Of a DNA stretch of 64,000 bases, positions 1 to 64,000 are shown one piece after another. Origin of the DNA: Amphiscolops sp. MND2022. Lineage: Eukaryota. The translations under genes were made by a program, and so were the position numbers. Location of the stretch: positions 49,602,001-49,666,000 of the forward strand of contig OZ076409.1 in NCBI GenBank assembly GCA_964187785.1. The letters run 5' to 3'. The notes beneath the pieces were generated by a model, which ran no database searches, was not told where the DNA came from, and saw only the letters and a list, made by a program, of their open reading frames with translations. The first letter of the stretch is position 1, and each line of letters starts with the position of its first letter.

Positions 1-1408
1 GAAATTTGCAATCTCATTTGGTGTTCCCCCCACAACACGAAAGCACTTTTTGTTCTCTAATAAAACAATTTCACTAATAAGACAAAATTATCGATAATCA
101 ATAAAAACGGCACGAACGGAGCTAAATAGTCGCTCAGGCAGGTTGGATGTTGACTTAATCCTTGGGCTAAAATAAATAATTTTTTTGTATTTATTGAAAA
201 TTATGTATCAATAAACTATTTATTTTGCACCCCTGGGTACAGTTAGTTCTAAAATATCGCAACTCCTTTGCTTAAAATTTCTTAGAATTTTATCTAGTTT
301 ACAAAAATGTTTTGGAATTTAAAAAGAGTATTTCATTTCAAAAAAGAACTAATTCCGTTTCTATCTTATACAAAAATCTCCCAAAAGCTATTCAAGTGAA
401 AGTTTCTCAATTTTTCAATAAGAGTTGAGGCGTTGAGGCAACTAGCGTTGGTGGGACATAGACACCTTTTTACTAGGCTTTGGTGGGACATGCATTAGGT
501 GGGACATAAAAGGTTCGCCATATGAATGAGTTAAAGTAAACAAATAAGAATTAAAAGCCGAATGGTTAGAGCAATAGATTCGGAGTCTGATGAAGAAGCT
601 GAAAGTATCTATCGATGTCTTGAATTCTATTTCTGTAGCTTGTTAACCCTAACTGGACCAAGAAAATTCCGGATCCACCCAAAACTCTGGTGCTAAAATA
701 TTGAGGCCTTTTTGAAATGATCTAGAACAAAATATTTTTGCAGTTTTGCGGGAGGTATAATACTCGGTCACTTGGATTTGTACGTAAACTCTAATATGCT
801 ACGGCAACTTAATTCCAATTCGTTCAATCATATTTTGTATATCACTGTAGTTCAAATGTGATAGTATCACAAATATTTCTCAAGTTGAACAAAGCAGACT
901 TAGTGGGACATAGACCGCCTTTTTACAAAGCCTTGGTGGGATGGCCACTTCTTTTGAAAAAAAATATAGGGCCATTGCTTAAAGAGGTGAGCCTTCTCGA
1001 TTCCAGTATGAATTTTTTTATGTAAGAAAAAGACGCTTCTTGTAAAAAGTCGGCGCCAAAAAAGGCGCATAGTGCTGAAAAAACCCTAAGGGCGGACACT
1101 TTAGTCACCCCTCTACTTCTGGAAGCATAAGAAAACTTTGTGGTTTAGTGCCAGAGATCGACAAACCTTTGCAAAACCATGGGACCCGAATAATCGAGTA
1201 CGAAATGACAGCCATGATAATTCGAGCATTGTTTCGATCAATTTGTTTTGGATATTTCCGTCATTTTCTCCCAAAGCCATTGTCTATCAAATTGCAACTG
1301 TTAAATGAACGTAAAAACCTATAGGGTTGTCTTTACAGCTCTTTTGACATTAGCAGCAAACAAGGCTACTAAATTTATCGCTATGTACCAAACTTTATCA
1401 GTTGAAGA

Positions 1409-1834
1409 CAGGAATTGGAAAATATCAATTGCAATTTAATTGATATTCAAAAATGGCACAAAAAATTAATTGCACTTTTCGAAAAACTCCAATTCAATTG
1501 ATCAATTATTTGGCAATTAATTTCAACGAAAAACATTTAAAATTTCATTCATACTATCACAATCAAAAATGATGTTCGGAATAAGCTTTTTACGAAATTT
1601 GCAACAAATTAGCGCCTGGAATTACGTTAATATTTGCCAAGTATGCACTCAATTCATTTAGCTATGTTTGGCTATACAAATATGCCCGAGAAATAGGCTA
1701 AGAGAATTGCAATGTATTGGTTTTCATTGCCTACTTTCCAATCAATTCTTTGACGTCTTAAAATTACCCAATAAAAATATTTTCATTGAAAAATTGCAAT
1801 TTATTGTTCATCAATCAAAATTTTCCAATTCCTG
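1409..1834. mobile_element. hAT-like MITE
   Basis: TIRs CAGGAATTGGAAAA / TTTTCCAATTCCTG; 8-bp TSD GTTGAAGA / GTTAAAGA (1 mismatch); internal AATTG(C/A) motif repeats; no transposase ORF. Confidence 0.75.
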
Positions 1835-2981
1835 GTTAAAGATTCTTTTCAAATTCTTTTTACCTGGGGGGGTGGAATAAATGACATGGTCTTAAAGTTG
1901 TTCACTTGATAAAAATGATTACGTACCAAACAACATACAAGGTTACCGAAAAAATCATTTCAATGAAAATAACTGCAATCAAGCAATAACAATAATTTAT
2001 TTTTGAGATCATGGAATAAAAATCATTCGTTCTCGATTAGAAGCCACATTAAGCACATGGGCTCCCAAAAAGTAATTTCTCATCGAAATTATTTTAATTA
2101 ATTTTTTATTTTTTTGATTTTTCCATAAAAATTATTTATTTTTTGATATTAGAAATAAAATTTATTTTTTTTTCAGATCCATTATTGAAAAATTATTTTT
2201 GTGACCACCGCCATTTGAGTGCCGCCATTGTGTCTGTGACCGCGAAGAGGACGAATTAACGCGCGAAAGACTTTTCAGCCGATCAAAACTGACGCAGGGG
2301 TATCTGAGACAAAACATGACCCCCATGCATCTTGAAGGATCTGTTTTTCTATTTGTAAATAGATCATTCTGGGATGTGCAAACTGTCGAAAAAATATTTT
2401 TTGCTTTTTGCCATAATGGCCATTATTTATTTTTATTGCTGAGAAATCAAAATAATTCATTTTTCTGTACGAGAAATAAAATTTTTTTTTTTTGGAGTGC
2501 CATAATATGGCCATTATTTTTTCGGAGCCCCTGATTAAGCATGAAAAGTTTATCATAAAAGCCATATCTTACTGTATTTCTTCGAATATAAGCAGCGAAA
2601 TCACTGCAGAAAAAGGTAAAAGAAACTCGGTAATGATAATTTGGTTCGTTGTGATGGGAATTGAACTGATAAAGAAACGCCATGTGACTGAGCATGAAAA
2701 TTTCTTTCATTCATTCTCAACCTAGAGCTAGTTTGTAGCAAAGCTGGAGGATTGAACGACTGAAAAGAAACGCAATGTGATTGAGCATGTTTTTGTGATT
2801 AGCGTACGTGTAACGTGTCTGCCTTGTTTTATTTGTTTAATTTATTTACTTCTAATTTTGAACTGACGAGTTGCATCAAAGTCTAGCTGCTTCTAAAACT
2901 GAACACGCCTGATTTGGTGGAATAAGACACATGGTCCTAAAATTTAACATTTTAAGTTTTTGTTTCAATGTTATACCAAAA

Positions 2982-3122
2982 GGGGACATTGGCTCAGATA
3001 TCTACAGATAGACGACAGGAGATACCTACCTCATGAACTTAGATTTTATTGAACAATTCTGCCAGAGTGTTTAACTTTGGTGATCTGACAAGCGGAAGCT
3101 GTTGCACTGAGCCATATTCCCC
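2982..3122 (-). ncRNA. 5S-rRNA-related putative Pol III RNA gene, copy 1 (shortest, ~141 nt)
   Basis: Minus strand GGGGAATATGGCTCAG...CTTGTCAGATCACCAAAGTTAAACA...CTGAGCCAATGTCCCC then TTTT; complementary ends; homologous to 10016-10185 and 16072-16233. Confidence 0.45.
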
Positions 3123-3210
3123 TACATAAGGTAAACTAAATTCGATATTAATAGCTTAGCTCATACCATACTGTTATATTGATGATGTACAGTAGTGTTC
3201 TATGATGTAG

Positions 3211-3580
3211 TACAATAGCGTTCTAAAATATCGCAGCTCCAATGCTTAAAATTGCAAATTTCAAATCGAAATTTCTTGAAAATTGTCACAAATACGAAAA
3301 AGTGTCAGCTAGGAAAGTTTCTTAGAATTTTATCTAGTTTACGAAAAAGTTTGTTTGAAATTTTTGCGACAAAAATTACAAAAGTTAGAAAATGGAAATT
3401 TTGACAAAATTTAATCAAATTTGTACTTTTTCTGTACAAAGTTTGTATACAAAATTAAAAATATATTTTTGCAAAATTTTCAGTCAATCATTTGCAGATT
3501 CAGATCACTTTTTCTCGCAGACCTTTCAAACAAACATTTTTGTAAACTAGATAAAACTCTAACAAACTTTCCTAGCTGGC
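3211..3580. mobile_element. Tc1/mariner-like MITE fragment (family also at ~239, 5738, 8311-8635, 8965, 19128)
   Basis: Recurrent terminus TA|CA(G/A)TAG(C/T)GTTCTAAAATATCGCAACTCC; long arms found in both orientations (e.g. 3221-3430 vs 8440-8632). Confidence 0.55.
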
Positions 3581-3588
3581 AAAATTTC

Positions 3589-4020
3589 GGTGCCGTTGTA
3601 AGTTCGCCAGATTTAAGTTCGCCACGTATAAGTTAGCCCCTACAATTTAGCCACATTTAAGTTAGCCACCATATAAGATCGCCACGTTTGTTTTCGCCAC
3701 ATTTCAGCTAATGAAAGAATTCCATATCAGCGAATATTTTCATTTGGTTATGATTAGTGGCGATTAGCATACTTGTTGTATGGCTCGGTCGCTTCGCTCC
3801 CTTCGCCAAGTAGCAACATTGAGGCATAGCCATTTGGCACGTCGCTCCGCTTCGCTTCGCTTCGCTCCTGCATTTAGGGCACTAGGGGTATGTGAACATA
3901 TCTGACTACGTTATCCTAATTTTGAATGATCGAATTTGATTGGCCGAAAATGTGAGGCGAACATATAAGGTGGCTAAATTAAATATGGCTAAGATTTACG
4001 GGCTAACTTATATTCAACAC
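3589..4020. mobile_element. Foldback/MULE-like non-autonomous element with AAGTT(C/A)GCC subterminal arrays and a GCTTCGC core
   Basis: Tandem TAAGTT(C/A)GCC motifs on the left and inverted GGCTAA/GGCGAA motifs on the right; central core (3771-3910) shared with 41524-41662 and 47223-47345; no TSD recognised. Confidence 0.5.
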
Positions 4021-5031
4021 AAACCACAAATAACTAAACAGAAAAGTAAAATCTTCACATGAACAAAAATTTTCCGAATAGTAATTTTTGGACTTTGTTT
4101 ACCCTGGAAGTCAGTTTTGTTTTTATGTTTATATTTATTTGAATCAAATTTCATTTTCCAAATGCTAATTGGGACTAATTTCAATCTGATTTGATTCGAG
4201 ATTAATAGTTCGAAAAATTCTTTTCGTAACAATTCTCAATTTTTGTCGCAGAGAATTTTTAAAACACTAATAAAAACTAGATGAAAGTCTAAGAAACTTT
4301 CACTTATGATGTAATTCAAAATTTCGAAAAATCAGAACCTAAAGTCGCTTGTGGGACGATTTCTTAATCACAATACTGTACATGTATTGGCAAATCATCA
4401 GCTTATCGGACAGAATACGAATCTATTTTCTATCACATTCCGCTTCTTTTTGAAACTATCTTTCCTCAACTACACTGCGTTTCTTTTCTATTGAACTTAT
4501 ACTTTCTTTTATTGTTCTTGATTTAGGGGGGGGGCTTATATGACGAACATACCGTAGATCAACATTTTCCCTTTCACAATTGGCGAGGGGGGCTTATTTG
4601 CCGGGATATACGGTATGATCTAAAAGAAACGCAAGGTGATTGATATCGAATGCAAACTTTTGGGATAACAAAAATGTTGCGTCTCTGTGCCAATATTTTT
4701 ATTTTGTGAAAATTAGATTAACTTCGTCATTAAAAAAATTTCTTTGAGGTGAAAATGTGATAGAGAATTGATTTGTATTGTTTCACTAGAAGTTCTAGTG
4801 AAACAATACAAATCAAATCTATCACATTGCGTTTCTTTTAGATCATACGTCTAGTGAAACAATACAATACACTTCTAATCTCAATCATATTGCGTTTCTC
4901 TCTCTACGTTAACTCAAACAAGATCCCACCTTTTATGTCCCACCAAATGCCCGTCCCACCAAGGCATAATAAAAAGGGTCTATGTCCCACTAAATCTGGT
5001 TTCCTCAACACAATCCACTAAATATATACAA

Positions 5032-5139
5032 CAGTGTTGGCATGTTTTAAAACAGACTGTTTTGAAACAGTTTTGAAACACTGTTTTAAAACGTTTGAAG
5101 CGTATAAAAATACTTTTAAACGTTTTTTATCCAACCCTG
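5032..5139. mobile_element. Mini hAT-like MITE
   Basis: Ends CAGTGTTGG / CCAACCCTG; 8-bp TSD ATATACAA / ATTTACAA. Confidence 0.6.
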
Positions 5140-6274
5140 ATTTACAATCATGTAATAGTCCCTTTTATGTCAAATAACTTGACCAATAAGGGACCTTTAT
5201 ATGAATGAGTTTTCTTGTTTGGGGAAAAATTTTCTTCAAAGAAATCAAGTTCCATACATATTGGCTGTAACAGCACTAAAAGTTGGTAGTTTGAATTCTG
5301 CTGTATGAGACTCAGGTATGAAAGTGTATGAGTAGGTTGTACTTCCAAAAAACCTGGTTGGAGTAATCATACTACGCGAGGAAGTGGAAAGGAACATTGC
5401 TCTCAACACCGCTGCATTATTTCCACTGTGGAGGCGATTGAAACATCAACAATCACAGTGGTATCTATTCCATGAACCATGTCGGTTGCTCCTACCGTGG
5501 TTCGAACCACCATTTCACTATGCAGCTAGTGTGAGAGCAATCTTTCGCGCAACCGACTACTCCAACAAGACCTTGAATTGTCTGCTCGTGTTGCAGCTCA
5601 TATAGCAATTTTATTGCGAAATAATAAAGATATAAGAACGCTGCAGCCAACAGCATTTTGTGGTAGTTCTAATCAGGGGTGCGCAATTTTGCGTTTATAT
5701 TCTTCATATTGCATTGTTTCTTTTAGATCATATTTCCACAGTAGCGTTCTAACGTTCTAAAATATCGCAACTTTAATGCTTATAATGTCAAAAGTCAAAC
5801 CCAAATATCTGGTAAACTGTCACGAAAATTAAGTAACGTAGAATCAAAGTTTTTAGACTTTTTTTCATCCGGACACTCGCTATATTTTACCCAACCTACT
5901 GATGTTTTCATCGAGAATTTGTTTCGAAATACGATATATTTTGTGTCTATGAGCACTGAAGTACATGTATTAAGATAGGGTATAAGAATTGTTTTTAGAA
6001 AGCTGACAATTATAATTTGAAATCGAAAAAGCTTTTCAATCCAACTATATCAGCATCCTGACGATACTTGGCGGCAATTCATCCACAAAAAATTTGCAAA
6101 TTTTTTTTCGCAGAAAATTCAGATTTTTTGTATTTGTGGCAATTTTCAAGAAATTAGCCTTTCATTTTTAACAACCGTGACTTACATTTATATAGATCAT
6201 AATTCTAGTGAAACAATAAACTCGGACCATGTCATCTCTCCCCCCCCATGTACACCTTGGTACGAATTTCCCAC

Positions 6275-6950
6275 CCAACACGAAAGCACATTTTCTTCTG
6301 GAATAAAAATATTTCACTGATAAGAGAATATTATACTTTTACTTAAAGGATTGTCTCTACAACTGTTTGGACACTTCAGGTAAAAAATCCATAATTTTTT
6401 GATATTATTGTCCAAAATAGCATAAATTCACGCTTGGAACAAGATACATTAATTGAAATTTAGTTCTCTTTGTTTATTTGCTCTTTGCAAATCCACCTTT
6501 ATTTGGACAATTAGAAAATAATTCAGCAGATAATTTGAAATAAAAATACAAACAGTGCTGTGGAAATTTGAAAGATTTTAATCAAAAAACTAACTAACCA
6601 ACAGAAAACGATTTAGGTCACCTGTAGGTTAGGCTTTGTATGACATATTAAGAAAGAGAGCTGGAGAAACAAGATAAAAGTGATTCCAGATATCCTCGAA
6701 ACTCTTCAAAGTAATTTGTACTGATACTTGGACTTAGAACGGCTTGAAAATCAGAGGAATTATGCGGGAGAACAAAAATTATAACAAATGCCGGAAATAA
6801 GTTCATCAAAACTGAATTTTAACTCAATTCAGTATTATAGCCGCAACGTGCTAATTAAAGAAGTCACTGTGGCAACTAAGGTCATTGACAGTTCGGGGAA
6901 GGTGCGAATTTGTTTAAGCAAAAGTTGTGACGTTATGCTCGGCTGCTATC
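6275..6950 (+). repeat. Segmental duplication, homologous to ~17265-18058
   Basis: Long near-identical stretches (CCAACACGAAAGCACATTTT... to ...TATGCTCGGCTGCTAT) with indels; 7110-7330 likewise matches 18380-18605. Confidence 0.85.
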
Positions 6951-7206
6951 ACACGGCCATCGCACGTTAAACACTACTGTAGGAAAGGCAATGGGATGAC
7001 TCATCATTGATGAGCATGCTATTGAGCCTGCTGCTAGCAAGCAACTTCACAACTCTGAAAAACAAGCGCCGTGTGATGGGCCTGTGAAGTTCAGTTGCAG
7101 TTGGAGATAAGTTTCACGTGAATGAGAACATCTTTTGTCGGGCACAAATAACAGCTGAGATTACAAATCTCAACGGTTATTTTTGCCCAGTATAATTTAG
7201 TTTTAA

Positions 7207-7284
7207 GGAGGCTCTCAGTTAGGGGATCACATAGTGTCGCCCATAACAAGACCCACGGCGAGAACGTGGCCTCTGAAGGGTCTC
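7207..7284 (-). ncRNA. HDV-like self-cleaving ribozyme, copy 1 (intact fold)
   Basis: Minus strand GAGACCC-UUC-AGAGGCC-ACG-UUCUCGC-CGU-GGGUCUU-GU-P4 hairpin-A-CUGA-G(A)GCCUC: 7-bp P1 with G1-U wobble, P2, 3-bp P3, 7-nt L3, single P1.1 pair, catalytic C in CUGA. Confidence 0.75.
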
Positions 7285-8093
7285 AAAAATCTAAGTTTAC
7301 AAATTCTAGTACAAAAATATGCTAACTACCAGAGCTTCCGAAATTTTATTTGGGATCAAATAATTCAAATAATTTGAACCAAAATCAGTTATTTGAATAA
7401 TAGAAACTTGCAAGCTTTTGATCATTTAATTGGCAATAGTTGAAGCATTATTTTCGGTAATAATATTCTTAAGACTTTCATCCCAAGATAGTCTATTCAT
7501 CTTCAAAAATTTCAAGGGTTCATTGGAAAAATACTTATCTGAAACCGTATAAGGCCTAATCCGCGGTAGTAAAGAACCTTTCCATATAATTAGAGTTCGG
7601 CACTATGAAATCAATATCAAACTAATCAGACATGTTTTGTGTTTTCCATTTTTTCATTAATAATTTCTAGTGTGCGTCACATTTCAATGCATCATTCCAG
7701 GCAAAAAAATCACAATTACTTGTTAAACAAGCGGAAGCCCTAATAACTACACTTTTACAAAATTTTAATTGTACAAAATACCTTTTAACGGGTATTTACC
7801 TAGAAACTCGAAACTAATAAACATTGTGCACGGACATACAAAGGTTTTGCGACGGCGTTCTTCATTTACAGTGGGGGAAATTTTGTATTAGAGGGCAGGA
7901 ATGTTCAAAATGAGAAAGGTACTAATAACTGATCTTGATTTTCAGTTACTAGTATAATTACTAGTGCCCTAAATGCAGGAGCGGAGCGAGGTGCCATATG
8001 GTCATGCCTCAATGTTCACGGCCCCTAGAAAGTTGCGGAATTGAAATTAAACAAATCGTGAGAACATTTGCGTTAAAAAGTCTTGAACTACTT

Positions 8094-8311
8094 CGATGAA
8101 AGAGCAACGCGATGTGATTTCGAGTACTTCGATGAAATAGCAACGCGATGTGATTTTGAGTAATTTCATCTGAAATAGCAACGCGATGTGATTTCGAGCA
8201 CTTCGATGAAATAGCAACGCGATGTGATTTCGAGTAACTTCGGTGAAATAGCAACGCGATGTGATTTTCGAGTACCTTCTTTGAAATAGCATCGCGATGT
8301 GGTTTTCGAGT
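8094..8311 (+). repeat. Tandem array of ~36-bp units (GAAATAGCAACGCGATGTGATTTCGAG plus ~10 variable nt), 6 copies
   Basis: Directly visible; a second array at 18948-19127; single units at ~8640 and ~19520. Confidence 0.9.
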
Positions 8312-10015
8312 ACAATTCTAAAATATCGCAACCTCATAGCATAAAATGGCAAAATTCAAAACCAAATATCAGGAGATTTGGTGGCAATTGATTGACTGAA
8401 ATTTTTTCAAAAATATATTTTCAATTTTGTGAAGATCCGGAAAAAGTACAAACTTGAATGAATTTTGTCAAAATTTCAAATTACTAATTCTTGAAATTTT
8501 TGTTGCAGAAAATTCAAACAAACATTTTTGTAAACTAGATAAAATTTTAAGAAACTTTCCTAGCTGACACGTTTTCGTATCTGTGACAGTTTTCAAGAAA
8601 TTTCGATTTGAAATTTGCAATTTTAAGCATTTGAGTTTTAATGAAAAAGCAACGCGGTGTGATCAGGGTTACCGAAAATGTTATTTTGATAATATTTTAG
8701 CCAAAAATACAGTTATTTTATTTCTATTCTCAAAAATAAATAATTGCAAAACTTTTGTGTTGAATAAATGATGAATGTGAGTGAAACTGATTAAGTTTAA
8801 TTGGAGAAGAATTCTGAGAAATCTGAGAAGTCTCAAGTGTCAACGAAGTTGAAATTTTGTAAATCCGTTACGAACCATGCCGAGACTGAACGGAATTTTC
8901 ACCGAGTGTCAGGACTGCTGTGACGTCATAATTAATATGATAGTAGCGTTCAGTAAATGTAGCTTTCTAAAATATCGCAACTCCACTGCTTAAAATTGCA
9001 AATTTCAAATCCAAATTTGTTGGAAACTGTCACAAATACGAAAAATTGTCAGCTATGGAAGTTTTTAAGAATTTGATCTAGTTCACAAAAATGTTTAATG
9101 GAAATTTCTACGACCCTTTTTGAAAAAGTTAAAAATACAAAATACTTTACCGTATATTCCGGCAGGGGTATTCAAAAAATAATTTCGGGGAAATTTATCG
9201 CGATAAATAAAACAGAAGAAAGTTCAACTCAAAACAGAAAGTCGTTGAATTTCTTGTGACTGCACAAAATAGTGTCAACAAATTTGTATCTTAATTCTAA
9301 ACTGTCACCATGGAAATAAAGATAGAATTAAAGGTTTATGGTTTATAATTTATGTTTTGTGATATTTTTTACTAATTTCTCAAAAACAATCGGCGGTGGG
9401 GGGGATGGTTTTAACAGCAAAGAGCCAAAATGTGGGATGTTGATTAGATTTCTTTATAATATTGAGTTTTGAAACTTGAATCTTTTTCGTGGCAAGTATT
9501 TACGTGACAGAATATGGAAATTGATAATTCACATAATTTCCACAATATTTGGGTTTTAATGTAATTATTGCAATTTATTATGGCTGATGTTATAGAGGCA
9601 GTCTTACATTCGCCATACCGTATTAGGAAAACCTGACGTGTAGGTAAACTTATTTCATAATTAAACAGTTTTTTTCACACTCTAAAAAATAAATTGGACC
9701 ACTGATTGTGAAAATGATTTGGACTGAACAAAAGGTACCGATATCTCCGCAACTATTTTCTGCTAAAAACTATTCAAGTGAAAGTTTCTCAATTTTTCAA
9801 TACGAGTTGAGGCGTTGAGGCAACTAGCGTTGGTGGGACATAGACACCTTTTTACTAGGCCTTGGTGGGACGGGCATTAGGTGGGACATACAGATTTTGG
9901 CAACCGAATTGGATTTTTGTACACATCATCAGCCAATATAAACTTTTACATCATATTTTAAAAAAGTGTATTTAATTTCAAAAGTTGAATTTTTCGTTTC
10001 AATCTTTCACAAAAT

Positions 10016-10185
10016 GGGGACAGGTGCTCAGATATCTAATGATAGGCCACAACAGATACCTACCTCATGAACCTTGACTTTATGGAGCAAGTAGACTATT
10101 CTGTCACGATGGAGCCTCAAGTTGTCAGAGTGTTTAGGCTCGGTGATCTAAGAAGCGGATTCTGAAGCTCTGAGCCATAGTCACC
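10016..10185 (-). ncRNA. 5S-rRNA-related putative Pol III RNA gene, copy 2 (~170 nt)
   Basis: Minus strand GGTGACTATGGCTCAGAG...TTAGATCACCGAGCCTAAACACTCTGA...CTGAGCACCTGTCCCC-ATTTT; TATATA ~25-30 nt upstream; upstream block shared with copy 3. Confidence 0.5.
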
Positions 10186-11798
10186 TATATACGGTAAACT
10201 AACTTGAGTATATACAGTATACGCAAAACATGTAAATACTCCATGCCGTGTTCATTCACATTCTTTCAGCTCTTATTCCTAGTGAACCAAAACCAATCTA
10301 ATTCCAATCACATTGCGTTTCTTTTAGATGGTGGATTCCCAAATAACATAAGAGTAAATATTTTTCAAACAACAAAAATGGAAAAGTATGAAAATTACAG
10401 AGAAAAACTCTTAAGTTCAAAAGTTTAATCGGGTATTCAGCTATATTTTTGTTATATGAAATTAACTTTCCTCTTTATGTTTTTTATGCGACTAATCTAT
10501 TATTATTAATATTATTGAGTAATTCGGTGATGTCCGTTTTTATTCTTAATTTGAATGGAATATAAAATATTGATTTTATTTAAAATAACCATATCTACAA
10601 CAATATAAATTATTGGGAACCTCCAAACCAAGAGCCTCTTTAAAACTTAATTACAACAAGTTTTTTTGGAAAGCAACAATCATAGGGCTCTAGGCTCAGC
10701 GTGGCTTAGCTGAAGTGGCCGATTTGAACGTAACGGTTGCTTAAAAGTTGCTTAAATGTGGTGGAAGAAGCGGGCCTATACCCAGGTTCGATGAAGAATT
10801 CAGTGACACTTTGTCATCCAGACGTAGGGCGAAAAATCAAAGCTTTGTACGAGAATGGGTGACATATTGGAGTAGTAATGTACTGCAGTATTACCCTTGG
10901 AGAGTTCAAAATAGACTATCAAGATGTGCCAGGGTTGATCAAATTATGATTTTTATTTATTTTAAACAGACAAATAGGATTTAAAATATCTTAATCCGGA
11001 TTCGTGATTTAAACCATCTTCCCGACTTTAAAAAAATCTGTGGTGGACCCCAGACGTCTTACCCCCCCCCCACTTAGAGCTGCGGTGGAACAAAATGGAC
11101 GATTTGGCCCAGAGTTATCCAAAAAATGTTCAAAATTAAATTCAATTTAAATCAAATTTATTTAAAAGGTGTTTTTAAGAACTGTTTAGAACTTTAAAAC
11201 AGAAGATAAGCTCTCAGGTGATATCGCTGCTTGCTGTGAATCAAACAATACCAATCAGCTTGGTAATTAGCGCTGGTTTGAACGGTGTGGTTTAACACCA
11301 TTTTGATTTAAAACCTAAAATTTTCATTTAAATTTTCTTTCAAAATACGTATTTTCCTTGTGATTCTTTATTCACTGTATTTCGAAACTTAAATTGAGAG
11401 CAGTTTTGGCATATCATCTTTTATTTCAAAACTGGGTGGTAATTTACTTGATTCTCTAATATCACTAACTTAGAAAATTGTTATTACTGACTTAGTTTAT
11501 TTAAAAGTAAGGTTAATTGGTCAAGTGCAAGACGTTATTTCAATTATTTAATTAGTTGGTTACTTGAGTGAAAGGACAAAACAAACTTCTGAAAACAAAG
11601 CAAGTTACGAGTAAAAGACAGAGTAAAGTAACGATGTGTTTTGTCAATGATCTGGCTCCATTGATCATTCAATCTCCAAACACTAAAACGATCGCTTCCT
11701 TCAAAACACTGACAATCAGACTTTCAAAACGCAATACACTATCAAAAATATACCTGAACATCAGAATACCTTAACGCAATACCATACGAAGTCTCAGA

Positions 11799-12408
11799 AT
11801 GCTGATCTGCGCCGTTTGTGGGGAGGAACTGTACAACTTCATTTGGTCGCTTGATGAGAACCACGCGATCTGCAGTGAGTGCCGCGATGCTTGGATCAAA
11901 GTCCTCGAGAGGCAAGTTTCACAACTTTTCTGATTTTGAAATTTGTAGTTGAAGATGACAGTTTTTTCACTTCAAAATTTTCCCATATTATCACTGACGA
12001 ATATCGAAAAGAACCCGACATTTCACCGATTTGTTTTTTGATGCTATGAAACTATTACTCTTCTGTTTTTCTTAGTGGGACTTAGTGGGACTCAGACCCC
12101 CTCTTTTTCACTCTGCCTTGAAGGGACGGGCATTAGGTGGGACATAAAAGGTGGGACCTCCTATGAGGCGTAGTCAAAAGTGACTGAAAGTGGCTAAAGT
12201 TCGACCGAGTGCTTAATACTGGCACATTGGCTTCGTTTTCAGAAAAAACCAACAATGAGGAAAACGGAACTAGAAGCTTGATATAAAACAAACTTATTCA
12301 TGATATTCAAAAATCATCCATATTGTGAGTTACAGGCAAACGACCACTGACAGCATCATTTGGGTGAAGTGCCCTCTGTGTAGGAAAGAATCCCTACTGA
12401 AAGCTTGA
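11799..12408 (+). CDS. Two-exon RING-finger microprotein, 61 aa; join(11799..11911,12336..12408)
   Basis: Exon 1 MLICAVCGEELYNFIWSLDENHAICSECRDAWIKVLER and exon 2 QTTTDSIIWVKCPLCRKESLLKA* join in frame through AG|GCAAGT...TTACAG|G (GC-AG intron), giving CxxC...H-xx-CxxC...CPLC; absent from the ORF track. Confidence 0.65.
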
Positions 12409-12416
12409 TCAAGCGT

Positions 12417-12505
12417 GATCGACCTGCAGATTTGAGAGCCTGATCGACCTGCAGAAATGAGAGCTCGATCGACCTGCAGAAATGAGAGCTCGATCCACCT
12501 GCAGA
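12417..12505 (+). repeat. ~25-bp tandem repeat (GATCGACCTGCAGAAATGAGAGCTC) x~3.5 just after the RING stop codon
   Basis: Directly visible. Confidence 0.85.
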
Positions 12506-13764
12506 AGACCCTATAAAACTTTTTCAAATGAACAAATTTTATTTATTTTTCAATTGTATATATTTTGTTATTGTATAAAAAAAAAGTTTTACTTTCATTC
12601 TTTGTAATATTTCCCAGAACATATGGAAAGAAAAAAGACTTGCATTTTGAATTCTGACTGAAACTACATATAAACTGATATACAATTTCTACAGCAATAA
12701 AAAATGCAAAATTTTTTCTCAACGGGGAGGCGGAGTTTCTTAACAGGGGGGGTCGTTAAAAACATGGCTAAAAACATGCGGGCAAACATGGGTGAAAACC
12801 TAGAAAGGGGACCTTTTGGTACTTTTAAGGGTACAATTCTGAACGGGGGGCGTCTAATATCTTCGTTTGCATTTTCATTTTGATCGCTATTGCTAATTGT
12901 TTGAATTTTTTGCAGATTAATTGCAAGTTTGAATCAAAAACACTTGGAAAGGATTGTTTCTATTTATATTTTCGGGGATTTAATAGCCATAGAGAGATGT
13001 CTTTGAGAGGGCAGTTATTTTGCCATGAACTACGTTTTTACATCCCTTCCACTAATACCCCAAATCAAATGATGGTAAATTTATGTGACACTAGACTTGC
13101 ATTTTTTTTAAATGTTATTTTCAATAAAACGAAATGCTGAGCATTTTCCATTCTGATGCTTGGAAAAGATTTGCTTGTCAAGATTCTAAATTGCCGCTTT
13201 GGTTTAAAATTTGTGGAAATTTTGAGTTATTTTGAAAAATGAGAAATTTTTGAATTTGAATATTCACACCAATTTTAAAAGTATGACCATTGCTCTCAAG
13301 TTATTTGTGAATCTACAATTTTCAATTTTATTATTTTAGACGATAGGGATACTTCAGAAACATAGAGAAACCAACTAATTAGGAGCAAACAAGTACTCAA
13401 TTTCAATTTTCTACGTTAATCACAGCGCGTACAAAAATTGTGAATATTTCGTTCAGTCCCGGCATGGTTCGTAAACGGATTTCCAATTTCTTCGTTCGCC
13501 TTGCAGTTGTCTGAATAGCAAATAGCAAACACCTTCAAAGCAAACACCAATTCGAATTTAAAATTATCTCCACTATTGAACTATCTACTTTTTCTATGAT
13601 GACCAAATAGCAAAAGCGAACACAATTCAGTGAACAAGTTTAAATCTCAGGTTTTGTGAAACTCATTTCAGTTAATTGAAACAAATTCACAATTCCGAAA
13701 CGAATTTAGTTTTATAAAATATTGGTTTTCTGAAAAGAGTTTCACAGATCCTAAAAATTAACTT

Positions 13765-13932
13765 GTCCTTAAATGAAAAGTCCTTTGAAGATGAAATCAA
13801 CTGTCATTTGTCAATGAATTTGTCATTAAATGAAATGTCATTTGAAAATGAAATCCATTGTCATTCGTCAAGGAAACTGTCATAAAATGAATGTCATTAA
13901 ATGAAAAGTCTTTAAATCTTGTCATTAAATTA
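13765..13932 (+). repeat. Degenerate TGTCATTAAATGAAA short-motif array
   Basis: About 10 related TGTCAT/GTCCTT-AAATGAA motifs. Confidence 0.7.
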
Positions 13933-14555
13933 AATTATAAATTGCCTTTATGTTATTTGGTCTACATTTGCGTGAAACAGAATTTTTTCAATTCTTATCA
14001 GAATAACCAGTCAGAATTGCGTTTCTGAAATTTTATTTACTTGGTTATATTGAATTTTATTCTGTTGATATTCTGTTCAACAGGTAAGAACGTTAAAATG
14101 GTAACTGTGATAAAGATGTTGCAATTGTTGAAAATTGTATTGTCGAAGATTTCCGGGGTGGGGAATAATCGGTAGGGGTAAGAGGGCGATAAACGTTACA
14201 GGAAAATTAATTTCAAGTAACTACTACTTGAATTTCAATATTTTAAGATACTTCGATCAATATATTACCAATATATCAAGATACGTCGACGAATTGAATA
14301 CTACTACATTAGTGATATTAGCAAAAGCAACAAAACATATAATATATATAATTAAAGTAGTATTATCATTAAAATATAATCTAAGAAATAGTAATGATAC
14401 TATTATATTATCTAAGAATAAAAAATATTTAATAATTTAATAATTATTATTTTTTAGGAAGAAATATTTATAAACATATACTATAAGTATAAAAAACGGA
14501 TGTTCGATACAGAGTGCTCAACTAATTTTTTCACGAGGTTTCAGGAGTCAAGAGC

Positions 14556-14765
14556 ATGAGGGTCAAGCGAACGCCCCAGAAGAATTACAGTAGTTGTTTA
14601 ATTTGCTTAGATGAATATAGATCAGTAGAATTACAGAGTTTGCATGAAAAACATAGATTACATTTAGTATGTAGAGACTGTTTAGATACCCTTTTAGTTA
14701 GTTTTGTAAATGTACTTAAATGTCCTTTATGTAGATTACCTGTAGATAATGTTTTATATTCTTAG
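14556..14765 (+). CDS. Single-exon RING-finger microprotein, 69 aa
   Basis: CLIC...HRLHLVCRDC...KCPLCR pattern; intact ATG to TAG; TATA-like TATAAGTATAAAAA ~65 nt upstream. Confidence 0.6.
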   Translation: MRVKRTPQKNYSSCLICLDEYRSVELQSLHEKHRLHLVCRDCLDTLLVSFVNVLKCPLCRLPVDNVLYS

Positions 14766-15153
14766 TTCTGTAAATTTTGCAGATTTTGTAAATTCATTGT
14801 ACTAATTCGTTTACGGACAGTGGTGTTAAAAGAAAAAAAATTATCTCATTTTAACGAAAATACTCATTGGCGAATGCGACAGCCAATCAAATGTGAGCAA
14901 AAATTTTTTGTGTTACACGTTTTAAAAAAATTGAAATGAAATTGAAACATGTTATAACAAACATATTATAAAAAAATTGTTATAACATGGGCCAATCAGA
15001 TGCAAATACAAACGAAATGTTATCCAGTTAATGAGGGATGTTGCGATTTGTTCGGACTTTTACCCTTCCCCATTTTTGCTGAATTTGCATTTTCATAATG
15101 AACAGAATTAATAACAGAATTGAACAGTGAGTGTGAATAAAAGAATTCAGCGT

Positions 15154-15462
15154 CAGGGGCTGTCAAAAATTAATTGGAGAAAAATCAAATGCATATAATT
15201 GCAATCATTTAATTGATTGCAGACTTCCAGCAATTGCAATTAATTTCCGCCAAAATATGACACCTATGAACTGAGAAAGGTAGCTGTTCTTGAAAACAAA
15301 CAAAAATTTTGGGACGAAGAACTTGTTTCAAAATGCTGTGCATAACAACGATTAATTGCAATTAATTGCAACTAAAGGATTTATTTTTTCTAAAATTAAA
15401 TTAATTGATTGCAATCTTTGATAATTGATTGTTTCCCAAAAATTAATTTTTGACAACCCCTG
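15154..15462. mobile_element. hAT-like MITE
   Basis: TIRs CAGGGGCTGTCAAAAATTAATT / AATTAATTTTTGACAACCCCTG; 8-bp TSD TTCAGCGT / TTGAGCGT. Confidence 0.8.
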
Positions 15463-15637
15463 TTGAGCGTCCCATTTTACATGTATCAGCAGTTTTCACA
15501 ACAAATGTACATACAAATTTGCGTCTACCATTTTCACGGGCCTTGCCGTCTTCGAGATAACTGTGATTATTCATACGTTTATATTGTGAAAAATAATTGT
15601 AAAAGTTGGCAACTAATCGATTTTAACACCACTGTTT

Positions 15638-15715
15638 GAGACCCTTCAGAGGCCACGTTCTCGGCGTGGGTCTTGTTATGGGCGACACTATGTGATCCCC
15701 TAACTGAGAGCCTCT
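15638..15715 (+). ncRNA. HDV-like self-cleaving ribozyme, copy 2 (intact fold)
   Basis: P1 15638-44/15668-74 (GAGACCC/GGGTCTT); P2 15648-54/15708-15 with one bulged A; P3 ACG/CGT; L3 TTCTCGG; J1/4 GT; P4 15677-15702; catalytic C15704 in CTGA. Confidence 0.75.
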
Positions 15716-16071
15716 TTAAAATCACAGAATACTGGGCTAGCGTGACTATTTGTTGTGATTTCTGATCACAACATTAACAAAAGCCCGACATTTTTGAAAA
15801 GATGTTTTTGTTGAATTCAGTAGTAAAGCAGAAATCTAAACGATCCAGCTTAGATGGCATGAACTTGCATTTCAGGTTCCCCTCCAACACCAGCTACTCT
15901 CTGGCTACTATTGATTCAATCTATTTTAATTGGTGATTGGAGAAACGTTAAAGCATAATAAAAATGATAATATTAAACAAATACCGTACATGTATAACAG
16001 TAGTAAGGTAAGCGAACCATTCTCATCATACAGCGTTTCTTTTCTAAAATAGTTTCAATCTTCTACAAAAT

Positions 16072-16233
16072 GGGGACAGGTGCTCAGATATCTAGAGATA
16101 GGCGACAACAGATACTTACTTGATGAATCTGGACTTCATGGAGCAAGTCTCTTATTCTGCCCCGGTGGAGCATCAGAGTGTTTAACTTCGGTGATCTAAC
16201 GAGCGCATGCTGTTGCTCTGAGCCATAGTCCCC
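16072..16233 (-). ncRNA. 5S-rRNA-related putative Pol III RNA gene, copy 3 (~162 nt)
   Basis: Minus strand contains CTCGTTAGATCACCGAAGTTAA (cf. invertebrate 5S CTCGTCCGATCACCGAAGTTAA) flanked by TCAGAG/CTCTGA; GGGGAC/GTCCCC ends; ATTTT terminator; TATATA at about -23 to -33. Confidence 0.55.
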
Positions 16234-16622
16234 TATTTACGATAAATTAACTTGAATATATATATACGCAATACATGTAAATACTCCACGCCGCGTTCCA
16301 TCAAACTTCGTTTGTTTTAGCTTAACCATACTGTTATAAACAAAAATACAGTATATGGAATTTGTTTTTTTATGCTAAATGAATTCAATTTCATATTGTA
16401 AATGGTAAGTGGGACTAATTTTGTTGTGTTGAGAACTGAACTGATAAAGAAACTCAATGTGATTGAGCCTGAAAAAAAGGCTTTTATATCGAGCATGAAA
16501 AGCACGCCTTATTTTCACCTCAAACAAAATTTTTTGATGGCAAAGTTAAACTCTTTTTCGCAAAATAAAAATATTGGCACAGAGACGCAACATGTTTGAT
16601 ATCCCAAAGTGTTTGCAATCAA

Positions 16623-16820
16623 TATCAATCACATTGCGTTTCTTTTACATCATACTTCTAGTGAAACAATAGAAAAGAAATATCTATCACATTGCGTTTC
16701 TTTTAGATAATACGCCTAGTGAAACAATACAAATCCAATATCTATCACATTGCGTTTCTTTTAGATCATACTTCTAGTGAAACAATACACATCTAATCTC
16801 AATCATATTGCGTTTCTCTC
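16623..16820 (-). repeat. Array of ~57-bp units containing ATCACATTGCGTTTCTTTTAGATCATAC(TT)CTAGTGAAACAATA (family also ~2760, 4620-4900, 10280-10330)
   Basis: Directly visible repeated units; core GAAACGCAATGTGAT resembles the GCAACGCGATGTGAT core of the 36-bp arrays. Confidence 0.8.
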
Positions 16821-17996
16821 TCTACATTAACTCAAACAATATCCCACCTTTTATGTCCCACCAAATGCCCGTCCCACCAAGGCATAGTAGAAAAGGGTCT
16901 ATGTCCCACTAAGTCTGGTTTCCTCAACACAATCCACTAAGTATTTCCTACCACCAAAAGAAATTCCTTTGAAACGAAAAATTACCAAAACAACAAAAAT
17001 TAGATTTCCATTGATTGAACGTTGGCCCCAAGTGTTAAATAGACCACTTTTTCACTTATTTTAGGCCTTGGGGGACGAGAATTAGGTGAGACAGGTGGGA
17101 CCTCCCAGATTGGCCAATATTGAGCAGTTCCAAAATTGGGGATATGATTGTTAGAGCATGCTTAAGAACTTCATAGTCTACTCTATGTTGACTAAAAGGA
17201 CTGTCATCTATCCCCGCCAAATTGCGGCGGGGGATAAGACCAAAGGTTCAAATACCAGGTACACCAACCAACACGAAAGCACATTTTCTTCTGGAAAAAA
17301 AATATTTAACTAATAAGAGAATATTATACTTATACTTAGATTATACTTAGAGGATTGTCTCTACAACTGGTTGGACACTTCAGGTAAAAATTCCATAATT
17401 TTTTGATATTATTGTCCAAAATTGCAAACGTTCACGCTTGGAACAAGATACAGTAATTGAAATTGAGTTTTTATGTTATTTGCTCTTTGGAAATTCACGT
17501 TTATCTGGACAATTAGAAAATTGAATAAGTTTAATCAAAAAAATAACTAACCAACAAAAAAACGAGTTAGGTCACCTGTCGGTTAGGCTTTGTATGACAT
17601 ATTAAGAAAGAGAGCTGAAGAAACAAGATAAAAGTAATTCCAGGAATCCTCGAAACTCTTCAAAGTAATATGTAAGCTATGCTTGAAACCATTTCCGACA
17701 AAAGGTTTGAGATACTTGGACTTGGAACGACTTGAAATTCAGAGGAATTAGGGGGAAAATAAGTGGGGGCGTTCCATTATTCCGAAACATCATTATTCCG
17801 AAAATATTGATTAGAATAAAACTTCCGAAAATAAACAAAATTGTAACAAATGCCGGAAATAAGTTCATCAAAACTGAATTTCAACTCAAATCAGTATTAC
17901 AAAATTTACAGTACATGTGTTTGCGAATATTCATAGCCACAGCGTGCTAAATTAGCACTGCTAATTAAAGAAGTCACTGTGCCAACTAAGGGCATT

Positions 17997-18147
17997 GACA
18001 GTTCGGGGAAGGTGCGAATTTGTTTAAGCAAAAGTTGTGATGTTATGCTCGGCTGCTATAATGCGAAGCGACTCGCTTCGCATTTTAGCAGCCGAGCATA
18101 ACGTCACAACTTTTGCTCAAACAAATTCGCACCTTCCCTGAACTGTC
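17997..18147. repeat. 151-bp near-perfect palindrome (75-bp arms, 1-nt centre)
   Basis: GACAGTTCGGGGAAGGTGCG...GCGAAGCGA-C-TCGCTTCGC...CGCACCTTCCCTGAACTGTC. Confidence 0.9.
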
Positions 18148-18481
18148 GCTTCAAGCGACCGAGCCATACTACAAGTTTGCTAACCTTCCAAATAAATCAA
18201 GTTCCATGCATATTAGCTGTAACAGCACTAAAAGCTAATTTGATTTTCTGCTGTATTTGAATCCTGCTGTATTGGACCAAATTTTCATTTTCTGCTGCTC
18301 CCACACGGCACGTTGTTAAACATTACGTTGTATAACTAGTTAAAAACTGTAGTTAACCGGTATAACTGTAGTAAACGCAAAGTTTCACGTGAATGAGAAC
18401 ATTTTTTGTCGGGCACAAATAACAGCTGAGATTACAAATCTAAACGAAAAGTTACTTTTGCCCAGTAAAATTAAGTTTTAA

Positions 18482-18562
18482 AGAGGCTCTCAGTTAGGGG
18501 ATCACATAGTGTCGCCCATAACAAGACCCACGCCGAGAAATTTCTGGCCTCTAAAGGGTTTC
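18482..18562 (-). pseudogene. HDV-like ribozyme, copy 3 (decayed)
   Basis: Same sequence as copies 1 and 2, but P1 5' strand is GAAACCC (A-C mismatch) and the P3 5' strand ACG is replaced by AGAAAT. Confidence 0.65.
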
Positions 18563-18947
18563 AAAAATCTAAGTTTAAATATTCTAGTACAAAAATATGC
18601 TAAGTACACTTTTAAAAGTAGGAAATGCTAAAAGGAATAGATTTTAACCAAAATCAATTAATTGATGAATAGAAACTCACAAATTACTTATCCAATAATC
18701 AAAATACATCAATTAATTGCCAAAACAAGAGTGGATAAAGCGGTCAAAAATTTAAAAAAAAAATTAAAAATTTCAAAATAGATGTGAACTACATGAAATT
18801 CTAAAGAGCTTTTTTCTCTGATGTTTTTCAAAATCTTTGACCGATTTCGAGAACATCGAGCCTGAAATCGCCCGGGGGACGTTTTCCTAATCACGGTATT
18901 GTATTGTTCGCTTACGAGAAGCCAGCAATAAGCGCTCTGATTAGTTG

Positions 18948-19127
18948 AAAAAAGCAACGCGGAGTGATTTGAGGGAATAATAGCAATGAAATAGCAACGC
19001 GATGTGATTTCGAGTAATTCCAGTGAAATAGCAACGCGATGTGACTTCGGTCAACTCTAAGTGGAATAGCAACGCGATGTGATTTCGAGCAACTCCAAGT
19101 GGAATAGCAACGCGATGTGATTTCGAG
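18948..19127 (+). repeat. Second array of ~36-bp GCAACGCGATGTGAT units (5 copies)
   Basis: Directly visible; abuts a Tc1-like MITE terminus as at 8311. Confidence 0.9.
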
Positions 19128-19584
19128 TACAGTAGTGTTCTGAAGTATCGCAACTCCATTTCTTGAAATTGCGAGTTTCAAATCCAAATATCTTTGAGAC
19201 TGTCACAAATACAAAAAACTGTCAGCTACAAAAGTTTCTTAGAATTTTATTTAGTTTACAAAATTGTTTGTTTGAAATTTCTGCGACGAAAATTACGAAA
19301 GTTAGAAATCGGAATTTTTGACAAAATTTCATCAAATTTCCACATTTTCTTGGTTTTCACGAATTTGAAAAATTTGTTTTGAAAAATTTTTAGTTGATCA
19401 TTTGCCCCCAAATGTCCTGAGGATGCTGATATGATTTGATTGAAAAAATTTTTCGATATCAAATAAAAATCAGCAATTTTCTAAATGCAATTCTTATAGC
19501 CTATCTTTAATTGTAATTTCAATGAAAAAGCAACGCCGTGTGATTTCGATTTTTGTCAAATGTCAACGCCACTTTTTTCCGTGA

Positions 19585-20265
19585 AATTACTTTGTAAATG
19601 CGAGAAATTTCGCTAATGCATTTATGATATCGTCATTCTGCAGCATTTCTCAAAATGATAGAATTTAATCCAAAATATAAACTGAAATAATTTTAATTAG
19701 GACCTTGAAATCGTTGTTGAGTATTTCTTTTGTTTCATTTTACTCTTTTGCGTGAAGGGGTGGTGGTTTTGTGAATAGATGAATGAATTACTTTGTAAAT
19801 GCGAGAAATTTCGCTAATGCATTTACAATATCTTCATTCTGCAGCCATTCTGAAAATGATAGCATTTATTCCAAAAAATAAACTGAAATAATTTTGATTA
19901 GGACCTTGAAATCGTTGTTGAGTGTTTCTTTTGTTTCATTTTACTCTTTTGCGTGAAGGGGGGTGGTTTTGTGAATAGATGAATGAATTACTTTGTAAAT
20001 GCGAGAAATTTCGCTAATGCATTTACGATATCTTCATTCTGCAGCCTTTCTGAAAATGATAGCATTTATTCCAAAAAATAAACTGAAATAATTTTGATTA
20101 GGACCTTGAAATCGTTGTTGAGTATTTATTTTGTTTCATTTTACTCTTTTGCTTGGGGGGTGGTTTTGTGAATAGGTGAATAAATTACTTTGTAAATGCG
20201 AGAAATTTCGCTAATGCAGTTATGATATCTTCATTCTGCAGCCTTTCTGAAAAGGATAGAATTGA
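19585..20265 (+). repeat. ~200-bp tandem repeat, ~3.4 copies
   Basis: Units start AATTACTTTGTAAATGCGAGAAATTTCGC at 19585, 19786, 19986 and 20183. Confidence 0.95.
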
Positions 20266-20280
20266 TTTTCAAAAACTGTT

Positions 20281-20897
20281 CGAAACTTGGAGTTGGTGGG
20301 ACAAGCATTGTTGGTGCATACCCTGTCGGTCACATCATGAATGAATCATAGTAATGTGGTGTTAGAAAGAAGCAACATGAACGTTTAAAGAGGTCAATGA
20401 CCAAAAGAAAATTATCATACTTGCTGCGACTTACACCGACAGAAACGACTTGACAATCCGAGGTCGGCGTTCGTTCTTTTTCAAAAACCCATCACTTGGT
20501 GGGACATACACTCGACATGTCGTCGACCAATCAGAAGCCGATGTTTACAACCCGCGTTGGTGGGACATACACACAGCATTCTCGCCAACGAATCAGAGGC
20601 CGAGGCGCATGGGGCCATTTCACGCATTGTTGGTGGGACATACACACAATCCGTTTACCCAATCAAAAACGCGGATTTCATCGATGACAACTTTTGGCCG
20701 CTTGTCGGCGCTGTAAAAATGTGTAGGTGTGGAGTGTAAGGCACTTGGTGGAACATTTTCTCAAATGGTTTCTTTGTCAATTTTAGGCGTTTTGCACTAT
20801 GTGAAAAATGACGTCCCACTTATTATGTCCCACCTTGTGCCCGTCCCACCAAGGCCTAGTAAAAAGTGGGGTCTATGTCCCACCAACTCTGGTTTCG
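20281..20897. mobile_element. TIR element with GGTGGGACAT subterminal motif arrays (ends of this family also at ~440-510, 895-950, 4925-5006, 9815-9890, 12070-12160, 16842-16925)
   Basis: Left CGAAACTTGGAGTTGGTGGGACA vs right reverse complement CGAAACCAGAGTTGGTGGGACA; motifs direct on the left and inverted on the right; superfamily unassigned. Confidence 0.6.
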
Positions 20898-20902
20898 TAC
20901 AC

Positions 20903-20906
<4 letters not shown>

Positions 20907-20942
<36 letters not shown>
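20907..20942 (+). repeat. (AG)n microsatellite
   Basis: Directly visible. Confidence 0.95.
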
Positions 20943-20943
<1 letters not shown>

Positions 20944-20949
20944 AGAGCA

Positions 20950-23831
20950 TCATCGTCCCAGGTTTGGACGAAACAATCGTGCGTCGTCGCACTGCTGACA
21001 AACAATACGCTGTACTCGCGAAAGGCAGATTTCTGAGCAACAACCGAACGCAGTACTCGAGGAAACAGGGCTTGACAAATCAGCGACTAGAGCAGAACAG
21101 TACAATGAGCCTACAAATAAACTTGACGCATCTAACAAAAAAAATAATAAAAATAAAAAGGGGAAAGAGAAACTCAACAATTGACACACAAAAGCCAAGA
21201 CACCTTACGAAAATAACACACCAAGGTCTCGGCGCGACTCCACTTCAATCTGAACAATGGATCTTCTGAACCCAGAGTGGCACCGAAGCACCCCCACTAC
21301 TTTCTCAGAAAGGTGTAGCTACTACCGCTTCGAAATAGTTCCAACAGTCAATTGATCAAGATCGGGACTTAGGAATCAACACGGGTACATGCAGGCAAAA
21401 GATCTTCTGGAAAACTGAATCCGTCCGCCTACCCCTTACACGGACGATTCATGTAGTCCTCCACTTGGGCCTCACCCAGTTCCATGGGCCCATTAGCCGA
21501 TTTAACACAGGCTGATTGTGTTGCTCCCAGTACGTCACGATCAACTGCTAAAGACGTTTCCCAAGAAGTGACGCCCAAACTCGGACGCCTAAGCCAATCC
21601 ATCGTTACATCCCGGTGACATATCATACAGAAGAATGCCTTATCGGATCCAGTGCTAGAACCATTTACGAACAACTGGTAGATGGGATGGTCACCGACCA
21701 TGTCTCGGCGGAGGCGATTTTGTGAACTCCAGACCCTCCTTCGCTGTCGCTGTGGTGCTGCAACTCCTTCAAAACTAGTCTCAGCTTGAGACGCAAGCTC
21801 CTGGAAACCTACAAAGCCCAAAACGCTACCTTTTACGCAATGGAACAATCAAAGGAAAGACCTATAAAAAACAAAAATAGCGGATTACAAAGCCCCTCCT
21901 ACGACGAGATGAAATCAAGAAAATAAAACACACACAAAACTAACGTGTCATCATAGTCCGACTTTCCCACTCTGACGCCAAATTCTCTCCTAGTTTCACA
22001 GCCTGTTGAGGTGTACAAGGTAACCCAGTCGCCCCAACTGCATCACTGTCGCTGCTGACGAGGTCAAATCGCAACGTACGAGAAGCCACTTTCGATGTGG
22101 CACCATCCTAAACACTGCGATAGCGCAGCAGCCTCGATGAAGTCGGTTGGGCACAACCTTCACTAGGGGGCAGTACAACACCTACACACATACTACCCAT
22201 TACGTGATATTCAAAAACAACACAAACACTCACAGGAAAAAAAAAGAAGAAGGGCAACAAAATATCAGCAAATAATGAAAAACAAATTACACTAACCACG
22301 ATCAACCACAGCACCAGATGTCTGTTCTCCAAAGCTCTGTATAAAGTTTGGCAAGAATGATGAAATTTGTGGCGAAACAGTTTTATGGTCACACACATTC
22401 ACAGTCGAGCTGCTTGCTTCCCCACCTAAGTGCGGCTCTATTCTTGCAGAGGGGGGAAGACATGAGGTCGTCGCAGCCCACTAAACAACTGACACAAAGG
22501 AACATCAAGAGGATCAGCAGAGATAGGCGTAGTCTTTGGGTCTGCAGCCCTGTCAGCAGAAAACACAAGAACAGACTCCCGAAGTGTTGCACCCCCAACA
22601 GGATCAGTAAAGGCCGAAAGAGGCTCAAGGACAACAGCAGAAAAATTTGCAGGAAGAGAAGCATCACCGGGAACTACAGAAGACTCAGCAAAAGAAACCG
22701 CCGGACCAACACCTGAAACATCATTCCCAAATCGACGCGTCAGAATATCTAAGCTGTGGAAATACGAAACTGAAAAGGCCTATCTGTAAGAAGTATTCTT
22801 CGCGCAAAAGCTTAATGGATCGGCGAATGACAATGTTACAAGAAGTAGGCTGTGAGGTCAAGGCGTCGGCATCACTTTCTCGAATATCTTCCGCCGAGAA
22901 AAAAAACCGAGTCTCATTGCCGCTCTGGAGTTAACACGGCGCAGAGATGACTTTTAAACAGCAATCTGGAAAAAAAAGAGCTGAAAAAAGAAATTGATGT
23001 CAGCAAAACGTGACAATAAAGAGGTTAGCAAAACGCTAACAAAAAGCGACGTCTCAAAGTGGTGACAAATATTGGAGTTAGCTAGCGAAATTGACTTCAG
23101 CAAAACGTTGACAACTTCGGCTTAGCGAATTATTTAATTTGCAGCCAATAAAAACGAGACGTTCGCATAACGTCAACACCTGGAATGAAAAGGATTAAGG
23201 GAATTATAAGCCAATCAAAATGAAGGGATTTATCTCAACAATTCTACTAATCCTTTTATAAGCCTAAAGTAATTGTCAAATAATCGACAACGGAAATCCA
23301 CAGCTTGGCATTCCCCAAACTCTGCGAAATAAAAATGAATTTCTACAGAGGCACATATGAACTAGTTGACATCTTTTCGAGCGACGAAGAAGGAATGATA
23401 GAGAGAGCCTCTACCCCTCTCCTTAGATGTGAAATCCTTAACTATCGTGTGGTGTTGGAGATACCTCTTTCCCCTGCTGAAGCCACAGTAGAACAGGAAG
23501 AATGTTTCGAGCTATCTCTGGAATCTCTCAAAGCAGACCGTAAAAGGATGAAGCTAAGTCTAAGCTATGAATTCATAAGATGTGGAGAACTCTCGGACGT
23601 GGAAGACGAATCCATTATTGTAGTAAAAGGACAAACAGCTATCGAAGAATCTGTGTCGAGCAGCAGATCATTGGAATTCCTAGAACTAGTCGACCGAGAA
23701 AATTTCAGCTTTTTTCGTGCTTAGAAAAGGCAAAAAGTGTCCCTGAAAACTCAAGCATCAGTATAGCCGTTTCCCAGCAATACTTTCATACCTTTTACGC
23801 GGGAGAACTGCACCACCCAAGAGAGTGGCCC
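20950..23831 (+). mobile_element. 3' internal remnant of a gypsy-family LTR retrotransposon, carrying a decayed antisense zinc-finger gene
   Basis: Ends in purine-rich AAGAGAGTGGCCC directly before the LTR start TGTCACAGC at 23832; minus-strand fragments FFCMICHRDV...EFGRHF with frameshifts and stops. Confidence 0.5.
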
Positions 23832-26140
23832 TGTCACAGCTCCCGGTCTGGCATGTAGCTGTAGAAGAGTAGGCATCGGAAGGGGAAATGGCTGCGGACT
23901 TAGGTTTCCAAGGTGGTATTTCAATTGTTAAACTTGGATCTCATTTTAAAATAAACTGTGACTAGTAACTAGGAACATACGTCCATCTTGCGAAAAATAT
24001 CTAATGAAAATGAATATTGGGAACTAATCAGACTAAAATGATTTCATGCATTTTCGCTAGGACGTTTAAGCCACGACGGAAATATGCTCATTACCACAAC
24101 TAAACCATCATTTTGAGAAAAGAACATTTTAAACGATTAGTTAAAAGTACCATAACCAAAACTACATGAACCAAAAGACATTACGCAAATCTAAAGTTCA
24201 AAAACACTAGGAAGTTAGGCTTCAGAACGTTCACGTTTCGTCAAAACAAGGCTAGCTATTTGCCTTTGAACAGCAATTAGTGTCATTCAAAACGACGGTA
24301 ATGCGCTAAGTAAACAAAGATGGCAGTGAGAACAAACAAATGCGTGACGTCACAAAGCCGTAGACAAGTTTGAAAAAATGCTTAGTGACGTCACGGTCCC
24401 GTCTATGCTGACTAGAACATCATCCCATTCATCCGCCAGTACAACGTCACTGAATTAGCAGCTAACTAGAAAATCATTTCAAATATCCGCCAGGATGGCG
24501 TCACGGCCTTGGCAGCTAGCTAGACGTTCGTTCTAAAAACTCGTCAGCATTGCATCAACCTAGTCAAGCTATCAGATATGCCAGGAAAACACGTCAACAT
24601 GACGTTGACAAGTTTATGAAAACAATTGAATTAGACGCTATTAAATTTAAAATATCTATCCTTTGGTAAGGAAAAGTAAGGACTTCCCAATACTAAGCAG
24701 GTACAACAATTAGTCTTGATATAGCAGTTTAGTTTTCTTTTTTCACCTCTAGAGTTTCATAACTGTAGTAAGGAGTGTTAATACGTTTTCCAACATAGAT
24801 TTGCGTCCACTCTCTGTCGACAACTGCATTGACAATAGTTTTTGGTCAATACCTTAAGTAGACGAAATTAAAGTCACAGATTATTTTTGATATAGTAATG
24901 CAAACAGTTGTTCGCAAGGTTTGCGGCGCGATTTGTCCACCTACCTATTAATGTTATAGATTTTGATGAGTATTTGTCCTGAATATGATATGTGCATTTT
25001 ATAACGTTTAGTATTCCAATTTTTTTTACAAGATGCAGTATTTTATTACTACAAATATTTTTTTGCAATATTTGTTGCTAATAATTATACTTGTTATTTC
25101 GTTGATTAGCGTTCCTATTTGTTGACGCTGTTACGTCGTTAATTTGTGACTTCTCCCAACAGATCAAAATTTGTGGATGGTAATTGAACGTGAATTAAGC
25201 CCTTATTTGAGTGCTGTTAATTTCGCTCTCCTTGCCTCTTCCCAAAGAATCATTATCCAGATTAGTCATATTTTTCATCGAGCTAATTCTCAAAATCGAA
25301 TATTAGTTGTTCACGTCAGTGTCATCTCAGTGTCAATTTTCCCGCGAACCAAAGCAGTAAAACAGGGAATAATTTCCGGTTTGTTAGACTGAAGTAAAAT
25401 CTACTTCCTGCTTGGTAGGAAACAAAAGGACGCTGGAATGAAGTAATACGGTCATGTTTGACGAATGATGCTAAATTGGAGTTTCCGTGTCTTAAAATTT
25501 GACGATATGTTGACGCAAGTTGAGGTTCAATATGATTTTTTCATAGAAAAATCAGGAAATTACTAATTATCCGAGGGAAATTAGAGATTCATTCGTGATC
25601 AAATGATGCTAGGAGGGTATAATTATGAAATGTAGCAATGTTTGAGGGACTCAGTCTTTTTGGTGAAACCAGTTGAATTGCTTTTGCTAAGTCTACTATC
25701 ATTTTTTTCAACAACAAAACACTGAAATTCAATTCAGAATTGGGACAAAACTTTCTTCAAAGATGTCAACGACTAGAATCCAAAAGAGGAGAAGTATCCA
25801 ACAGGAGGACACCGAAAATATAAGTGGAGGCTTGATTTCACCAGTTTTGGTAGGAGATGAGGTTCAAGTAGACCAAGATGTGATGATCGCAGGCCCATCG
25901 AGCACAAAATCCCCCAGGATTAGGAACAGCATCTTTGAGAATTTAAGAGCTTCTTTAAAAGACGAAATCACGTCGGAGATTAAAACCCTCCTCGCAGAAC
26001 CCCAGAAAGAGATACTGAAGTTACTAAAACCTAAAACAAATGAAGATTTCAGAAAAGAACCTGAAGTTCAACTGGAAAACGAAACGAGGAGAAAGGAAAC
26101 GATTCTACCCAAAACAACGAACTACACGCTAGTCATAACA
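23832..26140 (+). mobile_element. ~2.3-kb LTR (probable 3' LTR) containing the gag N-terminus
   Basis: Starts TGTCACAGC, ends AGTCATAACA; homologous in blocks to the reverse complement of 51313-53653; contains ORF MSTTRIQKRR... from 25763. Confidence 0.75.
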
Positions 26141-26559
26141 AGGTTTGTTCTGAATGTTTCCAAGGAGTAGATTATCAACAACTTCAAGAAGAAGAATCCT
26201 TTCATCAATTTGAAAAGTGCCAGAAGGAACTTTAAAAACATTTATGCTGAACTCTTAAAATTTTCAATTTCTCTGGTTTTCATTTTTGGTATGTTTTTGA
26301 GTGTAACCATCTCCACAGACTCAATTTTTAGTTCGTGAAAATGTTTTTTTTGATGAAGATGCTTGAAATGAATTGAATGTTGCCAGTTTTAAAATTTGTG
26401 GGATCTTGGTGTAAGAATAGGAAATCGCCCCTGTTCGATTCTGTATCAAGTCCAAATCTCCAACCCATCAATGTTGGGCCTCGAGCAAGTTATTCGTAAC
26501 TTATTAGTAGGATTATGGAACAATACGGGAGTGTCTAATGTCTGCGCTATAGCTGAGGC

Positions 26560-27100
26560 TCAAAAACGGCAATGTTTTCAAAATTTGCCAAGAAAGTATT
26601 TATGAAAAGCTCAAAAAACAGTTTCCAGACACCCAAAGGGTGTCTTTCATGCTCGGAATCTACTTACTCCTACCTGGGAACAAAACAAAACTTTTATTTG
26701 AATAAAAAATTCAAATTTTTTCCCTCGGAAAAAATCGCATTGATCCAAAAACCCTAAAAGGGGGACCCTTTGGGATTTATCAACATTCTGTTGCAAAATA
26801 TCAGATAACGCGAAGGGGGATGATGTGAGACATTAGAAAAATTCGAAAAAAAATTCACACAGAGCCGAACAAAATCGAAAGGGGGCCCTTTAGTCTCGTC
26901 TGGTTTTGTAGGTTACGTTAAATGTTTGAAAAATTAAAGGGGGGACCCTTCGCAGTAAGTTTCCGCTGACCGGACTTGGCATCAGTTCTAGTAGTTTCTG
27001 TAAAAATTGGAAATTTCAGTGTGAGGTCTGTGTTCTGAAGCAAAAAACGGTCACTGTAAGAGTCGCAAAAGGAAAATGCGCCGACTAAAAACGCCTCGAG
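26560..27100. repeat. Dispersed GGGACCCTTT / AAAAAGTCTCACAATGCC-type repeat family (also ~32330-32670, 38880-39240, 54560-55030, 57150-58110, 59930-60090)
   Basis: Recurrent motifs GAAAGGGGGACCCTTT and AAAAAGTC(T)CACAATGCC with similar terminal blocks; boundaries approximate. Confidence 0.6.
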
Positions 27101-29587
27101 CATGTGAACGTCGGACCTTAGCCCATAGCCGACCATTGCTTGACCGCTTGGTAGCAACTGTTATCGTAGCTTGGAGAGGAAAGGAGGAAGCTATGCTGCT
27201 CATTTGGCATTTGAGTCGTTTCAAAATACGACTGAGTTAACAAATTTTGGTAACAAAAATTGAAATTAGTTCACACATCCACAGAAACCAAAAACAAACT
27301 TTTCAGAAAATTAGCAAACTACTGCATAGAAAAAAGCCTTGAATATAGCCTTGAACTACAGCATGAATATAAAATTTCTTCATTATATAGCGCAAAATTG
27401 ATCACTGTACATCATTACACCGCCTTTTATTCTTCTCAGACCTAAAGAAAATATAACTATTGAGCGTAGACGAAGCTTCGATCCACATTTGAATGCATGC
27501 GAAGCTCTCGGCCAACGAGTATTTCACACAAGTTCGCTATATCTCAACAACTCGCCGTACGAAAGCATAATTATGAATAAACGATCGTTACATCTCGCTG
27601 AATTCAGCATACCAATGCATAAGTACTTGCTCATTTGGTTGCACGAGAAGTGAATTGTCGTTGGCAGCTTATGAAACTTAAATCTCACCTTTATACTCAA
27701 TACCGAACAAAATATCCAAGTTTTTCAGTAAGTACTCGGATCGCGAACACAAATCGGCTGAGAAAAGGTGCCATTGCAGGTTTCTATACTATTCCTGCAA
27801 TCGCAGAAATAATGAAATAGGTGGTTTTTTGGTCCAAGATGAATCAAAATTTGCTCTTCGAACTTCCTTGCGTTTTTATAGTGCATTGGCTCCTTTCGAG
27901 CCTTTTTTATTGTGGTTGTAGAACTGATTGGATCGGAAGATTTCTCGCTGCTCAGCGGGCGTTTTGTATTTGAACATTTCTTCCAGGTGGTGGTGGGTCC
28001 CAAGTGACCGCGGGAAATGGTTTTTGTCATTTTGTGAAGAACCTATTTTGCCATAACTTGTCCGACAATCACGAATGCTTCAGCTGCTTTTCGTTGGCTA
28101 GTGAAGTCTGTACTGCAGGTGTTACTTTTGCTTCAATTTTGATTCGAAAGGCAGATATCTCTCTGTGCAGCAAATAGCCTGATTGGTTCCCAGTGGATCT
28201 TTTGTGTCTTTTCGTTCAGTATTATTCCTGCAATCGCAAAAAAAATCAAACGGACAGTTTTTAGGATGTTTGAAATTTTCATTGGAATGTAAGGAGGAAA
28301 AACGTTACGAGTGAATAAACAGTCGAAATTTTTCCTACTTCTAAAAATATGTCCAAATGAATTAAAGAGTCAATTTTTTGCAACTTTTGGAATTTCAGTA
28401 GCAAGTTCGTAGATAATGTTTGAGCCTTAAAAATTTGTTTTCACTGATATTGTTCGGACAATTTCTCATACGAGGTGTCTTTTTTTTCTGAACGCGAATC
28501 CCATTTTGTCAGTTTCCAAAGTTTCTAGAAGCGGTTGGAAAGCTAGGAAGTACGTATGAAGTATTGGAATTAGCCCAATTCATTTCTTGCAGATGTAGAG
28601 GGAAGACAAAAGGGTACCTCCTTTGGGGGTTTCAGCGAGTGAATTTTCTTTCGAAAAACTTTCACTGGAAAATCCTTTTTGTGCAACTTAGGAAGAAGAA
28701 GCGTTTTGCTAGCCTAGATGGCCCGTTCGTGTTTTTTGGTACTGTGCAATTTGTTACGAAAATCAGAACCAATGTTGGTCATTTACTTATATGCCAATTA
28801 CATGGTAAATGAAGTTTGCTCGTATTTAATTGGTGGTAAAGATGAGCCTGATGCTCTGCTAATCTTGAAATGCCACAGGAATGGGATGCATCTATCAAGC
28901 ATTGCGATAAGCATTCAACATTGAAAAATATGCTCACAGGTTTTTCGGCACTGTGCAATTTTTCGAAATTGTTCAACTTTGGCTATTTCCTTATTTGGCA
29001 TTTGCATAGTAAATGAAAATAGCTTGTAGTTCATTAGCGGTCAAAGATGGCGACCAGGATGAGCCTGATGTTCTGCGAATATTGAAAATGACGCAGCCAA
29101 CTCTTTGGGACTTTTGTCTTTTAAAAATAGGCCCCTCCGGGGCACACTATTTCTGCTTTAATCGTTCATTAATAATAGAATCATATCTGGAATACCAACA
29201 CAATCCTGCTTAATCATTATATAGCGCACAATTAGCCACTGTACCAGTTTATATCGCCTTTAAATCTCAGATTATATTCGAGAAAGTTTGCCCAATAAAA
29301 TTTATTCAACTCTTCAATTGGAAAACTATAGATGTAAAGATCATATATAGAAAACAACTATTGATACAATCTTGATATTGGCAAGTCAGAATAATGATTT
29401 ATTCAACATAAAACTTGAAAAGTTCAACCTTATTTTTCATTAAATGAACACCGGGTGCTTTTGAATGATGTCCTGAAACTTTTCTTCAGGAATGTCTCAA
29501 ACCCAAGTAATTGTAATCAAAGCCTCTGAATATTCAACAGAATTTGTCAATCAACTGAAAAGTTTTTGATTTATATATTCTTCTTCA

Positions 29588-32239
29588 TTAATTTTCTCTA
29601 AATGTAGGGTACTCGTCTGTACATCGATCTCCCAAAACTTCCTCCGGAGGCACCAACTTACTCAATTGATCAACTTCTTCAGCTGAGAGAACGATATCTT
29701 TCGCTTTCCAATTTTCCTCGAACTCTTCGACTCTACATGCTCCTGGAATCGTACACACATCTTCTCCTTGAGCCAGTACCCACGCAATAGCAACTTGAGC
29801 AGGGGTGTATCCTCTTTGCAACGCAAACTTCTGGACCCTTTCGAAAAATACTTTATTCTTTTCGAAATTTTCAGCACTGAAACGTGGCAGCTGTTGTCTC
29901 CAATCACCATCTTGGAACTGGTCATGAGATTTCACGGCACCTGTGAACATTCCTTGTCCCAATGGTGAATAGGCAACTATTGTGATTCCAAGTTCGCGGC
30001 ACTTCGGGATAACTGATGCCTCGCCATCGCGAGTCCACAATGACCACTCAACTTGGACAGCACTTATTGGGTGGATCTTGTGAGCAGCCTCGATGGTTTT
30101 GGCAGACGCTTCACTCAAGCCTATATGGAGTATTTTTCCTGGAACGACATAAAAAAGTAATAAACGACATGAAAAAGTCATAAAACATTGGGGATTCGTT
30201 TTCAGCAATTCAATGTAAATACCTGAAAATTCCATTCAGCAATATTGATATTAAAAACTTCAATGAAAATAATTTGGAAGAAAGGAAATATGGCAAGCAT
30301 TTGAAGGAACTTGTGCAATTACACAAGTTCCTTCAAATGCTTGCCATATTTCATATTATTAACAGTGGCTGGTTGATTGGCTTTTTTCGATACAATACAA
30401 GGACGATTTTCCAATCAATGATTATACGATGCACAATAATGTGCCATTCAGGAATACAAGCACTCCATTTTCATGGTACACGGCAACAAACAACTTGGTT
30501 AACTGAATTGGCAGTGATCATTGTTAGGGACCCATCATGAAACCATTTCCAAAATGTTTTCAACCCACTTTCGAAATAACTTTTGCCGGTTTGCCTATCC
30601 TGACGGTAATTCACTGCGCTACAGCTATGATTCTGGTAATTGAAAGTAACCGAGCTTTGATATGTAACAATCATCCATAATCATCTGCTCTTGATTTGCA
30701 CGAAGCTTTCTCCAGGCCAAATGCATGGATGGGAGACCTCATGAAAACCCTGGATTTTGATAAAACGATGAATTTGAACAGCTGAAGCATTTTTTTAACA
30801 AACGCACATTTGTAAAATGAAGGCAACAATTTCACATATTCTCATTTCTGTAAGTACCTATTTAGTACTTGAAATTTGTACTTAAAATTGAATTCATTCA
30901 CAGGAGCAGCAAGTATGAATTCAATTATTTTTTTCAAAAAATAGTTAAACAACAACAACAAGTCTAATGAATGATTTAAAAGCATGGAAATTATCACTTT
31001 CAAAGTACTCATTACACAAAACTTTTACAACGAAATTCCCATCTTCCTCTCATCATTCCATATAAGCAATCTCTGACACGATTTTTCCTTTCTAAATGTT
31101 GCAATGTTTTAACTTTTACACAGTGGGGTTTCCACAAAAGTCAATAGAAAATTAGGTTCGCAGCAAAAAAATGTATCGGAGAATTTTTCTTGGAGTTCAA
31201 TGACAAATCAATCCGCTACTTAGCATACTCTCTAATAGGAACATTCCTTTTAAAATAATGCCTAAAATTATCCAAAAATGCAAAAAAAAAATATTTTTTT
31301 TTGCTCAAATTTCGTAATGTTTTAGCTACGCATGAGCCCTTAAAAATGTTGTCTCTAAAAATTGCAGGGCAGAAAATACCCCGAAGCTCAGAGGGCGTCT
31401 TGTTATAATAATAATAACATACAAGTTGGAAACTGACCTGTAGTTGCGCACAATATATAGGCATATACAATCATAGAAGATAAGTTGAAAGAGAAACGGG
31501 AAACATATGTGATGAAATCAGTCGCACATCGGGAGAACAAATAAGGGCATTCGATTATTCTGACCTGAAATGAACACATCAACGTTTGTAGGAAAATGCT
31601 AAGATTTACTCGTGGACTCATGCAAATATTTTTAGAGATACCGGGTCAGAATGATATTAATTACTCGACTTGATTGTTGTTGAGAAATAGATCAACTCAC
31701 TTGATTTCCCATGTCTAGACTCAAAACAACTCACCTTCGCTGACCAGTGCTTTCAACTCTTTCATAGTTTCCTCGATCGGTGTGGCGGTATCAATTCGAT
31801 GCAAGTAAAGTAAGTCGATGTAATCCATTTGCAGCCGTTCCAAACTTTCCAGACATGTTCGACGAACAAAATCTGGTTTGCCACTAATACCAACAATGGC
31901 ATTATTTTCAACGACAAACCCAGTTTTCGTAGCCACAAAAAGTTGAGACCTCGGTGTATCTAAAACAAGAGGTATTTAGCATCGAAACGGTTGGTGTTCG
32001 CTTCAGATTTTTTCTCCAGTTTTAAGGATGATACAATAACCTTTCAAAGCTTCGCCCAAAATCATTTCGCTGATATGAGGTCCGTACATAAGAGCCGTGT
32101 CAAAATGTGTCACCCCAGACGTTAGACAATATTTCAAGAAAGAAACAGCATCATCTTTCGATACATTGGATTGGTAGGCCCAATTAGCCAGTGCGGAACA
32201 GCCAACGCCAAGTTTCGGTAACTTCAACTCCACAGACAT
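29588..32239 (-). CDS. Aldo-keto reductase, 324 aa, AKR13-like (perakine reductase/YakC type); exons 32041-32239, 31735-31959, 29588-30138
   Basis: Two phase-1 GT-AG introns give a continuous 975-nt frame; catalytic tetrad D (HFDTA), Y (LMYG), K (VATKT), H (YLHRID); motifs GKILHIGLSE, QVEWSLWTRD, AYSPLGQG, TPAQVAIAWVL, IPG. Confidence 0.95.
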
Positions 32240-33692
32240 GGTAGTAAATGAACCAAATCTTCTGAAAAAAACGGTCAACAAAACTATCAGCCGTCAATAG
32301 ATTATCCAAGAACAAGCCGAAAATGGTCCCAGTCGGCGCCCCGATTAAGCCTCAAAAAGCCAGAAAAAAATCACTTTTTAAAACGCTTTCGCGCTACTGA
32401 ATCTTGTCAACTGAGAATAAAGTTAAGGGCCTTTGGTGAAATTTTTTGCAAAAAAAGTCGCAGTGTCGACAAACCTCGAGATGGGACTCTTTGCTACTGT
32501 GAAGGCTTATCATGTGGTCCTCGATACATTTTGGCCAAAGCTCGATGACATGAAACGACTGAAAAAGTTGAACAAATTGAACAACAAAGTGGACGCTTCG
32601 ATGTGAGGCTGAGGAAAGTAACTAGTCACTGCAAGTCTTCTTTTTCTTCAAAAAGCACCTACTAAAAACAGAGCTTCAAGGCAGATACCACCACCAATGT
32701 CTGAAAGCTTTCAGCGATCGTGTTATAGCGAAAAGGAATTTGCTAACGAATAATGTATTTCAACGAACTGTATTGTTTAAAGGCAACTCTCGGCAAATGT
32801 TTGACCTTAGCGTCGCTTCGACGAAGCTTGCTGACAGGTACTTTAAAGTTGTTTATGTATGTTCACAGTTGTTATTTGAATTGAAGTGTTAGCATCAATT
32901 TCTGTTTTCAAGTCAAGGCTGTAGCCTCGGTCACATCTCCCCCACTACGAGATGACGGTTAAGTGTACAACAGGTTTATAAATGTAAAGTGTACACATGT
33001 ATAGAACTCAAATGTTATAAAGTATTTGATAAATGTTGTTCATGGAGTTTGAAGGTTCCTTGTTTTACTTCTAAAGTTTCCGGCGTTTTTGCCCTTCTTT
33101 AGTTGTTAACCCGATGGTCGATTTCTTCTTGAGTCATCTCGAAGTTTGGGATATCTTCAAGTTCACGTTCAATGTCCTGTTTAGTTTTTGCTGTGTTCTT
33201 ATCTTCGCTGTCTTTTTCGTCGACTTTGGTTACCATAACATTTTGGCCGAACCAGTTCGGCTTCCTTTTGGTGCGTTGGCTTTGTCTGGATACGCTGCTG
33301 CTTGTATCAGGTGGAGATTGTTTTTCTTCAGTTGTTTCTGCGTTTTGCTTGGTTGTGGTTTCTTGCCACATTGCGTTCTCCTCCTCGTCTGATGAACTTT
33401 CTATCAGTTCGATTGTTTCAGGTGGGTTTTCCTTTTCAGGGCCCTGGGAGTGACTTTTTTGGTCGTGCCTGTTTTCTGGGGGATTTTGTTTTTGGTCTTG
33501 TATTTTTGTCTTCTTTCTTCTTTATAAAAGTTTTTAGTGGTTTGTTTAACTCCCTTTCTTCCCTTTCTTCTGCGTTTTTGAGGGCGGTATTTTTTCGTTC
33601 CAGTGAGTGGCTATTTCCTCTTTTGTTTTTCTGGGTTCTTGTTTTGGGGCTGTGCGACATGCTCTTTTGTTTTGCAACGTCTCTTTTTGCGA

Positions 33693-36600
33693 TTATTTGA
33701 CGTCCTCGTTCGTTTTCCAATGTGATTGTGTGACTCGACTCTGCCACGATGCTGCCATGTCTTTTCTTGAATTGTCCTTCAAGTTTCGTGTTTTTGTTTT
33801 GTCCCGCAAGAAAATGGTTGAGTCGTCATCTTTGGGGAAATCTTCTGGTGTGAGTTGCAGCGCGTTTTCTGTTTCTAAACATGTTTTTGGTCTTTCAGTT
33901 ATTATCTCCTTTATGGTATTTTGTTTTCTGCCGAATACTAATTCGAATGGGCTATTCTTATTGGCCGCTGCAGTCGTTCTGAGAGCGAATAGTAATCGAG
34001 CTAAGCCTGCGTTTCCTTGTTCGGTAACGATTGTTTTATCTGCTCTTAATTTTTCATTAAGGGTTCTAATTAGGCGTTCAATCTTTCCGTTTCCGCGATG
34101 GTCACGGACGGGGCATTCATTGTGTTTGATAAAGTGTTCATTGCAAAATTGTTTAAACGTCCCGCCGCGGAATATGGTTGCTGGGTCGGTTCTTATTCTT
34201 TTTGGAATACCGAATTGAGCTATATGTGCGTTTAAAAAATTCACTACCGTTTCTGCCGTTGGTTTTCTTACGAAGGCGGCGTTTGGCCAGTTGGTTTTGT
34301 GATCAACTGTTACTAATAAGTATTTCTTTGCCTTAGGGGCTATTTTGAAAGGCCCTGCGAAATCTATAGCTATTTCGTCGTTATGCGTGTCCGCCGCTGG
34401 TAGTTTTCCGTATTCCGATTGTTTTTGTACTGTTTTTAAATTTTTACCTGCTTTCTGGCATTGGCTGCACGACTGCGCCAGGAGCACGATTTCGCGGTGG
34501 ATCCGCGGCCACCATATGTCGGCTACTGCTGTAAGCATTGTGTCCCTTCCCGGGTGTCCCCAGTGTAAGCTCCTGAATATTGGCCGTCGTAGTTCCTCCG
34601 GTATGACTAGGCGTTCATCGATGTAGATGAAGTTGTTCTCGTCGAGGCGCAGTTCGTTATATCGTTGTTGCCAGTTTTTTGGGAGCTTATTGAACTTTTT
34701 CTGATCGAAGTTTTGTAATAATGCAATAATTGACTGAAGGAAGGAGTCGCAATCGTAAGTTGCTGCCAGCATGTTTTCTCCAATGCGATGGATGCTTGAT
34801 TTGAGTGGTGTAATTGAATTTTTGTCAACTAGGGCTAATATTATTGGTCGTTTGACGGGCGGTTTGATTGCGAGTTCATGCAATTTTCGCGTTTCACTTG
34901 CGTCTTGCTTGCGTGCCATTTCTAATTGCTGTTCGATAAATACGTCTCTGATTGTTTGTTTAATTGTTCGCGGCGGCGTAGTGTCGTTCGCACCTTCGCT
35001 TGTTTCTTTCTCGCTTGCGTCATTCTCGCTTTTGATTGGTTGTCGGCCGCCGCGGCTTGGCTTCTCATTCGCCAGTATTGAATTCTTTATCTCTGAAACA
35101 ATATTACCAGTGAAGCATTCATCCCATAATGTGCTTGGTTTTATTGAATTTCCAATTAATGGTGACGGATTTCGAGATAAATAATCGGCAATGCCTAATG
35201 TTCTTCCTGGTCCGTGTATTACCTCAAAATCGTACGGTAAAAGTCGATCTAACCACCGTGTTAATCTACTAGAGTATGTTTTGTTGGCCTTTTGGCCCTT
35301 TAAAACTGTTGCTAACGCTTTGTGATCGGAAATTATTTTAAATGGGACTCCGTAAACGTAGCTCCTGAAGTATTCTATTGACCATACTATTGCCAATAGC
35401 TCTAGCTCGTTTATCGAGTATTTTGATTCAAGTTCTGTGAGAAACCTCGATGCGAATGAGATCGGTTTCCATGTACCTTCTTCTTCTTGTTGAAGTACTT
35501 CTCCGAGTCCTGATTTACTGGCATCACGAATTATGCGGAGGGGGAATTTTCTTTTGAAGTGATTTAGTGTTGTTGCTTTCTTTATTGCTTCGTTGACTGT
35601 TACGAATGCGTTTTCTTGTTCTTCTTTCCAATTCCACTCATTGCACTTTTTTAACAATGTTCTGAACGGAAAACACAATTTTGCCAGGTCGGGGATGAAT
35701 TTATTAAATTGATTCACGGCCCCTAAAAAGGACCTGAGTTGTTTTAAATTGGTAGGTCGAAGGCGTTCTGAAATTCCTTGTACCTTACTGTATATGGGTG
35801 CCACTCCTTGTTGTGATAAGTTGTACCCGACCCATTCGATGTTCTTCGCCGCGAAGGTGCATTTATCCAATCTTAGGTTAATGTTCGCGTTGTCCAATCT
35901 TTTCAAAACTTCTTTTACCTTTGTGATGTGCTCTTCCTCGGTCCCGTGTGTGACAATTAAATTATCGTCAATGAATGCGAACGTATTGGTTATACCTGCT
36001 AGTGTTAGATCCATGATTCTTTGAAATTCTGTTGGCATCGTGGTGAGACCATAGAACCCTGTTACGAATCTGTAGATTCCGGTCGCCTTGCCCCCGATGA
36101 TTTGGAAGTTGCAGTGCCTTGACGTCTCTTCGCTCAATTGCACTTGTCGATACGCGTACGTCATGTCTAGTGTAGTGAAGAATGTTTCTCCTGGGCCTTG
36201 TTCCACGTGTTCTGCAATCATATCCATGATGTTATCTAAATTTGGCATGGGGTATTCATCTTTTACGACAATTTTGTTTAACTCTCTTGCATCCAGTGCG
36301 ATCTTTACACTGCGGTCTTTCTTAACGGTTATTCCCGTAGGCTGTAGGAAACCGTCTTCCTTTATTTCTTGCACTTTCACGATGTGGCCTTTTTGTATTA
36401 ACCGGTTTACCTCTTTGTTGACTGCATCTTGTAGTTGTATGGGTACGCGGCGGCCCTTCTGTTTTCTCACCACCGTGTCTTTGTGGAGTCTAGCATGTAT
36501 TTTATGTTGTTTTACTTTGCCTCTTCGTTCAAAGAGGTCTGGAAATTCGAGCTTTATTTCTTTGGTCCATTTAATTTCTGTTTCTTCAGTTATGTTATTT

Positions 36601-36980
36601 ACAAGGTTATTTGAATTGCACTTACCCCCCTTTTTTGGTTCTATTGCGTAATGTAAGTAGTTCAGCCAGTCTCTGCCGATAATGGATTTCGCACCTGGTC
36701 TCGCTACCAGTATCCTTGCTTTGCGGATGTATTTTCCGCCCACTTCCAGTTCACAAAATATGTACCCCAGTAAATTGACGGGCTTTCTGTTGTAATCTAC
36801 ATATTTTTCATCGGGCGGTAATGGCCGGACGAACAGTGTCTCGTATTGTAGAATCTTTTGTAGTTCTTCGTAATTTATTATCGTTACTGGGGAACCTGAG
36901 TCTATCATTAGGCAAAATTTCTTCCTGTTTATCTTGCCTTTGATCATGAACGGGGTTGATCCGTTGCCATCGATGTCCAA
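33693..36980 (-). CDS. pol: Pol polyprotein (protease-RT-RNase H-integrase), probably defective
   Basis: IDSGS protease; FIDD RT; DAS..GLG and YSINELELLA RNase H; HHCC and D-D-E integrase (IAIDF, IRTD, KIER); C-terminus frameshifted into ORFs 33436-33747 and 33099-33371. Confidence 0.93.
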   Translation of the reverse strand: MDIDGNGSTPFMIKGKINRKKFCLMIDSGSPVTIINYEELQKILQYETLFVRPLPPDEKYVDYNRKPVNLLGYIFCELEVGGKYIRKARILVARPGAKSIIGRDWLNYLHYAIEPKKGGKCNSNNLVNNITEETEIKWTKEIKLEFPDLFERRGKVKQHKIHARLHKDTVVRKQKGRRVPIQLQDAVNKEVNRLIQKGHIVKVQEIKEDGFLQPTGITVKKDRSVKIALDARELNKIVVKDEYPMPNLDNIMDMIAEHVEQGPGETFFTTLDMTYAYRQVQLSEETSRHCNFQIIGGKATGIYRFVTGFYGLTTMPTEFQRIMDLTLAGITNTFAFIDDNLIVTHGTEEEHITKVKEVLKRLDNANINLRLDKCTFAAKNIEWVGYNLSQQGVAPIYSKVQGISERLRPTNLKQLRSFLGAVNQFNKFIPDLAKLCFPFRTLLKKCNEWNWKEEQENAFVTVNEAIKKATTLNHFKRKFPLRIIRDASKSGLGEVLQQEEEGTWKPISFASRFLTELESKYSINELELLAIVWSIEYFRSYVYGVPFKIISDHKALATVLKGQKANKTYSSRLTRWLDRLLPYDFEVIHGPGRTLGIADYLSRNPSPLIGNSIKPSTLWDECFTGNIVSEIKNSILANEKPSRGGRQPIKSENDASEKETSEGANDTTPPRTIKQTIRDVFIEQQLEMARKQDASETRKLHELAIKPPVKRPIILALVDKNSITPLKSSIHRIGENMLAATYDCDSFLQSIIALLQNFDQKKFNKLPKNWQQRYNELRLDENNFIYIDERLVIPEELRRPIFRSLHWGHPGRDTMLTAVADIWWPRIHREIVLLAQSCSQCQKAGKNLKTVQKQSEYGKLPAADTHNDEIAIDFAGPFKIAPKAKKYLLVTVDHKTNWPNAAFVRKPTAETVVNFLNAHIAQFGIPKRIRTDPATIFRGGTFKQFCNEHFIKHNECPVRDHRGNGKIERLIRTLNEKLRADKTIVTEQGNAGLARLLFALRTTAAANKNSPFELVFGRKQNTIKEIITERPKTCLETENALQLTPEDFPKDDDSTIFLRDKTKTRNLKDNSRKDMAASWQSRVTQSHWKTNEDVK

Positions 36981-36989
36981 GACATATTG

Positions 36990-37925
36990 TTACTCATCTT
37001 CTTTATCTTCATCGTCTTCTTGTTCTTCTACCCAGTTGACCCGCCGCGGCGGTTGTTTCTGCGTGTTCTGCTGTTTTGGCGCCCTCCTGCACACTCTGCC
37101 GAAATGACCCGTGACTCCACACTTAGTGCATTGTTTACCTTTCGCGGGGCACACCTTTAGGTGTTCCATTGAAAAGTTTTCTTTTCCACATCGTAAACAA
37201 CCTTTCTTCTTACCTGTCACTGTGCATATCGGCTCACTTTTTATTGTGACTTTGTTTTCGCCGTATGATTTCTGGCGTAGGGTGCCCTCTTCATACGCTA
37301 TTGCGAATTCCAATGCGTCCTTTGGGGTTGTTTTTGGTTCTGTACACAGCTTTTCCTGGACTGCCAAGTTTTTCATATTCAGGATGAAAATATCGTGAAC
37401 CAGACTCTCTGTTTGTGCCCCGAAGTCGCATTCTGATGCTAGTCCCTTTAAGGAGTGCCAAAACTGCTCCAGTGTTTCTGAAGCCATTTGCTTTCTTGAG
37501 AGGAATCTAAATCTGTCTAGTGTCCTGTTTCTCTTCGTGTCGAAGGTATCTTTGCAGTTCTTTAGCAGAGCTTCTAGTGTGATCTCTGCAATCTTTGCTG
37601 ATGGATATTTGTCGGAAAATGTTTTGCGTGCTGCTGTCCCCAGTGATAGGAATAACACGCTGACGCATTTTCTTTCGGCTACTGATTTACCCAGATTGTT
37701 CAGTAGTGCTTTGTTTCTGTCATTCTCGTTGGCAACTGTTCTCAGTACTTCTGCAATGGAAATTGAATATTTTGCCGTCATCGCCACGGCGAACAGATCA
37801 CACCACTTCTTCCACTCGATGTTTGGTTTTCTCTGAGGATCGTTCCAGTATGGGGCCAGGCCTGCTATTGCTGCGCTCCCATCTTTTTGCTTCCCGTCTT
37901 CAGGATCAATATTTCGCAGCGCCAT
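36990..37925 (-). CDS. gag: Gag with two zinc knuckles
   Basis: CLRCGKENFSMEHLKVC and CTKCGVTGHFGRVC; same frame as pol, separated by one TAA. Confidence 0.92.
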   Translation of the reverse strand: MALRNIDPEDGKQKDGSAAIAGLAPYWNDPQRKPNIEWKKWCDLFAVAMTAKYSISIAEVLRTVANENDRNKALLNNLGKSVAERKCVSVLFLSLGTAARKTFSDKYPSAKIAEITLEALLKNCKDTFDTKRNRTLDRFRFLSRKQMASETLEQFWHSLKGLASECDFGAQTESLVHDIFILNMKNLAVQEKLCTEPKTTPKDALEFAIAYEEGTLRQKSYGENKVTIKSEPICTVTGKKKGCLRCGKENFSMEHLKVCPAKGKQCTKCGVTGHFGRVCRRAPKQQNTQKQPPRRVNWVEEQEDDEDKEDE

Positions 37926-39299
37926 GTTATAGCGAAAAGGAATTTGCTAACGAATAATGTATTGCAACGAACTGTATTGTTTAAAGGCAACTCTCTGCAA
38001 ATGTTTGACCTTAGCGTCGCTTCGACGAAGCTTGCTGACAGGTACTTTAAAGTTATGTTTATGTATGTTTACAGTTGTTATTTGAATTAAAGTGTTAGCA
38101 TCAATTTCTGTTTTCAAGTCAAGGCTGTAGCCTCGGTCACAGATTGTCATTATGACTTAGTGGATTGGCCCGAGATAGGAAAGCAGCTGTGTCAAATGAC
38201 TCAAGGAAAAATTATTTTGGCTCCTTCTGCGTTCATTCCAAAGTTTCCCCAAAACCGTGTTAGATCTTAAGCGTTAGAGTCTAGGCCGTTACACCCGAAA
38301 TTAGGTTAATTAATTTTTGGATTTGGCAAGACATTAATAGTTTTTTATAATTTTCAAATTTGATCGAAATTAATTTTGAGCACACCTGATCCCGAGCGTA
38401 TCACTGAATTTTTCAATCTTTGGCATTTGATTCTATTTTTTAGATCTCAAACAGCAGAAAAATTGTTGACTGCGCTTTCTAATTGATTGAACTCACCTCT
38501 TTATTCTGAACTACAGTTGGAATTCTGTGATTACCGATTAACTGGATATCAGGGGTGTGCATGCAGTAATTTATCTTGTTGATTGCGAGTGAAACTATCA
38601 ACCAGTAATTTATAGGTTGGAAATTCCTTTCCAGTGACGTATTGAATACATTCAATAATTGCTTCAGTCGAGTTCAAACTCGAAAGAAAATCAATCCTGA
38701 TTGAATATCTCCAACATCGAATATTGTCTAGCAATACTGGAACGCCGAAATGTGCAATATTTTGTGAATGTTACAGAGGCGAAGCCGAGCTTCGCAAACA
38801 CTTGAATTTGCGAAATTTCGAACCAATTAAGCAATACCATACGGAGAACCAAGGGCTAAGGAGTCGGACAATTTTTTTACTACGTGATCAGTTTGAAACA
38901 AACAGTGAATGGCCCAAGTCGGCGCCCCTTCCAAGGTTCAAGTTTTTTAAATATGCAAAAGGACAATATTGTTAAAATTTCACCAATTTTACGGCGCCAA
39001 AAATACCCGAAAGGATGCGCACAAGACTCGAAAACCATTTTCCCCAATTGAAAACAGCAAAAAACCCATATTCTCAACCGAAAACCTTTCAAAAAATGAA
39101 AAAATAGAGGAAAAATTTTATTCGAAACTTTTCGAAAAAAAAACTTTGATGCAGGTCTCCGGTAAGTCACATAGTGCTCCGGGGGGAGTCTCATAGTGCT
39201 GAAAAAGGGAAACCTTCTGCTTCGGAATGCTTGTAAAAAAACCAGAGCCGCATATGCGGTAAAGGAGTCGGCTTAAGTCTTTTTCCTTCTGACTCGCTT

Positions 39300-39850
39300 T
39301 CGTTCGAATCGTATGAACAGTTTGTGAGAAAATCGAAAAATGACTTTTTTTGGCCATTTTTGGGCTAAATTTGGCTATGTTTCTCACATCCCAGCCATAC
39401 GAATTCAATGAAATTGCACATAAAGGACCATAATATGGCGTAGAATGACTGTAGAAAATTTCGTTCGAATCGTATGGACAGTTTTTGAGAAAATCGAAAA
39501 AAAATCGAAAAATGACTTTTTTGGCAATTTTTGGGCTAATTTTCTCATTAATGTTTCTCACATCCCAGCCATACGATTTTGATGCCATTGCACATATAGG
39601 ACTCTAATATGGTGTAGAATAACTGTAGAAAATTTCGTTCGAATCGTATGGACAGTTTTTGAGAAAATCGAAAAAAGTCGAAAAATGGCTGCTTTTTGGC
39701 CATTTTTGGGCTAATTTTGGCTATGTTTCCCACATCCCAGCCATACGATTTTGATGCCTTTGCACACGCAGGGGCCCCTTTGGGTGTAGAATGACTGTGC
39801 AAAATTTCGTGAAAATCGTATGGACAGTTTTTGAGAAATTTGAAATTTTC
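39300..39850. repeat. ~170-bp tandem units (CCCAGCCATACGATTTTGATGCC...CGTATGGACAGTTTTTGAGAAAATCG), ~3.5 copies; degenerate copies at ~40780-41030 and 43780-43980
   Basis: Directly visible. Confidence 0.85.
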
Positions 39851-39924
39851 ATGAAAAGGTCGGGAGAAAAAAAACAGCACGATTGCATAAGTAGTCGAAA
39901 ATTTTTTCCGACTCCTAATTACCA

Positions 39925-39996
39925 CATACGCACCTGTTCGAACATGGAACCTTTGGGCTGAAAAGCAAGCATCTTACCACTAGACCACGAACGCCT
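39925..39996 (-). ncRNA. tRNA-derived sequence (SINE head or tRNA pseudogene)
   Basis: Minus strand GCGTTCGTGGTCTAGTGGTAAG (A box) ... ATGTTCGAAC (B box-like); no complete cloverleaf. Confidence 0.5.
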
Positions 39997-40099
39997 GAAC
40001 TGTGAGAGTTACGGGCTGAAACGAGAGTTGTCGCGCGGAAAAAAGCACCCGCACTTTCCCATAACACTTGCTTCATCGCAAGTGTAAAAAAGTCGCGTA

Positions 40100-40740
40100 G
40101 AAAAAACGCCGGTCATCGACAGTGCAGTTTTCGTTAGAGAAACGGGATGTAGAGCTCTTGTCGATTTCCAGAAGTGTTCCGGTTTTTGATTTATCAACTC
40201 CAATTCTCCACTCAGTGATGACCGGCGAAGAGCTAAACAATTCGTGTAAAATAGTTGAAGGATGATGCAAAAAGCCTTTTTGCATCATCCTTCAACTATT
40301 TTACACGAATCGTTTAGCTCTTTAGCCACATCATCGCAACCGAATCCTTGGATGATAATCGCAATATCATCTGCAAACTTGAACTGAACTTTTTCAGTGT
40401 GCAAAAAGTTAGTTGAAAAATGATAAACAGCAGTGAAGATGATACGTTCCCTTGAGGAATTCCGATGTTTAGTCTGAACACCGAGGATGATGATCAAGAA
40501 TCCGATGAAGGCTACACGACGTCTAAGAAATGATGGGAGGATGCCGACCATTTTACCATGAATATTTTTTGCAGTTTGAGCAGAAGCCCAACAATCCACA
40601 CGCTGTCAAATGCTTTTTCTAGATCGATGTTCAACAGCGCCGCTGCCGTCTTGTCCAACTTGGCGCTTTCCATGTGAAACCGAAGGTGAAACCAATAAAG
40701 TGATCTGGTGGTGTTCCGATTTTGTCTGAAGGTGCGGTGA
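40100..40740 (-). pseudogene. Decayed LINE reverse-transcriptase fragment
   Basis: AALLNIDLEKAFDSVW, FKFADDIAI and WRIGVDKSKT motifs in shifting frames. Confidence 0.8.
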
Positions 40741-41033
40741 AGGAGGGGGAAAATTACTTTACAAGAAAATTTTTGACATACTTTGGCTATGTTTCTCATA
40801 TCCCAGTCCTACAATTTTGATGTTATTGCACACATAGGACCCCATTACTGTGTAAAACGACTGTAAAAAATGGTCGAACCATTTCAACAGTTTTTGCGAC
40901 AATCGAAATTATCGAAAAATGGTAGTTTTTTGGGTTATTTTTCGACTAAATTTACCTGTTTCTGAGAGCCCTGTCTTACAATTTTGATTTCATTGCACAC
41001 GCAAGACCCTAATTAGGTCTATGAAGATTGTAA

Positions 41034-43690
41034 ATGTTTCTTTCACATCAAATCAACTGGCGATTCATAAAACAAACTGTCTTGACCGAATCTTTTCATA
41101 TTTTGTGTATTTGCGAAACATGGTTGACAAAGTTCAAAATTCTATCTTGGACATGGAATATAATGAAATTGACAGAGCAGTCTGGTCTCTTGAAACCAAT
41201 ATCAGCCCACATGGCGGCTTGTTGATTGCCGAGAAAAAAATGTTCAGTCTCTCAGAAATTCGAAACCACTGTCAACGACTGCTGCACAGCCTGCAATATA
41301 CAATACGATGAAAGTGAAATATTTGCGTTTTTTACAAACCTTCTGAGAACAGTAGGTAAACAGGACACGTTTTTTAAGCTTTTGTCAACAACTTTCCCAA
41401 GTCAAAACACATCCCATATGCGGCCATGTAAACTTCCCCAGGTACTCCTGACTAAGTGTGGTCCCTATAAAACTTATGCAGCCGGCCTGAAAAGTCCTGA
41501 CTAAGTGTGGTCCCTAGAAGAGGTTAGCATATTTGTTGTATGGCTCGGTCGCTTCGCTCCCTTCGCCAAGTAGCAACATTGAGGCATGGCCACATGGCAC
41601 GTCGCTCCGCTTCGCTTCGCTCCTGCATTTAGGGCACTAGGGGTATGTGAACATAGCTGACGACGAAATGTAAAATTTCCGACAAACTATGCAGGGACCA
41701 CACTTATAAAATAGGGACCACACTTAGTAAGGAGAAATCGCTTGGGACCACACTTAGTCAGGAGTACCCTTCCCCAAAACAAACTAAGATGTTCTTCTGA
41801 GTAGCGACGTGTTCGAGAAGGAAATTGTTGACCTCTTCGAAAAAAAAGTTTAAAACAAGCTGTATACTTCAACACCGGTGGAGACAGCCCACTCGACATC
41901 GCGCTCCACCGCAATTGCTTAGTAAATGCAGGACCGGGGAAACACGTGACAAAATGTTACGAGTGCACACACAACGATGCAGTTTCACTTTTGATGTCCG
42001 CACACACGATGCAAATCCGATCAAGAAGAGCTCTCGAAGTTTTGGCAATGCACACTATACCCGAATAACTGAAAAGAAGATAGTCAAGCCTTTTGAAGCA
42101 ACTTGCTACCCAAACATCAACCAAACGAGTGACGAAATGTAACACATTTCGAAAAGATAGTTTTTGTGCTTGAGAGAACCCGTCACTGACAAATTCTTCC
42201 AGCGTGGATTTCAGCACGGACTTCGATTTCGTCAAAAAGTCTCGAGACAAAAAAGGGACATTACCTGAGAAGCCAACCTCATACAGGAAGCAAGACGTGG
42301 AAAATCAGAGAGCAATTGTGACTGAATGCGCGGAAACGATCGACACGCTAATCAACAAAATCTCATGGAACAAAGAGACACACATTCGATTTTCAAACAT
42401 CTCAAAAGCCTGAAGAAGCTTTGTAATTTGCCACAAGTTCCTACCGGGGACGGAATTTTGAGCAGAAACACAGTAAAAATAGTCGATATGTTTGAATACT
42501 ATTTCCATTCGGTTTTCACACAAAAAGAACATTTTAACATCCAAGGCATTGCAACCATGAAGCCACTTTTAACGATTCTCAGTTTCTAGAAAAAGAATCT
42601 CCAGAAAACTCTGGCTACCTTAGATACTCAAAAAGGGCGAGGATCAGAAGAATGTCCACCAATTTTGATTCTATACTTTTGCTGCCATAGCAGAAAAGAA
42701 ATCTTCCATAAAGTTTTCAAGAACGTAAAGCTTCTGCAGAAAAACCCGTATCTGTGGAAAACTGCGGCTGTTTACCTTATTTTCAAGAGAAGAGACAGAC
42801 TTCAAGTAGAAAACTGCCGATTCAACCCCTTCAGACCTGGTCAGCTACTTTTTCGAAAAATGCATTTACCAGTCACTCTTTGACCATTTCACCAACTTCG
42901 TGTGGTTAATACAAGCTCGCAAAGTCTCGATGTTACAAGCGGCGTACCTCAGGGGCCTGTGGTGATACCAGTTATGTTAATAAAACAGATTTGCCGGCTA
43001 CTTTGGAATTCAGTTACCCTTAACTGTTCTGATCTAGATGCAGTTGACAGCTGGCTGACAACATGTTTTTTCTACAAGGTTTTGCTCTCCTTTCGACAAA
43101 AGCGACGAAGGAGTTGATAGATTATCTGAGAGTTAACCCAAGTTGGCATGCCAATACTTCTGCAAGAATGAAAAAAGATAACAGTCTCTTCTATTTGCTC
43201 AATAGAAACATTTTCCGTAAATTTCAAGCCACTTGCAAACTGGGACAGTACAAGTTATTACTATCAAAGGTTTTGATTCATAAATTCTACTGAGCTTCGT
43301 TATCAAGAGATGACATGAAAAGCCAGGAACGAATAGTGCAATACATAACTGGCTCCAGAGTTTCCAGTTTATCGGTCAACTCCACTTGCTCAATCTGCTT
43401 CCTTTACCTAAGTGTCGGCAACTGAACAACATTTTGTTACTCTTTACTTCAGAAAAATGAAAATTTGGATAGACGTACTAAAAATGTCAAACTTTCTACT
43501 ACAAGAACTGAAAGCATACGAAGCGAATTCACTCTGAGACCAGTCACTTGACTCAACAAGCTACAAGAAGCTAGGATTTCTCGGTAACGAAGCGCCTCGA
43601 TGAAAGCATTCTGACACCTACGTGGAGATCCGTTCTTGTAAAACGGATGTCTGCAGCTGGATAATTTTGCGATTGCGGTATTTGCAGAAA
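41034..43690 (+). pseudogene. Decayed LINE ORF2 (APE endonuclease plus RT)
   Basis: ILCICETWLT, HGGLLIA, ICGHVNFP (endonuclease-like); WKTAAV..IFK..D...VENCR and VTSGVPQG (RT); many frameshifts; interrupted by the MITE at 41441. Confidence 0.75.
41441..41768. mobile_element. MITE with perfect 25-bp TIRs carrying the GCTTCGC core
   Basis: GGTACTCCTGACTAAGTGTGGTCCC at both ends; exact 8-bp TSD CTTCCCCA; internal TAAGTGTGGTCC repeats. Confidence 0.92.
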
Positions 43691-44181
43691 GACGAGAAAA
43701 AAATTCTGATTTCAGTTTTGGTTGACAATCCCTTCAACGTGGTTGAAAATTCTCAACAAATAGAACAACAACAACAATGTAGACAGTTCTTGAAATTATT
43801 GAAAATCAAAATTGGGCGTTTTTGGTACCTTTTGGATTAATCTCGGCTATGTTTCTTATATCCCAGTCACACAACTTTGATGTCATTGTGCACACTGGAG
43901 CGCTGTTGGGTGCAAAATGACTGTAAAAGTTTACAAAAATTGTATGAAAAGTTTTTGGGAAACTTGAAGTTTTCCTTGAAACTTTGTTAGAACAAAGGTT
44001 CGAATGCATAGGGAGACAAAAATGAGTTTTGGATTTGATTTTTAAGGATCGCAGTGCTCTGCAATCTTCTGAGGCTTTGTAGTACCGTATTTCTTCGATT
44101 AGAAGTCGCCCCCGGATATAGGTCGCCCCCGATTAGAAGCCGCATTAAGCCTGAAAATTTTAACCTAAAAGCCATTGATTA

Positions 44182-44260
44182 CCGTATTTCTTCAAATACA
44201 GGCCGCGAAATCACTACGGAAAAATCTTACAAGCCGCGGCCTGTATTCGAAGAAATACGG
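44182..44260. mobile_element. Tiny pogo/Tc1-like MITE
   Basis: TA|CCGTATTTCTTC(A/G)AATACAGGCCGCG TIRs with flanking TA; an extra single arm at ~44083. Confidence 0.75.
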
Positions 44261-44707
44261 TAAGTTTGTAAAAAGTAGCTGAGTAAGTTTGTACAAACTT
44301 GTATCTACCAACTTGCTCGGAGTTTTGTTCAAACTTGTTCTAGTGCTAGCAACAAAAATTAAAAATAAAACTGCATGAAGAGAGCATTCAGGAGTACGGC
44401 AAAAAATTCTTGGATCATTTTGGTGGTTCCTGGGTGCTTTCCCATTTGTTCATGGATGGCTTTCAGAAGTTCTGTGATCAGGTGTTCGGGGATTAATATT
44501 TGGTGATGTGTGACTTGTCCACGTTCCCCGTAGTATTTGCGCATTAGGATTCCGTCTTTGACTATTAGCCTATTTTCATGGACTAAGATGCGTTTGGCTT
44601 TCGGGTCTGTTTGTAGATGTTTATCGTATTCTGCATAGATCAATTTTCTCTTGATTGCCTTGAAGACCAAATCGGAGTCTTGTTCAACTCTGATGGGTGC
44701 GTCTTCT

Positions 44708-45900
44708 GGTTACCAGTCACTTGGCTTACTACCATTTGGACTGTCATAATAGGTCCGAAAGAATAGGTCCGAATTTTTTAGCCCGACCATAAGTCCGAAA
44801 GAATAAGTCCGAATCGATTAAGACCGAAAACTGACCGACTGATTAAGTTCGAACGTGCGATTTTTTGGAAATAGTTCGAATTTGTCAAATGGCAGAGACT
44901 TTTAGTTTATATAATGTGGGGCATATGCGATGTATGCACGCTCGCCCTCACCGTCGCAAAGACCAGCTCCCACTACGATCGCTTCGCGATCTCCGTTCCC
45001 GCTAGGTCTTTGCTCCTGTTCGACCTCGCTTAGCAAGATGGGAATATAAGCGGCCCCAAGGGGCCGCGGGGCACTAGAGGAAATGGGGAAATATCAGAGG
45101 CACGTTTTGTACTTAGAAAAACCGCGTTAAATTTCGTCCATTCTGCAAAAAATCGCATTAAATTTCGTTGGTTTTTCATAACAATGGACTATTTTTTCAT
45201 AAAAAACCGATTCGGACTTCGTTAGGTTTAAGTCATTCGTATTTCATCCATTGTGCATCCCAGTCGAACTTTTTCTTTCTGACTTATAGCCTTGTTGAAA
45301 TAGTCGGACTTCTTACTTCTTTCTTGCAATTCGGTCATCGGCATTCGGACCTATTCGCCGCACCCCTACTATTTGGCTTAATTTTTTCGTCGAGTCATTT
45401 GGCTTAAAATATTTAAGCGAAGTGACCACAAAATTAAGCCAACTCCATTCCAACTCAAGGAATAACAATGTCAACTCCCGGAAATATCATAATGTGGGGC
45501 ATATGCGGTGTATGCACGCTCGCCCTCACCGTCGCAAAGACCAGCTCCCACTACGATCGCTTCGCGATCTTCGTTCCCGCTAGGTCTTTGCTCCTGTTCG
45601 ACCTCGCTTAGCAAGATGGGAATATAAGCGGCCCCAAGGGGCCGCAGGGCACTAGAGGAAATGGGGACATATCCGAGAGGTACTTGATATGACATGTTAT
45701 AATAATACGCTGACTACGTTAAAAAGATAAATTCGACAAAATCTGCCACGTGTTTTCAACTAAGTGGTTTTAAGTCAAATGACTTTAAGCCAAGTGACCA
45801 ATACTCGAGACACTTAGCTTAAAAAATTTAAGCCAAATGACTAATTGTGTCAAACCAAATCACTTTAAGCCAAATGGCATTAAACCAAGTGACCATTACC
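44708..45900. mobile_element. Non-autonomous TIR element inserted in gypsy pol
   Basis: Exact 8-bp TSD CGTCTTCT, whose removal restores the AIKEDAPIRVEQD frame; imperfect TIRs ...GTCACTTGG(C/T)TTA; AAGCCAA subterminal arrays. Confidence 0.8.
44738..45365. mobile_element. MULE-like element nested in the previous element
   Basis: 22-nt GG-starting termini sharing AATAGGTCCGAA; 9-bp TSD CTACCATTT / CTACTATTT; GTCCGAA arrays direct on the left and inverted on the right. Confidence 0.7.
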
Positions 45901-46246
45901 CGTCTTCTTTGATTGCCCCAAAGGTATATGATGCCTTGTTTATTGGGATGGGGGTTGTTTCTTTGATTGACAGTTTCATTTTCGTCATCTCTTCGTCGCG
46001 TGCATGTTGCCTTGCTTGTTCTTTCTGCAACAGGATCTCTTCTTCGGTCTCAATAGTTTTTTCTGGGAGGAAGAAGAGTTGCTCTTCATCTGCGACGTCT
46101 GTCGACTGTAAGTTTACTTGTATTGATTGGGTCGTAATATCATTTCTGATTTTTAGTTCCACTCTTTCTTTAGGGTCGAGGTCAATTCGCCATAGGAAAT
46201 CAGCTGCAGTGTTTTGCGTCCCCGCTACTTGCATGATGGGAAAATT

Positions 46247-47447
46247 TGGTGGGCGGAAGTAGGTCGAAGGAACGGGATCGAAAATCAGAGTTAGTCCTCG
46301 GGTCGACATACCAAATTTTTGAATGGGATCGAAACAACTCGGATCGAAATTTTTATAACGTAGTCAGATATGTTCACAAGGGATTTCAATTAATCGATAC
46401 CACTAATAATTGTAATCGTTGGCTGCTCAAATAATCGTATCGCATAATCGTGGCAATTATGTCCCTTGATAATTGTAATCGTGATTAACTCCTCAAAATT
46501 CTAAAACAAATGTGAAAAAAAAAAACAATTTAAACTTAACATTGGCATTATAAACAGAAAACTGAAAAGTGGAATGGAACCAAAGCCAAACACAAAGGTA
46601 CAATATGACACAACTGAATTTACATCAAACACATATCATGCACGTAAGTGCGAAACGTTTGCAATTCAAAGTTTTTAACTGACAAAATCATCTTATCAAA
46701 CTAATAAACAAAAAATATAGAATACAACAGCAAGAAAAACAAAGATATGAACTGCAGTATACAGTAACGTGGAACGTAATTCTGACGGACTCCATAATTC
46801 TTCTCCCTCGATAGCATCAGCATGTGCCAAAAATTTGTGAGCAACCAAATTTACTATGTGAGCTAGGCGTTTGTCCCACCGTTAGAGGCTTGAATTATTG
46901 TTGAGCATGTGACACATTTTCGCCGCAAACTTCGCTGTCCATTCCGGTGCTCAGCAAGAAACTGCTTCCTTACTTGTTCGTTTCGGCAGTTTTCGATCGG
47001 ACACCACACAGTGTTTTTCACCGAAACTTGTTGAACCTCTTCTTCTCCCACCGTCTCGTATTCAGTGTCAGACGTTGACATATTTCTGAAACGTAAATAA
47101 TCGAAATTATCAGAAATAATTGAAATAATTGAAAATATTTCTGGACAAATAACCGAAATCGTAATTGCACGGGAAATAATCGTAATCGATTCGATTAATT
47201 GGTATCGTAATTGAAATCCCTGATGTTCCCATACCCCTAGTGCCCTGAATACAGGAGCGAAGCGAAGCGTAGCGACGTGCCATATGGCCATGCCTCAATG
47301 TTGCTACTTGGCGAAGGGAGCGAAGCCACCGAGCCATACAACAAATACGATGAAATTCGACCGCATTCTATTCGATCCCTGCAATTCGATCAAAAGGTTC
47401 ACCTCTGTCTTTTCGACCAGAAAAATTCGACCTATTTACAGCCACCC
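46247..47447. mobile_element. MULE-like element inserted in gypsy RNase H
   Basis: 9-bp TSD GGGAAAATT / GTGAAAATT splitting VLQFNF|(H)IMQV; imperfect 22-bp TIRs ending TAGGTCGAA; GATCGAA motifs. Confidence 0.75.
46378..47222 (-). mobile_element. hAT deletion derivative with a BED zinc-finger remnant, nested in the MULE-like element
   Basis: TIR (C/A)AGGGATTTCAATTA; 8-bp TSD ATGTTCAC / ATGTTCCC; minus-strand fragment EQVRKQF...RKCVTCSTIIQASNGGTNA resembles a hAT transposase BED finger. Confidence 0.75.
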
Positions 47448-50400
47448 GTGAAAATTGAATTGCAGTACGTAGTCACATGCATTCCATAATGTAGGGGGAA
47501 TCGCTTTTGTTTGGAAAAACCTCGTTGCTGATCTGTTGTCAGTCATTACAAGAGTTGGTAGGGTTGCTTCCCACAATATGTGGCTGTATTCTAAGAATGC
47601 GTGATCGATTGCCAGAAATTCTTTGCAATAAATTGACATCTTCAGTTGTGCTGGTGAGAATACTTTTGATCCAAATGCTACAGGAGCAAAAGTTTTCTTT
47701 TTTGGAATTGAGTTTTTTGTCGTTCTCTTCTTCGATCATTAGCGCATATACCGAGGCGCGAAAACTAGCGTCTGTCATTAGGACGTATTGTCGTCCTGTG
47801 ATTGGTTGTTTGAGAGCCAATCCGCATGCCTCCGCCCTCGCTGTGTTGATCGCATTGTAGTTATCTAGCAATTCCTCTGTGACCTTGATTTGTTTGTCTG
47901 CTTTCAGTAGCTCGTAGAAACCAAGTTGTTTTTCTGACAACCGCGGAATATAGTTGTGGTAGTAGTTGACAAAGCCTAGGTATCTTTGTACCTGTTTCTT
48001 TTATTTCGGGAATACTACGTAAGAATTTCTGGATTTTTTGGTCTTGGGGGCGATTTCTTGTGGGGTGATCGTTCTTCGAAAGAATTCGACCTCGGTCACT
48101 CCAAAATGGCATTTGTCGATGGATAGTTTAAATCCTGCTTGTCTGATGCATTCGAAGGCAGCTCGGATGTTTCGTATCAGTTGCGTCACGGAGTTGGCAG
48201 CTATTCCAATATCGTCCACATATTGCGCGCACTGGTCGGCTTTGATTACTTTATCCAAATATTCTCTCATGAAGCTTGAGAATGCTGACAAAGCTCTGCT
48301 CAGTCTTGTGCCAGTCGTTTGTATGCGAAGGTTCTGCTTGCAAAGTTGAACGCCAGCATTTCGTTGGATCTTTGATCTGCCACTTGTAGGCAGTGATATG
48401 CCTGAGAGCAATCTAATTTACAGAACAATTTTTTCCCAGCTAGGTGTTGAGCTGCGTCTGACAGGGTGCTGACTGGATGATTGTTGTTGATATAGTCGTC
48501 AGATATCAGTGCGTTGATTTTTCGCAGGTCGACGAGTAGACGTGGTTTACCATTTGGTTTACGTTGTGCAAAAATCGGGCTGGCATATTTTGAAAATGGT
48601 AATGTCGTGATTATGCCATACCTGTGCATGGGCGCTAGTTCGACTGCTAGGTCTTCTCTCAGGTTGATTGGTACTGGTAGGCTCTGTGTATATATGGGGC
48701 GTTCGTCTTTTGGCGTCAGTTTCACCTCGAAGCTATTGTTGATGCCGATGTCGAGTCTGTGACGCGCAAAAATGTCGTTGTATTCAACTTATGTTTGCTC
48801 AAGCTGTTTTTTGTTGTTTCCGTCAATCTGCGATCCTTCCCATTTGAACATATCGAGGAACTCTTTCCTTGATTCTGGATCTTTGGTTGGGTCGAGTTGT
48901 TCTTTCTTTATGAGTTCTCTGATTTCTTTCAATATTCGCCGTTGTATTGGCGTGTGTTCATCTTCGTTTCCCGGGTTTTCGGGTGTTGGGAACCAGAGGT
49001 TTTCGTCATTTTGTTCGTTATTTGTGGATTTCTTGAGCTCCATTATATACATGTGCGTGTCATCTGGGTCTTGTAGGGTGGTCAGTGTTGCAACGTCTAT
49101 GAGTCGTATCTGTTTGGTGTCCTCTGGCTTAAGAATTTGCAATTCTGCCAATTTGGTATGGTTTTTCATGGTGTGAAGGAAATCTGTCAAATTGGCTATT
49201 CGGAGGTTGATTCGTTTGTTATGAGCTGTGGCCTGTGCTGGTGCAACGATGATGGTGGCTGTTACATCAAACTGTGGTAGCAGTTGTACTGCACCTGTGA
49301 TGTCGGTTGCATTGGTGGTTATGACTATTGCATTTGCTGTTGTTGTTTGATGTGGTAGCAGCGTCTGATTCCGTTCGGCCATGATTTGGAGTGGTTTGGG
49401 GTTACAGTTTTTTTTTCGTCCGTCTTGGCTAATGTCATTTGGACGTGTGGGAAGGTGATGGTCCCGTTGGCCGTATCTATGACAGCTTGGTGGTTTCTCA
49501 AGAAGTTCAGTCCAAATATGGGGAATGACGTCTTTGATAGGATGACAAAGGTGTCGGTGAACGTATAAGTTCCGATATTGAATTGAATGTCAGCAGTGGC
49601 AATAGGTTGTTCTAGTTGGGCGTTTGCGCATTCGATCTTGAAAGGAGGTTGTGGGTATTCCTTTATAACGCAATTGTCACTGCTCATTTTAATGGCGTTG
49701 TAATCAGACCATGACATGGCATTGATGAACGCTCCTGAGTCAACGAGCCGTCCATGGTTATTCCGCCGAATTCGAGTGGCAAGTACAGCATTCGTCTTCT
49801 GTTCTTGAGGACTATGGTCGAGTGTAGAGGTATGTAGGTATCCCCATCTTTTTCAGTTATGCACTCTTTGATTGAGTTGAGCGAGGTGGGGAAGTCGTTA
49901 TGGAAGATAGGTATCTTGGTGGAGTCGTGAGTATCTTCCTCAGTCGTTTGTGACGAAGGGTGGTCGTCGCGGGCGTTTTCGTTTTGGTTTAGTTGTGTTG
50001 TAACAGAGAGTTCTTTGGTGGTGATGGTTGGTTGGGAGAATAGTTTTGTGTGTTTTTGATAGTCGCATCTGTAGTCCTGATCTTGTAGGAATGTTGCTTC
50101 CTGTTCTTTTCCTGAGGGTGGTCTTTTCATGGAGGCGATTGCTTGTTGTTTCAGCCAAGCTTCTGTTGGAGTACCAGTGCATTCTGCTGTTGTGTCGGAT
50201 GTGTATCTGATAGGGGGGTCTTCTGGTGACCCTCGCGTCTACTGTTTCCCCAAAGCGCAGGCGCGGCTTAATTAGTTTTTTTGTTCGTCGGCAGGTTTAG
50301 TTGTCGTTTGTAGGACGGAGGTGTCCGTCTTTCGCTCTTGTGTGTTATGACGTTTGGGTCGTGGGTCGTTGGCAGAGTTGGCTCCATTCCAACAATCTTC

Positions 50401-53400
50401 CGTTTTGTGGGGTTTGCCGCAAGTGTCGCATTTGGGCGGTTTGCCTGCACTGTAATTGGTTTGTCCGTTATTTTTCCGAGTTTGCAGCCATTTGTCGCGT
50501 TTCAATTTCCTGCATTCGGCCTTGTAGTGTCCGAATTTGTTCCAATAGAAGCAGTATCCTTTTTTGGTGTTCTGCGTCGTGTTCTCAACTTGTTTTGTCT
50601 CTGGTTTTGTTTGAGCCGGTTCTATTTTATTGAGTGGTACGAGAGTTACTTCATCTGGCGCTCCAAAGCCGTTAAGTCTCATTCCTCGCTCTAAATGGAG
50701 TACGATATCATTGTATGGTTTGTCCTCAAGATACGCCCTGCTGAGGATTTTCTTTACATGATCTGGCAATTTTGCGTAGATTGCTTTGTCAATAATTTGT
50801 TGGGCTTCCAAACCAAAAGCTTTTTTCGCAGTTTTTTGAAGTACGTCCAGAAATTCATGTAACTTTTGTGTTGCAGGATCAAATTTGAGTGAGTCCCACT
50901 CGCATCTGGCTTTTGCCATTGACAGATAATCTCCGAATCGACGTTTAAAAATCGTCATTATTTCGTCTAACGAGTCCTTCTTGGAGTCTTCAATGTTTCA
51001 GAACGCCTAGAGGGCGTCTCTTCTTAGCAACGAGTGAAAGTAGTTGATTTTTTGGGGTTCCGTGAGGTGCGGGTACATTTTTGTTGTTACGGAACAAGTC
51101 TTCAAAGAGTTCAAACTTGTCAGATTTCCCATCGAAAGTTGGGAGCGATGCCGTTAGGGCCTTCGGCATGGGTAGTGTGGTGGAGTCAAGCTTTTCTGCT
51201 CCGAATAGTGTTCTGGCCGCCGTTGGACGTTCTTTGGCCGCTGGTTGACTTTGAGACCTTATTTTTGTTCTTTTCGGGTGGTTTGTGGAGTCGGTTAGGA
51301 CTCCTGTCACCATGCTACGACTTACATACGTGTCAGAGTCGTGATTTGATGTAGAGTTGATTCGTACTGTTTTCGTTGGAGTATGGAAACTCCTTGTTTC
51401 ATTTTCGTTTCGTCTATTGTGCTATTTCTTACATTTTCTCCTGTTTCAGATCTTAGGAGCTTGAACATTTCTCTTTGGGATACCATAAGAAGGTTTTTGA
51501 TCTCAGACGTAATCTCCTCTTTTAAAGAAACTCTCAAACTCTCCAAGGCACTATTTTCTACCCTAGGAGATTTTGGTTTTGACGGGCCTAAAAGGGCCAA
51601 GGGACAAGAGTTTTCCGCAATGACTGGTGAAACAAAACCTTCACTTACGTTTTCAACAACTTCTTGTTGATTGTTTCTTCTTTTCTGGCTTCTAGTAGTA
51701 GACATTTCGATGTAGAGAGAACTTGATTTTGGAAAATTCAATTTACCTTCGAAGTATTTTCAACAAAGTTGAGATTGAGACTTGGAAATTTGAGCAAGTT
51801 GTGAGATAACTGTTTTTCACATTTGGAAAAGACTGAGTCCCTAATCATCAAATTTTACCGTATTTTTACCCTCCCAGCATCATTTGATCACAACTATAAT
51901 CCCTAACTTTCCTCGAACAATTAGTCATTTCCTGTTTTGTCCATGAAAAAATCACGAAGATTCTAAGTTTGCGTCAACATTTGGTCAAATTTTAGGACAC
52001 GACGATTTTAATCTAGTATTAGTCATCAATCATGATCATATTATATAATCCCGGCGTCCTTTTGCTTCCTCCCAAGCAGGAAGTAGATATTACTTCAGTC
52101 TGTCAAACCGGAAATGCTTCCCTGTTTTACTGCTTTGGTTCGCGGGAAATTGACGCTGAGATGACGCTGACGTGAACAACTATCACCTGATTTTGAATAT
52201 CAGCATGAGGAAAAATATGACTAATTTCCAAATCATGATTACCTGAGCGATGCTAGGAATGATACTTTTATGAATTTGGACTCTTTCTTTTCGTTAGGAA
52301 TAGAATTAGGATTACGATATTAAAACATACATTAACAACATTTTGGCCTTGTCGCGACAAATGCGACAAGTTGGCAACGTAACTTTAACAACATGAAACT
52401 TTAAACACAGCAACACAATATTAGTACATTCTGGTATTAATAACTGCGCTCACAGAACGATGGTAAATGTTGTACAAAGCAGGTCAATATAAATCAGTGA
52501 ATAGCGAATACTGGTCCTCAAACATTTGGTTTACAAAATATTCCGGGTATTAAAATACATTCCTTTATCTATTCTCAAGGACATAAACTGTGACCTCTAT
52601 GATTAGTGGATAACAAAATCCCAATTAAAGTTCATTTCTTACTAAAATTTTAGGTGTACGATATTTTAAATGACGAGCAACTGACGCGAATTCGTTAAGC
52701 CACGATCTTTTAATAAAGATCGTGATAAAATGTGTGTTTCCTCCGTAATAGTTTCATTTAGATGAGAAATCTATTATCCTATCCTGGAGAAGTTAAACAA
52801 CTGAATTTGGTAAGTTTTTGACATCGGTTTAGCGTAGTTTCTTCAACTCAATAGAGCGGATTTGTCTGATTCCTCTAATTTCATAAACTTGTCAACGTCA
52901 TGTTGACGAGTTTTCTTGGCAGAAATGAGATTTTGACTAGTTTGACGTAATGCTGACGAGTACTTTAGGAATGGTTTCTTAGCTAGCTGCCGGGGTAGTG
53001 ACGTCACAATGGCGGTAAATTGGAAAGATTTCTAGCAATGCTATTAGTATAGGCGGATAATTGGAATGATTTTCTGGTACGCATAGGAGAGGCAGTGACG
53101 TCAATTGGTATACCTTCAAACTTGTCTGCGCCTTTTTGACGACAAACGTACATGTATACTTATTTCTACTGCTATTTTGTTTACTTAGCGCTGTGCAGAC
53201 GTCATAATCCGCATTAATTGCTGTTCAAAGTGCAATTAGGTTACCTCTCTTGGAAAAGGCCTAATCTCTTCGGCGTGCCATCTCAATGTATTTTCTATTT
53301 TAGGTCTGATTGATGTTCCTTTTGGAGATGATTTTGGATATGTTTTCATTTAGATTGGCTTATGTTCTCTTTGTTTTAAAACGTGTCCTAGTTTAGTTTC

Positions 53401-56400
53401 AGGTGTCGAATGTTGCTATTTTGACGTGGCAAAAACGTCTTGCCGGAAATGAGTGAAAACATTTTAGATCATTTTATTCTCTATCTTCATTTTTCATTTT
53501 GAAATTTGCGCAAAGCGGATGTATGTTTCCGTATTTACAGTCACAGTTTATTTTAGTATTAGTTCGAGAGTTTTAATCTCAGACTACACCCGTGCCCTCT
53601 TCCGATTCCCACTCGTTTACAGTGACAGTCCAGACCGGGAGCGGGCTGTGACAATGAATTGCACTTTTGCATATAAATTTTTACCCAACATTTTCAACAG
53701 TTGAACAAATACCCAGTTATACAACCAACTCGTCTCTTTTATGCAATATTGGCGTTGCCGCAGCGTCAACGTAATACCTCAAACAATATGTATATCAATC
53801 AGTGCAATAATTCAAAACGTTTAATTCAAATCTTTATTGAGACGTAAAGATATTATAAGACATTATATCAAATGATTACAATCACTGGCATTTACATTCA
53901 ACGATAAACTGTGACTTTCGTTATCATTAGAGTTTAATGATACAACCTCAAAAACACAGATCATTTTAGACTAATTCAAAAATGCTTTTTTTGGAAAATT
54001 TAATTTCCAACTAATTTTATATTTATTTGGCGTAAACCTGACGTATTTTGAGTGTTTTCTAGGATTCTAGTACATTTGTTGACGTTGTGTTGAGCCTGAT
54101 TCAGAATCAGTCTTTGCTATCATATTTGCGACGTAGTGTTGACGTATAGTCAATTCAGGCCTGGCTGTCTTTGTTACGACGTAGTGAGGACGTAGACTTG
54201 AATCCAGTCCAATTGCCAAACCTGTGACACAGGGGCGATGCAAATTCAATCTTTCAATCTTTTTGCCAGCGAAACATTTTTCTTCTAGATTTCGATTGGC
54301 TGACGATACCGTGATGTAGAATGAAGTACGTTTGAGTACCATTATAAAACATGACGTCAGGACCTCAATAACTATCACAGTTTAGCACTAGCGCTTTAGT
54401 TTTAGTTTGTTTCTAGTTCAATCTACTTCGGGCGCGGACTGTGACGATAGTATAGCTACAAAGTTATTGATTTTCTGAAGAAATGGTTCTTCTCCAGAGT
54501 GTTTTTCGATTTCCGTACTTGGGCCCAGGGTGTCAGAGATTTGGTAAACGTTATGTTTTTTTTTCAATACCACCTTGCTTAGCCAAGTTTTTCGCATGTA
54601 CCTCAAAAACCAATTTCTGTGTTGAAAAACGATTGTTTCGTCTTTCCATTGTTGTCCAAAAATGCCTCGCTTTTGGTCAAAAACATGAGAATACTGAATT
54701 GACGTAAATGCGTCTGCCTAAAACTAACAAGACTGGCCCAAGTTGGCGCGCCGCTCAAGTTTCTTGAATTTGCAAAAACACTGTTTTTGAACTTTTATCT
54801 TCTTCTTAGTATCAAAAAATACCCCAAAAGATGGACATAAAACTCGGAAACCAGATTTGTTTCGGGAAAGTCTTTCAGCACGAAAAACTTCCATGAAAGG
54901 TATGACAAAGTATAATAAAGTATTGAGAATAAAACTGCTATTCGGTGAAGTTGAATAACATAAAGGTGTCACGAAACCAAAAAACTCAAAGGGAGGACCC
55001 CTTGGCTTCAACTGATTCTGGAACAACTACAAAGATCCTAAAAATTGAAAAGATCCATTTCGTAACGTCGAAAAACTCTTCAAGAAACGTTCGATCCGGT
55101 AAACGTTATATCTGGAACTCGTTACTTCCGGTGCGCGTTAAATCTGGTATGGTTTCTGTTATTGTCGAAGGAGACTCTTTCACTGTTCAAAGGTAGTATT
55201 TAGATTTCCAAAAGGGACATTGCCAGAGGTTAAGGGTTGAATTTTTGGTAGAACTAGTTTGTACAGTTCAGCGTTTCAGGTACATCAAAAAAACAAGCAG
55301 CCGGGAAAAATCAAACAAGCCTGGAACGGTCCTAGACGGCGCCTTATTTTAGTGTGGAATTTTTAGATTTTAGCAATTACAGAAAAATCTCATTGTTTTA
55401 TGCGAAATACCGATGCGAGTGCGAGTGCGTTTAGTGCGATTTCTCATATTAGTTATAGTCAAGTCAGGTGAAAGAGTTAACGAATGACGAAAGTTAATGA
55501 CGAAAGAGTTAACGAAAGTCAATGAATGACGTCACTGGTGAAAATTTTTGATAGGTTCAACTCAGAATCAATCTCTGAGAGTGAATTTCACTAAGTTGCA
55601 CTTTCGGACGAAAATACTGAAAATATTCTAAGATATCATACAGGAAATCCTCACCTTGCTATATCGAAACCCCCAGCCAGGTTTTTCTCGAAGGCTGTTA
55701 ATTGTAGCGACATGAAATTGTAGCATTTAAGAGACGCGCCTATAGAAACAGAACCCAGCCGCAGCCCCCGAATATTGGCTATTAGACCTGCGAACTCGTC
55801 GGCCAAGCGTGGAATGAGTCATATTATATATGGAAATATTTTATATATGGAATTGAAAGCCATTGAAATTGATGCTATTTGCGCATGTTTTCGAAACCTT
55901 ACGACACATGTAGCAGGAGCTAAGTAAACAAACACTGAATGTTATGTAAATAGCCAACGGATGATCCGAGCATCATGAAAATTTCCTAAATGTTCATCCA
56001 CCAACCCTAGGTAATATAGATGGAATATACATTAATCGGCCTACCACGCGCGGAATAATGTTTGTTTAGGGGGCATGGGACCAGGTACGCGCGCCCGACT
56101 GATAAATACCATTCAACCTTGGCTTGTAATATCTCAAACGAACCGCAACAACGAGTGTAGCTGTTTCTCAATAAAAATGAAACAGTCTCTGTAACTTACC
56201 CTAGGGTTCCCCGCCCCAAGTAAACAAGCCATTCGCTTATTATGTAGCTCGGAAACCATTGACCCTAGAACCATATAACTTGGCAGGTAGCAACATTAGA
56301 TGACTAAAAATAATCTCATTGTCATGGAAGAACCTCAAGGTCATTTTACATGCAACCCCTGAACATATAGAAGTACGTACGATAAAACATGTGAATCAAG

Positions 56401-58315
56401 GTCATTGTGCATAATATATGTATTTCATTCAGGCGAGAAGATTCGCGATGTATCGCAGTTAGAAAGATGAAGAAGTACTCCTTATGCGAAGAGAACATGT
56501 AAACCATGTAATTGAAGGTAAGTGAGCAACTAGCAACACTAGAAATATCTTGGGTGACATGAACTATCATTGAAGTGTGATCTTTATACAACTATTGGTC
56601 GAATAATTCGTCGTTGGAGGCAAAAAATGTTTAGCAAAGTATATTTAGAAGCGCTCCCTATGCCATAAAAGAACTAAATAAAATCGAAGTCAAAAGCATG
56701 CAAACTTAAAGCAACGACGCACAATAAAAAGAAAACATCAAGTATGATAGAATGTTAAGATGAGACCACCCGAAACACGCGCGATGGACAAATTTAATTG
56801 AGGCGGATTTTGAATATTCGAATAGACACAACCGAGTTAGGGAGCTACCAGCAAGTTGAGCTTTAGGACGAAGGCAAGGGACCTGGCTAAGCTAAAGAAC
56901 TCTTTTGTCGGTAGTAGTTCTAAAGTCAGAAATTTTACAAATCCGTGACTTGCTTCTGAATATTTGAATGAATCGTGGATCTCAATCTTAGCTAGTTTTG
57001 TTATATTTATTTGATGAATTTTGAAGAGACGTTTAGTTATCGCTATTAAAAGTAATTGGATTATTGATAATTTCTTTTTGTGCTCGATTGAGTTGAGCCA
57101 AGGAGCATACGCGAGAGAAACCTAGCCAAGCTAGTCAATTACGAAAGCACTTACCCACCAAACAAAAAACCTTTTTCCGTTAGAGAAAGGTTCTTGGGAA
57201 AATCTGTCCACCCTCGCAATCTGAATTTTCTACACTTAGACTCAAAAATAGCAAAAGGACTTCAAAAAGTCAAAATATTCCCTTCCACAGTTCTCGAAAA
57301 ACACAAAACTTGGACCGAATTTGTGCGCTAAGGGGACACTTTGAGATGTTTCATCCATTATGCCTCAAATCATCAAAAAATGTAGGAGGGGGACACTCTG
57401 GTGAAAACAATTTTTTGAAAAAGTGTCACAACGCCAAGAAAATTGAAAATTGAAAGGGAAGACACTTTGATAGTTTCAACATCCATTGTGTCGCAAAATT
57501 CCAAAACAAATTGAAGGGGGAACCCTTTGGGGAAACTTTGTTTTGAAAAAAGTCACAATTCCAAAAAAACTGAAAGGAGGATCCTGCAGTCTCGCCCGGT
57601 ATTGTATCTTGGGCTGAAAAAAGGAAAAACTTTTTTGGCTCAGTTCCCTGCGCCAACAGGTACAATGTTGTAGTACCCTAACATTTTGTAGAACTTTTGG
57701 TAGAACTATTTTGGTCAATTCAGGTGTATTGAAAAAGCCATTAACGAAAAGCCATGGCTAGTCAACTCGTTTCTCTAGCAAAGCGTCTACTAAAAATTAT
57801 AAAGGGGGCCTTCGAAGACCTGCAAAAATTTTTTCCGATAAAAAGTCTCACAATGCCAAAAATTGAAAAGACCCTCTTGGCTTTTCAACATCAATCGTTG
57901 CAAAACATCAAAAGAATTGAAGGGGGATCCTTTGAAGACATTAAATAATTTCCGAAAAAAAGTCTCACAATGCTAAAAAAACTGAAAGAAGGGACCCTTT
58001 GGGATTCTCCAACATCCATTCTGTCGCAAAACTTCAAAAAATTAACGGAGTCCTTTGGAGAAAAAAAATTGAAAAAAGTCACTCAATGCCAAAAAAACTG
58101 AAACGGTGACCACAATATATCCACAACCTCATCCTTTAAAAAATTTTCGACCTTCCCAAGAGTTGAGCCGATGAGTTTATGTCCCTAAAACCCTCACACT
58201 GTAAACCTTCAGCCAATTTTGATATAAACCTGGTGAACCTTTTTTCTCATTCATTTTGTATATTTCCTGAGTAATCGAAAAGGAAACCTCACAAAGTTGG
58301 AAAAGCAAAAAAAGG

Positions 58316-59105
58316 TATAGTATAGTATAGTATAGTATAGTATAGTATAGTATAGTATAGTATAGTATAGTATAGTATAGTATAGTATAGTATAGTATAG
58401 TATAGTATAGTATAGTATAGTATAGTATAGTATAGTATAGTATAGTATAGTATAGTATAGTATAGTATAGTATAGTATAGTATAGTATAGTATAGTATAG
58501 TATAGTATAGTATAGTATAGTATAGTATAGTATAGTATAGTATAGTATAGTATAGTATAGTATAGTATAGTATAGTATAGTATAGTATAGTATAGTATAG
58601 TATAGTATAGTATAGTATAGTATAGTATAGTATAGTATAGTATAGTATAGTATAGTATAGTATAGTATAGTATAGTATAGTATAGTATAGTATAGTATAG
58701 TATAGTATAGTATAGTATAGTATAGTATAGTATAGTATAGTATAGTATAGTATAGTATAGTATAGTATAGTATAGTATAGTATAGTATAGTATAGTATAG
58801 TATAGTATAGTATAGTATAGTATAGTATAGTATAGTATAGTATAGTATAGTATAGTATAGTATAGTATAGTATAGTATAGTATAGTATAGTATAGTATAG
58901 TATAGTATAGTATAGTATAGTATAGTATAGTATAGTATAGTATAGTATAGTATAGTATAGTATAGTATAGTATAGTATAGTATAGTATAGTATAGTATAG
59001 TATAGTATAGTATAGTGTAGTATAGTGTAGTATAGTATAGTATAGTATAGTATAGTATAGTATAGTATAGTATAGTATAGTATAGTATAGTATAGTATAG
59101 TATAG
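58316..59105 (+). repeat. (TATAG)n pentanucleotide array, ~158 units
   Basis: Directly visible; two TGTAG variants near 59016-59030. Confidence 0.99.
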
Positions 59106-59574
59106 TAACACATAAACGGTTTTTCCCAACTGCAAAATCCCAAAAAAGACTTTTTGAAGTGTTTGTGGACAATTTCAGAACAAAATCGGACTGTGGCATC
59201 CCTTTTGGTCTCATAGTTGTGCAGATCAAGTGTAATTATCAAATTTTTAAAAGAAGAAACACTTCAGATTAATTGGGTACAATCGGTGCTAAGTGTTTCA
59301 ACTGTGTGTCAACCGTTTTGGCTATTTCGGATTGAAAAAAAAACGAAAAGTTGCATTACTAAAGCTGCTTTTTATCCGTCGCTTTTTAGTAGAAAATGAA
59401 CCCGACTACTACAGTGGCTTTTTTCCTTTTTTTTTTCGTCAGATAACAGAATGTATGCATAGTGAAACATTACTTGTGACCTTGTTGAGTATCTTTGTAC
59501 CCGAATTTCTCAATGTTTGATTGAAGTATACATAGTTGTTAATTTGTTCCCCCTTTGCTCCTTTGTTATAAAAT

Positions 59575-59740
59575 ACAATATTGACCATTTCCCAAAGTGG
59601 AATTTACATAGTATGAAAATAATAAGGCAATGATCATTCCACACTCTCCTGTCTATGATAGAGAGGAGAGTGTGGTATGACCATTGCCTTATTATCTTCA
59701 TACTATGTAAATTCCACTGTGAGGAAATGGTCAATTTTGT
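59575..59740. repeat. ~165-bp imperfect palindrome with 1-nt centre (foldback MITE-like)
   Basis: ATTGACCATTTCC...CTCTCCTGTCTAT-G-ATAGAGAGGAGAG...GGAAATGGTCAAT. Confidence 0.88.
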
Positions 59741-61199
59741 TTTTCCTAACAACCTCCCAAAATAAGCAACATTATCAAGATTCGTCACAAAATACAGTTT
59801 TCACACATTCCGTCTCTTCTCAAGGAATTGCTAGTTTGAGTTGCAAGACTATAACAGGGCATTTTTTGTTACAAAAACTACTAAAACTACTAAAACTATT
59901 AAACTAATGGACCGCCCAAGTCCGGCTAGCAGAAACGCATTCAAGTTAGTAAAAAGGTTCCCCCTTTCATTCCTTTCCTTTTTAAACGTAAAACACAAAA
60001 CCGAAATACTACAGAATCCCTTTTCGATTTTTTTTCGGCACTGAGACTTTTTTCCCGAAATTTTTTATGTCTCGAAAGTGTCCTTTCTATTTTTGTAATG
60101 TGCTGCTTTAAAGAGTTGTATATTTTGTTAGTGGTCTTGTATCTAGATGGTACAGGTCTAAGTATTAAGACACGACTACTTAGATTGATGCTAGCTAGCT
60201 GATTCTAATAAAGCTTGGAGGTCTGAAAGAAGGAAGAAAGGAAGTCGACTAAATACTGAATAATAGTTTTCTCTCTCTGAAGGAGTAGAGTTTTACAGTC
60301 ATTCAATTTTAAATAAATGTACATTCTAGAACATTCTATAAACATCTAAATAGTATTGGTTATTAATGTAGGTCAGTACATCCATCCCGGTTTTTAAATA
60401 AAATAAAAATATTACATCACATGACTAAAACAAGTTTGGAAAAAATTTTTGTTTAAATGTTTTTAGCGTTTCAGCTAGTTCAAATTTTTATTTTGATGGA
60501 TGATTGGCTTAAGTCTCTTTTAGATTGGTGCAAGTTCGACTCAATGGTAGACCTCGAGTTGTCTGTCAAAAAATGTGACAACTTTATTAGACCTCATATG
60601 TGCGACTATAGTTCAAAGGCATCAAAGTGGTCTGTTTCACTATGCTTTCGGGCCTAGTTTTTGAACTGGTAGCAGCTCGATTCTATGCCTTTGTTAAAGT
60701 TCTGAAGTAACTTCGCATTTAACAAATCGTGATCAAAACATCATATGAGTTAAAGGTCAAAGAGTCATTGAGAAATTTTTGTTGACAAATTTTATCGCTT
60801 GAAGTATGAAAACTGTCTGGAAAGATTTCGGGTTGTTTTCAACTTTGGCGGGTTTGTTATGGAAGAAGTGTGGAAAACTTTGAGAAAGTGGGCTTCTCAT
60901 TATTCGAATTGAAATTGAACAATTTGCTTGATCAATATTTGAGGTAATTTTGTTTAAATTTTGAAAAGAGTTTGTTAACATATGATTGAATTCTTTTTGG
61001 GATCGAAAAGCACCGAAGAATAATAGAGAAATATTCTTGGAAAATGGGCAGATAAATATCGGTTTGGGCAAATAAATTTTACAAATGGGGCAAATAAATA
61101 CGGGGGGGGGGTGTTTTTATACTTCACAAATGAATAATAAAAAATTTTATGGAATTATATTTTGAAGAAAAGTTTATAAAGTTTATTCAAGTACAATGT

Positions 61200-63750
61200 T
61201 TTTTGTCATGCTTCTTGTTTCAAATTGTATTATTATTCGTATTATTTTCTCATGGGTCTTCTTGACTTCTGAATTCGCTGGATCGATGGTGGGACCAGTT
61301 TGAGAGAGGGTGAAGTCGGCAATTTGGGGTCTTCAGTGCGGAATGATGTTGGATTTTTGTTGCAATGGGATTCTGCTGCAATCTCCTCGGTGTTGATGGG
61401 CGATCAATGGGTCCAGACGGTTGATGGTGGGTTGTATGCGTGTGCTGTGTCCTTTGTGATCTTCGGGTGAACTATAAACTCAGAATGCGATGTAAGTATA
61501 TGTTTTGTATGGAGCATTTTGGTCGAGTATCTCTTCAGGAGGGTCTTTTTGAAGTTCATCATTGGTAGAATCATTGTCATCCGATGGCCAGTAGGATACT
61601 AATTTTTCTTTTTCTAATAGAGTACGTGTTCTAGTAGATAGATGATGGGAAAGAATTTTGGTCGGATAGTAGTATAATCCGTTTGAATTGTAGCATCACA
61701 TTTGTGAATGAAGGTATCGGGATGATTATGCAATATAAAGTATTGCTGAAAGTTTATTTTGTTTATTCGGAATATTTGGAACATTTTTGTTAGTTGTGGA
61801 TCTGCCTTTTTCTCTTGTGTAATCTGTGTATATAACGTTGATATATGTTTTTTTTCAGATTGAGAGATCGAAGGCGAGTTGAAGCAATCGGGAATTCAAC
61901 AGAAGTATTTGAAGAAGTCATTGTGATAGAAGAGTTGAAATGTATATTTTTTGGAAATTTCTCGATGTGGAAAGGCGTTGAGGTTGCAATTGGAAAGAAG
62001 AGGAAGGGGTGAAGAAAGAAGTTTGGAGATATTCACCTGAAATAGATTAGTTTGTTTACATTTAAATTTCTTTTTAAGTTAGATTTTTATTGTTGACATT
62101 TTTTTGATGTACTTTATTGTGTTATATCTTTTTAATTTTAGGATTCAAGTTAATGTGTTTTGGAAATCTTTTGAAGAGTTTTTAAATATCTTTCATTTGA
62201 GGTCTTATTTGTTAAAATTGGGTAATTAAAAGGAGGAGCATTTGAAGAATTTTGTTAAAAATTTTTATGTTCATAGTAAAAATTTTTGTATTATTCTAAA
62301 TTAAAGGTGTATTTTATTGGTTAGAATAGACTATAATTGTGCTCAGCAAGCATAATTAAGTAAGTACAAGTTGATTTGACAGGTTACAGGTTATTAAAGA
62401 ATTGAGAGTCAAGTGTGAAAATTATTAAAGCTATTATCCATAATAACCAGTTAAGATTGTTGGAGTTTTTTAAAGGTGTAGTTGATTTCATCAAAGGATG
62501 TGCGTATGCACGAAGCTGATTGGCTAACTCTCGTCGTATCCAATGCTATATTTTGCAATAGGTCTCGGGCTTGTTCGAGTGTATTAACTATATCAGAAAT
62601 AGTAATAAGTATAACCTTTTTGGGGTTATGATATGGTTTTAAAATGTCCAATAATTGTTTATAGTTTTGTATTTTTTCGGTAGGAGGAAAACTTTCTGGT
62701 TGAGGAATGTCATATGTTGGTTTCTTTAAAGGTTCTTGATTTGTTCTTTTATGTTCTTTCATATTTCCTTTTGTAAGGATTGAAATGAGATGAGAAATAA
62801 TGAATCATAATTCATTATTGGAATATCCCTTTTTTGCGATAGCGTAACAATAAGATTTTTTCACAGTCTCCAAGAGGTTGGGAGGCAATGGGTTGAATTG
62901 GAGGAATTTTGAGGAAGAGGGTCTGATATACCTTTGTGTATATCTTCTTGTAATAGCGAATCATCATTCAAAATGAGATATTCTTGTGGTACTATAATTG
63001 GTCTTTTTGGATTATCATTTAGAAGGAAAAGAAAACTTTGTTTCAATGGGTCGTAATTCCTTGTTTTTTTTTAGTGTGATCTATTAGGTAGTCTCAGTTT
63101 AAAGTGAAAGGCGATGTATACTTCGAATTGAAGAAAATATAATTTTCAGGTTCTTTGTATTTGAGAAATTTTTGGTACGTAATTTGATGAGATTTCTTTA
63201 TCTGGTATGGCAAAAAATTAGCATCATTCTCTTCAGTTCTGATATCATACGGAAATAGTCTGAGGAAATTATATTGAAGAGAGAAATTTTTCACTTTGTT
63301 ATTTAACCACCAATCATATGGGGTAATTAATTTTGAAGCAATTGAAGTATGATAATCGTTTTTAAATTCTCTGATGATAAATTTGCATTTTGTTGGAATC
63401 ATATATTAGGAAGGTAAATGAAATTGGAATGTGAATTATTTTAAAGATAAAATGGGAATTAAATCACAATCTCGATCTTCATCTTGTTTTGATGGTTTTG
63501 TGAAAGGAGGACAAGCGCCAGATTCCATAAAAGGTTTATCGGCGATTATATCTGGGTATTTTCGTTTTTGAGATTTTGCGTTTATATGATCAATTTGTTC
63601 AACTGGAATGGTTTCCATGGGTTCTTGAATTTGTGAAGATGAATTATCATTTTCGTTAACATTTTGTTGAATGGTTATATTCAAAGGGGATGCAAGCAAT
63701 TCAGAGGGACTAAAGTTAACTACATCAATTTCAGGCAAGGATTCCATTAT
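61200..63750 (-). pseudogene. Series of decayed AT-rich ORF fragments, unassigned (probably the accessory region of a large TE)
   Basis: Four same-strand ORF pieces (62451-62762, 62861-63046, 63094-63402, 63436-63747) with strong strand compositional bias; no recognisable motif. Confidence 0.3.
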
Positions 63751-64000
63751 TTTAACTTGCGTGATTTTGTAGCGCTAAAATAATAATTTTACTTAACGTA
63801 TGAAGTTTGAACACATAAAATAGTTAGTGTTTAAAGTTTAATTTATTCATTCGTTCAAATTTTTGTTTGTAAAAACAGAGTTAAAATACTTACAGTTTTG
63901 CAATACTTGTTGATCAGTTGTGAGTTCAAAACATCAACAATCACAGTGGCATCTATTCCAGGAATAGAGACTTCTGTAATTTTGCGGTTTAGAGGGAGCC

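Follow-up and report, generated by a model that had tools for sequence, protein, structure and literature searches.

The window analysed here is a stretch of 64,000 nucleotides from contig OZ076409.1 of Amphiscolops sp. We found in it three copies of a module that joins an HDV-like ribozyme to an H/ACA-like 3' half. The copy at 15638 (plus strand; 153 bases, up to 15790) sits 3' of a small RING-finger ORF on the same strand (14556-14765), which runs from ATG to stop, scores above the Pfam cut-off for zf-C3HC4 and matches zf-C3HC4_3 with E=3.9e-6; this ORF may have an additional upstream exon. Between the two lies an 817-bp TIR insert (14818-15634) that has 14-bp terminal inverted repeats, no matching TSD and an AATAAA at 15136. 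A second complete module occupies 7136-7284 on the minus strand, with the ribozyme at 7284-7207, the catalytic C at 7218, one P2 mismatch, a hairpin of its own and an ACA ending at 7136; a deleted RING remnant lies beside it at 7798-7863. The third copy, at 18407-18562 on the minus strand, is likely dead: a 3-nt insertion breaks P3 of its ribozyme (18562-18482) and there is no ANANNA. The first-pass annotation had described the similarity between the copies as starting at TTT|G, right at the predicted cleavage site. This holds for the 15638 copy against the other two and is due to the TIR insert, which stops 3 nt upstream of G15638, but the other two copies share about 120 nt further upstream. 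Elsewhere in the window there are ORFs of Gypsy-type LTR retrotransposons at 33693-37946 (minus strand) and at about 45800-51800, with Pfam confirming RT, RNase H and integrase in 33693-36986, as well as an Aldo-keto reductase exon at 29588-30235 (minus strand, Pfam E=7.9e-37) and about 1 kb of a 5-bp satellite at 58200-59200.

All three modules are located inside a YR transposon of 51-57 kb, of which the window holds the right part (1-20905), as judged from colinear loci, shared ends and protein relatives. The element of about 51 kb starts about 29,950 bases to the left of the window and ends at 20905 (contig span 49572049-49622905, or -29951 to 20905 in window positions), and a longer form measures 57.5 kb. 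It is colinear at about 99% identity over 15-50 kb at 10 of 10 other loci, several of which are cut by assembly gaps. Four left and seven right readable ends are common to the copies, with short, imperfect inverted ends and a CACA core. With about 100 copies at 99% identity the element is young, and it is a patchwork of nested MITEs. The number of modules per element is four, or five in the long form; three follow a same-strand RING ORF and one the deleted remnant. The SET+YR and C2H2/JmjC-like ORFs of the element are not within the window. A HMMER search with the left-end ORFs, which are on the minus strand, returned 2,410 relatives at E<=0.001; among 18 of these that were scanned, SET was found in 9 and a weak Phage_integrase match in 1, and the named relatives are uncharacterised insect and fish proteins. 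The element inserts into a microsatellite, has short ends and produces no long TSD. A passage in PMC8869645 reports that some CryptonV YR transposons insert into microsatellites, and since our element combines this behaviour with a YR ORF, we refer to the host as CryptonV-like, a provisional name taken from that one passage. A sister YR family, which stands head-to-tail against the element in two copies (L089-L090, L076-L078), has related ends, a module of its own and ORFs for YR, SET and JmjC-like proteins that are homologous to those of the element.

The sequence and the coordinates that had been given for the ribozyme motif were correct, and all named helices and loops could be parsed again at 15638-15715 on the plus strand as a nested double pseudoknot. 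The predicted cleavage site is 5' of G15638 and the catalytic base would be C15704. P1 is formed by 15638-15644 and 15668-15674 and opens with a G-U pair, P2 by 15648-15654 and 15708-15715 with 15709 bulged, P3 by ACG and CGU, and P4 comprises 15677-15703; L3 reads UUCUCGG, J1/4 reads GU, and J4/2 reads CUGA, including C15704. The single C-G pair of P1.1 together with GU in J1/4 resembles the arrangement in the CPEB3 ribozyme. Searching with a 26-nt core gave 2 matches in the window versus 0 in 100 shuffles, and a descriptor based on structure only found 2 sites in 114 kb versus 0 in 20 shuffles. The motif is not a chance match. In Rfam no ribozyme family was matched, neither at gathering score nor at E<=10, the Rfam models being family-specific; the miRNA-type matches that were returned fall below gathering score and lie on other hairpins. 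The membership of the HDV-like class therefore rests on structure and covariation.

The window belongs to an assembly of 1.07 Gb. We grouped 201 instances into 30 clusters with distinct flanks and aligned 27 of them, omitting one cluster with a hairpin insertion and two with a mutated ACA. The pseudoknot pairs for the covariation test had been named in advance. Among the 27 variants 92.6% of the cells are paired, and both sides have changed in 17 of 37 pairs. The covariation score is 0.378 versus 0.197 in shuffled alignments (0/500), where the variants are kin, so that counts are not independent and the shuffle figure is not a probability; with slid partners the score does not exceed 0.117. 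Compensatory pairs were found in P1 (3/7), P2 (1/7), P4 (6/9) and the 3' hairpin (7 of 10 tested). The proportion of paired cells is 96.8% in P1, 95.8% in P2 and 97.5% in P3, although P3 shows no covariation among the 27 variants, and a search for a variant with an exchanged first P3 pair found none. P4 has been swapped for different hairpins between families, P1.1 is C-G in 27/27, and the first P1 pair is GU in 21, GC in 4 and AU in 1 of the 27 variants. L3 carries U1, C3 and G6, an invariance that is partly produced by selection of the instances, L3 being part of the search filter; an L3 variant, UUCCCGN, is present in 133 copies. As the filter for the clusters had included J4/2, the catalytic position was counted again on copies picked by the L3/P3 core only. 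It is C in 51 of 54 distinct copies, while the base after it is free (U in 31, A in 20, G in 3); the same core also picked 2 further loci without the 3' part. The base before the cut is U in 26/27 variants and the run upstream is U-rich.

The helix parse, the covariation and the count of the catalytic C together support the HDV-like class that had been proposed, with cleavage as its predicted activity, and the variation between copies argues that the ribozyme at 15638 is real and selected. Between the 15638 copy (copy C) and copy E, the ribozyme is 94.9% identical, compared with 69.7% for the RING coding stretches and 45-57% for the 60-nt flanks, and it is 100% identical to that of two loci whose flanks are unrelated. 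Gene conversion as well as selection could contribute to this near-identity between families. Protein coding on the opposite strand of the module was considered and rejected, since length changes of +1 and -2 occur within the core.

The end that the first-pass annotation had assigned, 15790, is the last base of a conserved ACA box which had not been described there. In every family P2 is followed by an A-rich linker, a single hairpin of 50-57 nt and ACA. In the 15638 copy these parts are a single-stranded linker with an H-box-like ANANNA (ACAGAA, 15724-15729, plus strand), a rod-like hairpin of 55 nt (15733-15787) and the ACA directly after it (15788-15790), so that the mature 3' end is predicted at 15793 (ACA+3). 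The ACA was never part of any search filter. It stands directly 3' of the hairpin in 27 of the 30 flank clusters, the three clusters left out of the alignment lacking it, whereas ACA makes up 1.7% of flank triplets. When distinct copies were chosen by the ribozyme core alone, 48 of 54 had kept the ACA (42 by position window and 6 shifted by a P4 deletion) and 6 lacked it. From G+1 to ACA+3, 26/27 aligned variants measure 147-164 nt, and a decayed array measures 137 nt. Both ends of the module thus carry putative processing devices at a constrained distance, which supports and extends the earlier suggestion of a processed non-coding RNA. The sequence of the hairpin turns over between families, while 7 of 10 tested pairs covary.

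Passages of PMC5207380 describe a ruler in H/ACA RNAs, by which the boxes lie 24-28 nt from the terminal loop and U is over-represented as the last loop base. The apical loop of the window hairpin ends in U, 24 nt from ACA. This distance is 24 nt in 21 of 28 variants and 21-24 nt in 26 of 28, where 21-23 nt is below the range given in those passages, and the last loop base is U in 25/28. Distances of 24 and 23 nt were measured in two CACTA families that were identified afterwards and have new hairpin sequences, the second lacking ANANNA, and 5 of 8 further loci passed the geometry test as opposed to 8 of 600 random stretches. The H box is more variable. ANANNA occurs within 10 nt before the hairpin in 24/28 variants versus 14% of flank windows, but in one fixed register only in 15/28; the third A is kept in 27/27 and the first in 17/27 aligned variants, the first position being U or C in families H, N and O, and a CACTA family with 22 tandem units has no ANANNA. 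Neither a CAB nor a BIO motif was found in the 3-5-nt hairpin loops. A 5' hairpin of H/ACA ruler length is absent before the H box, with the ribozyme in its place; from the P4 loop to the H box there are 32 nt in the 15638 copy. We also considered a telomerase RNA, because P4 of the 15638 family contains CCCUAAC. This sequence is paired, however, and is missing from families F, H, N and O and from L198, and the candidate was rejected.

The module is not limited to YR elements. Patterns of the exact core matched at least 1,174 sites in the genome (845 + 196 + 133), while reversed controls gave 0. Divergent families reside in TIR elements with CCC...GGG ends, in which 11 of the 12 copies with both ends in view (49 examined) have a 2-bp TSD, and copies are also found in MITEs of CACTA elements. 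Searching for Transposase_21 gave 19 matches, and at 6 of the 10 loci that were examined, belonging to three families, a module follows the 3' end of the transposase ORF in the same orientation; none was found at the other 4. The distance from the transposase ORF is 1.2-2.7 kb, or about 0.5 kb for the first unit of an array, and the module is about 400 bp from the right end of the element where this end was seen. In one CACTA family it forms 22 tandem units of about 248 bp, of two alternating types. The large CACTA elements (L264-L283) have a SET domain ORF adjoining or fused to the transposase. In the MITE families (L093-L137) a tandem repeat of about 160-170 nt reaches the cleavage site. A Polinton-like region (L217-L219) with ORFs for a double jelly roll capsid, an rve integrase, a protease-like and a polymerase-like protein contains two units of 1,143 bp with one module each. 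These copies follow the same exon-like motif as the TIR copies and may therefore represent a nested TIR fragment. Many copies have decayed, such as the one at 18562 in the window and a 316-bp array; the latter was considered as a retrozyme-type array and rejected, its P2 being broken and its P4 deleted.

Outside the assembly, a search of viral contigs found 0 members. A metagenome scan gave 26 matches, 25 of which are GC-rich chance matches of bacterial type without P1. The remaining contig, L198, is a true member with a ribozyme that is 93.6% identical and a hairpin of its own; for its flanks and hairpin no counterpart was found in the Amphiscolops assembly. A further module-bearing family (L153-L160, L198, L199) ends in a (TAC)n microsatellite about 450-600 bp downstream, a type of end that was also seen in the metagenome member.

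The surroundings of the module give some hints on the transcript that contains it. In 3 of 4 cases checked, AATAAA or ATTAAA is present between the gene and the module, so the mRNA may end before the ribozyme. Copies in MITEs and in the Polinton-like region are preceded by a short motif that resembles an exon and includes a 5' splice-like site; such a site lies upstream of the module in three families, and a branch-point/AG-like sequence follows about 28 nt after ACA in some copies. This sequence arrangement hints at a possible intronic location. The 3' splice-like sites amount to 6/26 near the module versus 13/104 far from it, and to 6/19 at +27 to +30, a window that was picked after the data had been seen. 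The exon-like motif has 429 exact copies, with a same-strand module within 1.5 kb in 6 of 30; it is general to the TIR superfamily and hence not specific to the module. The motif (L224-L253) consists of a conserved GC-rich hairpin, a pyrimidine start and the 5' splice-like site, and occurs also in 114-bp tandem arrays; it could be a promoter with first exon or another structured RNA.

Taken together, we slightly favour the view that the module is a two-part small-RNA gene of DNA transposons, in which excision by the ribozyme and an H/ACA-like tail would yield a stable nuclear RNP with an RNA of about 155 nt. This model builds on the conserved fold computed for both halves, the fixed spacing and length, and the position on the sense strand downstream of transposon genes, namely RING in the YR element and the transposase in CACTA elements. 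Transcription by Pol II would continue into the module from the 3' region of the element gene or from one of its introns. Self-cleavage at G15638 would then leave a 5'-OH end that offers no start for 5'-3' exonucleases; passages of PMC6938672 report that a ribozyme product with such an end escapes degradation. As the 5'-OH end blocks these exonucleases, the ribozyme may replace the missing 5' hairpin, and neither an own promoter nor splicing would be needed. Dyskerin, NOP10 and NHP2 would load on the hairpin and ACA, and 3' trimming would halt at ACA+3. The last step is the least certain and rather doubtful: by analogy to viral small nuclear RNAs, the RNP might decoy or tether the host H/ACA machinery to the advantage of the element, acting beside the element-encoded SET, JmjC-like and RING proteins. 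What speaks against a two-part gene is the imperfect H box, the single hairpin and the lack of BIO and CAB motifs; according to parts of PMC5207380, atypical 5' hairpins in H/ACA RNAs lead to weak accumulation unless a BIO motif is present. In the wider formulation, to which we give an even chance, the module would be a natural ribozyme-H/ACA hybrid and a promoter-less class of small nuclear RNA gene, with an HDV-like ribozyme in the place of the 5' hairpin. In several unrelated large DNA transposons (YR, CACTA, the Polinton region) it would have been maintained by selection, in some cases in the form of polycistronic arrays, and would be an RNA tool that acts against the host dyskerin machinery or through it.

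Several other explanations have to be considered. The selected function may be the cut itself, by which the ribozyme would destroy or uncouple the read-through transcript or pre-mRNA and so limit the output of transposase or RING protein or of long read-through RNA, the hairpin and ACA being an accessory or a by-product that stabilises. The sense-strand position 3' of coding genes in both classes of element, close to the right end in CACTA, agrees with this idea, as does the exon-like motif with its splice-like site ahead of the MITE and Polinton copies. Moreover, the U before the cut and the U-rich run upstream would give an oligo(U) cyclic-phosphate end, a candidate for LSm-type recognition. 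However, a cut alone requires neither a hairpin of fixed length nor an ACA, both of which are kept despite full turnover of the sequence; 22 tandem units would be superfluous for it, and where poly(A) signals precede the module the mRNA may stop before the ribozyme is reached. We regard this explanation as unlikely. A working single-hairpin pseudouridylation guide, with family-specific pockets for the 3' two-thirds of LSU rRNA, for U1, U4, U5 or U6, for mRNAs or for element transcripts, appears to us very improbable. An asymmetric internal loop does recur at a distance of 14-16 nt from ACA, and divergence is faster in the hairpin than in the ribozyme (51-84% versus 68-100% identity to copy C among families). 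In a pocket scan of 28 variants against SSU, 5.8S, the assembled 5' LSU and U2 of the same genome, however, none beat all 20 shuffles, the best result being 1/20 for three variants, and no target recurred between families. In most families, the two strands that would have to form the pocket are paired to one another. The paired middle of the hairpin and the lack of a match to rRNA and U2 argue that the RNP is not a guide for pseudouridylation. The U2 genes of this genome form a long tandem array (C4:81044275-81083745), and the assembly contains the rDNA copies (L206-L215) in fragments, in which no more than about 1.5 kb of LSU could be recognised.

The first-pass annotation had proposed, as an alternative to a processed ncRNA, a non-autonomous, ribozyme-headed mobile RNA by comparison with R2/RTE, which our results do not support. 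This model, be it an R2 SIDE/NARTc-type element or a snoRNA that retroposed into DNA transposons and then spread along with these, seems quite improbable to us, even though the module occurs in unrelated classes of elements, ribozyme-headed SIDEs are known (PMC3414825) and the TSDs of old insertions would have been lost. The multiplication of the copies took place inside DNA transposons: the 30 best genome matches keep 96.6-100% identity throughout the 1.5 kb upstream and for at least 1.1 kb downstream, and the exact junction of the 15638 copy occurs 96 times in the genome. Between subfamilies, identity does drop to background right before G+1 and after ACA, so the expected clustering of copy boundaries was found, but purifying selection alone explains it. 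No TSD of 6 nt or more surrounds the module in 26 contexts (control mean 0.81), and neither a poly(A) nor a repeat tail follows the ACA in the variants inspected. That no RT ORF is adjacent had been noted at this locus and extends to the family, with 0 of 71 distinct contexts having a sense RT ORF within 1.3 kb downstream. The queries were one LINE and one Gypsy RT, complemented by a scan for any ORF of at least 150 aa, which gave two sense ORFs that match neither query; two LINE matches near modules are antisense neighbours. In addition, copies A, C, E and L199 are at the same place behind RING paralogues (a RING remnant in the case of L199), and F and H share their place in related TIR elements, which argues for vertical descent with selection in place.

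Most eukaryotic HDV-like ribozymes of known role process the 5' ends of retrotransposons, and engineered fusions of ribozymes with snoRNAs exist. The family described here is predicted to give these ribozymes another role, in forming the 5' end of a small RNP, and another host, the class II transposons. In the main texts of openly accessible papers we found no HDV-like ribozyme joined to a box H/ACA snoRNA or to dyskerin. For HDV-like ribozymes and DNA transposons the papers retrieved were on R2, one paper that mentions both HDV-like ribozymes and snoRNAs treats them as separate motifs, and among the matches listed no title deals with ribozymes in CACTA, EnSpm, Polinton or Crypton elements. 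New would be the fusion to an H/ACA-like tail and the class II hosts, while published supplementary lists of ribozymes could already contain the family. If the proposed mechanism is true, the module represents a third route of H/ACA RNA biogenesis, beside intron trimming and capped transcription, and conserved RNA genes, familiar from viruses, are part of the cargo of eukaryotic DNA transposons as well. It would also provide a self-excising and self-stabilising cassette of 150 nt with a swappable hairpin, for making stable small RNAs from any Pol II transcript. The YR transposon of 51-57 kb merits a description of its own.

Among known systems, the hosts are related to CryptonV, with which the YR element shares the YR protein and the insertion into microsatellites (PMC8869645, one passage), and to CACTA/EnSpm, which have Transposase_21, CCC...GGG ends and a 2-bp TSD in common with the TIR elements. 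In the literature searched, we found no account of such elements with a size of 51-57 kb and SET, JmjC-like and RING cargo, nor of a ribozyme RNA gene in them. The ribozyme itself has the layout of HDV, CPEB3, drz and theta ribozymes, for which the relevant parts of PMC10879173 and PMC5640933 give a nested double pseudoknot, a P1 of 7 bp with a purine-pyrimidine first pair, a P3 of 3 bp and a catalytic C as first base of J4/2; P1, P3 and the catalytic C are arranged in the same way here. In contrast to HDV-like ribozymes with Rfam families, it is unmatched there, is fused to an H/ACA-like tail and has eukaryotic class II transposons as hosts. The processing of a small RNA of mobile DNA is also known from theta ribozymes, but they trim the RNA upstream of themselves, whereas the ribozyme of the module would be the 5' half of the product. 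In R2, R2 SIDEs and L1Tc/NARTc, too, a co-transcript is given a precise 5' end by an HDV-like ribozyme, and short non-autonomous forms exist (PMC3414825); our module differs in having no RT ORF, LINE 3' UTR, tail or TSD, and its copies come from the transposition of host DNA elements. For the 3' half, passages of PMC5207380 point to AluACA RNAs and vertebrate telomerase RNA, which share with the module a 3' hairpin of ruler length, a terminal U and ACA, and whose H box has an imperfect counterpart in the ANANNA of the module's linker. AluACA RNA is repeat-derived, as is the module, and not a guide, which probably holds for the module too; in hTR, a structured domain of foreign origin likewise precedes the H/ACA tail. 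Unlike these RNAs, the module is encoded by DNA transposons, has neither CAB nor BIO nor a conserved telomere template, and its 5' hairpin is replaced by the ribozyme. Canonical H/ACA RNAs consist of two hairpins, while the module consists of one hairpin and a ribozyme.

What the first reader, a model, noticed from the sequence alone, without database searches (positions are those of the whole stretch)
16067..16300. Candidate novel Pol III RNA gene: 5S-like core, longer than 5S, with an external TATA and upstream element
Seen on the minus strand: CTCGTTAGATCACCGAAGTTAA matches the invertebrate 5S loop C/helix III/box A stretch as I recall it at 20 of 22 nt. It lies about the expected distance from a GGGGAC 5' end that pairs with a GTCCCC 3' end followed by ATTTT. 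TATATA sits at about -25 to -30, and a block GAAC(G/A)CGGC(G/A)TGGAGTATTTACATGT at about -40 to -65 is shared with copy 2. The 3' half lacks a recognisable 5S box C, and the unit is 20-50 nt longer than 5S. Conserved flanks imply DNA-level duplication, unlike SINE3. Inference: a 5S-derived RNA now under a U6-type external promoter, or a highly divergent expanded 5S variant.
Basis: partly seen in the sequence, partly recalled or inferred. Interest (0 to 1): 0.75.

Follow-up and report, generated by a model that had tools for sequence, protein, structure and literature searches.

The report
Transposon carrying tRNA-5S hybrid RNA genes
A 51-kb jumping DNA element with over a hundred copies in this animal genome carries four copies of a short unit resembling the start of a cysteine tRNA joined to a 20-25-letter piece of 5S ribosomal RNA, likely transcribed into a folded RNA that may help the element evade host silencing, as adenovirus VA RNA does for its virus.

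Summary
The motifs are real, but this is neither a 5S variant nor a U6-type gene. The 167-nt unit (16067-16233, minus) is one of four paralogs inside a young ~51-kb tyrosine-recombinase (CryptonV-like) transposon that also encodes SET, JmjC and RING proteins. The genome holds about 600 units; none of those checked stands alone. The first 34 nt match host tRNA-Cys 1-33 (24-25/33). Next comes host 5S nt 34-58 (23/25); sister types match nt 42-61 at 20/20. Box C is absent and Rfam 5S scores 14.5 bits (cut-off 38). The -40/-65 block is missing from three of seven types and does not resemble host U6 promoters. What persists is TATA at about -30, a tRNA-type A box, a terminal stem and T4-5. The same 5S segment also sits inverted in the host 5S spacer (3,498 matches). 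Best reading: a Pol III gene for a VA-RNA-like structured RNA, likely anti-silencing. No expression data were available and alignment-wide covariation is nil. The scan earlier noted SET-recombinase and JmjC elements in this genome, not this RNA.

The parts
16067..16233 (-). Predicted Pol III RNA, paralog pA (167 nt including the U tail)
   Evidence: transcription inferred
16200..16233 (-). tRNA-Cys-like head: acceptor 5' strand, A box and D arm, with one inserted base
   Evidence: 24/33 colinear with host tRNA-Cys L264
16179..16203 (-). 5S-derived segment (host 5S nt 34-58, 23/25), covering the 5' part of box A
16067..16089 (-). 3' strand of the terminal stem, ending like the tRNA-Cys acceptor 3' strand, then T4 terminator
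16256..16266 (-). TATA run at -33 to -23; a TATA-like element near -30 is kept in all unit types seen
16273..16298 (-). Upstream block; specific to some unit types, not a host PSE
16052..16058 (-). TTGAAA(C) motif kept downstream of the terminator in all types; role unknown
10011..10185 (-). Paralog pB (175 nt)
2977..3122 (-). Paralog pC (146 nt), lacking the upstream block
1..20907 (.). Right part of a ~50.9-kb tyrosine-recombinase transposon (G000:C1:49572056-49622907). The SET-recombinase gene, JmjC gene and paralog pD lie left of the window; the right end abuts (GA)n.
14556..14765 (+). Small RING-finger ORF (69 aa), one of three in the C7 copy of the element
   Evidence: (scanned in the C7 copy)
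16842..16922 (+). Internal remnant of the element's right terminus; others at 440-509, 891-948, 4924-5003, 9822-9890, 12079-12160

Best explanation
The unit combines a head matching host tRNA-Cys with a 20-25-nt piece of host 5S and sits four times as cargo in a ~51-kb tyrosine-recombinase DNA transposon; it is likely a Pol III gene whose predicted 140-175-nt folded RNA would act as a VA-RNA-like decoy against host RNA silencing. Shown: location in the element, copy numbers, the tRNA-Cys and 5S matches, and loss of box C and of a U6-type PSE. Inferred: the chimera arose by a switch at the GTCCGA shared by tRNA-Cys and 5S. Inferred: Pol III starts about 29 nt after the TATA, as at host 5S, uses the tRNA A box (the 5S segment perhaps replacing the missing B box) and stops at T4-5. 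Predicted: the RNA closes a terminal stem of 6 plus 7-9 bp with a U tail and carries one or two hairpins. The decoy role is argued by analogy and from the co-carried SET, JmjC and RING genes; it is untested. My odds: origin 0.85, transcribed 0.65, decoy role given transcription about 0.45.
For: 29 of 30 fetched copies share at least 2.3 kb of flank at 98.5% or more (one dropped for a seed mismatch). Six copies share 23-57 kb. Recombinase exon has at least 135 copies at 90-100%; invariant R, K, H, Y residues in 63 homologs; top fold matches XerH/XerA and integrases. Unit anchors: 506, 624, 554 and 77 matches, controls 0. 116 of 177 listed units lie within 80 kb of a listed recombinase, against about 1% of chromosome length. 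tRNA-Cys 24-25/33 in 5 of 5 types. 5S match beats 2000 of 2000 shuffles in 6 of 6 types. At the orthologous slot of two subfamilies the unit (-38 to +177) is a 79% island while 1 kb upstream does not align. Terminal stem P >= 0.76 in 14 of 14 copies; 5S segment enclosed in a hairpin loop in 8 of 14, with differing 3' strands and two both-sided changes. VA RNA parallels: ~160 nt, box A in the terminal stem, U4 end, proposed tRNA origin (PMC7589676, passages).
Against: No transcript evidence either way. RNAalifold covariation term +0.30 and +0.15, i.e. none; the terminal stems are invariant and so uninformative. The focal copy pA, both pB forms, pA3, pE2 and L177 do not form the loop hairpin; pB has z of only -1.4, antisense strands often fold about as well, and 5 of 41 control windows reach z <= -3. 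No B box: best 6-7 of 10. T4 in pA is shorter than most host U6 and 5S terminators seen. Other non-coding repeats at the orthologous slot are also 80-86% identical, so retention is shown but not slower substitution. No fold match reached E <= 0.001 in PDB. Other tRNAs with G-rich 5' ends (such as Ala) were not compared.
Confidence: 0.45

Rival explanations
1. The units matter as DNA. TATA, A box and the 5S segment recruit Pol III factors and act as spaced chromatin barriers inside the element; the RNA is a by-product.
For: The best-kept parts are promoter-like (nt 1-20 and 41-60: 85-100%; nt 61-145: 33-92%). The same 5S segment (nt 43-62, 19/20) recurs inverted 2-3 times per host 5S spacer and is near chance elsewhere (20 against 9 in control, mostly in 5S arrays), as expected of a 5S-specific binding site. 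Barrier activity of tRNA genes is recalled, not tested.
Against: It does not explain the invariant 3' strand pairing with the head, or hairpins rebuilt with different 3' strands.
Confidence: 0.2
2. The RNA displays the 5S segment in a loop in order to engage the 5S system or a complementary nucleic acid: 5S read-through spacer RNA, 5S DNA, or the element's own 37-bp repeats, possibly guiding the element's SET or JmjC proteins.
For: The 14-mer is more unpaired than at least 28 of 30 shuffles in 11 of 14 related copies. Its complement lies about 20 nt past the 5S terminator. A 12-nt complement occurs in 4 of 17 internal repeat units.
Against: The 12-nt match has E of about 0.4. The 5S fold that uL18 or TFIIIA would need is absent. 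The focal subfamily does not expose the loop reliably. The element inserts at CA-rich sites, not in 5S arrays.
Confidence: 0.13
3. A neutral passenger: an old SINE-like tRNA/5S head was captured once, then copied with the element's internal rearrangements and homogenised by conversion.
For: The element is a mosaic with many internal end remnants and repeats. Mosaic pB forms suggest conversion. Decayed relic copies exist. Covariation is nil.
Against: TATA spacing, head, terminator and terminal stem are kept in all seven types while the middle and flanks turn over. There is no tail or target duplication.
Confidence: 0.15
4. One reading: an expanded 5S rRNA variant, or a 5S-derived RNA under a U6-type promoter.
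For: 5S patch at a similar distance from the 5' end; RF00001 does appear at E 2.7 in a 351-nt scan.
Against: 14.5 bits against cut-off 38; helix III pairs broken; no box C; block unlike host U6 upstream and absent from 3 of 7 types.
Confidence: 0.04
5. A MITE with imperfect 16-19-bp terminal inverted repeats.
For: The ends are reverse complements over 16-19 nt apart from about 4 positions.
Against: About 35 nt upstream and 20 nt downstream are shared by all types, no target duplication is seen, and copies move with tens of kb of flank.
Confidence: 0.03

Closest known systems
Adenovirus VA RNA I/II (PMC7589676, passages seen)
   Same: About 160 nt; Pol III; box A within the terminal stem; U4 terminator; proposed tRNA origin; carried by a DNA parasite.
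   Different: No sequence relation tested; no B box here; a TATA and a 5S segment are present; carrier is a transposon; Dicer, Exportin-5 or PKR binding untested.
SINE3 and tRNA/5S chimeric SINEs, e.g. HaSE3 (PMC3272025, passages); MEG-TR (listed in PMC10946416 section 11; its hybrid make-up is recalled)
   Same: Small-RNA-derived head mixing tRNA and 5S ancestry; template switching proposed as origin.
   Different: No LINE tail, no target duplications, no IE or box C; upstream TATA kept; moves only within a DNA transposon.
Cassandra, Ajax, Helenus TRIMs (PMC10886601, passages; PMC10946416 section 11)
   Same: Mobile elements that keep 5S- or tRNA-derived Pol III promoter parts without the native fold.
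   Different: There the promoter makes the retrotransposition template and keeps boxes A, IE and C. Here the unit ends at its own terminator inside a 51-kb element. Table 2 of the review lists no DNA transposon with 5S gene sequence (only Pokey with rDNA spacer).
CryptonV (one sentence and a reference title in PMC8869645; class list in PMC5753468)
   Same: Animal DNA transposon with a tyrosine recombinase, inserted at microsatellite-like sites.
   Different: No reference sequence was available to compare; the 51-57-kb size and the RNA cargo are not described in what I read.
5S rRNA (RF00001)
   Same: 20-25 nt identical or nearly so to the host gene; TATA at a similar distance.
   Different: No 5S fold, no box C, tRNA-like head.

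Membership tests
5S rRNA (RF00001) | Covariance score at or above 38 bits | tested here: not met
   14.5 bits; no hit; host 5S 118.5
5S rRNA (RF00001) | Box C about 30 nt after box A | tested here: not met
   2-6 of 18 at the expected place in 7 of 7 types
5S rRNA (RF00001) | Part of the large ribosomal subunit | not testable with these tools
   needs sedimentation
Type 3 (U6-type) Pol III gene | Upstream element shared with host U6 | tested here: not met
   U6-shared 16-mer (picked by eye from one locus): 12-16/16 in 5 of 6 U6 loci, 8-10/16 in 7 of 7 unit types; block not similar to 15 host upstream regions. U6atac not found; 7SK, MRP and RNase P not searched.
Type 3 (U6-type) Pol III gene | TATA near -30 | tested here: met
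   also present at host 5S and two of four SRP loci, so not diagnostic
Type 2 (tRNA/VA-type) Pol III gene | Internal A box near +8 to +19 | tested here: met
   colinear with the host tRNA-Cys A box except its last G
Type 2 (tRNA/VA-type) Pol III gene | B box | tested here: not met
   best 6-7 of 10 within the unit and 30 nt downstream; more distant B boxes not sought
tRNA | Cloverleaf with anticodon and T arms | tested here: not met
   ARAGORN 0 genes in six element copies
SINE (SINE2/SINE3) | Solo dispersed copies with unique flanks | tested here: not met
   8 of 16 isolated-looking copies checked, all 8 have flanks matching other element loci
SINE (SINE2/SINE3) | 3' tail and target-site duplication | tested here: not met
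   by eye: stem, T4-5 and a shared downstream motif
MITE | TIRs at the unit boundary with target duplication and unrelated flanks | tested here: not met
   flanks conserved beyond the inverted ends
VA-like RNA (works-like claim) | Pol III transcript that binds or is cut by Dicer or Exportin-5 | not testable with these tools
   experimental
CryptonV (carrier) | Tyrosine recombinase | tested here: met
   invariant R75, K127, H222, Y231 and near-invariant R196; fold matches (best E 3.6e-3 and 9.6e-4); Pfam silent
CryptonV (carrier) | Insertion at microsatellites | tested here: inconclusive
   left ends start with CA repeats in 5 of 5 and 10 of 11, often only 2-5 units; right flanks are (GA)n, (CA)n, (TA)n or unique
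CryptonV (carrier) | Grouping with Repbase CryptonV recombinases | not testable with these tools
   no reference sequences held
Endogenous DNA virus (carrier) | Capsid, polymerase or packaging genes | tested here: not met
   114 ORF scans against Pfam gave SET, JmjC, C2H2 and RING plus a few weak unrelated hits; 109 of 137 ORFs of 66 aa or more were given; divergent viral genes could be missed

The most novel reading that the evidence does not exclude
An animal DNA transposon has built its own virus-style Pol III RNA gene family from tRNA-Cys and a 5S-specific 20-nt module. The RNA works in trans with the element's histone methyltransferase, demethylase and RING proteins, either as a silencing decoy or by using the looped 5S segment as a guide to 5S arrays or to the element's own repeats.
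Probability: 0.3. Interest if true: 0.85.

Novelty: new variant of a known kind. Interest (0 to 1): 0.62.

Why it matters
Known 5S- or tRNA-derived parts in mobile elements serve as promoters for a retrotransposition template. A recombinase-driven DNA element needs no such template, so several self-terminating Pol III units kept across subfamilies point to a role for the RNA or for Pol III machinery on the element. If it is a VA-like RNA, transposons would share with DNA viruses an RNA-based counter-defence. The unit also singles out a 20-nt 5S module that the host repeats, inverted, thousands of times in its own 5S spacers, which is a direct handle on 5S regulation in this lineage.

Tried and rejected
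Sequencing runs: no RNA holder listed, so no reads were laid. Rfam: nothing at cut-off in the window; only generic hairpin hits elsewhere. Other collections: one metagenome match, unrelated in context and taken as chance; 0 in viral contigs; no relatives outside this genome were found, and eukaryotic relatives could not be searched. Word-index protein search found nothing; PDB sequence search nothing useful. U6atac not found, uninformative. A possible second 5S segment near the 3' end of pA (10/11) is not significant (174 of 1000). The G/A variation shared by unit and spacer sits in a CpG and needs no special explanation. Upstream -35 to -1 matches host SRP2 and one tRNA-Cys flank only weakly, mostly via the TATA (49 comparisons). 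No convincing target of the hairpin arms in the element, U6, U2 or SRP. Paper searches that returned no such system: listings seen; 0 papers; Repbase Reports and most subscription journals are not in the library, and no supplements were read.

Full report
Observation. Against this genome's own 5S gene the match is 20/22, and 23/25 over nt 34-58; 0 of 2000 shuffles score as well. The window has two more copies, at 10011-10185 and 2977-3122. Rfam gives nothing at cut-off; on 351 nt RF00001 scores 14.5 bits against a cut-off of 38.

Context. A genome search scored 40 of 822 candidates, all 98-100% identical over 251 nt. Of 30 fetched loci, 29 could be oriented and all share at least 2.3 kb of flank. 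Extending six copies shows one element of 51-57 kb at about 99.5% identity, here G000:C1:49572056-49622907, ending at window 20907. Its left end starts with CA repeats in 5 of 5 and 10 of 11 copies; a true right end was found in only 3 of 9 further windows. It encodes exons for a SET domain, a JmjC protein and three small RING proteins. It also has a 290-codon exon with invariant R, K, H and Y residues whose model (pLDDT 87.7) matches XerH/XerA and integrases best, at modest E-values. Homologs occur in fish and a beetle, often with SET. The exon has at least 135 copies. No viral hallmark family was hit. I call the element CryptonV-like on one sentence in PMC8869645; membership could not be tested.

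The unit family. This element carries four units; other subfamilies carry related types. Anchors give 506, 554 and 624 matches, plus 77 of a further type (80 less 3 inside 5S arrays), controls 0. Of 177 listed units, 116 lie within 80 kb of a listed recombinase and 161 near a recombinase or another unit. Eight of the 16 others were checked and all have flanks matching other element loci; 406 matches were not listed. There is no tail and no target duplication, and about 35 nt upstream and 20 nt downstream are common to all types, so SINE and MITE fail.

Origin. A pattern built from the head retrieved host tRNA-Cys. With one base inserted, the first 34 nt match tRNA-Cys 1-33 at 24-25/33 in 5 of 5 types (binomial 6e-8 before allowing for choice of tRNA and gap; local-alignment shuffles are weaker, 1-45 of 2000). 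The last seven paired bases equal the tRNA-Cys acceptor 3' strand, though an inverted copy of the head would give six of them too. The 5S part is nt 34-58 in pA and nt 42-61 at 20/20 in the pE types; no second 5S segment is significant. tRNA-Cys and 5S share GTCCGA where the two matches meet, a plausible switch point (inference). Only Cys, Lys and Arg tRNA arrays of the host were seen.

Promoter. A 27-nt version (-70 to -44) is no closer to 15 host upstream regions than shuffles are; it is present in 3 types, partial in 1 and absent in 3; and the motif common to 5 of 6 U6 loci is absent from 7 of 7 types. A TATA near -30 is kept throughout, as at host 5S (-27/-28) and two of four SRP genes. 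Box C (2-6/18) and a B box (6-7/10) are absent. What remains is TATA, tRNA A box, 5S segment and T4-5.

Structure. The terminal stem is predicted in 14 of 14 copies; the 5S segment lies in a 17-19-nt hairpin loop in 8 of 14, closed by different 3' strands, with two both-sided changes that depend on a register set by eye. Against this: the focal pA is not among the 8, RNAalifold shows no covariation, antisense strands often fold as well, and 5 of 41 control windows are as stable as pA. The 14 copies are related and not independent. At the slot beside the JmjC gene, two subfamilies keep the unit as a 79% island while the upstream kilobase has turned over.

A side result. Host 5S spacers hold 2-3 inverted copies of 5S nt 43-62 (19/20) per repeat, the first about 20 nt past the terminator, with 3,498 matches against 1 in control (the first 100 are all in C1 arrays). 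Outside these settings the motif is near chance. The host and the transposon have thus both singled out the same segment. This fits a 5S-specific binding site used as a promoter part, and leaves RNA pairing open.

Mechanism. Most likely Pol III makes a 140-175-nt RNA with a base-paired 5' end and U tail. Its anatomy parallels adenovirus VA RNA (PMC7589676, passages), and the other cargo is chromatin- and ubiquitin-directed, so I commit to a silencing decoy at overall 0.45. Rivals are a DNA barrier (0.2), neutral passenger (0.15), loop-guided pairing (0.13), 5S variant or U6-type gene (0.04) and MITE (0.03). Expression could not be examined.

Known systems and novelty. HaSE3 (PMC3272025, passages), Cassandra, Ajax and Helenus (PMC10886601, passages; PMC10946416, passages and section 11) reuse 5S or tRNA promoters to make retrotransposition templates; nimavirus recombinases (PMC10871703, passages) are another microsatellite-targeting case. 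I found no report of self-contained tRNA/5S Pol III units in a DNA transposon. Verdict: real, a new RNA family by Rfam, a new variant of a known kind; interest 0.62.

Noticed in passing
L071, L072, L079, L129 (host 5S arrays on C1, C12, C87): Each 5S spacer has 2-3 repeats of about 168 bp that begin with an inverted copy of 5S nt 43-62; 3,498 matches genome-wide. A read-through transcript could fold back on the 5S box A region.
   Followed up: partly
window 8088-8313 and 18949-19130; also left of the window: Arrays of 37-bp repeats in the element; 4 of 17 units carry a 12-nt complement of the RNA loop (E about 0.4).
   Followed up: partly
window 440-509, 891-948, 4924-5003, 9822-9890, 12079-12160, 16842-16922: Internal remnants of the element's right terminus in both orientations; the giant element looks accreted from smaller nested elements, and some copies sit next to another element's end.
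   Followed up: partly
L068:3107-5113 and L068:6072-L069:2975 (C7 copy): C2H2-JmjC gene in tandem with a spliced SET / 38-aa repeat / recombinase gene; three 69-80-aa RING ORFs elsewhere in the element.
   Followed up: partly
L190 2919-4069 (C3:33.39 Mb): A second, diverged recombinase family (68-72% DNA identity) immediately beside the element's left end.
   Followed up: no
L083-L092: Host U6 genes have two promoter types, and pairs on C3 lie tail to tail 60 bp apart; U2 loci do not share the U6 upstream motif.
   Followed up: partly
C7:5.2-5.3 Mb, C7:38.6-38.7 Mb, C8:47.9 Mb: Long tandem arrays of single tRNA types (Lys, Cys, Arg) with many degenerate copies.
   Followed up: no
window 33693-37946 and 45896-51759 (minus): Two Gypsy-like gag/pol regions, the second broken; recognised from ORF motifs only.
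   Followed up: no
window 29588-30235 (minus): 215-codon ORF that looks like an aldo-keto reductase exon (by eye).
   Followed up: no
window 58155-59250; 19557-20354; 17997-18147: A 5-bp satellite of about 1 kb, a 200-bp tandem repeat near the element's right end, and a 151-bp palindrome.
   Followed up: no
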